Source: Chlamydiae bacterium RIFCSPHIGHO2_12_FULL_49_9 (GTDB lineage: Bacteria > Chlamydiota > Chlamydiia > Chlamydiales > SM23-39). From it: DNA of 29,945 bases. The stretch is taken from contig MGLY01000019.1 in assembly GCA_001794935.1 (NCBI GenBank), forward strand, positions 7,030 through 36,974. The letters run 5' to 3'. The position numbers and the translations under genes are program-made. How positions within the stretch are numbered: the stretch's first letter is position 1; each line of letters starts with the position of its first letter. Of the stretch, positions 1-29,945 are shown in pieces. The notes below the pieces were generated by a model. It saw only the letters and a program-made list of their open reading frames with translations, was not told where the DNA came from and ran no database searches.

Positions 1-43
1 AGAGCGGATCGAGAAAGTAGCGGGAGAGCGGCTTTTTATCCAC
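1..43 (-). CDS. nqrD: Na(+)-translocating NADH:quinone reductase subunit D, 5' end only (runs off window)
   Basis: GTG at 43 overlaps the nqrC stop and reads MDKKPLSRYFLDPL, resembling the chlamydial NqrD N-terminus (..YFFDPLW..). It follows nqrC as expected. Confidence 0.8.
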   Translation of the reverse strand, partial: MDKKPLSRYFLDPL

Positions 44-911
44 TCGAAGCTCCCTTTGAAAGGCGAATCAGGAAAGGGCGATAGGGAGAGAGACAATCGG
101 CATAGGCGTCAGTCACTCCCTGGCCGGTCAGCGAGGCGCCGGAGATTCCGTCGACTGCGCTTTTTGTCTTGGGAGAGCCGGCGAGAACTTGGCTCACCTG
201 TCCCTTCACTACCGTGATGCCGAGAGGCGCCGTTTGAAAGTCAGTTGATCCCGAAGAGGGGGGCTGAAAAATGAGCTTGCCCCGAAACTGCTTTTGCCAG
301 GAGGGGAGAGAAATATCGGCCCCCAAGCCTGCCGTTTCCGCCTGTTGATACCAAGTGGCGCCGATCACCGTATCGCCGTCCGATTCGATTGCCAAATAGC
401 CGTAGATCGCATCCCAAAGACCAAACCCGTTGATGGGGATCGCGTATCCTTCGGGCTTTTCAGGAGTCTTTGTGTTGGGAAGAATTTGGTAGATGAGTTT
501 GAGCGGAAGATGGGCATAGCCCGTTTTTTGATTCGCCTGGAGATATTCGATGTAATTGATCTTCGCCTCTTCAAAAGAGATGAGATTGCTCTCGGAGTTT
601 ACGAGATAGGGCTTGATCCTCGCCTGATAGACGGCAAAGATTTCGTCTTGAGTCGGTTTCTGCGGATGATCTGTCGGGACGAGAATTCCCCGATCAAAGC
701 GGGCGGGCTTATAGCTGGTTCCATTTCGGATTTGAAAAAAATCGCCGTAGCTCAAAATTTGGGCGGCGCGGAGCATTTGAACATTTCGGTCGAGCTCTTT
801 GGCCTTTTCTTGGGGTTCCTTCAGGGCGCTTGCCAAGGTCGAGAGGAGAAGCGCTGAGACAAAGCAGATGATAAAGACAAAGCGGAGGGTGCGAAATGTT
901 TCAGATGACAC
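36..911 (-). CDS. nqrC: Na(+)-NQR subunit C
   Basis: N-terminal TM helix, INGFGLWDAIYGYLA, HQ/QQAETAGLG-type motif and flavinylation motif VDGISGASLT. Start chosen at GTG 911 (GGAG upstream, overlaps nqrB stop); ATG 971 is an alternative. Confidence 0.93.
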   Translation of the reverse strand: MSSETFRTLRFVFIICFVSALLLSTLASALKEPQEKAKELDRNVQMLRAAQILSYGDFFQIRNGTSYKPARFDRGILVPTDHPQKPTQDEIFAVYQARIKPYLVNSESNLISFEEAKINYIEYLQANQKTGYAHLPLKLIYQILPNTKTPEKPEGYAIPINGFGLWDAIYGYLAIESDGDTVIGATWYQQAETAGLGADISLPSWQKQFRGKLIFQPPSSGSTDFQTAPLGITVVKGQVSQVLAGSPKTKSAVDGISGASLTGQGVTDAYADCLSPYRPFLIRLSKGASSG

Positions 912-2349
912 GCCATCTCCTTTTTCTATAAGCTTTTGCGGCGTAAATATCGAGAAGCGGGGAGAAGACATTGGCAAAAAGGATTGCCAGCATCACCCCT
1001 TCCGGATAGGCGGGGTTGATCATTCGGATGATGATTGTGAGCATCCCAATCAGAAAGCCGTAGATCCACTTCGCCGAGTTCATGGCAGGACTCGACACCG
1101 GGTCTGTCGCCATAAAGACAAGGCCAAAGGCAAGTCCCCCGAGAAGAAAGTGCTTATAGATAGGGAAATCAAAATTCGCCGGGTTCCAGGCTCCTCCCAT
1201 TGGGCCGATGAGATGGGAGCCGAGTTGGAAAAGAAGCGAGGTGAATAGCGCGCCAAAAATGACAGCGAGCATCGTTCGCCATGAGCCGATCCCGACAAAG
1301 ATTAAAAATAGGGCGCCGAGAAGGCATGCGAGAACAGAAACTTCTCCGAGAGAGCCGAGCTTATTGCCCAAAAAGAGATTCCAGTCGCTAAGATGTCCAA
1401 CGCCATATTTGAGCTGAGCAAATTGTTGAGCCGAGAGAAATCCATCACTGCTCAAACCCAATCCCCCCGCATCGATCGGCGCAGTTGAAAATTTTTGGAG
1501 GAGCTCATCGCTTAAGCTGCCCAAAGAGTTTACTCCGCCATTCCACTTTTGAAACTGGCTCTGAATGAGATCTCCCGTCAAAACCGGTTCGTGAAAATCG
1601 TTGAGCGCAATCGCATCGATGTGGATTCTCTTTACATCTGACGATGCGTGGAAAAGGGAAAGGGCCGATGGCTGCGAATAGCCGTCGATAGGGGAGAGCC
1701 CCGCCGCCTGATTCATCTTTAAAAGACTTGTCTTCACGGTCCAAAGATTTTTGCCGGCCCAAACTTCTCCTGTCATATAGGCGGGAAAGGCAAAATAGAG
1801 AAAGCATCTGCAGGTGAGCGCCGGATTTAAAATATTCATGCCCGTTCCGCCAAAGAGCTCCTTGCCGATTACAATGCCCGCTGAAATGCCCGCTGCCGCC
1901 ATCCAGTAGGGGATCGTCGGCGGCAAAATGAGGGGGTACAAAATGCCGGATACGAGAAATCCCTCTGCGATTTCGTGCTTGCGGAGGATGGCAAAGAGAG
2001 CCTCCCAAAAACCGCCGACCGCATAGGAGATAAAGACAAGGGGCAAAAAGATCGAGAGTCCCTCATACAAGATGGCGCTTGCATGCATGGATGCAAAACT
2101 CCAGTAGCCTCCCCAGGACTTCGATGCCTCTAAATAGGCGTCCATGAGCTTGTAGTCGCCGCTTGAATAGACAACCGATTGGATGCCTGCATTCCAAATC
2201 GCGACGAGAATGCAGGGAAAGAGCGCAATGACGACGAGAATCATCCACCTTTTTACATCCACTGCATCGCGGATGTGGGGCGCGCGTCTTGTTTGTGTTG
2301 GAACCGAGGCGAAAAAGCTGTCAATTGCGTTGAGAAGCGGTTTGAACAT
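901..2349 (-). CDS. nqrB: Na(+)-NQR subunit B (chlamydial long form)
   Basis: PHIRDAVDVKRWMILV, KELFGGTGMNILNPAL, GSLGEVS, MATDPVS and YPEGVMLAILFANVFSPL are NqrB/RnfD motifs. Confidence 0.97.
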   Translation of the reverse strand: MFKPLLNAIDSFFASVPTQTRRAPHIRDAVDVKRWMILVVIALFPCILVAIWNAGIQSVVYSSGDYKLMDAYLEASKSWGGYWSFASMHASAILYEGLSIFLPLVFISYAVGGFWEALFAILRKHEIAEGFLVSGILYPLILPPTIPYWMAAAGISAGIVIGKELFGGTGMNILNPALTCRCFLYFAFPAYMTGEVWAGKNLWTVKTSLLKMNQAAGLSPIDGYSQPSALSLFHASSDVKRIHIDAIALNDFHEPVLTGDLIQSQFQKWNGGVNSLGSLSDELLQKFSTAPIDAGGLGLSSDGFLSAQQFAQLKYGVGHLSDWNLFLGNKLGSLGEVSVLACLLGALFLIFVGIGSWRTMLAVIFGALFTSLLFQLGSHLIGPMGGAWNPANFDFPIYKHFLLGGLAFGLVFMATDPVSSPAMNSAKWIYGFLIGMLTIIIRMINPAYPEGVMLAILFANVFSPLLDIYAAKAYRKRRWRVI

Positions 2350-2423
2350 GCAATTGAGCGTATCGGACTCAACTTATTTTTTGCAACGGAGAGAAAAAGC
2401 TCTGTTTGCATATACTGCAAGAT

Positions 2424-5400
2424 ATGGCGAGATATCGAGTTTTTGGTTTTTTGGGAGCGACGCTTTTTTTGTGCGCTGTTTTCTTTCAGCCGATTGCAAA
2501 AACACTTGTTGGCGTTAGCGTCAGATCGGCGCTGAAATGGAACGGTTGTGGGTTTGCCTACAGGTCCATTGAGTTTGAAAAGGGACGCGTCGTCTTTAAT
2601 GAGCCTGTTCTCTTCGATCAGGCGGGCGAAAAGTCGGCCTTTCACGCAAGAGCAGAAAAAGCGTCGCTCCTTTTTGATTTTTCTCACTTTCCCAAAAAGC
2701 TCAAAGGGTGTCTCAATATCGAATCTCCCACTGTGAGTCTCCTCTCGCCGTGCATTGGAAATGGGAAGAGGAGCGGTTGGTTTGACCTTCAGGTCGATGT
2801 GCGAGATGGGACTGTGGAATGGCCGGGATTGGAGAGGGCGCAGTTCTGGTATGAGAAGGGGGCCGCAAATCAGGTGGGCAAGCTCAAACTCCGGTGGACC
2901 GATTCGGATCTTTGCCTGGAGGCCATCGAGGAGAGTTCGGGATGGAAAGTCGATCTCGACTTAAAAGAGATCAAAGCTCCATCGTTGCAGTCTCTGATTC
3001 GTTTTTACGCGCCCGACCCATTTCAACAAGTGGAGATCGTGGACGGGACTCTCAGCGGCTCTATTTTCCTCGTTTTAAAAGAGGGAGCCGTTTCTGAGAC
3101 CTCCTGCCGGCTTGAGACAAAAAATCTGAAAATAAAGACCGATCAGTTTGAGCTCTTTTCCATCGATGCCGACTGTGAGTGGGAAGGACCTGTTAAAGGG
3201 TGCACTGAGGGAAGACTTTTGGGCGATTTTCTCCCTTTTGCAGAAGATGGCAGGCTGAGAGTTTCCATAAACGGGCTCAATTTCGAGTCGAATGGATCTT
3301 CTCTTGAAGGTTTAAGAGGAGAGATTTCTTACAACCCCGGCATGGGCGCCAGGTGGGAAATCGAGTCGGTCGGATTTTCTCGAGGGACACAGTTTCCGTT
3401 CCGGTGGGAAGGGCGCGGTTATTTTCACAAGGAAATGGACAACTGGCTCGAATCAAGGGCATTTTTTGGAGATGCATCGGAAGTGCTCTTTGAAGGGAGA
3501 GAGCAAGGGAAGGAGAGGAGCTGGACGGTCAATTGCAGATCTTTGAGCTCTTCTATGGGAACTCTTTTGCAAGCTCTTTTATCCACTCAATTTGACTGCG
3601 CGTCGATCGAGTTTTTAGAAGGGACTTTGAGCGCCAATGCCCAAGTTTATCTCAAAGAAGACGCGATTTCTTTTTGGACGGCGCCCCACTTTGCTATTGA
3701 GGGGGCTGACTTTCGAGCGGGCGATTTTTGCTTTAGCTGTCAAAAAACGGAAGGAAAAGCTTCCCTCGACGGCGGCGAGGTGGCTCTTGTCTCAGGGGCT
3801 ATGGAAGCTCCCCTTCTCAAGGGAGCTGACTGGAACGGGACATGTAAATGGGAGGGGGGGGTGATGAGCCTCTCCCATTTTACAGGGAAGATAGAGGATG
3901 TTGAGGTCAGTTTAGATATTGAAGGGGCCCTTAACTGTTGGAAGCTGAATGCCGATCTCAAAGGCGCTCTTTGTGGAAAAGTGGCTTCCCGCTTGGCCCT
4001 TCAGGGAAAAAAACTTCAGTTCACAGTTGAAAATGGCTCTTTGGAGGGGCTCGAGTTTAAAGGGGCCGGCTGGTTTGAAAACGGTGTTTTTGCATTCGCA
4101 AGCGATGAGTTTCATGGAAAAATTGACTGGCTCTCTCGCTTCCATGAGGATTTTGACTGCGTAGGGCGAGTGGCCTCTTTTGAAAAGGGGTTTTTTGTCG
4201 AGGGAAACCGCTCTTTTTATAACTGGTCGCTGCAGGCCAAAATCGAAGAAGCAAAGGGGAATCTTTTTCCTGAAACGGGCTTTGAAAATCTGAAGATGGA
4301 GATTTTTGCAGAGCCCAACTTCCTCGCCTTTTATGGGATTGAAGCAGATCTCGTTATTCCTCAGGGAAGAATCAAAATTGAGTCTCCCGGTTTACGCAAA
4401 GTAGGCTCTGATTGGGACTTCGATGTGCGCTGCAAGGGGAAAAACTGGGATCCGATCCGCCTTGCGGGGTCATACCTTGGAGAAAAAGTTCAAATCGATT
4501 CGAAAAAAAGTCACTTTTTTGGAGCCCCTTTCCACATCGAGGAGTTCGATCTCGAACCGAACGGCGATGTTGCCCGTTTCGACGGAAGAGTCGAGTTTCC
4601 CTGGAGCTCAGCTCAAGCGGGAAGCTCTTTTTTTAAACAGCTCTCGATTGGGACTTGTTTAGATCTTCCCTTCGATGGAACGCTCGCCCTTCAAATCCAT
4701 TATGCGAAAGAGGGGGGATCGGAAGTTTCATTAGAGGCTCTCAATGCGAGCTGGAAGGGCAAACCGATCTGTTTGAATATGCACGGAGTTGAAAAGGAAG
4801 GGCTTTGGGAAGTAGATCGATTCGATTGCGCCGACTTTTCCGCTTCTTTTTCTCTGGAAAAAGAGGGGAAGGATTTCCACATTCAGGCGGGCAAGGGAAG
4901 CTTGGGAGAGGGGCTTGAAACCGAGTTTAGCGGCAAAGTAGGCCTCAATGATTTAACCAATATGGCGATCCACTGCTCTTTTAGACTCGAAAAAATGGAG
5001 CTCGATCTCTTTGAGATGAATTCGATGATTCCGATCGGAGGCCTTGAGGGGATCTTGCGCGGCAACGGGCATATCGCCTATAGCGGAAAGTGGGAAGCCG
5101 ATTTAGATTTTTCAGCCGAGAATTTAAAGGCAGGTCCTCTCGAGTTGGAAAATCAGGGGCCGATCCATCTTTATTGCTCATCTGAAAAGGGGATTTTTTT
5201 CAGCGGACTTGATCTTTTGGTTGCGAAAGAACCGGTCAATTGCAAGATTGAGCTCCTCCAATACGATACAGCGCGCTCCCACTGGATTTTTAAAAGATCC
5301 CACATGCATCTTCCGGCCGATTTTCTTGCCTCTTTTTTCAATCGGGGCCCCGCTTTTCTCAAAGCTCTCGATCCGGAGCACGATCTCGATTTCATCGCGG

Positions 5401-6620
5401 ATTTTGACTGCGCCTCCGATTTTTCTTGCCTGAATGGCGTGATGCAAGAGGGTTTTATCCCGATCGGGGGCGCGGTGCGCCACATTCAAAACCTGGAGCT
5501 CGTCTGGGATAAAAGGGGAACGATCTCTCTCGACTACATCCACCAGGGCAATTTAATCAAGATGGGACTCGACATCGCCTTTTCTCCCCAGATCGAGGGG
5601 CGCCTTACATTGGAAGATAGGCAAAATCCTCTTCAAGAGGGGGAAAGGGCGCTCACAATCGACTGGAAGTATGTAGAGAATAAAGGCGTCTCAATTGAGG
5701 CAATCGAGGGAATCTTTGGCGGGATCGACGCCTCTTTTCATGCGCAGAACGTAAATCGGCTGATTGGAAGCGCAAGGGTGAATTTCGAAGCGCTTGCTCC
5801 CTTTTTGCCTCCCGATGTAGCAGTTGTGTTCCAAGATCTCAAAATGGGCAAAGGCTATGAGCTAAAAGGGCATTTGGCTATTGATCGGCTCAGCTGCTCT
5901 TTTAGGGGAATTTTGAGCGGCAAGCAAATCGATCTTTTCGGCTATCAGTTTAGAACGCTTCTGGCGCAAGTGGATCTCGGCGCTGAAAAAATGCGTATCT
6001 ACGATCTCAAAATCAGCGACAGCTCCGGGACGATGAAAATCGACGATATCGTTTTAGAGGGAAAGGAAAATATCCCCTGGACGATCTCGATTCCTCAAAT
6101 TGCGATCCGCGAGTTTCGCCCAAGTCTTCTTCAAAAGCCGGGCGAGGCGCTGGGGCAGGTTGGCCCGCTTGTCGTGCGCGAGCTGAAGATCGTCGACTTC
6201 AAGGGACTTTTAGATGACGGCAGCACCTATATGGCAAAAGGGCAGCTCAACTTCATCAACTCGTTTAAAAGAGAGCATACCGTCTTCGATATTCCCTCAG
6301 ATGTCTTGAGCCGCATCGTCGGACTCGATCTCGATCTCCTCATTCCCGTCAGGGGGACGCTTTCCTATGAGCTCAAGGACGGACTTTTTCGCTTTACGGA
6401 GCTCAAGGGCGCATTTAGCGAAGGGGAGAGATCGGAGTTTTTCTTAGTCAGCGATGGGCTCTCTCCCTGCATGGACTTGGACGGCAATTTAAAGATTTTT
6501 GTTCAGATGAAGCAGTTTGTTCTATTCAAACTGACAGAGGCGTTTTTAATCTCGATTGACGGCACTCTCGACGATCCCAAATTCCATCTGCAGAAAAAGC
6601 GGGGCTTTTTAGGACTGTGA
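2424..6620 (+). CDS. Large (1398 aa) membrane-anchored beta-rich protein, AsmA/YhdP-like C-terminus
   Basis: ATG 2424. A single N-terminal hydrophobic helix is followed by long amphipathic beta-strand-like sequence, and the C-terminal ISIDGTLDDPKF resembles the AsmA-like terminal motif. The coding call is strong; the family is inferred. Confidence 0.6.
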   Translation: MARYRVFGFLGATLFLCAVFFQPIAKTLVGVSVRSALKWNGCGFAYRSIEFEKGRVVFNEPVLFDQAGEKSAFHARAEKASLLFDFSHFPKKLKGCLNIESPTVSLLSPCIGNGKRSGWFDLQVDVRDGTVEWPGLERAQFWYEKGAANQVGKLKLRWTDSDLCLEAIEESSGWKVDLDLKEIKAPSLQSLIRFYAPDPFQQVEIVDGTLSGSIFLVLKEGAVSETSCRLETKNLKIKTDQFELFSIDADCEWEGPVKGCTEGRLLGDFLPFAEDGRLRVSINGLNFESNGSSLEGLRGEISYNPGMGARWEIESVGFSRGTQFPFRWEGRGYFHKEMDNWLESRAFFGDASEVLFEGREQGKERSWTVNCRSLSSSMGTLLQALLSTQFDCASIEFLEGTLSANAQVYLKEDAISFWTAPHFAIEGADFRAGDFCFSCQKTEGKASLDGGEVALVSGAMEAPLLKGADWNGTCKWEGGVMSLSHFTGKIEDVEVSLDIEGALNCWKLNADLKGALCGKVASRLALQGKKLQFTVENGSLEGLEFKGAGWFENGVFAFASDEFHGKIDWLSRFHEDFDCVGRVASFEKGFFVEGNRSFYNWSLQAKIEEAKGNLFPETGFENLKMEIFAEPNFLAFYGIEADLVIPQGRIKIESPGLRKVGSDWDFDVRCKGKNWDPIRLAGSYLGEKVQIDSKKSHFFGAPFHIEEFDLEPNGDVARFDGRVEFPWSSAQAGSSFFKQLSIGTCLDLPFDGTLALQIHYAKEGGSEVSLEALNASWKGKPICLNMHGVEKEGLWEVDRFDCADFSASFSLEKEGKDFHIQAGKGSLGEGLETEFSGKVGLNDLTNMAIHCSFRLEKMELDLFEMNSMIPIGGLEGILRGNGHIAYSGKWEADLDFSAENLKAGPLELENQGPIHLYCSSEKGIFFSGLDLLVAKEPVNCKIELLQYDTARSHWIFKRSHMHLPADFLASFFNRGPAFLKALDPEHDLDFIADFDCASDFSCLNGVMQEGFIPIGGAVRHIQNLELVWDKRGTISLDYIHQGNLIKMGLDIAFSPQIEGRLTLEDRQNPLQEGERALTIDWKYVENKGVSIEAIEGIFGGIDASFHAQNVNRLIGSARVNFEALAPFLPPDVAVVFQDLKMGKGYELKGHLAIDRLSCSFRGILSGKQIDLFGYQFRTLLAQVDLGAEKMRIYDLKISDSSGTMKIDDIVLEGKENIPWTISIPQIAIREFRPSLLQKPGEALGQVGPLVVRELKIVDFKGLLDDGSTYMAKGQLNFINSFKREHTVFDIPSDVLSRIVGLDLDLLIPVRGTLSYELKDGLFRFTELKGAFSEGERSEFFLVSDGLSPCMDLDGNLKIFVQMKQFVLFKLTEAFLISIDGTLDDPKFHLQKKRGFLGL

Positions 6621-7231
6621 AACCTATTTTTAATTTGATTCTCGATTTTCTCTTTCCTCCTCTCTGTCTTTCTTGCAGCGAGAAAGTGGAGACGAAATTT
6701 CTTTGCCCTGCTTGCTGGGAGCTGTGCGCGCTGCCCGATCCGATTGAGCGGTGCCGCCACTGCTTTGAAGAGCTCGAAGAGGGGAGGGGAATGTGCGGAG
6801 AGTGTATGAAAGAGCCTCTGATAAAGACTCCAAGAGCTTTCGTTTTCGATAGAGGAGCTCCCATCCGCTTTAAGGTAGATCAGTTGGAGGGGTTTGCCGC
6901 TTTCATGATCTATCAGTGGATTCAGCTCGATTTGACATTGCCTGATTGGGTGATTCCGATGCCGGATCCGATTTCAAAAAAACTGGCCAAGGAGATCGCA
7001 AAAAGCCTTAGTGTTCGCTACGGCGAGCTCCTTCAGGAAAAAGGAGGAGAGATCAAGCTGAGAAAGGAATTGGAGGAGGATCTCGATCTTCTCCTCATCG
7101 ATTATTTAAGTCCGCTTTCCTGGCTTGACGGAGCGAGCTCGGCGATTTCTGTCTTGATGCCAAAGAGGGCTTTACTCCTCTCCCTTTTTCGAAACACATC
7201 GTCCCAGCCGGCCTGTCCCATAAACTCGTAG
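6617..7231 (+). CDS. ComF-family protein (double zinc ribbon + degenerate PRTase domain)
   Basis: LDFLFPPLCLSC..CPAC..CRHC..CGEC double zinc ribbon. The GTG start overlaps the upstream TGA. The PRPP-binding motif is degenerate (LLIDYLSP). Confidence 0.8.
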   Translation: MKPIFNLILDFLFPPLCLSCSEKVETKFLCPACWELCALPDPIERCRHCFEELEEGRGMCGECMKEPLIKTPRAFVFDRGAPIRFKVDQLEGFAAFMIYQWIQLDLTLPDWVIPMPDPISKKLAKEIAKSLSVRYGELLQEKGGEIKLRKELEEDLDLLLIDYLSPLSWLDGASSAISVLMPKRALLLSLFRNTSSQPACPINS

Positions 7232-7821
7232 CCTTTTGAGGCCAAAAAATATCTGATCTTCGATTCGTTAAAATTGTTTTCCACCTCGATGATCTCGATA
7301 TCGAATTTTTCAAAATCGATCGATTGGAGGATTTCAAATTCTCCTCCCTCCGTGTCCAGGCTTAAATAATCGACGTGGAAATAGCCGTTCTTTTCCAAAA
7401 TGTCATTCAATAAAAAGCACTCGACTGCAATCACATCGCAGCTATTGGTCGGAGCAGAATAGATTTCCGTGAGGGCTCGCCCTAAATGGGTAGGGTCATA
7501 GTAGTCGAGAAGCCCGCTCAGCATTTCCGGATAGCCTTTGATTCTCAAAAAGCGGCCTGTTCCCGCCTTATCCGAGATGCAGCCTTTGACACAGATGGAG
7601 GATCGATTTTTTTTGAGCTCTTCAAACACTTCGGGGATCGGCTCGATGCAAATCCCTTCCCAGCCGAGCTCTTCAAAGAATTTGGTATTGCTGAAAGTAA
7701 TTCCGTCATGCGCTCCAATGTCTATAAAAATACCCTTCGGTTTTTCTTTGAAGAAGCTCTCATAGATGTACTGATCTTGTCCGCACTGGCTGTAGAACGT
7801 AAGTAGGAGGATTGGAATCAT
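7102..7821 (-). CDS. FkbM-family SAM methyltransferase
   Basis: YSQCGQD, FIDIGAHDGITFSNT, GWEGICIEP, VDYLSLDTEGGEFEILQSIDF, IIEVENN. Start at ATG 7821 because longer starts overlap the divergent gene. Confidence 0.9.
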   Translation of the reverse strand: MIPILLLTFYSQCGQDQYIYESFFKEKPKGIFIDIGAHDGITFSNTKFFEELGWEGICIEPIPEVFEELKKNRSSICVKGCISDKAGTGRFLRIKGYPEMLSGLLDYYDPTHLGRALTEIYSAPTNSCDVIAVECFLLNDILEKNGYFHVDYLSLDTEGGEFEILQSIDFEKFDIEIIEVENNFNESKIRYFLASKGYEFMGQAGWDDVFRKRERSKALFGIKTEIAELAPSSQESGLK

Positions 7822-7858
7822 GCTTTTCCAAAAATGGGATTTGGCGTAGCATGCTGCC

Positions 7859-8827
7859 ATGCTTTTGATTATTTTTGCACTGATTGTCACTTTTGTCCTC
7901 TTTTCCAAAGGGTTTCGGATCGTGCCTCAACAAGAGGTTTGGATTGTCCAAAGACTCGGCAAGTTCAATCGCAGATTGGAGCCTGGACTCAATTGGACGA
8001 TCCCTTTTGTCGATGAGGTGGCCTATCGCCACTCTTTGAAAGAGGAGGCGATCGACGTCCCTGAGCAAATGGCGATCACTCAGGACAACGTAAGCGTTGT
8101 TCTCGACGGGATTGTCTACGTCAAAATCGTAGATCCCTCTGCAGCCTCCTATGGCGTCAAGAATCCCGTTTATGCATTGACTCAGCTCGTTCAGACAACC
8201 ATGCGATCAGAGATTGGAAAGATCCCTCTTGACAAGACGTTTGAAGAGAGAGAATCGCTCAATGCTCAAATTGTAGAGGCGATCAATGAAGCGGCCGTTT
8301 CCTGGGGCATCCGGTGTCTTCGCTACGAAATCCGCGACATTAAGATGCCCGCTGAGATCAGCAAAGCGATGGAGCTCCAAATGACAGCCGAGAGGCAAAA
8401 AAGAGCGCGCATCCTCGAGTCAGAAGGGCTGCGTCAGGCGCACATCAACGAATCGGAAGGGCAGCGCCAGTCTCAAATCAATATCGCCGAAGGGATGCGG
8501 GAGAAAACAGTCCTTGAATCAGAGGGAGCCCGCATTGCCAGAAGCAATCTCGCCAAAGGGGAGGCGGAAGCGATTTTTGCCCTCGCTGAAGCAGCAGCTT
8601 TGGGAATTGAGCGGGTTGCGAGTGCGCTTTCCCATGAATCTGCCGATAAGGCGGCTTCTTTACAGATCGCAGAAAAGTATGTAGAGGCGTTTCGCCATCT
8701 CGCCAAAGAGACCAATACGGTCATCTTGCCGTCCAATCTCCAGCATCCTGGCTCGATGGTGGCGGAGGCGATGTCGATCTACGACGCAGTCAAGAGAAAG
8801 CAACCCTCTCAACTCGCCGGCAAATGA
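7859..8827 (+). CDS. SPFH/band-7 stomatin-like protein, SLP-2/paraslipin type
   Basis: VPQQEVWIVQRLGKF, QLVQTTMRSEIGK, WGIRCLRYEIRDI, AERQKRARILESEG and C-terminal AEKYVEAFRHLAKETNTVILPSN (Band_7_C-like). Confidence 0.93.
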   Translation: MLLIIFALIVTFVLFSKGFRIVPQQEVWIVQRLGKFNRRLEPGLNWTIPFVDEVAYRHSLKEEAIDVPEQMAITQDNVSVVLDGIVYVKIVDPSAASYGVKNPVYALTQLVQTTMRSEIGKIPLDKTFEERESLNAQIVEAINEAAVSWGIRCLRYEIRDIKMPAEISKAMELQMTAERQKRARILESEGLRQAHINESEGQRQSQINIAEGMREKTVLESEGARIARSNLAKGEAEAIFALAEAAALGIERVASALSHESADKAASLQIAEKYVEAFRHLAKETNTVILPSNLQHPGSMVAEAMSIYDAVKRKQPSQLAGK

Positions 8828-9735
8828 GAATAGTCTGGTGTTTCCTTCTGCTCGCCTCTCATCTTCAGGCAATCCCGCAGTATTATTGCACAGCGGCAGA
8901 CAGCGGCTATTTCAAGCCCCTCATGGGGCTTATCGGCAGCATCCATGAGTCCAATTTTGACGACTTGGGAGAGATTGCGGTTTTTGATATCGGCCTTAAA
9001 AAAGAGGAAATCTCTCAGCTTGAAAATATCCAAAAGGTGCGCGTTTACCGAGTCGATACAGACAATCCCGATGTGCTCCACTTTTTTTATCCACCGAATG
9101 CTAGAAAAACGCTCGGCTGGTATTCGTGGAAGCCGATGGTTGTAAAACAATCGCTCGATCTGTTCCCTTATGTTCTTTGGATCGACGCCGCAGCAACGGT
9201 TTTGCGCCCTCTGAATAACCTCTTTGAATCGATCGTTAAAAATCGATACTTCCTTGTGACCATCGGCGACGAGAGAAAAGCCGATGGCAGCCCCGTTCAT
9301 TCGGTCGATTGGCAAACAAATGGTTTTTTAAGAGAGAAATTTCAGCTCGAAAAAGAGGAGAACCGATGGATTCTATCCCAAGATTGCGTTACCTCATGCA
9401 TTGTGGGAGCATCCCGAGAGGCGTGGGATGATTTTGTGGGGGATTGGTTTGAGGCAACGAAGGACTTGAGGAATTTTATCGACGACGGCATTCCTTATGG
9501 GTATGGGTGCGCAAGACACGACCAAGCCGTTTTGACTCTGATCGCCTACACCAAAAAGTTAACCATTTTCGATCAGGATTTTACTCAAAAAAACCCGATT
9601 GCCCTCGGAGAGGATCTTTTTTATATCACCTGGCACCATCTCTTTGTCGACGCAAAGACTTCGGTTTATAGTTCGAGACAAGACCTTCGAGCAGTGCCCT
9701 ATTTCTCATCTCGCATTCGCCTTAATTCTTTTTAA
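8824..9735 (+). CDS. Exported DUF1647-like putative glycosyltransferase
   Basis: Signal peptide MRIVWCFLLLASHLQA. Motifs TAADS..F, VFDIGL, YSWKPMVV, VLWIDAA and RHDQAVL match the DUF1647 pattern as recalled. ATGA overlap with the SPFH gene. Confidence 0.65.
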   Translation: MRIVWCFLLLASHLQAIPQYYCTAADSGYFKPLMGLIGSIHESNFDDLGEIAVFDIGLKKEEISQLENIQKVRVYRVDTDNPDVLHFFYPPNARKTLGWYSWKPMVVKQSLDLFPYVLWIDAAATVLRPLNNLFESIVKNRYFLVTIGDERKADGSPVHSVDWQTNGFLREKFQLEKEENRWILSQDCVTSCIVGASREAWDDFVGDWFEATKDLRNFIDDGIPYGYGCARHDQAVLTLIAYTKKLTIFDQDFTQKNPIALGEDLFYITWHHLFVDAKTSVYSSRQDLRAVPYFSSRIRLNSF

Positions 9736-10405
9736 AGACGAGACAGCGCACTCCCATCGACTCTTCTCTGATCCACTCGCAGCGCTGCATTAGAAAGGTC
9801 GTCGCTTTATTTTTCGTCGGCAGATCAGCTTGATTGAGCCAGATATAGCCTCCCTTCTTTACCTTTGGGTAATAGAGAGTGACGTCTTGAAGGCTCCCTT
9901 CGGCAGAGCAGTTGCCGTCGATGTAGAGAAAATCGATCTGTCCATCTAAAAAGAGAGCTGCCGCCTCTTCAGACAGTCGTCGAACCGGGCAGCAGTAATC
10001 TGACAGTTTTCGTTGATTGATGAGAGAGATGAAGTAGTGATTGATATAATTCATATCGATTCCTATCTGGCTCCACCAAGAGAGATAGGGGTGATTCGGT
10101 TCGAATCCCTTTTGGACGGCTTCATTGTCCCAGGCGTCGATTGCATAAACAACTCCTTGGCCCAAAAAACTCAGAGTTTGCGCGATCGGGTAGGTGCTTG
10201 ACCCTCCGAATGCGCCGATCTCAACGGAAATCAGCGGCTTGATTTCATAGACGAGATCCATCAGGCGATCTGCTTGATCCTTGGAGCACCAACCAGGAAT
10301 AAGGGGAAGATCTCTGGAGATTGTGTCTTCCTTGAATCGATCCCAAGATTGAGGATAGGCGCAAAGAGACATCGCAGCGGCGAGGAGAACTATTAACCTT
10401 TTCAT
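9722..10405 (-). CDS. Exported class I SAM methyltransferase (Methyltransf_24-like)
   Basis: Signal peptide MKRLIVLLAAAMSLCA; VEIGAFGGSS, VYAIDAW, IDFLYIDGNCS, KVKKGGYIWLN. The usual DGxH and DD positions read DGNC and NQ. Confidence 0.8.
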   Translation of the reverse strand: MKRLIVLLAAAMSLCAYPQSWDRFKEDTISRDLPLIPGWCSKDQADRLMDLVYEIKPLISVEIGAFGGSSTYPIAQTLSFLGQGVVYAIDAWDNEAVQKGFEPNHPYLSWWSQIGIDMNYINHYFISLINQRKLSDYCCPVRRLSEEAAALFLDGQIDFLYIDGNCSAEGSLQDVTLYYPKVKKGGYIWLNQADLPTKNKATTFLMQRCEWIREESMGVRCLVFKKN

Positions 10406-10486
10406 AAAATCCTTTTGAAGAGGGAAACTTCTAGAGGTTTTTTGAATTTGTGTCTATGTTCTTCCGCCTTTCCTACAGGTGAAAGT

Positions 10487-11422
10487 ATGAAACGGATTTT
10501 TCTTCTTTTTCTTTTTGCAGTTTCTCTGCGCGCCAAGACGATCGATGTGATCACACACTTTATGGATGATCTTTTTCTCGATTATAAAATCATCCATAAG
10601 GCCGGATACCAGATCCGGGTTGGGGAGATTGAGGACTATTGGAGAGGGCGCTCTCCTTTTGCCGAAGATCTCCAAAAGATTCTCGTTTTCAACCCGTTTA
10701 AAAATTATAACGATCTGACCTATCTGCCAAAGGAGAAGCTCGTCCTATTCGTCTGGGAGCCGGTTCAGCCTCCCGCATGGTATTACAATGCGTTTTCCCG
10801 AGTTTATACCTGGGACGATGCGCTCATCGATCAGGTCAAATTCTTTAAGTTTTATTATCCCCATATGGTGCCGATGCTTGCAAACCTCCCTCTATTCGAA
10901 GAGAAAAAGTTCTGTGCGATGATTGCAACCAACATCACTTTCGAAAGAAGGAAAATGATCGAATTTTTTGAAACAAAGCCGGATGAAGATTTTGAGTTTT
11001 ATGGAGCTCCGAAAGGGGATTTTGGCAAGCACAAAAACTACCGGGGGCCAATTCCCGGCAAACACTCAGGTCCCGAGAAAATTGAGGTTTTGAAAAATTA
11101 CAAATTTTGCGTCTGTTTTGAAAATTGCCACCACTTGCAAGGCTATGTTACCGAGAAGATTTTCGGTTGCTTTGCTGCAGGGTGCATCCCGATCTACTGG
11201 GGGGCTCCCAATATTGATAGCTATGTGCCGAGAGATTGCTACATCGACTATCGGGATTTTGCGAGCAAAGAACACCTCTACTACTATCTCAAAATGATGA
11301 CAAAAGAGGTCTATGAGCAGTATTTAAGCCGCATCCGCACCTATCTCAAAAGTCACAAGGCAGCCCTTTTTTCAAGAGAGTATTTTGAAAAAATCATCTG
11401 CGAGGCAGCCTCTAGCCATTAA
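10487..11422 (+). CDS. Exported GT10 (alpha-1,3/4-fucosyltransferase-like) glycosyltransferase
   Basis: GT10 motif KIEVLKNYKFCVCFEN..GYVTEKIFGCFAAGCIPIYWGAPNI..YIDYRDF. Signal peptide MKRIFLLFLFAVSLRA from ATG 10487. Confidence 0.9.
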   Translation: MKRIFLLFLFAVSLRAKTIDVITHFMDDLFLDYKIIHKAGYQIRVGEIEDYWRGRSPFAEDLQKILVFNPFKNYNDLTYLPKEKLVLFVWEPVQPPAWYYNAFSRVYTWDDALIDQVKFFKFYYPHMVPMLANLPLFEEKKFCAMIATNITFERRKMIEFFETKPDEDFEFYGAPKGDFGKHKNYRGPIPGKHSGPEKIEVLKNYKFCVCFENCHHLQGYVTEKIFGCFAAGCIPIYWGAPNIDSYVPRDCYIDYRDFASKEHLYYYLKMMTKEVYEQYLSRIRTYLKSHKAALFSREYFEKIICEAASSH

Positions 11423-12369
11423 TCGAGGAGCCTCTCGTGCGTGTCCGAGAGGCTCGGGACTGACGTGACGAGAAGATAACGGAGAGTGTAGAGGCGTATA
11501 TTGGGAACGAGGGCGATCTCGTGATCGATCGGCACGAACATTCCATGTTCTTTTTCAAATTGCAATATTTTTTCGATACCTGAGCGCCGAATGATCATCG
11601 AATGGGTTCTCATACGGCTGCCGATTTTTAGAAAATCGTTGCTGACGATCGTTCGTTTTGTGAGCTCGAACGGATTCGGAGGGGGAAGATCGGGTCTCCA
11701 GAAAAGATCCATTCGAAGCCCCCGGAGGTTGCTTTGAAAGTCGTTTTTTTCAGAGTAGATCCAGTAATCTTGGGTGTCGATATCGGTGTAAAGGACATCC
11801 CACCCCTCTTTGCCAACCAGCTCATCGAGCTTATCGATGAGATCGGCTAGATAGTGGGGGGTCGCTTTCACTGAGATATCATCTTCCAGAACCCAAATGG
11901 TCTCATAGCCTGAGTCATAGGCGTCTTGAAGAACCGATAAATGACTTAAGCTGCAACCGATCGCTCCAAGAGATGTGCAAGGAGAGAAAAAGGTGTTTCC
12001 GAAGCTCGATTCTCGAAGAAATTCAAACTCTCTTTCCCTGTTTTTCCGGTTCGGATACTGAATGGCCCACTGATAGAGCTCCATCCCGGGAGCAAATTTT
12101 ACCCCCACGTCATCGAGAACTTCTTTCGGAAGACCCCAACCGTACACTGCCGGCAATCGATGGGGGATGATCCCGTAGGTTTCGAGCTCTTTTAAAGAGA
12201 GGGCGAGCTTTTCAGGCCTTTGGTCGAGATTGATGAGATAAATGAAGTCGACGTTTCGGATCTGCTTCCCTTCAGATTTATTTTCTACTTTTCTAAAGCG
12301 CTTTTCCATTTCAGAGGCGCCTAGAGCGCTGCACAAAAGAACGAAGGCAAAAAAAACCGACTGTTTCAT
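11419..12369 (-). CDS. Exported GT25-family glycosyltransferase
   Basis: YLINLDQRPEK, RLPAVYG, GAIGCSLSHLSVL, IWVLEDD, PIDH. Signal peptide MKQSVFFAFVLLCSALGA. Confidence 0.88.
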   Translation of the reverse strand: MKQSVFFAFVLLCSALGASEMEKRFRKVENKSEGKQIRNVDFIYLINLDQRPEKLALSLKELETYGIIPHRLPAVYGWGLPKEVLDDVGVKFAPGMELYQWAIQYPNRKNREREFEFLRESSFGNTFFSPCTSLGAIGCSLSHLSVLQDAYDSGYETIWVLEDDISVKATPHYLADLIDKLDELVGKEGWDVLYTDIDTQDYWIYSEKNDFQSNLRGLRMDLFWRPDLPPPNPFELTKRTIVSNDFLKIGSRMRTHSMIIRRSGIEKILQFEKEHGMFVPIDHEIALVPNIRLYTLRYLLVTSVPSLSDTHERLLD

Positions 12370-12435
12370 TGACGAAAACGCTTTTTTTTTAAAGGGGTGT
12401 GGTTATACCCTTTTTCGCCAAATGAGGTCAAAGAA

Positions 12436-13299
12436 ATGAAACAACTTTTGCCCTTTCTCTTGATTTTTTCCTCTCTCTTTGGGGAGTGGGAAAAAGCGAA
12501 CTACAACTTTTCTCCCGAGCCGATCGATGTCGTGATCCCTTGCGCCCCAAAGGACGCGCCCCTTTTAGAGCTTTGTATTCAGAGGATTCGATTGCACGGA
12601 AAGAATATCCGGAGGGTGATCGTCGTTTCGAAAGAGCCGCTTACGGACTCTGCAGAGTGGTTTAACGAATTGGACTATCCGTTTACTAAAGAAGATGTGG
12701 CGTTGGAGATTTTTAAAGAAGATCGGAAGGCCTCAGCCGCTTTTTTGGATCACCCGAAAACGAGAATCGGCTGGATGCTGCAGCAGCTATTCAAGCTCTA
12801 TGCTCCTTTTGTGATCCCCGGCATCTCATCGAATGTCCTTGTGTTGGATGCTGATGTTCTTTTTGTTCAGCCAACAGTTTTTATGACTGATAGCGGAAAT
12901 CCTCTTTTTGCTCTTGCCATCGAATATAACCCCGAATATTTCCATCACGCCTCTCGGCTCTTGCCTGGTTTTAAGAGAGTGGGCGGCTATTCGGGAATAG
13001 CCCACCACATGCTATTTCAAAGGGCTGTCCTCGAGGATCTCTTCCAAAACATCAAAGATATTCACAGAGTAGAGCCTTGGAGAGCGATCTGCCGTGCGGT
13101 CGATTTAAAAAGTGTTTTTCTCTCTCCTTTTTCCGAATATGAGATCTACTTTAACTTCATTTTAAAAAAGAGCGATCAGGCTATTTTGCGCTATCTGCCC
13201 TTCATCGACATCGACTCGATTGAAAAGGCATCTCTTTTTCACGATCCGGGATATGTATTTGTCACATCCCACTCCTACAACAGGAAAAACCATGAATAA
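12436..13299 (+). CDS. Exported GT-A fold protein (DUF6492-like)
   Basis: IDVVIP..KD..LLELCI, GWMLQQLFKL, LVLDADV (DxD), FSEYEIYFNF. Signal peptide MKQLLPFLLIFSSLFG; GAGGT upstream of ATG 12436. Confidence 0.7.
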   Translation: MKQLLPFLLIFSSLFGEWEKANYNFSPEPIDVVIPCAPKDAPLLELCIQRIRLHGKNIRRVIVVSKEPLTDSAEWFNELDYPFTKEDVALEIFKEDRKASAAFLDHPKTRIGWMLQQLFKLYAPFVIPGISSNVLVLDADVLFVQPTVFMTDSGNPLFALAIEYNPEYFHHASRLLPGFKRVGGYSGIAHHMLFQRAVLEDLFQNIKDIHRVEPWRAICRAVDLKSVFLSPFSEYEIYFNFILKKSDQAILRYLPFIDIDSIEKASLFHDPGYVFVTSHSYNRKNHE

Positions 13300-13939
13300 A
13301 TGTCTTTTTCTATACTTAAGTTTTTCCCTTTTTGCTGAAGATCTTCACGAGGAGGTATTCTCCCATATTTATCGAAACAAAATCTGGGGGGTGAATGGAG
13401 AAGGGGAGGGGGGTTCCGGCGGCGGGTCTCTTCTGGAAAATGTTCAGCCCTACATGAGATATCTCGAAAAATTCATGAGAGAAAATGAGATCCGAAGCGT
13501 TGTCGATGCCGGGTGCGGCGATTGGGAATTTTCAAAATACATCGATTGGGAAGGGATCGACTATTTAGGCCTGGATGTTGTCCTTTTTGTCATTGAGAAA
13601 AACCAAAAGAGATACGGAAAATCCCACATTCGATTTGCCCACGCAAACTTTTTGACGGCGGACTTGCCGAAGGCCGATCTTTTTATCTGCAAGCATGTGT
13701 TTCAGCACCTGACGAACCGAGATATTTTGGCTTTTTTACCCAAGCTTTCCAAGTTTAAATACTGTTTGATTACAAATGAGGTGGATCCCCGTACTTTTTC
13801 GAGCGACAATCCCGATATCGATGTGGGGGGAGGGCATAAGATCGATCTCTCCCGCTCTCCTTTTTTCATTCAGGGAACAAAAATTCTCAATTTCTACATT
13901 GGAAGCTCGCTCCATCAAGTGTTTTTGATAAAAAATTAG
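13292..13939 (+). CDS. Exported class I SAM methyltransferase
   Basis: F..IY.NKIWG...SGGGS, SVVDAGCGDW, YLGLDVV, ADLFICKHVFQHL. Signal peptide MNKCLFLYLSFSLFA from ATG 13292. Confidence 0.85.
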   Translation: MNKCLFLYLSFSLFAEDLHEEVFSHIYRNKIWGVNGEGEGGSGGGSLLENVQPYMRYLEKFMRENEIRSVVDAGCGDWEFSKYIDWEGIDYLGLDVVLFVIEKNQKRYGKSHIRFAHANFLTADLPKADLFICKHVFQHLTNRDILAFLPKLSKFKYCLITNEVDPRTFSSDNPDIDVGGGHKIDLSRSPFFIQGTKILNFYIGSSLHQVFLIKN

Positions 13940-14940
13940 TGAATGGGAACGACGATTTTGATCGGCTGCGGGAATTTTAGGTCGACATTCATTTGAAGAA
14001 GGATCTTGTCGATTAAGACTTGATTTTGAGTTCCTCGTTTAAAGTGGTAGGGCGACGCAACAATCTGGTAGGGAAATAGCTTCGATGCCATGAGGCTGTA
14101 ACTTGAATCGCTTCGGATTAAACAGTCGAACTGCGCCATCGAGAAAAAATCCTCGAGAACATTTCTATTCGGGGTATTCCCGAGTTTTCGACAATCAAAC
14201 TCGATATCGAGCCCCTTGCAGCTTGCCGCAAATAGCGCGAGGATAGCTGCCGGATTTGAGTAGTCGGTAAATAGATAGACATAGAGGGGTTTTGGGATGT
14301 TTTTAGCGAGGAGATGAAGGGCATTGATGTAGTAGGCGGGAGGAGGGCCTTTCATCGGCCAGAGCGCTGTGAACCTGGCCCATGAAGATTCTTCTCCCTC
14401 GCCCGTTCTCACATGGACTGCAACCGTCATGCAGTCCGCCGGCAGATCGAACTTTGGGATAGGGATCAGGGGAGCGATTTCCCTCTGAAGTTGCGCTGAG
14501 AATTTGGGATCATCCCAGTTGACTTGGGTCCAGACAGGAAAACAATTCGGCGTATCAAAATCCTGAGACGTTTCTGGATAAAAAGGGATGTCGATTCGAA
14601 TCGGTCCCCTCTCTGAATCTATATTCCAAAGATTTAAAAAATCTCCCTCTGATTGAAGGGTCAAAACTCTCTCTATCGATGCTTGGGGGGGGAGGGTTCG
14701 ATCGAGAGCGAGGAGATGGGAATAGGGAAATGGGGTGTAGATAAGGGGGACGTCGAGGATGTAAGAAATCCACTTCCCATGAGCGTAAGCCAAAAGATTA
14801 TCTCCAAAGCGGCCGCCGCTTAAAGTGTAAGAAACAGCAGACCCTTCTCCCAATTCTGCCTCTAGAAATGGGCAGTTTAAAAAGATTAAAAGGGCAAAGA
14901 GAGTTGAACCTAAAATTTTAGTGAGATAGGTTCTTCTCAT
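13936..14940 (-). CDS. Exported GT11 (alpha-1,2-fucosyltransferase)-like protein
   Basis: GGRFGDNLLAYA (cf. GRLGNQLFQYA), VAVHVRTG (cf. HVRRGD), YYINAL and DFFSMAQFDCLIRSDSSYS (cf. D..LMS.C.H.IIANSSFS). N-terminal signal peptide. Confidence 0.65.
   Translation of the reverse strand: MRRTYLTKILGSTLFALLIFLNCPFLEAELGEGSAVSYTLSGGRFGDNLLAYAHGKWISYILDVPLIYTPFPYSHLLALDRTLPPQASIERVLTLQSEGDFLNLWNIDSERGPIRIDIPFYPETSQDFDTPNCFPVWTQVNWDDPKFSAQLQREIAPLIPIPKFDLPADCMTVAVHVRTGEGEESSWARFTALWPMKGPPPAYYINALHLLAKNIPKPLYVYLFTDYSNPAAILALFAASCKGLDIEFDCRKLGNTPNRNVLEDFFSMAQFDCLIRSDSSYSLMASKLFPYQIVASPYHFKRGTQNQVLIDKILLQMNVDLKFPQPIKIVVPIH
14906..14933 (-). mobile_element. 28-bp internally deleted derivative of the 17005-17173 palindromic element
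   Basis: Minus strand AAGAACCTATCTCACTAAAATTTT matches the element left end plus flank at 23/24 nt, then fuses to AGGTTCAA (right end plus flank). Flanked by AA/AA like the full copy. Confidence 0.7.
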
Positions 14941-15806
14941 TTTGTTCTATAAGAGTCGATGAGATGCGTCCAATAATCGAGGCGAAGAGGCTCGAGCGAA
15001 AAAGTTTTTTTCGAGAGCTCTTCATATTTTTGATTCAAAAATTCCTCTGTAACGCTCTCCCAATGATCGATCAAAACAACCGGTAGACCTTCATAGACCG
15101 CATCGATAGTCGATCTTTTTACGATTGGATAGGCGCCGAGATAAAGAGACTCCCAGAGACGGTGGGTGTCAATGCCGTTGCCCCTTGGGCTCAATACGAA
15201 CTTTGAATCGGCCAAATCTCTTAGGTAAGCAGCGAAATTTTTGCCCTGCGAGCTATAGCAAAAGGGAGCGCTTGAGAAAAGCCTCCAGACATCCGCTCTT
15301 TCTAAAAAGTAGTTGCTGACAGTCAAATTGTAATAGAGGAGATGTGTTTTTGGCCCTACTTTGGTCCACTCGATCAGCTCCGCTTTTCCGTGAGGCCATT
15401 CATAGTTGGCGATTCCGATGGGAATCGGATGGAGCTTGGGATGATTTGCCCATTCGATATTCATCGCAAACCAAGCGATGAGTTTGGGATCCTCGAGATA
15501 CTCTCCCCATGATCTGGGCGCCCCATAGTCTGAATTGTGAGTGATGAGAATATAGCGATGTTGAATTTGTGGATGGAAATATTGAAAGAAATGACCTGTA
15601 TAATCGGTTTTTACAAAAATCACGCTCCCTTCAAAAACTTCCTTCGGAACAATCGTGTTTTGATGCTCGTCAAAGACAAAGTCGGCAAAGACTCTAAATC
15701 CATCCCCCGAGATAAAAGGGGGGAAAGCCCTTCGATTGTGAACATGCTCCGGGAAGGGAACCCCAAAAACAAATAAGGGGAAAAGGAGGAGCGCAAGATA
15801 TGCCAC
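14937..15806 (-). CDS. Exported exostosin/GT47-like glycosyltransferase
   Basis: YILITHNSD, HPKLHPIPIGIAN and YLRDLADSKFVLSPRGNGIDTHRLWESLYLGAYPIV (exostosin-like C-terminal motif). Signal peptide MAYLALLLFPLFVFG. Confidence 0.7.
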   Translation of the reverse strand: MAYLALLLFPLFVFGVPFPEHVHNRRAFPPFISGDGFRVFADFVFDEHQNTIVPKEVFEGSVIFVKTDYTGHFFQYFHPQIQHRYILITHNSDYGAPRSWGEYLEDPKLIAWFAMNIEWANHPKLHPIPIGIANYEWPHGKAELIEWTKVGPKTHLLYYNLTVSNYFLERADVWRLFSSAPFCYSSQGKNFAAYLRDLADSKFVLSPRGNGIDTHRLWESLYLGAYPIVKRSTIDAVYEGLPVVLIDHWESVTEEFLNQKYEELSKKTFSLEPLRLDYWTHLIDSYRTK

Positions 15807-15807
15807 T

Positions 15808-15882
15808 TCAGGATCTCTTGATATTATTTGGGTACTTGCCCAGATCTCCTCCGGATTCGAAAAAAAAGAGGAGAGAGAGCAT
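15808..15882 (-). pseudogene. 24-codon remnant of an internally deleted paralog of the 17180-17764 methyltransferase
   Basis: Reads MLSLLFFFESGGDLGKYPNNIKRS*. FESGGDLGKYPNNI versus FEPGGDAGEYPNNI is 11/14 identical. Same RBS context (AAGAGGAATCA-ATG vs AAGAGGAACGA-ATG) and near-identical promoter. Confidence 0.8.
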
Positions 15883-15919
15883 TGATTCCTCTTGAGAGGT
15901 TTTCTTAAAAAGATCTGAG

Positions 15920-15948
15920 ACTATAAGATTTAAATCCGTTGTTGTCAA
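15920..15948 (-). promoter_or_regulatory. sigma66/sigma70-type promoter TTGACA-17-TATAGT
   Basis: Minus strand -35 at 15948-15943 and -10 at 15925-15920, with a 17-nt spacer. Confidence 0.8.
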
Positions 15949-15970
15949 AAATTTCTTTCGCCTCTACAGT
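15942..15970 (+). promoter_or_regulatory. sigma66/sigma70-type promoter TTGTCA-17-TACAGT
   Basis: -35 at 15942-15947 and -10 at 15965-15970, 24 nt upstream of ATG 15995. Its -35 overlaps that of the divergent promoter. Confidence 0.65.
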
Positions 15971-15994
15971 ATGCCGCTTTCTGGAGGAAAAATA

Positions 15995-16972
15995 ATGCTT
16001 CGATTGGCTCTATTCTTGTTTATGGCAACGGCTCTCTTTGGCCAATCGTTCGTGTTTGTGCATATCGGGCCGAATATGCCTGCCTATTTAGCATCCGCAA
16101 TCCGCCAAGTGAGGCTCTTCAATAAAGAGTGGCCGATTTATGTCATTGCTCCGAAAGATGAGTTAAAAAAGCTCCCGTCGGGCCTTTTTCACACTTCCGT
16201 CCCGATTGAAACGGTTCCGATCAGCCCGGAGCACGAACGATTTCATGCTGAAGGGGTTCAGTCGGGATTTTGGAGATACACGACAGAGAGATTTTTCTAT
16301 CTTGAGTCGTTTATCAAACAAAATGAGATGAAAGACGTCTTTCATTTGGAAAACGATATCATGCTCTATTGCGACGTCAGCAAAATGCTTCCCGTTTTTC
16401 AGACTTATTATCGAGGGATGATCGGAGGAACTTTTGACAATGACACCCGATGTATCGCAGGTTTTGTCTATATATCGGGATCAGCGCCTCTTGAAAAATT
16501 CGTTCGCTACGTCGCTGAAATGGCAAGATTCGGTGCGAATGACATGATTTTGCTCGGAAATTTCAGAAACGCATATCACAGAGTCTATGCTGAGTATTTG
16601 CCGGTTATTTTGCCGAACTATGATCTCCCTTTTCAAAATGCTCTCGGCTCTAAAGCTCGAAATCCGGCGCTCTATTATACCTGTTTTGAGCAGTTTGGTT
16701 CGATTTTCGATGCGGCGGCCTTTGGTCAATACATCGGCGGAAATGATCCAATTCACCCAAAAGCCAGGCCCGGGTTTATCAGTGAAAGTTCCATCTTCAA
16801 TCCGTCGCTTTTTGGATTTGAGTGGGAAAAAGATGATGAGGGGAGACAAGTTCCCTATGTCTCTTATAAGGATCAACGCTGCAGGCTGAACAATCTGCAC
16901 GTCCACTGCAAAAATTTAGGGGCCTTTTCTTCGCTTAACAGCCAGATGCCGACACTCGGACTTCACAGGTAA
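15995..16972 (+). CDS. Exported hypothetical protein, putative GT-A glycosyltransferase
   Basis: GGAGG RBS; signal peptide MLRLALFLFMATALFG. Motifs FWRYTTERFFYL, VFHLENDIMLY (ExD), FDAAAFGQYIGG, LNNLHVHCK. Confidence 0.55.
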   Translation: MLRLALFLFMATALFGQSFVFVHIGPNMPAYLASAIRQVRLFNKEWPIYVIAPKDELKKLPSGLFHTSVPIETVPISPEHERFHAEGVQSGFWRYTTERFFYLESFIKQNEMKDVFHLENDIMLYCDVSKMLPVFQTYYRGMIGGTFDNDTRCIAGFVYISGSAPLEKFVRYVAEMARFGANDMILLGNFRNAYHRVYAEYLPVILPNYDLPFQNALGSKARNPALYYTCFEQFGSIFDAAAFGQYIGGNDPIHPKARPGFISESSIFNPSLFGFEWEKDDEGRQVPYVSYKDQRCRLNNLHVHCKNLGAFSSLNSQMPTLGLHR

Positions 16973-17002
16973 AAAAAGGGGGCAAGGAAGAACTCTTGTC
17001 CC
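16971..17002 (-). terminator. Possible intrinsic terminator between convergent genes
   Basis: 8-bp stem GGGGCAAG/CTTGTCCC (one non-Watson-Crick pair) with an 8-nt loop, followed by a 7-T tract on the minus strand. Confidence 0.45.
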
Positions 17003-17004
17003 AA

Positions 17005-17173
17005 GAACCTATCTCAATAAAATTTTTCGTCGATTTTCGAGATTATTTTGGCCGATTTTCGATCCAAATTTGGGGGGCCATATCAACAAGAGTATATTAC
17101 CCCCCAAATTTGGATCGAAAATCGGCTCAAAAGAACTCGAAAATCGACTGAAACTTTTTATTGAGATAGGTTC
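17005..17173. mobile_element. 169-bp palindromic MITE/RPE-like element (family 1, GAACCTATCTCAAT ends)
   Basis: Arms 17005-17077 and 17100-17173 are inverted repeats with perfect blocks of 18, 13 and 27 bp and a 22-nt spacer. AA direct repeat on both flanks. Confidence 0.85.
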
Positions 17174-17179
17174 AAGTCT

Positions 17180-17764
17180 CTAAGAGCGCCTTTTCACTTG
17201 AGCTACAAGGATATTATTCGGATATTCGCCAGCATCTCCTCCCGGTTCAAACGAAATCTCATACTCGGGATTGATCTCGAGCACTTTTTTGACGATCTCT
17301 TCGAGAGTTAAGTAATCAAAGAGAATGGTTCTACAGCAATGGAGATCATCGATAAGGATTGTGTGTGTCTTGATCGAGTGGCGCTTGATCTGCTCTAGCT
17401 CTTCGATGAGGGGTGTGTTTTTTCCTCCGTGTGGATCAGGAGTTCCTAGATGGCCATCCAGCCAGAAGGTGATCTCTTCTTGAATTGGTTCGATCACTTC
17501 CCAGAGTTGATAGGAGGAGTCTCTATGCCAAATGGTCACTCGGGGGTTTTTATTAAACCGCTTTCTACAGTGATTGACAAGTTGCGGCTCAATTTCTAAA
17601 GAGTGGATGTACTCAAATCCCGCTCTTAAGGCCATGCGGATTCCATTGCCCATGTATGATCCAGTTTCGACAAAATATCGGTTGGGGTGAGCACGAAATC
17701 CCTGTGGGCCCATATTCCCAAAAAAAAGAGAGGGGATCAGACTGAGAAAAAATAAAACGCGCAT
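17180..17764 (-). CDS. Exported class I SAM methyltransferase-like protein
   Basis: YFVETGSYMG, IHSLEI, RDSS, TFWLDGH, TPLIEEL..I, ILIDD. Signal peptide MRVLFFLSLIPSLFFG. Confidence 0.75.
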   Translation of the reverse strand: MRVLFFLSLIPSLFFGNMGPQGFRAHPNRYFVETGSYMGNGIRMALRAGFEYIHSLEIEPQLVNHCRKRFNKNPRVTIWHRDSSYQLWEVIEPIQEEITFWLDGHLGTPDPHGGKNTPLIEELEQIKRHSIKTHTILIDDLHCCRTILFDYLTLEEIVKKVLEINPEYEISFEPGGDAGEYPNNILVAQVKRRS

Positions 17765-17798
17765 TCGTTCCTCTTAGTTCAAGTTGACAAGGCGGGGA

Positions 17799-17827
17799 AC
17801 TATAAAATTTGAGTGCGTTGTTGTCAA
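17799..17827 (-). promoter_or_regulatory. sigma66/sigma70-type promoter TTGACA-17-TATAGT
   Basis: -35 at 17827-17822 and -10 at 17804-17799, upstream of ATG 17764. Confidence 0.8.
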
Positions 17828-17836
17828 AAAATAAAC

Positions 17837-17864
17837 AAAAAAGGGCGAGGAAAAATCCTCGCCC
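17837..17864 (-). terminator. Intrinsic terminator of the beta-barrel gene
   Basis: Perfect 9-bp stem GGGCGAGGA/TCCTCGCCC with a 4-nt loop and T6 tail on the minus strand, 10 nt after the stop. Confidence 0.85.
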
Positions 17865-17874
17865 CATGGATAGA

Positions 17875-18468
17875 TTAGAATCCTGCGCCGACAGACAGTT
17901 CAGCGAAAGTCTTTGGAAGGGAGCCAGTTTGTGTAGCTGCAAGCGTTGCTTGGCCCACATCGAGCTGAGCGAATCCGCGGATAGCGCCTTTGCGGTTCAT
18001 TTCATAGCCAAGAGCTACGTTGGAGACGAGTCCCTGGAATCTCTCTGTCTCTTCTGTAGCTGTGCTCTTAATCCAGCCCCATGCGAGACCTGCGCCTGCA
18101 TAAAAGCTCTGGTTTTGAGCTGCGCTCAAGTAGTGGAAGTAGTTCACTTTTGGGAGCGATGCCACATAGCGCTCTGGGCCTCTGTTGTAGTTCGCAGAGA
18201 TATCGATTGCAGATGCGCCCGACACAATGCGGTAGCCGATGCCAAGACCAGGAATGGCATCTCGGTTGGAGAGCTCATTCAGTTTGGAATCAGATACGTC
18301 CATGCGGATGTAAGCAAAAGAAGGATTCGCTTCTTCTACTTTTGGCAGTGGAGCTGCGATTTCAATAGGCGCTGCTGCAATGAGCGCAGGCTGTTCAACA
18401 GCTGCTTCTTGGGCGAACCCAAAAGAACTGGCGATAGTCAATAGTGATGTTGCGATTGTTTTTTTCAT
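17875..18468 (-). CDS. Small outer-membrane beta-barrel protein
   Basis: Signal peptide MKKTIATSLLTIASSFGFA, Ala/Pro-rich linker, amphipathic strands (GLGIGYR, SFYAGAGLAWG, VALGYE) and terminal ..LSVGAGF with C-terminal Phe. Confidence 0.75.
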   Translation of the reverse strand: MKKTIATSLLTIASSFGFAQEAAVEQPALIAAAPIEIAAPLPKVEEANPSFAYIRMDVSDSKLNELSNRDAIPGLGIGYRIVSGASAIDISANYNRGPERYVASLPKVNYFHYLSAAQNQSFYAGAGLAWGWIKSTATEETERFQGLVSNVALGYEMNRKGAIRGFAQLDVGQATLAATQTGSLPKTFAELSVGAGF

Positions 18469-18494
18469 AAAAACCTCAGAATTAAGGAAAGGAT

Positions 18495-18524
18495 ATTATG
18501 AAAAGAGCTGCTCTATTTAAGCAA
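18495..18524 (-). promoter_or_regulatory. Candidate promoter TTGCTT-18-CATAAT for the beta-barrel gene
   Basis: Hexamers at 18524-18519 and 18500-18495; GAGGT RBS before ATG 18468. Confidence 0.4.
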
Positions 18525-18536
18525 CTTAAATAAATT

Positions 18537-19880
18537 TTACGATTCAATATTGCGGCGGACCATCTGGACTTGGCGGCGCAGCGTTTCGTTCATTTGAACC
18601 TGGTCGGTGATCTTTTTCCAGGCGTGAAGAAGGGTTGAGTGCGTTTTGCCGCCAAAGGAGGCTGCAATCTTCATGAGAGAGTCGTCGATCATCTCTTTGG
18701 CCAGATACATCGCGACCTGGCGGGCGAGCGCGATCTCTTTATGGCGCGATTCTCCTTTGATTTCAGAGATGCGCACCTCAAAGACGGCAGCGACGCTCTT
18801 CAGGATCTCCTCGACGGAGATCTTTTTATTGGGAGCGCTGGACTGGAACATCTCGCTGAGAATCTTTTCGACGATCTCCTCGTTGAGATTATTTGACATG
18901 AGCCGCGAGTGGGCGGAGAGACGGTTGATGGCCCCTTCGATTTGCCGGACGTTGTTGTAGATGTGTTCTGCGATGAAAAAGGCGATCTGATTGGGGATAT
19001 TGAGTCCTCGCGATTCAGATTTATGCTTGATGATGGCAACGCGGGTCTCCAGGTCGGGCACTCCCATGTGGGCAACTAAACCCCACTCCATGCGGGCGAC
19101 CATCCTCTCGGAGAGTTTGAGCTGGGCGGGCGGTTTATCGCTGGTGATGACGATTTGCTTATTTTGGTTGAGGAGCGATTCGAAGGTATTGCAAAACTCC
19201 TCTTCGAAATTGAGCCGATTTTGTAAGAACTGAATATCGTCGACGAGAAGCACGTCGAGGTTGCGGTAAAAGCGCTTCATCTTGTCGATCGATTTATTGC
19301 GAAGGTGATCGACGATGTCATTGATGAACCCTTCTGTCGTGATCGCCTGGATTCGGAGCTTTTTGTGATGTTCGGAAACGTAGTGGCCAATGCTGTGAAG
19401 TAAGTGCGTCTTTCCAAGGCCGACGCCGCCGTGGATAAAGAGGGGATTGTACGATTTACCGGGTCTTGCGGCAACGCCGACCGCAGCCGACTTGACGAAC
19501 TGATTCGACGGGCCTTCTATAAAATTGTCGAAGACGTAGAGATGGTTGAGTTTGAGCTCGTAGGGAGAGGGCTCCTTTTCAGGCTTTTCTTGCGGCGCAG
19601 AAACTGGTGCGTTTTCTTGTTTCTGAGAAGCTGAAATGGAGAAGCGAATGGCTGGCTCGCCAGATCCTTTTAAAGGCAAGAAGTTGCAGAGAACATCTTT
19701 AAAGTTGTCGAGGAGATATTCCTGCACAAAAATGTTTGGAACTTCGAGCTGGATTTCATGGGGAGTTGCTTCGATCAGCTGGATGGGAGCGATCCAGTTT
19801 TGAAACTCTGCAGACGAACAGCGCGACTCGATGAAATCGATGAATTGGGCCCAGGAGTTTTTGACTTCGCAATCGAGCAT
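18537..19880 (-). CDS. dnaA: Chromosomal replication initiator DnaA (chlamydial DnaA2/CT275 type)
   Basis: [53 protein letters not shown]-terminus [13 protein letters not shown] resembles CT275. Start at ATG 19880. Confidence 0.97.
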
Positions 19881-19918
19881 ATTTTTCAGGGAGAGTTTGG
19901 TTGTACGTCCAAGCGTTG

Positions 19919-19948
19919 AATGTAGCAAGGAGATTTGGATGCTTGCAA
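19919..19948 (-). promoter_or_regulatory. Candidate internal dnaA promoter TTGCAA-18-TACATT
   Basis: Hexamers at 19948-19943 and 19924-19919 in the 83-bp gap before dnaA. Confidence 0.35.
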
Positions 19949-19963
19949 GGAAAAAAAGAGGGA

Positions 19964-20359
19964 TTATCTATAAGCGAGGAGAAGAGCTGCCGCTTGCGAG
20001 GAAATTTCTCTATTTTCCGATTTTTCCAACTCGATGGCTTGGATCAGCCCTTGTCTTTTGTAGCCGAGCATGAAAAGAGCTTTTGCCCGGTTGAGTTGCG
20101 TTGGAAGGTGGGAGGGATCGACTTTGAGGGCGCGATCGAGAAGCTCGAGCGCTTTTAAGCCGTTGCCCTGTTGCAGGTAGAGAGCTCCGATGGTTTGTAG
20201 ATCGTAGGCGTTGGAAGGGGAAAGAACAAGGAGCGCGTCGAAGAAGGTGAGCGCTACATCGTAAATGCCCTGTCTGATGTAGGAATAGGCCACATAGCGC
20301 AAATCTTCGATCTCTGTTCTGCCCCAGCCGAGGATCTCCAGCCAATTCGTCCCGTTCAT
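19964..20359 (-). CDS. TPR protein, SycD/LcrH-like chaperone (CT274 homolog)
   Basis: [27 protein letters not shown]...YD.QT.GALYLQ pattern as in CT274, and syntenic with dnaA2. Confidence 0.88.
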
Positions 20360-20360
20360 C

Positions 20361-20840
20361 TCATCCTCTTTGATATTGGTTGCGCTTTGCGTTGATTAAG
20401 GAAAGCGTCTTGTCGAGTTTTTTAATGCACTCTAGAAGGGCGAGGAGGACTTGCCTCTCTTGCTCCTCCTTGTCGTCTTGGCCCTGGTTATCCTTATAAG
20501 GCTTATTCAGCGCATCTTGCAGGCTCTCTATTTTGTCGGCATCGGCCTCCTGCTTTTCCGATCCGCCGAGAGAGGGGATCAACTGGTAACTGAAGACCGT
20601 TTTCGCTTCCATATAATAGTTGGAAGGAGCGGCAAAGGCTGCCCAGAGAATTTGTTTGCCCGGCGTGAAGAGTTGTTCAAACTCGCTGGGAACGTAGGGC
20701 TTTAAGGTGGGCTGCTCCGCTTTTTGAGGAATGAAGCGCGAGTCTTGTAGGAAGCGCGCGTCGAGAATTTCCTGATCTTTGGCATACCGTTTTGATGAGT
20801 CAACGCCCAAGTTATCAATCGTGCGCGGCTTCATACTCAT
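20361..20840 (-). CDS. Conserved chlamydial protein (CT273/DUF5399-like)
   Basis: WAAFAAPSNYY..FSYQLIPSLGGSEKQEAD.DKI and terminal RNQYQRG resemble CT273 (..FQFVQG). Syntenic; start at ATG 20840. Confidence 0.8.
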   Translation of the reverse strand: MSMKPRTIDNLGVDSSKRYAKDQEILDARFLQDSRFIPQKAEQPTLKPYVPSEFEQLFTPGKQILWAAFAAPSNYYMEAKTVFSYQLIPSLGGSEKQEADADKIESLQDALNKPYKDNQGQDDKEEQERQVLLALLECIKKLDKTLSLINAKRNQYQRG

Positions 20841-20886
20841 ATATGGTAGTCCTCTCGTCCTTATCCTGATTCTATCAGCGTCTCCT

Positions 20887-21177
20887 TTTTTCACAAACGT
20901 TTCGAAAGAAAGGTGGAAAAATAGAAGTTAAGAAATAGATAGTCGGGGACGGAGTCCCCCCGCTACCCCTCCAATCTTTTATCCTGCCAGCGCTTCGCCG
21001 ATCCTGTTCCTTTTTTCCACTGCTAAGGACTTTTGGTGGAAACTGTGAACAATCCTTCCACCTCCCTGTGGATTTGTTTGTAAGTTGTTTTTATGCAGAT
21101 GTTTGCGATGTTTATTTTGGGTGTTGGAAAAGTGGGGAAAGGGTGAGTTTTGAACAACGTTTCCACAATTTTCCACA
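20887..21177. promoter_or_regulatory. Cluster of DnaA-box-like 9-mers (TTWTNCACA) in divergent intergenic region
   Basis: Perfect boxes TTTTTCACA (20887-20895) and TTTTCCACA (21169-21177). One-mismatch boxes at 20912-20920(-), 21013-21021(+), 21044-21052(-) and 21159-21167(+). Confidence 0.55.
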
Positions 21178-21282
21178 AAGCCTCCGCAAGATTTTTTTGG
21201 TGTCTAATCCGCTGATTCCAAAGTGGTTTAGAGAAAGCTTGGAAAATTGTTTTCGAAAAGGAATTGCGCAGATTTAGATTTC

Positions 21283-21309
21283 GTGGCTAACATGTGGAAG
21301 AACGTGGAA
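21283..21309 (+). promoter_or_regulatory. MraZ-binding repeats (three GTGG units at 10-11 bp pitch)
   Basis: GTGGCT-AACAT-GTGGAA-GAAC-GTGGAA directly upstream of the mraZ start. This matches the known GTGG-core 10-bp direct repeats bound by MraZ. Confidence 0.7.
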
Positions 21310-21315
21310 ATGCAC

Positions 21316-21861
21316 ATGAGTGGGTTCTTCTTCAGCGGTTCTTCGGTGGCAAAACTCGACGACAAGGGGAGATTCGTTCTTCCCCAGTCGATGCGCTACG
21401 GCCTTGTTGAAGGGGGAAAGTGCGAATTCGTGATCGGTCTGGGGCTTGGCGGATGCTTGGCCATCTATCGCAAAAGCGTCATCGATAAAATCGTCGCAAA
21501 ATTCCAACAAAATCAGCACGTGGCGAAGTTTCAAAAGTTTTTCACTTTGTTCTTCTCAACGCTGCACCAGACAGAGTGCGACAAATTGGGACGCGTGGCG
21601 ATACCGGCCACACTAAAGAGCGCAATCGGCATCCAGAGAGAGATGGTTGTCGCAGGCGTTATGGACAAGATCGAGCTTTGGCCAAAAGAGGTTTATGACA
21701 GAAACCTGCGCAGCCTTTTAGAGGGTGCGTTGAGCGAAATGAGCCTTGCGAAAATGACGGAAGAGGCGTTTGCCCTCCTTCAAGACAGTGAAGAAGCTCC
21801 AAAGACCGAAGCTACAAGCGAACTGAATCCCCTGTACTTTGCCACAGCTTCAAAGGCATGA
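21316..21861 (+). CDS. mraZ: Division/cell wall cluster transcriptional repressor MraZ
   Basis: KLDDKGRFVLP and CDKLGRVAIP SpoVT-AbrB repeats, GVMDKIELW; upstream of rsmH. Start ATG 21316 (or 21310). Confidence 0.93.
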   Translation: MSGFFFSGSSVAKLDDKGRFVLPQSMRYGLVEGGKCEFVIGLGLGGCLAIYRKSVIDKIVAKFQQNQHVAKFQKFFTLFFSTLHQTECDKLGRVAIPATLKSAIGIQREMVVAGVMDKIELWPKEVYDRNLRSLLEGALSEMSLAKMTEEAFALLQDSEEAPKTEATSELNPLYFATASKA

Positions 21862-22730
21862 GAAGCCCGCACATACCGGTGCTCCTTCGGGAAGTGCTCC
21901 ATGTTTTTGAAGGGATTAAGATTAAGACCTTTTTCGAAGGGACGCTCGGCGCGGGCGGCCATGCAAAAGCGATCATGGATGCGCACCCGGAGATCGAGCG
22001 GTATGTCGGATGCGATCGAGATCCGAAGGCGCTCGCCCTTGCAAAAGAGGTTTTGGCCCCCTGGGGGGAAAAAGTGGAATTGATCCACGGCAGCTACGCA
22101 GACGTAGCGAAGATTTTGGATGAACTCGGCATCGATGGCATCGATGGGTTTCTGATAGATATCGGGGTCTCATCCATGCAGCTCGATGAGAGGGAGCGGG
22201 GATTTAGCTTTATGGGGGATGCGCCGCTCGATATGCGGATGGATCCCGACGGGAAGCTGACTGCTGAAGAGATTGTCAACCGCTATCCGGAAAAAGAACT
22301 GGCGCGGATTTTTTTCGAGTATGGAGAAGAGCGGAGATCGAGACAGGTTGCAAAAGCGATCGCAGAGGCGCGGCGCAAAAAAAAGATCCAGACCACAAAA
22401 CAGCTCGTGGATGTGATCCGGCCGGTAGCCACCAGAGGAAGGCTGCATCCGGCAACGCTTGTGTTTCAGGCGCTTCGGATTGCGGTCAACGATGAGCTCG
22501 GCCAGCTTGAAAAAGGATTAAAGGCGGCGACTGAGAAGCTGAATCCGGATGGGAGAATCGCTGTGATCTCGTTTCATAGTTTGGAAGATCGGATTGTAAA
22601 AAACCGATTTCGGGACGAGAAAGAAAAACTGAAAGTGATAACAAAAAAACCGGTCGGGCCGGACCTCGAGGAGATCAAGATGAATCCTCGGTCTAGAAGT
22701 GCGAAGTTGAGAGCGGCGGAGAGGATATGA
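21858..22730 (+). CDS. rsmH: 16S rRNA m4C1402 methyltransferase RsmH
   Basis: HIPVLLREV, GTLGAGGHA, DIGVSSMQLD, APLDMRMD, HPATLVFQALRIAVN, ISFHSLEDR, NPRSRSAKLRAAE. Confidence 0.98.
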   Translation: MRSPHIPVLLREVLHVFEGIKIKTFFEGTLGAGGHAKAIMDAHPEIERYVGCDRDPKALALAKEVLAPWGEKVELIHGSYADVAKILDELGIDGIDGFLIDIGVSSMQLDERERGFSFMGDAPLDMRMDPDGKLTAEEIVNRYPEKELARIFFEYGEERRSRQVAKAIAEARRKKKIQTTKQLVDVIRPVATRGRLHPATLVFQALRIAVNDELGQLEKGLKAATEKLNPDGRIAVISFHSLEDRIVKNRFRDEKEKLKVITKKPVGPDLEEIKMNPRSRSAKLRAAERI

Positions 22731-23026
22731 AAGGGCTATTAGTAAGACTTGCGGTGTGTCTTACCGTATTTGGACTTTTTCTCTATTCTTATCTCGACAT
22801 GCAAAACGAGCTGACCCAGTTGAAGATCCAATTGCCGGAAGTTGAAAAGGATTTGAGACTTGTGCGCGAAGAGTCGCGCCGTCTCAACTACGAAATCGAG
22901 CAGTTGGAAAGCCCGGCAAGGCTGATCGAACTTGCCCACCACCCAGAATACAGCCATCTCAAGCATCCGCTGCTCCGAGAGATTTTAACAGTCCCTGAAG
23001 CTTTTGCCACAAATGATCTCCCTTAG
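22727..23026 (+). CDS. ftsL: Cell division protein FtsL-like (CT271 homolog)
   Basis: Short TM helix plus coiled coil and ESPARL motif, located between rsmH and pbp3. Confidence 0.8.
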   Translation: MKGLLVRLAVCLTVFGLFLYSYLDMQNELTQLKIQLPEVEKDLRLVREESRRLNYEIEQLESPARLIELAHHPEYSHLKHPLLREILTVPEAFATNDLP

Positions 23027-23029
23027 TTT

Positions 23030-25027
23030 ATGAATTCCCAGCCAGTCGGATCGCCAGAGCGCAAGCGGCTCGTCATCATCGCCGTTTTTCTGTCGGTTCT
23101 CTTTTGCTTTCTCATCATTCGCTTCTACTACATCCAAATCGTAGAAGGGGAAAAGTGGACGAAGGTCGCTCTCGCCCAGCACCAATACGTCGCCACCGTT
23201 CCCTTTATGCGCGGCTCTTTTTACTCAAATACTGAGGTCAAGAGGGGCCATCCGGGAGAGGATCAGCCCTTTGTCGTAGACGTTCCGAAATTTCACCTCT
23301 TCATCGATCCCGATTCGATTCCTGAAGGATGCAAGAAGAAGATGGTGGAGCAGATGTCCCATCTCCTCCAGACTCCCAAAGAGAAGCTTATCTTTGAGTT
23401 TTACCGCAAAAGCCGCAGTCGAAAAATAGCGAGCTGGCTGAGCCGCGAGCAAAGACAAAAGGTGGAGCAGTGGTGGAGTGAATTGATCAAGACGGAGAAG
23501 GTCGTCAGGAACGGGATTTTTTTCCTTTCCGATTATCAGCGCTCCTACCCGTTTGGAACCATGCTCGGTCCGGTTCTTCACACCGTTCAGGGAGATAAAG
23601 ATCCAGAAACGGGCCAAAGTTTGCCAACGGGCGGACTTGAAATGCTCTTCAACTCCTATTTAAGGGGAAAGCAGGGAAAAAGGTTGATTGTCCGCTCTCC
23701 GCGCCATCCTCTCGATACCGGAAAAATTTTGGAAGCTCCGGAAAATGGCGCCGATATCTATTTGACCATCAACCACTACCTGCAAGCGATTGCTGAAACA
23801 GAGCTTGCCAAAGGTGTAAAGACTGCAAATGCCAAGGGCGGCTGGGCTGTCATGATGGATCCGAGAACGGGAGAGATTTTAGCGTTGGCCCAAATGCCCC
23901 CGTTTGATCCGTCTCGCTATGCCGATTATTTCAACGATCCAAGCTTGCAAGAGAGAACGAGAGTCAGGGCGGTCACCGACTGCTTTGAGCCGGGCTCGAT
24001 TTTCAAGCCGATCACGATGGCGATCTGTTTAAAAGCCAATGAAGAGTTGAAGGCCAAGGGGAAAAAACCAATTTTTGATCCCGATGAGAAAATCCCCACA
24101 GTAAACGGCTGGTTCCCCGGGAGGAGCACACCTTTAAAAGATGGGAGAACTCACGCCTTTCTCAACATGGAGATGGGACTTCAAAAATCCTCAAACATCT
24201 ACATGGCGCGCATTGCTCAAAGACTTGTCGAGACGATGGGGGATCAGTGGTATAGGAGCGCCCTTTCAGATCTCTTTGGTTTCGGGAAAAAAACGCAAAT
24301 CGACCTTCCCGCTGAAAGTGGGGGCTTGGTTCCCACTCCGGGGAAACTCCACCCAAACGGGAAACTCGAGTGGTCTTTGCCTACGCCTTATTCCCTTGCA
24401 ATTGGCCACAACATCTTAATCAACAGCATCCAGATTGTGAGAGCTTACGCGATCATCGCCAACGGCGGCTACGATGTGCAGCCTCACCTGGTTCGAAAGA
24501 TCGTGAAGAAGAAAGAGGACGGGAGCCAGCAGATTCTCGTCGACAACACGGCCTATCGCGGCGGCAAGCCTATTTTGAGCAGTCAGATTACAAAGAGGAT
24601 CGTGAGGGGACTTAAATACATTACGAAGGAAGGGGGCACTTCGAAAAGAGCCGACATCTCGGGATATACTGAGGCAGGAAAATCGGGGACGTCGGAAAAG
24701 ATCGTTGATGGGATCTACTCAAAAGATCATCATATCTCTTCCTTTTTGGGGTTTGCGCCGGCAGATAACCCGCGGTTTGTGCTTCTCATCTCTCTCGACG
24801 ATCCGGAAAAGAAGTTTATCCCGGGAGTGGGCAAGCACCAGCATGGAGGTGTCTGTGCGGCGCCGATCTTTAAAGAGATCGCCACCCGATCGCTCCAGTA
24901 TCTCGGGGTTGCCCCCGATGACCCATATGGTTATCCGCCGGGAGATCCGAGACGCGATGCGAATCGGGCCGACTGGACTTTGCAAGTGCAAAAACTCAAA
25001 GAGCTCTACGAGAGCTGGAATCGATGA
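23030..25027 (+). CDS. ftsI: Penicillin-binding protein 3 (FtsI)
   Basis: FEPGSIFK (SxxK), KSSN (SxN), GKSGT (K[ST]G); N-terminal TM helix. Confidence 0.96.
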   Translation: MNSQPVGSPERKRLVIIAVFLSVLFCFLIIRFYYIQIVEGEKWTKVALAQHQYVATVPFMRGSFYSNTEVKRGHPGEDQPFVVDVPKFHLFIDPDSIPEGCKKKMVEQMSHLLQTPKEKLIFEFYRKSRSRKIASWLSREQRQKVEQWWSELIKTEKVVRNGIFFLSDYQRSYPFGTMLGPVLHTVQGDKDPETGQSLPTGGLEMLFNSYLRGKQGKRLIVRSPRHPLDTGKILEAPENGADIYLTINHYLQAIAETELAKGVKTANAKGGWAVMMDPRTGEILALAQMPPFDPSRYADYFNDPSLQERTRVRAVTDCFEPGSIFKPITMAICLKANEELKAKGKKPIFDPDEKIPTVNGWFPGRSTPLKDGRTHAFLNMEMGLQKSSNIYMARIAQRLVETMGDQWYRSALSDLFGFGKKTQIDLPAESGGLVPTPGKLHPNGKLEWSLPTPYSLAIGHNILINSIQIVRAYAIIANGGYDVQPHLVRKIVKKKEDGSQQILVDNTAYRGGKPILSSQITKRIVRGLKYITKEGGTSKRADISGYTEAGKSGTSEKIVDGIYSKDHHISSFLGFAPADNPRFVLLISLDDPEKKFIPGVGKHQHGGVCAAPIFKEIATRSLQYLGVAPDDPYGYPPGDPRRDANRADWTLQVQKLKELYESWNR

Positions 25028-26466
25028 AGATAAAGCAGCTTTTCAAGGGATTTGAAGTTGAGATTCGGGGGAGCAAAGAAGTTGAGATTACGGGGATCTC
25101 CACCGACTCGAGAACAACTTCGCCAGGTCATCTTTTTATCGCAAAAAAAGGGACGCGCTTGGATGGCGCTCAGTTCATCGAAAGGGCAGTGGGCGCCGGC
25201 TCACCCGCAATCTTAACCGATCTCTACGATCCGTTTTTAAAAGTGACCCAAATGATTTCTTCTAATCCGGCGGCTTTGGAAGCAAGGCTCGCCGCCAGAT
25301 TTTATCAAGAGCCCTCCAAAGAGCTCTTCGTCGCGGGGGTGACGGGAACAAAAGGGAAAACGACGACGACCTATCTGATCAAGCACCTCCTCGACGGATT
25401 AAAATTGCCCTGCGGTCTAATTGGAACGGTCGAGACGATCATTGGGGAGAGCCGCATCGATTCGACGCTGACTACCCATCCGGCCGCCTTAAATCAAAAA
25501 CTCCTTCGAGAAATGGTTACAAAGGGGTGCAGGGCGGCAGCGCTCGAGGTCTCATCGCACGGCCTTGTTCAGGGAAGAGTTGAGGAAGTAAAGTTCGATA
25601 TCGCCGTTTTCACCAATCTCCATCCCGATCATCTCGACTATCATAAAACGGTGGAAGAATATGCGGCAGCGAAAAAAAGGCTTTTTTGTCAGGCTCCCAT
25701 CTCTATTTTTAACGCAGACAGCCCCTGGTCAGACTACATGGCCAAAGGGGTGGCGCGCAAGAAGACGTTTGGAATTGAGACTGCCGCCGATCTTCAGGCG
25801 AAAAATATCCGCTTCACAAGAAACTCCACAGAGCTCGATCTCCTCTATCAGGGGCGCAGAGTTCCCGCTCAATTTCTCCTCCTGGGGAGATTCAATGTGT
25901 ACAATTTCTTGGCCGCTGCCCTTGTTGGAGTTGAAAGGGGAGCCAAGTTGGAAGAGATCCTGTCGATCCTCTCTACTTTTAAAGCCGTTCCGGGAAGACT
26001 TGAAGAAGTGAAAAACGGGAGGGGGATCTCCCTTTTCGTCGACTACGCCCACACGGGAGAGTCTTTAGAGAATGTGCTGAAAACGCTGAAAGAGATCGCA
26101 GAAAGACGCCTGATTGTCGTTTTCGGCTGCGGCGGCGGAAGAGACCCGAGGCGAAGAGTCGAGATGGCGCGATCTGCCGAAAAATGGGCCGATCTTTCGA
26201 TTGTTACGTCCGACAATCCGAGAAATGAAGATCCAAATGAGATTGCCCGCCAGATCCTCTCCGGATTTGAAGATCCGGGAAAAGCGTCTTTAGAACTCGA
26301 GAGAAAGAAGGCGATCGCGATGGCCATCAGGTTGGCTCAGCCCCAAGACATCGTGCTGATTGCAGGCAAAGGGCACGAAAAGGTTCAGATCTTTGCTCAC
26401 CAAACTGTTCACTTCGACGACGTCGAGGCGGCAAAAGAGGCGCTTGCAATCTCCGGCCCATTTTGA
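25024..26466 (+). CDS. murE: UDP-MurNAc-Ala-Glu:meso-DAP ligase MurE
   Basis: GVTGTKGKTTT, LEVSSHG, FTNLHPDHLDYH, VDYAHT, SDNPR (DAP-specific), LIAGKGHE. Confidence 0.97.
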   Translation: MKIKQLFKGFEVEIRGSKEVEITGISTDSRTTSPGHLFIAKKGTRLDGAQFIERAVGAGSPAILTDLYDPFLKVTQMISSNPAALEARLAARFYQEPSKELFVAGVTGTKGKTTTTYLIKHLLDGLKLPCGLIGTVETIIGESRIDSTLTTHPAALNQKLLREMVTKGCRAAALEVSSHGLVQGRVEEVKFDIAVFTNLHPDHLDYHKTVEEYAAAKKRLFCQAPISIFNADSPWSDYMAKGVARKKTFGIETAADLQAKNIRFTRNSTELDLLYQGRRVPAQFLLLGRFNVYNFLAAALVGVERGAKLEEILSILSTFKAVPGRLEEVKNGRGISLFVDYAHTGESLENVLKTLKEIAERRLIVVFGCGGGRDPRRRVEMARSAEKWADLSIVTSDNPRNEDPNEIARQILSGFEDPGKASLELERKKAIAMAIRLAQPQDIVLIAGKGHEKVQIFAHQTVHFDDVEAAKEALAISGPF

Positions 26467-26491
26467 GAAACTGGACTCAAAAAGGTTTTTA

Positions 26492-26656
26492 GGAAGCGTG
26501 ACGAAATATCTTAAAAGATTTTGCGGCCATCATGGCAGCCCATCTTTGAGCGATCGTTCGTCGCCCATATTGCGACAATATGGGTCTCCTCTCGATCGCT
26601 CAAATCTGAACCACCCTGAAGCCACCAAATCTTTTAACTTATTTTGTCACACTTCC
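26492..26656. mobile_element. 165-bp palindromic MITE/RPE-like element (family 2, GGAAG ends)
   Basis: Terminal 30-bp inverted repeats with 4 mismatches. Inner stems TTTGAGCGATCG (26545-26556/26593-26604) and CCCATATTG-cga-CAATATGGG. TTA direct repeats at 26489-26491 and 26657-26659. Confidence 0.85.
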
Positions 26657-26659
26657 TTA

Positions 26660-27346
26660 GTGCAATTTCTCCTTTTCTTTTTGGCCCTTCTGATCCCTTT
26701 TGCGTCGCATGCCGCTGCAAAAAAGGATAGAGGAGCGCCCCTCGGCACATTCATCGCCGGCGAGCCAACAGCCCCCATGATTGTGATCGATGCGGGTCAC
26801 GGAGGGACCGACCGGGGAGCGCGCGGCTATGTGCCCTACTGCGAAGAGAAAAAACTCTCTTTGCAAACAGCCCGCCTCGTAAAAAAATATCTCGATCAGC
26901 TCGGCTATCACGTCATCATGACGCGGAGTACCGATTGCTTTATTCCCCTCTCCAAACGGGTTGATGTGGCCAATCAGTCTACCTCCAATATTTTCGTCAG
27001 CGTCCACTTCAACTCATCGAGGAACTCGACAGCCCATGGGGTGGAAGTTTTTTTCCCCGACTCAAAAGAAAAATCGACTCGAAGCTCCTCATCAAAAAAG
27101 CTTGCAGACGCGATTTTGGGAAGAGTGATTCGACGCACTTCCGCCCATTCCCGCGGGGTCAAAAAGGGAAACTTTTATGTGATTCGGGAAACGAGGATGC
27201 CAGCTGTTTTGGTTGAGGCGGGTTTTATCTCCAACCCCGAGGAGCGCTCTCTCTTAAGAACGCGCGAATATCAGGAAAAGATCGCCCGCGGAATTGCCGA
27301 CGGGATCGATCGCTACTTCAAAGATCGCTGGCGCTCTGCGACTTAG
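26660..27346 (+). CDS. amiA: N-acetylmuramoyl-L-alanine amidase AmiA (Amidase_3)
   Basis: IVIDAGHGGTDRGA, EEKKLSL, LSKRV..AN, FVSVHFNS, AVLVEAGFISN; follows murE as in Chlamydia. The start is uncertain because the frame stays open upstream through the palindromic element. Confidence 0.93.
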   Translation: MQFLLFFLALLIPFASHAAAKKDRGAPLGTFIAGEPTAPMIVIDAGHGGTDRGARGYVPYCEEKKLSLQTARLVKKYLDQLGYHVIMTRSTDCFIPLSKRVDVANQSTSNIFVSVHFNSSRNSTAHGVEVFFPDSKEKSTRSSSSKKLADAILGRVIRRTSAHSRGVKKGNFYVIRETRMPAVLVEAGFISNPEERSLLRTREYQEKIARGIADGIDRYFKDRWRSAT

Positions 27347-27504
27347 TACCCTCCCACAAAAATTTTCAGGAATTTGACCATCTTTTCCCGCCCAGCTTTG
27401 CGCTCGAGCTCGACAACTTGATGCAAGTTGCCGTCGCTCTCCGCGCTTTGCTGGACAGAAAAATCTGGGCACAAATTCTTTTGAAAATTTTTGTGGTCAG
27501 GTAC
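27346..27504. mobile_element. 159-bp palindromic MITE/RPE-like element (family 3, TA-flanked GTACC ends)
   Basis: TA|GTACC...GGTAC|TA. Perfect 15-bp inverted repeat CCACAAAAATTTTCA (27354-27368/27482-27496) and central hairpin CAACTTG-atg-CAAGTTG (27414-27430). Confidence 0.8.
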
Positions 27505-29377
27505 TAGCGATTTTTTGTGAGAGAAGTCTTTCGACCAGGGAGAACAATTGGGGGGCGTTTTCCGGACATTTTTCTCTTGCAAGGTGTCCAAATCGCCCCA
27601 AATACTTATCTCGAAAAGCGATGAGATTTTCCCTGCTTAAATAGGATAAATATTCTTGATATCCTGTGAGCTTTTCCTTGGGGACATTCTCAAGAATGCT
27701 CTTCAAGCTAAACCAAAAAACGAGCTCTAAAAATCCGGTGAATTTAGATTTATTTTCAGAGGAATTAAACGGTATAAATGCGGCATCGAAAAAGCGGATC
27801 CGCTCTTCGGGGAGAATCGAAGAGATAGCAATTAAAGCTCTTTCAAAAAGAACATTTTCCTGGTCCTTGTCTGAATTTTCAAACCACTGAATATAAGTCC
27901 TGTAGCTTTGAGCGTTTTTTTGAAGATCGCAAAATAGGCGCTCAATATCGCTCCCAATTTGAATCTCTTCGCTTCGGCGCTCAAGCTCCATCAGGAAATA
28001 GATTGCGGCATCGATGTGGAATTCTTTGACTTGGCGGTGCGCTTTTTTAAGAATTAAGTTGGAAAGAGGATGTTTTTCAATCGAATCCCAAGCCTTTAAA
28101 ATGGAGAAATTTCTTCCCCAGGAGTCGATGATTTTTTGGAAGAGTTCCTTCTCTCTTTTATCCGTGAGCGAAAGGATTTTTGACTCCACGGTTGCGATGA
28201 TTGTCTTGGCTTTAAGAGTTTTGTTAAAAAGGAGCCTAATCATCAAAAAAGGTGTGTTGAACAAATAGGAAACTTCTGTGTAGATCCTTCGAAAAAAAAG
28301 GTGATCTTTGAGAGAAAAGGGAGCGCTCAATTGTGCGAGGAGAAATTTAATCTCACTCTCTAAGCTGAGATCTTTATAATACTCGATGGTCTGTCTAGAA
28401 ATAGGCTGAAAGCGGTGTTTGGAAGGGTGGCATGCCCCATAGTCTACATAAAGGGAGTTGCCTTTTGAAATCGGAACAATAGGAAAGATGACAAAATGGG
28501 GGAAACCTCCCACCTCCACCCTCTCGACAACGCAATTTGGCATTCCGTCGGGGATCAAAGAAAATAAATTGCATGCGGTCCTACAATTGAGTTCTCCGAT
28601 CTGGTAAGAGGGATATTCGGGCACATCTCCAATTCTTCCTCCCCAAACTCCAATAACGCCTGTCTCAATATCGATCTCTTTTCCAGCAACGATCCTGTGA
28701 CGCCCATTTTGCCGAGGGATAACGCTGATCGGAAAAGGAGGGAGCGCTCTTTGCACATCTAAAGATGCAGTCAGGTAGGCGTCAAAACTCTCTGGGGCGG
28801 GCGCGCCTTGGCATGCGAGATGTCTTTGAGCCCAATACTGGATTAGACTCTCTCTCGTGGCGCTGGTTCCCACACAAAAAGAGGCTCCTCCAAAAAGTTT
28901 CTGGAATCTCGCAGCAGTCAACGGAGATTTTTCTTGGGTGAAGGGATCGATCACTTCTGCCCCGGGAATTTTCCCCGCCCATTTTTCATTTCCAAGAACT
29001 CTTGTCAGTTCGGAGAGGGAAGGGAGGAACAACCGGCGCATTTTGGCAGCAGCCAGAAGCATTTTGCTCATCTCTTTGTCTTCAGTGATCTCCGCATAGT
29101 GGAGGGGGGTCCAGCCGATCCGATCTTCCGGAAAGGGATTTGCCTTTTTCTCCAAAAGTTCTTCGACGAGTTTTCGGTTTTGGGAGAGAACTGCAAGCGC
29201 AAATGGGGTGAGCTTATAGATCTGATGTGGGTCGTCAGGCCCTCCCCGTTTATCGATCTGAGCCAAGATCGTCTCATTCGGTTGACCCAGGGCGACCATA
29301 AAATGGGGGATCAGTTTCCGATCTACGGGGGGATAAAGCTCGCGAGGGAAAAGTCGTGTAAGGGGAAATGCCGTCAT
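27497..29377 (-). CDS. Ankyrin-repeat protein with degenerate SET-like domain (candidate effector)
   Basis: Ankyrin repeats LTPFALAV..LLEKKAN and GWTPLHYA (about aa 55-112). SET-like IVAGKEI..GVIGVWGGRI..CNLFSLIPDGMPN..FVIFPIVPISKGNSLYVDYG (about aa 215-320). Helical C-terminal half. Confidence 0.7.
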   Translation of the reverse strand: MTAFPLTRLFPRELYPPVDRKLIPHFMVALGQPNETILAQIDKRGGPDDPHQIYKLTPFALAVLSQNRKLVEELLEKKANPFPEDRIGWTPLHYAEITEDKEMSKMLLAAAKMRRLFLPSLSELTRVLGNEKWAGKIPGAEVIDPFTQEKSPLTAARFQKLFGGASFCVGTSATRESLIQYWAQRHLACQGAPAPESFDAYLTASLDVQRALPPFPISVIPRQNGRHRIVAGKEIDIETGVIGVWGGRIGDVPEYPSYQIGELNCRTACNLFSLIPDGMPNCVVERVEVGGFPHFVIFPIVPISKGNSLYVDYGACHPSKHRFQPISRQTIEYYKDLSLESEIKFLLAQLSAPFSLKDHLFFRRIYTEVSYLFNTPFLMIRLLFNKTLKAKTIIATVESKILSLTDKREKELFQKIIDSWGRNFSILKAWDSIEKHPLSNLILKKAHRQVKEFHIDAAIYFLMELERRSEEIQIGSDIERLFCDLQKNAQSYRTYIQWFENSDKDQENVLFERALIAISSILPEERIRFFDAAFIPFNSSENKSKFTGFLELVFWFSLKSILENVPKEKLTGYQEYLSYLSRENLIAFRDKYLGRFGHLAREKCPENAPQLFSLVERLLSQKIAST

Positions 29378-29393
29378 TATTTGCCTAAAATGT

Positions 29394-29466
29394 CGTCCTC
29401 GGCGAGGATCGAACCCGCGACCTGCCGCTTAGGAGGCGACCGCTCTATCCACTGAGCTACGAGGAC
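29394..29466 (-). tRNA. trnR: tRNA-Arg (anticodon CCT)
   Basis: GTCCTCG acceptor stem, TAGCTCAGTGGATAGAGC D-arm, GTCGC-CTCCTAA-GCGGC anticodon arm, GGTTCGATCC T-arm. 73 nt; CCA not encoded. Confidence 0.96.
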
Positions 29467-29572
29467 ATGAACGAGACAGTTTATGCTGACAGGGGAGTTC
29501 CCCTCAATAGAAAACTCAGATTGCATTTCAGATCTCAAATGAAGTAATCTATTCTCTTTTTGGGAGAGGAAC

Positions 29573-29945
29573 ATGCAAGCAGATATTGGACTGATTGGAC
29601 TTGCCGTGATGGGTCAAAATTTAGTTTTGAACATGGCGGACCATGGCTTCCAGGTTGCCGTTTTCAACCGAACCGCTTCAAAGACCGACGAGTTCATGGC
29701 AGGCCCTGCCAAGGGGAAAAAGATTCTCCCCGCCAAAGATCTCAAAGCTTTTGTCTCCTCTTTAAAACGCCCCCGTAAAATGATGCTCATGGTGAAGGCG
29801 GGAGCCCCCGTCGATGAGCTGATCAATGAGCTTCTTCCCTTCCTCGAAAAGGGGGATATTCTGATCGACGGCGGCAATAGCCATTTCCCCGACAGTCAAA
29901 GGCGCTACGAGGCTTTAAAAGCTAAAGGGATCCTCTTTGTGGGAA
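29573..29945 (+). CDS. gnd: 6-phosphogluconate dehydrogenase, 5' part (runs off window)
   Basis: MQADIGLIGLAVMGQNLVLNMADHGFQVAVFNRT..RPRKMMLMVKAGAPVD..LEKGDILIDGGNSHFPDSQRR; GAGAGGA RBS. Confidence 0.96.
   Translation, partial: MQADIGLIGLAVMGQNLVLNMADHGFQVAVFNRTASKTDEFMAGPAKGKKILPAKDLKAFVSSLKRPRKMMLMVKAGAPVDELINELLPFLEKGDILIDGGNSHFPDSQRRYEALKAKGILFVG

Follow-up and report, generated by a model that had tools for sequence, protein, structure and literature searches.

Ten of the eleven enzyme genes in an accessory island of a chlamydial genome encode proteins with Sec-type leaders of 15–28 residues, and our results suggest that these enzymes are probably exported and act in extracytoplasmic glycan tailoring, with SAM and nucleotide sugars drawn from the host. 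The island lies in a stretch of 29,945 nucleotides from Chlamydiae bacterium RIFCSPHIGHO2_12_FULL_49_9 (contig MGLY01000019.1), hereafter the window. An earlier note on this DNA had counted seven glycosyltransferase-like and four methyltransferase-like genes; this count stands, and the fold comparison that it called for returned glycosyltransferase and SAM methyltransferase folds (based on Pfam, ESM-Atlas features and structures, and AF2 models). We found no published description of such a leader-bearing island.

Ten of the enzyme genes are located between two core genes, one for a band-7 (SPFH) protein with an N-terminal anchor (7859..8827, + strand; Pfam Band_7 and Band_7_C) and one for a small OMP-like protein that bears a classical signal peptide (17875..18468, − strand; identified as a border by synteny). 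The band-7 gene is syntenic, with identities of 68–77% in the same-family relatives shown and 60% in another genome (G007). In six relatives (G005, G006, G009, G012, G001 and G018) the band-7 and OMP-like genes are directly adjacent, which indicates that the block of ~9 kb between them (8824–17764) is an insertion. The eleventh gene, encoding an FkbM-type enzyme (7102–7860), is found just left of the band-7 gene and represents a separate small insertion next to the comF-like gene, at a position that is empty in relatives. The GC content of the island is 45.4% versus 49.5–50% in its flanks. Judged by synteny and composition, the block and the FkbM gene form an accessory island, as the earlier note had supposed, that interrupts a gene neighbourhood conserved in chlamydiae (TamB-like, comF-like, band-7/OMP, dnaA). 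The remaining genes of the window are nqrBC, the TamB-like and comF-like genes, dnaA, mraZ-rsmH-ftsI-murE-amiA and a gene for an ankyrin protein; in agreement with the same note, no flippase, polymerase, ABC exporter or NDP-sugar synthesis gene was detected in the window. A palindromic repeat element of 169 bp (17005..17173), which matches both strands, lies between g11 and g12. A DNA search of relatives identified many copies of this element in the source genome and in same-family genomes, with dozens of copies that are 75–91% identical in eleven genomes including the source genome.

The glycosyltransferase-like set comprises GT10, GT25, GT11-like, GT47/RXYLT1-like and DUF6492 (Stealth/GT-A fold) members and two unnamed GT-A families. 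Across the island and the FkbM gene, ORFs exceeded the Pfam cut-offs for FkbM/Methyltransf_21, Methyltransf_24, GT10, GT25, DUF6492 and Methyltransf_11. The GT10 gene g5 (alpha-1,3/4-fucosyltransferase family; 10487..11422, + strand; PF00852, 64.8 bits) encodes a 16-aa leader ending in SLRA, and the GT25 gene g6 (11419..12369, − strand; PF01755, 39.1 bits), whose family is found in 162 of 401 Chlamydiota genomes, encodes an 18-aa leader ending in ALGA and an invariant EDD motif (E162-D163-D164). The DUF6492 protein g7 (12436..13299, + strand; PF20102; GT-A/Stealth-like fold) has a 16-aa leader ending in SLFG, an invariant DxD and an AF2 model with a pLDDT of 94.3; in the PDB it matches CpsY and GNPTAB best, followed by GT8 and GT6 enzymes, and it may be a sugar-1-phosphate transferase instead of a glycosyltransferase. 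The GT47/RXYLT1-like gene g10 (14937..15806, − strand) starts with GTG, has sub-threshold matches to RXYLT1_C and Exostosin and encodes a 15-aa leader ending in VFG; its homologous paralogue on contig C38 exceeds the RXYLT1_C cut-off.

The proteins g3, g9 and g11 have no Pfam match, and their assignments by likeness to DUF1647/GT-A, GT11 and an unnamed GT-A family, respectively, are leads only, drawn from ESM-Atlas features and structures. The start of g3 (8824..9735, + strand; 303 aa; 16-aa leader ending in HLQA) overlaps the band-7 stop (ATGA). This GT-A-like (DUF1647/GT8-like) protein gave no sequence match in NCBIfam or PDB either; it scores 0.96 against a DUF1647 cluster in the feature comparison and reaches TM scores of 0.69 to DUF1647 and glycosyltransferase models. 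The GT11-like protein g9 (13936..14940, − strand; alpha-1,2-fucosyltransferase-like, GT-B variant; 28-aa leader ending in FLEA), for which PDB searches were also negative, reaches a feature score of 0.96 with a GT11 cluster, with TM scores of 0.58–0.63 to GT11-named models, and its paralogues on contig C78 and on contig C14 of G005 are leader-bearing too. Finally, g11 (15995..16972, + strand) has TM scores of 0.81–0.87 to clusters of Nucleocytoviricota, a group with which its family is shared; its E-x-D motif is invariant and its 16-aa leader, ending in LFG, sits directly before the first beta-strand.

Among the methyltransferases, the FkbM-type enzyme (7102..7860, − strand; PF05050, 69.4 bits) has an uncertain start (ATG at 7860 or 7821) and, as previously noted, only a stubby hydrophobic stretch, which abuts the motif YSQCGQD. 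The Methyltransf_24 protein g4 (9722..10405, − strand; PF13578, 52.3 bits; 16-aa leader ending in SLCA) is of the TylF/CmcI-like sugar O-methyltransferase type and has paralogues on contigs C38 and C65, and g8 (13292..13939, + strand; 15-aa leader ending in SLFA) is a class I SAM methyltransferase matching Methyltransf_11 with 25.5 bits versus a cut-off of 21.2. The small protein g12 (17180..17764, − strand; 194 aa; 16-aa leader ending in LFFG) belongs to a family without a Pfam model and is predicted from its fold to be a class I SAM methyltransferase: its AF2 model has a pLDDT of 90, with low confidence for residues 1–20, and the top PDB fold matches are all SAM methyltransferases. It has 2325 homologues, and its mature N-terminus, NMGPQGF, is strongly conserved directly after the leader. 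The catalytic motifs of GT25 (EDD), g11 (E-x-D), DUF6492 (DxD) and g12 (G-rich motif I) are invariant across hundreds of homologues with 40–60% identity.

Leaders were called with a home-made rule based on a strict N-terminal h-region, which wrongly accepts Rossmann N-termini such as those of the UDP-glucose dehydrogenase and an SDR; this rule was satisfied by 10 of the 11 island enzymes versus 14% of the 1267 ORFs of the genome (20% with multi-TM proteins counted). Binomial arithmetic on these counts gives ~1e-6 to 3e-8, although the genes of one island are not independent. The ten short leaders ending in A or G that the earlier note had listed were all recovered once three starts had been moved to internal ATGs (10487 for g5, 12436 for g7 and 13292 for g8). 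These leaders present K or R near the N-terminus in nine cases, h-regions of 10–16 residues and A or G at position −1 in all ten cases, and inspection by eye revealed no canonical lipobox among them. Position −3 is mostly occupied by L, V or F instead of A, so that cleavage may occur a few residues away from the assigned sites, or some leaders may be kept as anchors.

The leader recurs as a feature in homologues while its sequence drifts. In the GT10 family, 111 of the 150 best cluster representatives (74%) have a leader under the strict rule and 128 (85%) under a relaxed rule, with h-region lengths peaking at 13–16 residues. The corresponding numbers are 97 and 113 of 120 homologues for the DUF6492 family, 87 and 111 of the best 120 of 277 homologues for the g11 family, and 94 and 112 of the best 120 for the g12 family, in which a leader of variable sequence is followed directly by the invariant N-[MI]-G-P-x-G-F. 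For GT25, 24 of the 32 ORFs of the top loci satisfy the strict rule, and fusions of GT25 with GT10 and of FkbM with GT10 each possess a single N-terminal leader. In the g11 family, small residues are found 3–5 positions ahead of the first strand and the catalytic fold begins 2–4 residues past the hydrophobic segment. The survey of giant-virus homologues that had been suggested yielded 49 distinct giant-virus/IMG-VR homologues of g11, all leaderless and starting 1–8 residues ahead of the same first beta-strand. The conventional glycan enzymes of the source genome are leaderless as well and constitute internal negative controls for the leader rule. Because the leaders recur in homologues and are missing from these viral and conventional enzymes, sequence comparison indicates that they are real, selected and lineage-specific additions, and neither chance nor mis-called starts.

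The source genome has at least four sister loci, with at least 28 such genes across contigs C19, C38, C60, C65 and C78, and orthologous islands with leaders throughout are present in G005 (contig C14) and G024 (contig C3). In G005, leaders also precede the Rossmann domains of an SDR epimerase/dehydratase and a UDP-Glc/GDP-Man dehydrogenase-family protein. Contig C38 encodes two collagen-repeat proteins whose ends resemble BclA_C (matches below the Pfam cut-off), of which the complete one is leader-bearing, immediately upstream of GT92, GT25, MT24, FkbM, GT47-like and GT25 genes. Among 401 Chlamydiota genomes, 151 contain collagen-repeat genes, usually with leaders; in four of these (G193, G160, G070 and G194), such genes lie no more than 12 kb from a GT25 gene. 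The tallies of GT25 and collagen-repeat genes by family are not closely parallel (42 of 69 versus 15 of 69 in f1; 16 of 46 versus 38 of 46 in f18), and the window itself contains no collagen-like gene. Exported collagen-repeat, BclA-like proteins are candidate acceptors, linked to the island by paralogy only.

Many intracellular bacteria secrete glycosyltransferase effectors. The island enzymes could likewise leave the bacterium (through Sec and then type II secretion or vesicles) and modify host or vacuole-membrane molecules rather than a bacterial glycan, acting in the host cytosol or vacuole where nucleotide sugars and SAM are abundant. The Sec leaders, the presence of every needed donor in the host cytosol and the secretin homologues, of either T2SS or T3SS type, of the source genome and its relatives are compatible with this scenario. 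We nevertheless consider it unlikely: there are dozens of paralogous glycosyltransferases per genome together with sugar-type methyltransferases (TylF/CmcI-like and FkbM), laid out like glycan-assembly loci, and these loci adjoin exported collagen-like proteins and include multi-enzyme fusions, which fits the building of a complex methylated glycan better than the modification of host proteins.

Other contigs of the source genome encode leaderless ManC and Gmd of GDP-mannose metabolism, RmlBCD-like enzymes of the dTDP-rhamnose type, two GT4s and a sugar C-methyltransferase, as well as a predicted 8-TM protein that is unannotated and has no Pfam or NCBIfam match. Of the two enzymes that the earlier note had proposed to look for, Gmd is thus present and no Fcl was found above the cut-off in this genome, which is 79% complete. 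The note had also proposed that the enzymes act outside the cytoplasm on host donors: the conserved leaders favour the location, whereas the genome content indicates that a conventional pathway coexists with the leader-bearing set and that an exclusive use of host donors is not forced. Searches for metK found it neither in the source genome nor in four relatives, of which two are 99% complete; it is present in 10 of 14 control genomes. The source genome also contains several NTT genes and LepB (signal peptidase I). SAM import is established in C. trachomatis (PMC3104491), and the glycogen enzymes of this species, which use UDP-glucose of the host within the inclusion lumen (PMC4829429), are a precedent for lumenal sugar enzymes using a host donor.

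This conventional pathway raises the possibility of assembly at the inner leaflet, with the N-terminal segments serving as uncleaved tethers of cytoplasm-facing enzymes. In free-living bacteria, members of the GT10, GT11 and GT25 families work in the cytoplasm on LOS or O-antigen. A lipid-linked LOS or O-antigen precursor would be extended with the bacterium's own NDP-sugars and imported SAM, donors that are certainly present in the cytoplasm, and then flipped and ligated by genes located elsewhere, the 8-TM protein being compatible with this scheme. However, the positive charge precedes the hydrophobic stretch instead of following it, and the residues after its final A or G are neutral or acidic, a pattern from which an N-in, C-out topology is predicted. 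With 10–16 residues, the stretch is too short for a stable span, it is absent from the conventional glycosyltransferases of the same genome, and the short distance to the fold in the g11 family leaves no room for a stem. Together, these features make tethering at the inner leaflet rather improbable. The lower GC content, the mobile palindromic element and the degenerate FkbM N-terminus could suggest decaying or non-catalytic cargo recently transferred from giant viruses or hosts, whose export or anchoring would be accidental and which would have no glycan-building role, but the eleven intact ORFs, the invariant catalytic motifs and the confident AF2 models of g7 and g12 make this very improbable.

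We favour export followed by extracytoplasmic glycan tailoring. The products would be Leloir-type glycosyltransferases (GT10, GT11-like, GT25, GT47-like and three of GT-A type) and SAM-dependent methyltransferases, each with a short cleavable Sec signal peptide. We infer that they cross the inner membrane, are cleaved there by signal peptidase I and become active in the periplasm, on the cell surface or within the vacuole lumen, where an acceptor that has itself been exported before would receive fucose- or galactose-type sugars and methyl groups step by step. The likeliest acceptors would be collagen-repeat, BclA-like fibre proteins such as those beside the sister island on C38, or alternatively LOS. 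SAM and nucleotide sugars would be supplied by the host and may enter the periplasm by the route of the ATP, NAD and SAM on whose import this energy parasite depends. Bacterial periplasms are not known to offer a supply of nucleotide sugars, and we know of no bacteria that use this class of enzymes outside the cytoplasm. If this reading is true, chlamydial parasites would use enzymes that are normally intracellular to decorate a glycan of the surface, outside the bacterial cytoplasm.

The source genome is a 1.32-Mb chlamydial MAG in 93 contigs and is 79% complete (G000; other G numbers denote compared genomes, C numbers contigs and L numbers loci). To the left of the island, the window encodes nqrC, nqrB, a 1404-aa TamB-like protein and a comF-like zinc-ribbon protein; to its right are a small OMP-like gene, dnaA, a TPR gene, DUF5399, the series mraZ-rsmH-ftsI-murE-amiA and an ankyrin protein. 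Between these flanks lie 11 enzyme-like ORFs and one SPFH/band-7 gene (7859-8827). The order TamB-like, comF-like, band-7, OMP and dnaA was recovered in six relatives (G005, G006, G009, G012, G001 and G018), where band-7 and OMP are 30-130 bp apart. Here, 9 kb (8824-17764) are inserted between band-7 and the OMP-like gene (17875-18468), and band-7 is bordered on its other side by an inserted FkbM gene (7102-7860). The island has a GC content of 45.4%; its flanks have 49.5-50% and the genome as a whole 48.6%. Together with the gene order of the six relatives, this lower GC content bears out the earlier note's impression that the block is accessory. The comF-like gene (6617-7231) and the FkbM gene are convergent and share about 130 bp, with the FkbM frame extending into the 3' end of the comF-like gene, which fits a recent insertion. 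A different insert of 2.8 kb occupies the same band-7/OMP junction in G015 (C5, L010:11465-14152) and carries two paralogous genes of ~309 aa plus a third gene of 204 aa. No glycosyltransferase (GT) or methyltransferase (MT) is among the three, and the different inserts suggest that the junction is a hot spot for accessory DNA. Finally, the island contains a 169-bp palindromic element (17005-17173) that matches on both strands. Dozens of copies with 75-91% identity are scattered over G000 (C12, C14, C24, C47, C76, C85 and C87) and at least 10 other genomes of the family, often at contig ends. This element resembles a MITE/REP-like mobile repeat and appears to break up assemblies.

Six of the ORFs scored above Pfam cut-offs: FkbM, Methyltransf_24 (g4), GT10 (g5), GT25 (g6), DUF6492 (g7) and a class I methyltransferase (g8). 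The g5 protein belongs to CAZy family GT10 (PF00852, 64.8 bits against a cut-off of 23.9) and g6 to GT25 (PF01755, 39.1 bits against 24), with a DxD-type motif, E162-D163-D164, that is invariant across 16 sequences. For g9, no Pfam match was found at E<=0.1, the Glyco_transf_11 model included; its ESM-Atlas feature similarity to GT11 was 0.96 and its structural TM about 0.6, a likeness that we treat as a lead only, and we refer to g9 as GT11-like and not as a member of GT11. A similar lead is the resemblance of g3 (8824-9735) to DUF1647/GT-A in the ESM-Atlas comparison. The g10 protein reached 20.4 and 19.4 bits with the RXYLT1/GT47 models, both below the cut-offs, and its paralogue on C38, which matches g10 at E 7e-36, reached 41.8 bits against a cut-off of 27. 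Structural comparison placed g11 in an unnamed GT-A family common to Nucleocytoviricota (TM 0.81-0.87). The AF2 model of g12 (17180-17764; pLDDT 90) retrieved only SAM methyltransferases among its top Foldseek PDB matches (E about 1e-7, TM 0.5-0.6), and the glycine-rich motif I of its family, E-T-G-x-x-x-G, is invariant; fold and motif thus identify g12 as a predicted class I SAM-dependent methyltransferase. The model of g7 (pLDDT 94) was nearest to the Stealth enzymes CpsY and GNPTAB, followed by GT8 and GT6. Because CpsY and GNPTAB are its closest matches, g7 may transfer sugar phosphate instead of sugar. PDB sequence searches returned no match for g3 and g9 and nothing relevant for g11 beyond weak lectin matches at E>=0.02, and an NCBIfam search with 10 island proteins gave no useful match. 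Across Pfam, ESM-Atlas features and structure, folds and paralogy, the original count of seven GT-like and four MT-like genes was upheld.

Once the starts of three genes had been moved to internal ATGs (10487, 12436 and 13292), the ten leaders described from the raw sequence were all present, as was the stubby hydrophobic start of FkbM, which abuts a YSQCGQD motif. The ten proteins open with 15-28 residues consisting of M, K/R, 10-16 hydrophobic residues and a final A or G, followed by neutral or acidic residues. K/R falls within residues 2-3 in nine of the ten. At cleavage sites placed by guess, position -1 is A or G in all ten, and the L, V or F at position -3 is atypical, though tolerated. 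No canonical lipobox was seen by eye, and the proteins were accordingly not taken for lipoproteins. Signal peptidase I (TIGR02227) was above cut-off in G000 and in four relatives. Given their charged n-region and an h-region of the right length, the leaders are predicted to be of the cleavable Sec (SPase I) type. A lax rule for signal peptides was positive for 36% of ORFs; it was replaced by stricter h-region criteria of our own, by which 10 of the 11 island enzymes were positive compared with 14% of 1267 crude genome ORFs (20% when multi-TM proteins were included). This strict rule is imperfect, as it also fires on two Rossmann N-termini, and we therefore relied mainly on comparative evidence.

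Leaders were retained across homologues. Among the best 120 homologues, the strict and relaxed rules were passed by 87 and 111 in the g11 family, by 94 and 112 in the g12 family and by 97 and 113 in the DUF6492 (g7) family; among the best 150 cluster representatives of the GT10 family (50% identity), the figures were 111 and 128. Failures in these families were mostly N-terminal fragments or leaders with one polar residue, and h-length in the GT10 family peaked at 13-16 residues. Among the source names that the databases give for homologues of g11, g12 and g7 are Chlamydiales, Rhabdochlamydiaceae, Parachlamydiaceae, Babeliales/Dependentiae and 'Verrucomicrobiota' MAGs. GT25 was found in 162 of 401 sampled Chlamydiota genomes (40%), often in several copies, and in 1 of 14 control genomes; 24 of 32 GT25 ORFs from the top loci passed the strict rule and several others had visible leaders. 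A tblastn search of GT25 against 72,556 plasmids gave no match. In orthologous islands of the same family (G005:C14) and the same order (G024:C3), essentially every gene is leader-bearing and the leader sequences are unrelated. GT10 domains also occur fused to FkbM, fused to GT25 and within one 1775-aa multi-domain protein (P0373, P0376 and P0383), and the GT25-GT10 and FkbM-GT10 fusions (P0373 and P0376) carry a single leader at the extreme N-terminus. At the junctions, in the g12 family, a variable leader is followed by an invariant mature N-terminus, N-[MI]-G-P-x-G-F, and in the g11 family L/F-rich positions turn to A/S 3-5 residues ahead of the first strand. Relatives of g11 are encoded on 249 IMG/VR contigs, many of them giant-virus MAGs, and all 49 distinct viral ORFs that we extracted begin 1-8 residues before this same strand, without a leader (six passed the strict rule because the strand itself was counted). 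The contrast with leaderless relatives rests on these viral homologues and on established knowledge, not on named free-living bacteria. Conservation in homologues and plausible start contexts upstream ruled out mis-called starts as the origin of the leaders. Nor do the leaders represent the first Rossmann or GT-A strand: the Pfam domains start 20-60 residues further on, or else the strand comes after the leader. These comparisons indicate that the leader is a selected add-on. The best-supported reading, and in our judgment a probable one, is that the enzymes are Sec-exported and tailor a glycan beyond the inner membrane.

The island is not the only locus of its kind. A phmmer search with the island proteins brought the number of such genes in G000 to at least 28, spread over C19, C38, C60, C65 and C78 and nearly all leader-bearing. 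At its start, C38 (L138:1-2687) carries two tandem collagen-repeat genes rich in GPT triplets (Collagen model, 186.7 bits). The first is cut by the contig start and retains its C-terminal part; the second is complete and encodes a 679-aa protein with a leader and four G-X-Y runs of up to 141 residues. Both proteins end in a BclA_C-like domain, whose scores of 31.2 and 22.3 bits fall short of the cut-off of 38. Next to them on the downstream side are GT92, GT25, MT24, a TPR protein, a GH130-like protein, FkbM, a GT47-like gene and GT25. Collagen-repeat genes were present in 151 of 401 Chlamydiota genomes versus 2 of 14 controls, most of the chlamydial proteins inspected had a signal peptide, and among the matches listed four other genomes (G193, G160, G070 and G194) also have GT25 no more than 12 kb from a collagen gene. 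There is no collagen-like gene in the window, and family-level tallies of GT25 and collagen genes do not track each other closely; the collagen-like proteins are therefore a candidate, not a demonstrated, acceptor of glycosylation. In G024 (C3, L017:9443-14472), three tandem paralogous genes for proteins of 520-555 aa with signal peptides lie between GT25 genes, and these proteins could be acceptors or lectins. Alternatively, the island enzymes might be secreted effectors that modify host molecules. We regard this as unlikely, since a gene content resembling an assembly line and the association with collagen-like proteins both speak against it.

The source genome also encodes more conventional glycan enzymes, all leaderless: ManC, Gmd (537 bits), two GT4s, a sugar C-methyltransferase, RmlBCD-like proteins and several SDRs, along with an unannotated protein predicted to have 8 TM segments (C80, C82, C5 and C88). 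The leader is therefore not a general property of glycan enzymes in this organism. On C80 (L133), the 8-TM protein, the sugar C-methyltransferase (Methyltransf_14), a GT4-like gene, manC, a GT4 gene and gmd form a cluster that adjoins a gene for L-2-hydroxyglutarate oxidase. An exported Gmd in G000 was ruled out by its leaderless N-terminus, and Fcl was not found above cut-off in any of five genomes. The observation that nucleotide-sugar synthesis genes are missing thus stands for the window and fails for the genome, where ManC, Gmd and RmlBCD-like proteins are encoded on other contigs. The window itself yielded no priming transferase, flippase, ABC exporter, polymerase, ligase or NDP-sugar gene. 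With every island GT bearing a leader and the conventional-pathway genes lying leaderless outside the window on C80, C82 and C5, the island is not a conventional Wzx/Wzy- or ABC-dependent O-antigen or capsule locus. Rather than being exported, the enzymes could be tethered to the membrane and face the cytoplasm as part of a conventional pathway. The leaderless conventional GTs argue against such tethering, as do the charge distribution and h-region length of the leaders, and we give it little credence. That the island is decaying cargo is highly improbable in view of its intact ORFs and invariant catalytic motifs.

Sec-exported enzymes would need donors beyond the inner membrane. Of five genomes searched for metK (G000, G005, G218, G024 and G121, including two that are 99% complete), none yielded it; it was present in 10 of 14 control genomes. 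Each of these five genomes encodes several NTT nucleotide transporters and the controls none. For C. trachomatis, it is established that a DMT transporter imports SAM (PMC3104491). It follows that host SAM and nucleotides have to pass through the outer membrane and periplasm of these bacteria, and we infer that nucleotide sugars do likewise. The only candidate nucleotide-sugar transporter in G000, an EamA/DMT protein, was rejected at 25.1 bits against a cut-off of 27. In G005 (C56, L159:1432-3629), an SDR epimerase/dehydratase has a signal-peptide-like leader ahead of its Rossmann domain, and a protein of the UDP-Glc/GDP-Man dehydrogenase family has the same kind of leader. These nucleotide-sugar-modifying enzymes appear to be export-tagged, which is hard to explain unless nucleotide sugars are present in the target compartment.

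The island shares features with several known systems. With eukaryotic ER/Golgi enzymes (FUT3-7/9 in GT10, FUT1/2 in GT11, COLGALT1 in GT25 and exostosin/RXYLT1), it shares both families and N-terminal hydrophobic targeting to a non-cytosolic compartment; the eukaryotic GT25 enzyme COLGALT1 acts on collagen. Luminal enzymes of eukaryotes mostly have a type II anchor and a stem region, and they rely on nucleotide-sugar transporters, whereas the island segments are short and signal-peptide-like and the genome has no such transporter above cut-off. LOS/O-antigen outer-core loci (Helicobacter Lewis-antigen enzymes, Haemophilus/Neisseria Lic2A/LgtB) likewise combine GT10, GT11 and GT25 in a clustered, variable accessory locus. 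Their enzymes of these families are leaderless and cytoplasmic, and the island differs in its leader-bearing GTs and in the lack of a priming transferase, flippase, polymerase and ligase in the window. The Bacillus exosporium glycoprotein BclA offers another parallel, through the GPT-rich collagen repeat and BclA_C-like end beside GT and MT genes on C38. The enzymes that glycosylate BclA act in the mother-cell cytoplasm; the chlamydia, in contrast, is Gram-negative and intracellular, its enzymes have signal peptides, its BclA_C matches are below cut-off and the window has no collagen gene. Giant-virus (Nucleocytoviricota) glycosylation sets (reviewed in PMC9614988) share the g11 family, GT25, GT47-like and FkbM-type enzymes and collagen-like fibre proteins, but the viral homologues are leaderless, and their presumed site of action is the cytoplasm of the host or the viral factory. 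Where bacteria are known to modify glycans outside the cytoplasm, they use lipid-linked (polyprenyl-phosphate sugar) donors and integral-membrane GT-C enzymes (e.g., PMC11127046). There, too, sugars are added to glycans after export, on the periplasmic side, but the island enzymes are of soluble GT-A/GT-B Leloir families with DxD-type motifs. Finally, the luminal glycogen pathway of C. trachomatis (GlgA, GlgB and others) provides a Leloir enzyme that works outside the bacterium on host UDP-glucose, which enters through the recruited host transporter SLC35D2 (Gehre et al. 2016, PMC4829429), and indicates that the extracytoplasmic Leloir principle is feasible in this phylum. Those enzymes lack signal peptides, exit by type III secretion and make an alpha-glucan store rather than a tailored, methylated glycan (PMC4829429). 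The island, with families other than GlgA/B/X/P and MalQ and with Sec-type leaders, would work alike without being a member of that system.

More broadly, we tentatively propose that environmental chlamydiae, and apparently Dependentiae, carry out a Golgi-like, soluble Leloir glycosylation and methylation outside the cytoplasm, using host donors to build a coat on collagen-like fibres; we hold this model with less confidence than export itself. Dozens of Sec-exported GTs and SAM methyltransferases, joined in some genomes by NDP-sugar-modifying enzymes, would draw on host nucleotide sugars, NAD and SAM permeating the periplasm or vacuole, and the product would be a methylated, fucose/galactose-containing coat on exported collagen-like fibres. 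Full-text searches turned up no account of Leloir GTs or methyltransferases with signal peptides in Chlamydiae, or of chlamydial collagen-like proteins linked to GTs.

In textbook accounts, bacterial nucleotide-sugar-dependent GTs and SAM methyltransferases work only in the cytoplasm, because their donors are found there. If true, our model would define a third bacterial glycoconjugate route besides cytoplasmic Leloir assembly and periplasmic lipid-donor (GT-C/OTase) transfer, and would account for how a collagen-like surface fibre, once exported by Sec, can be glycosylated. It would also define a large, unannotated and fast-evolving gene class, two families of which have no Pfam model, and would tie chlamydial to giant-virus glycan machineries, with amoebal hosts in common. 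If the enzymes are exported and active, these obligate intracellular bacteria would exploit a metabolite-rich host to place glycan assembly outside the cell.

Follow-up and report, generated by a model that had tools for sequence, protein, structure and literature searches.

Evidence for a hairpin MITE insertion between a Shine-Dalgarno-like motif and the conserved start codon of the division amidase gene amiA in a chlamydial genome

The division amidase gene amiA of a metagenome-assembled chlamydial genome has almost certainly received a mobile-element insertion between the Shine-Dalgarno (SD)-like motif AAAGG and its start codon. The element is a 165-bp MITE (non-autonomous hairpin transposon) located at positions 26492-26656 of the window and recognized by its repeats, its hairpin structure, and its related copies; it is open in the amiA reading frame, and two start codons, GTG 26660 downstream of the element and GTG 26498 within it, have to be considered for AmiA. 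An earlier note, based on the letters of this DNA, had proposed a mobile-element insertion at the translation start of amiA; this proposal was borne out by terminal inverted repeats, a target-site duplication, and copies in the same and in other genomes, and the insertion site was found to lie exactly after the SD-like AAAGG and before the start codon common to AmiA homologues.

The window, i.e., the whole 29,945-nt stretch of DNA analysed here, represents positions 7030-36974 of contig C19 in a metagenome-assembled genome (MAG; G000) of 1.32 Mb, which comprises 93 contigs, is 79% complete, and has a G+C content of 48%; its best protein relatives are labelled as Chlamydiota or Parachlamydiales bacteria and come from metagenomes. 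The sequencing runs that hold the locus are groundwater and soil metagenomes, with no RNA run among them. On the plus strand, the gene order is ftsI (PBP3-like; 23030-25027, assigned from its open reading frame and a profile match), murE (UDP-MurNAc-tripeptide synthetase; 25024-26466, with matches of its open reading frame to the Pfam profiles Mur_ligase_M, Mur_ligase_C, and Mur_ligase and the stop codon TGA at 26464-26466), and amiA (N-acetylmuramoyl-L-alanine amidase; 26660-27346), which encodes 228 aa when read from the conserved GTG and was assigned through the Amidase_3 profile and an alignment of homologues. The amiA product covers positions 1-173 of the 174 positions of the Amidase_3 profile (E = 4e-58), and its predicted signal peptide, VQFLLFFLALLIPFASHA (26660-26713), aligns with the hydrophobic leaders of homologues, with cleavage expected after AHA. 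The AAAGG motif (26481-26485, plus strand) was read from the sequence and has a putative SD function.

Two other structures are present next to these features. An imperfect small hairpin (CCATTTTGAG / CTCAAAAAGG) at 26458-26491 holds the murE stop codon and AAAGG, followed by TTTTT; it may act as a weak terminator of murE or in translational coupling, and was not called by the terminator scan. A second MITE, which belongs to another family and is flanked by TA, occupies 27344-27506 and starts at the amiA stop codon, and amiA hence has a hairpin element on either side. The contig depth of this second MITE is 50-185, compared to approximately 5 in its flanks, and the element clusters with a copy located in frame inside an M20 peptidase gene (G000:C22:20459-20622).

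The 165-bp element starts with GGAAG, ends with CTTCC, and carries on either side a copy of TTA (26489-26491 and 26657-26659), which form a perfect target-site duplication. A comparison of the two arms showed that the 17-nt terminal inverted repeats (left, GGAAGCGTGACGAAATA, 26492-26508; right, 26640-26656, with the reverse complement GGAAGTGTGACAAAATA) match at 15 of 17 positions; the arms as a whole (26491-26527 and 26621-26657) extend over 37 nt with 84% complementarity, and a second arm pair is found further in, with a central core hairpin at 26518-26629. As RNA, the element is predicted to fold into one long hairpin of -76.7 kcal/mol, compared to -33.2 +/- 3.9 kcal/mol for 200 shuffled sequences (z = -11.2). 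The element contains no transposase gene; its sole open frame is a read-through of 55 sense codons in the amiA frame (57 with both TTA copies), and the remaining five frames hold two to four stops each. Together with one TTA copy, the insertion adds 165 + 3 = 168 bp (i.e., 56 codons), such that the frame is kept without a stop in the amiA phase; the probability that one given frame is open by chance was 0.07 with base shuffles and 0.04 with palindromic shuffles. In silico deletion of the element and one TTA yields AAAAAGG-TTTTTA-GTG, with an upstream frame that reads DSKRFL-VQFLLFFLALLIPFASHA; in this reconstruction AAAGG is 6 nt from GTG 26660, compared to 174 nt at present, a displacement of 168 nt. 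The palindrome with its TTA direct repeats and coordinates, the 55 sense codons in the amiA frame, and the restored junction and frame had all been described in the earlier note and were verified in the sequence.

The in-frame GTG at 26498-26500, which lies within the left terminal repeat, is the start of the public gene call (P0001), which is 100% identical to the protein described here and has a length of 282 aa, 54 residues more than the 228-aa form; this additional stretch is basic, rich in Ser and Pro, and lacks a hydrophobic run. A promoter and terminator scan of the element and its surroundings called nothing, including no sigma-70-like promoter in or after the element and no terminator after the stem, where a T run is also lacking. 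The sole Rfam match, to a model of a plant MITE-derived miRNA, was rejected (28 bits, compared to a threshold of 200).

Evidence for an insertion also comes from the same junction in relatives, where the murE-amiA order is kept in 27 of 29 loci. The murE-amiA gap is 193 nt in the genome studied here and 25 nt once the element is subtracted; in the nearest relatives, as far as the junction allowed both genes to be mapped, the gap is a few to approximately 25 nt or the two genes overlap, and several relatives carry an AGG/GAGG-type motif just ahead of the AmiA start. Likewise, the open frame for amiA mostly spans 204-259 aa in relatives, compared to 328 aa here. The position of GTG 26660 is where 14 of 17 aligned AmiA homologues begin, with the pattern M(R/K/Q)xxLxLL; one homologue (P0007) starts with MQ, as does the amiA product when read from GTG 26660, and the remaining three comprise two homologues with one extra residue and one (P0084) with a long extension. 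In P0084 (274 aa), the extension places approximately 55 residues ahead of the hydrophobic leader, and it may represent a further upstream insertion that is read in frame. Other genera of the family have short murE-amiA spacers without the element; the empty site is demonstrated only above the genus level, because no genome of the same genus was among the relatives compared and the next best AmiA protein, in a search of 5.8 billion proteins, is 77% identical.

Other palindromes, of approximately 140, 90, and 250 bp, were observed in the murE-amiA spacers of G009 (L023), G013 (L024), and G012 (L025), respectively; the amiA frame is open through the palindromes in G013 and G012, and in G012 neither an ATG nor a GTG is found between the palindrome and the hydrophobic leader. 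The idea that this spacer is an insertion hot spot or under selection (four genera, three of them open in frame) was rejected, because such loci occur at approximately 64 per Mb in the own genome and its MITE families are rich in open frames.

With regard to the state of the locus in natural populations, contigs from two groundwater runs (X1 and X2) span the entire element with 0 differences. A soil run from another study (X3) yielded one contig with the murE end and the first 13 nt of the element, and a separate contig with the last 30 nt of the element and amiA, both with 0 differences. The element is real DNA and not an assembly artefact, and the insertion is fixed across contigs from three runs and two studies; no contig in runs X1-X4 joins position 26491 to position 26657, in data where contigs drop rare variants.

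The earlier note had assigned the palindrome to a repeat family, and a copy search that covered the own genome and 300 genomes of the chlamydial order identified related copies in the own genome as well as in G264, G012, and G241. In the own genome, amiA-type ends occur at three sites, the amiA copy and two 42-bp mini copies (C76:12415-12456 and C79:29462-29503), which share the same ends and have different internal junctions and which appear to have arisen separately from amiA-type elements by loss of internal sequence. The 112-bp core (26518-26629), which is 74-79% identical to MITEs with other ends, shows 77-79% identity to approximately 10 copies of a 166-bp family in the own genome that has quite different ends (TACTGCGCCCAC...) and TA flanks (TA/TACTG ends); a copy on contig C9 is intermediate and differs from the amiA copy only in the outer approximately 16 nt. 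The nearest paralogue of the amiA element is 78-79% identical, over the core only, and with its imperfect arms and lack of a close paralogue the amiA element looks old.

Outside the own genome, a full copy with 80% identity and TAA flanks is present in G264, which belongs to another family of the order. Copies that end in GGCGTCGTAAGCAAATA were found in G012 and G241, and those G012 copies that are intact have TTA or TAA as flanks; overall, GG...AAATA-ended copies with TTA/TAA flanks occur in three genomes, and all five intact copies of this kind that could be delimited have TTA/TAA on both sides (L044, L045, L183, L054, and L190). Variants with other ends were found in G012 and G250 (in G250 as shorter core matches), and matching ends in G148, G189, and G264. 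A search with the 17-nt end pattern against a 596-Gb contig collection returned 117 matches, nearly all of which are chance matches as the pattern is too short; the only real match was to the chlamydial MAG behind G189.

The central hairpin is common to copies across families, with a stem that is kept despite base changes. In several chlamydial families it is combined with four or more kinds of ends (26518-26629 of the window as well as L045, L046, L053, L183, L186-L189, L052, and L057), and the inner stem may differ in sequence yet still pair (CCCATATT../..AATATGGG compared to GAGATATT../..AATATC). Since the core seems better kept across copies than the ends that a transposase would recognize, sequence comparison identifies the amiA element as a member of a modular MITE superfamily with a conserved core and exchangeable ends; this superfamily is apparently old and now inactive. 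In the own genome, a total of 84 palindromic loci of up to 400 bp, 55 of them 160-199 bp in size, account for approximately 1% of 1.3 Mb, and these loci form at least 10 multi-copy families with different ends and nearly equal size.

A transposase element with amiA-type ends was found neither in the own MAG nor among the end pairs and IS5-family loci of the other genomes. In the own MAG, which is 79% complete as noted above, PF01609, PF13586, and PF13358 remained unmatched, and the only transposase trace is a DUF4096 fragment (G000:C1:6201-6431), near which no amiA-type ends occur. The paired ends in G012, G241, G264, and G250 are in every case separated by 45-326 bp, a MITE-like size; in G189 and G148 the ends run into non-MITE sequence before the contig breaks, and the interior is unassembled. 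DUF4096-type IS5-family elements, which measure 850-930 bp, are present in 81 of the 300 genomes of the order, and seven clear cases delimited by BLAST have TTA/TAA flanks (L217, L219, L223, L232, L234, L240, and L241); therefore, the right kind of enzyme exists in the clade. None of 30 IS5-family loci carries amiA-type ends, and the likeness between IS5-family ends (GAGGGTGTTC.. and GAGACTTTCTC..) and MITE ends is not significant, with best-score shuffle P values against 11 IS ends that range from 0.03 to 0.73 depending on the MITE end used. The GG...AAATA ends and the TTA/TAA duplication would fit mobilization by an IS5-type transposase, and the type of duplication weakly suggests such a link; the earlier note had likened the GGAAG ends and T-A targets to IS5-family ends, and of the features compared here the 3-bp TTA/TAA duplication matches that of the IS5 elements of the order.

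The open frame is a trait of the family. The frame of the core (FCGH..SPS..DRSS..IL) is also open in a G012 copy (L045) with approximately 70% DNA identity, the core frame of the 166-bp TA-flanked family is open on both strands, and the 84 palindromic loci hold 131 open frames, compared to 59 expected from shuffles. Given this family-wide openness, the open frame of the amiA copy needs no locus-specific explanation, and since openness is common in or outside genes, the coincidence with the amiA frame is weaker evidence than the value of 0.07 would suggest. The superfamily may have been built or filtered to be readable, and the open frame is no sign of a new AmiA domain.

In the own genome, MITEs that encode 55-56 residues are located in frame inside an RlmN and an M20 dipeptidase. 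In the M20 peptidase (G000:C22:19939-21579; L213), 64 residues are present where the solved homologue 4mmo has 9 (query 167-231 aligned to chain 115-124); in RlmN (G000:C22:3302-4471; L212), 67 residues are present where the solved homologue 6fz6 has 11 (query 78-146 aligned to chain 158-170); in both cases the extra residues correspond to a MITE copy. Based on these alignments, behaviour like that of the Rickettsia palindromic elements (RPEs) holds for this genome, which makes translation of the amiA copy more plausible from the outset. For amiA itself, the RPE-like extension claimed in the earlier note is only possible, as the conserved start lies downstream of the element. Two further open reading frames contain such elements: a glycosyltransferase-like frame (G000:C11:2676-3962; L214) is open through a MITE at residues 59-117, and an 852-codon frame (G000:C79:26119-28674) holds a TA-family copy in frame after an N-terminal membrane- or signal-like segment. 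Among 50 cases of open elements beside long open reading frames, 17 were in phase, compared to 11.3 expected; this excess, by a rough estimate about 2 sd, involves related copies and was not relied on.

The earlier note had posed the alternative that the insertion either separated amiA from its ribosome-binding site or added about 55 aa ahead of the signal peptide; this proved to be the right framing, and the public gene call takes the extension. Our preferred reading, to which we would give about an even chance, is that AmiA is still started at the conserved GTG 26660. The MITE almost certainly entered the murE-amiA spacer, then 25 nt long, at a TTA that became duplicated, and the element-free junction would read murE-AAAAAGGTTTTTA-GTG. 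In the transcript, the element would fold out as a stem with AAAGG 6 nt before its base and GTG 26660 3 nt after it, and the SD-like motif and the start codon could again come close in space, at a distance comparable to an ordinary SD spacing with one helix width added. The sequence downstream of the stem is pyrimidine-rich and unpaired in the fold, and this stretch could also recruit ribosomes without an SD. Cleavage after ..ASHA, a site predicted with the -3/-1 rule, would remove any MITE-encoded extension, so that mature AmiA would be the same from either start; if this site is used, the identity of the mature protein would explain why the insertion is tolerated in a key division gene. The insertion is tolerated and amiA is intact; compared to the nearest relative (G001), AmiA is 73-75% identical and MurE approximately 60%. 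The N-terminus of the 282-aa public AmiA model is probably wrong, or at least unproven.

Several observations speak against initiation at GTG 26660. The SD-like motif is no longer directly before this codon, and the last 17 nt before the TTA form the 3' arm of a very stable stem. Hairpin-bridged initiation across a stem-loop of 165 nt would draw on an analogy with small natural examples. In addition, the sole open frame of the element (one of six) is the amiA frame, which represents a coincidence of 0.04-0.17 if the extension is never read, and gene callers favour GTG 26498.

Translation from GTG 26498, which we consider clearly less probable though still a serious contender, would produce a 282-aa precursor whose first 54 residues, encoded by the MITE, precede the signal peptide as an RPE-like extension; this basic, Ser/Pro-rich segment would serve as an elongated n-region and would be cut off on export if the predicted site is used. 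This reading accounts for a frame that is open in exactly the amiA phase (the only one of the six frames) and agrees with the 282-aa public call. GTG 26498 is located 12 nt downstream of AAAGG and 32 nt downstream of the murE stop codon, so that ribosomes that have finished murE could reinitiate at this codon. The in-frame and presumably translated MITEs in RlmN and the M20 peptidase of the same genome provide precedents, as does the palindrome ahead of amiA in G012, which is open in frame and has no ATG or GTG before the leader. However, the start position shared by 14 of the 17 aligned homologues is GTG 26660, and lengths range from 190 to 274 aa among the 120 homologue matches listed, below the 282 aa that this start would give. 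GTG 26498 is also buried in a stem of -77 kcal/mol and has poor SD spacing, either 12 nt from AAAGG or 1-3 nt from AGGAAG, and copies of these MITE families often have an open frame, in genes as well as outside them. A broader version, which we put forward tentatively, is that the 54 MITE-encoded residues are translated as an AmiA leader and that the superfamily, as carried by environmental chlamydiae, combines its conserved central hairpin and interchangeable ends with a unit of approximately 168 bp (56 codons) shaped for read-through; if so, different transposases would serve the ends and the element could live inside or before essential genes.

It is improbable that amiA lost its ribosome-binding site through the insertion, or that the element blocks transcriptional read-through from murE, such that AmiA is poorly made or not made at all and the gene is decaying. 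The displacement of the SD-like motif by 168 nt, the very stable hairpin in the murE-amiA transcript, and the lack of a sigma-70-like promoter call in or after the element are consistent with impaired expression, but amiA contains neither a frameshift nor a premature stop, its product matches Amidase_3 over the full profile, and its conservation relative to G001 exceeds that of murE; moreover, the element looks old, judging from its imperfect arms and the lack of a close paralogue, the insertion is fixed in three samples, and no T run follows the stem, where no terminator was called. A native regulatory hairpin between murE and amiA (for example an attenuator, a processing site, or a small RNA) rather than mobile DNA is the least probable reading, since its strong structure and a central hairpin conserved across families and genomes are set against its absence from this locus in the relatives examined, the TTA/TAA-flanked copies at unrelated loci, and an Rfam match far below threshold.

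MITEs, their effects at gene starts, and in-frame insertions of the RPE type are already known, as described in PMC10969869 and PMC5896051; our literature search found no description of MITEs specific to Chlamydiae. The amiA copy is of interest for the exact site of the insertion, after the SD and before the start codon, for its two possible starts, and for the core-plus-ends build of its superfamily. The amiA locus indicates that a selfish hairpin can settle in the short interval that separates the ribosome-binding site of an essential division gene from its start codon and leave the gene intact, and it represents a natural test case for either start-codon use across a large folded-out hairpin or a long cleavable leader. 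It also illustrates that MITEs can make up approximately 1% of a 1.3-Mb chlamydial genome and be found in frame inside housekeeping enzymes, as in Rickettsia.

Among known systems, Tourist-type and IS5-derived MITEs carry a 3-bp TTA/TAA duplication, and IS1031-type elements represent the corresponding IS5 elements in the ISfinder groupings. The amiA element resembles these MITEs in its TTA/TAA duplication, GG-starting ends, small size, and lack of transposase coding; it differs from them in that no transposase element with amiA-type ends was found and in that the likeness of the ends is not significant. Correia elements of Neisseria are hairpin MITEs of 100-160 bp that are located beside gene starts or ends, where they become part of the transcript and can influence expression or the processing of RNA; they carry a TA duplication, promoter parts, and an IHF site, none of which was found in the amiA element. 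In phage T4 gene 38, a stem-loop brings a far-apart SD and start codon together, and known cases of this kind bridge approximately 20 nt, compared to 165 nt that would have to be bridged in amiA, where such a mechanism is suggested by analogy.

The closest parallels in behaviour come from intracellular bacteria. RPE-1 to RPE-10 are described in PMC10969869 (with reference to Ogata et al. 2000) as palindromes of approximately 150 bp in an obligate intracellular host, whose reading frame stays open and which can be translated within host proteins. Like the RPEs, the MITEs of the chlamydial genome occur inside proteins, where they add 55-56 residues to RlmN and an M20 peptidase; unlike the RPEs, to which they show no sequence relation, the amiA copy has clear terminal repeats and a TTA duplication and is located before a conserved start rather than in the mature protein. 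Similarly, QMITE1 and QMITE2 of Coxiella burnetii can fuse in frame with host open reading frames (PMC5896051; mentioned in PMC10969869) and are, like the element described here, MITEs of an intracellular bacterium; they are unrelated to it in sequence and host phylum.
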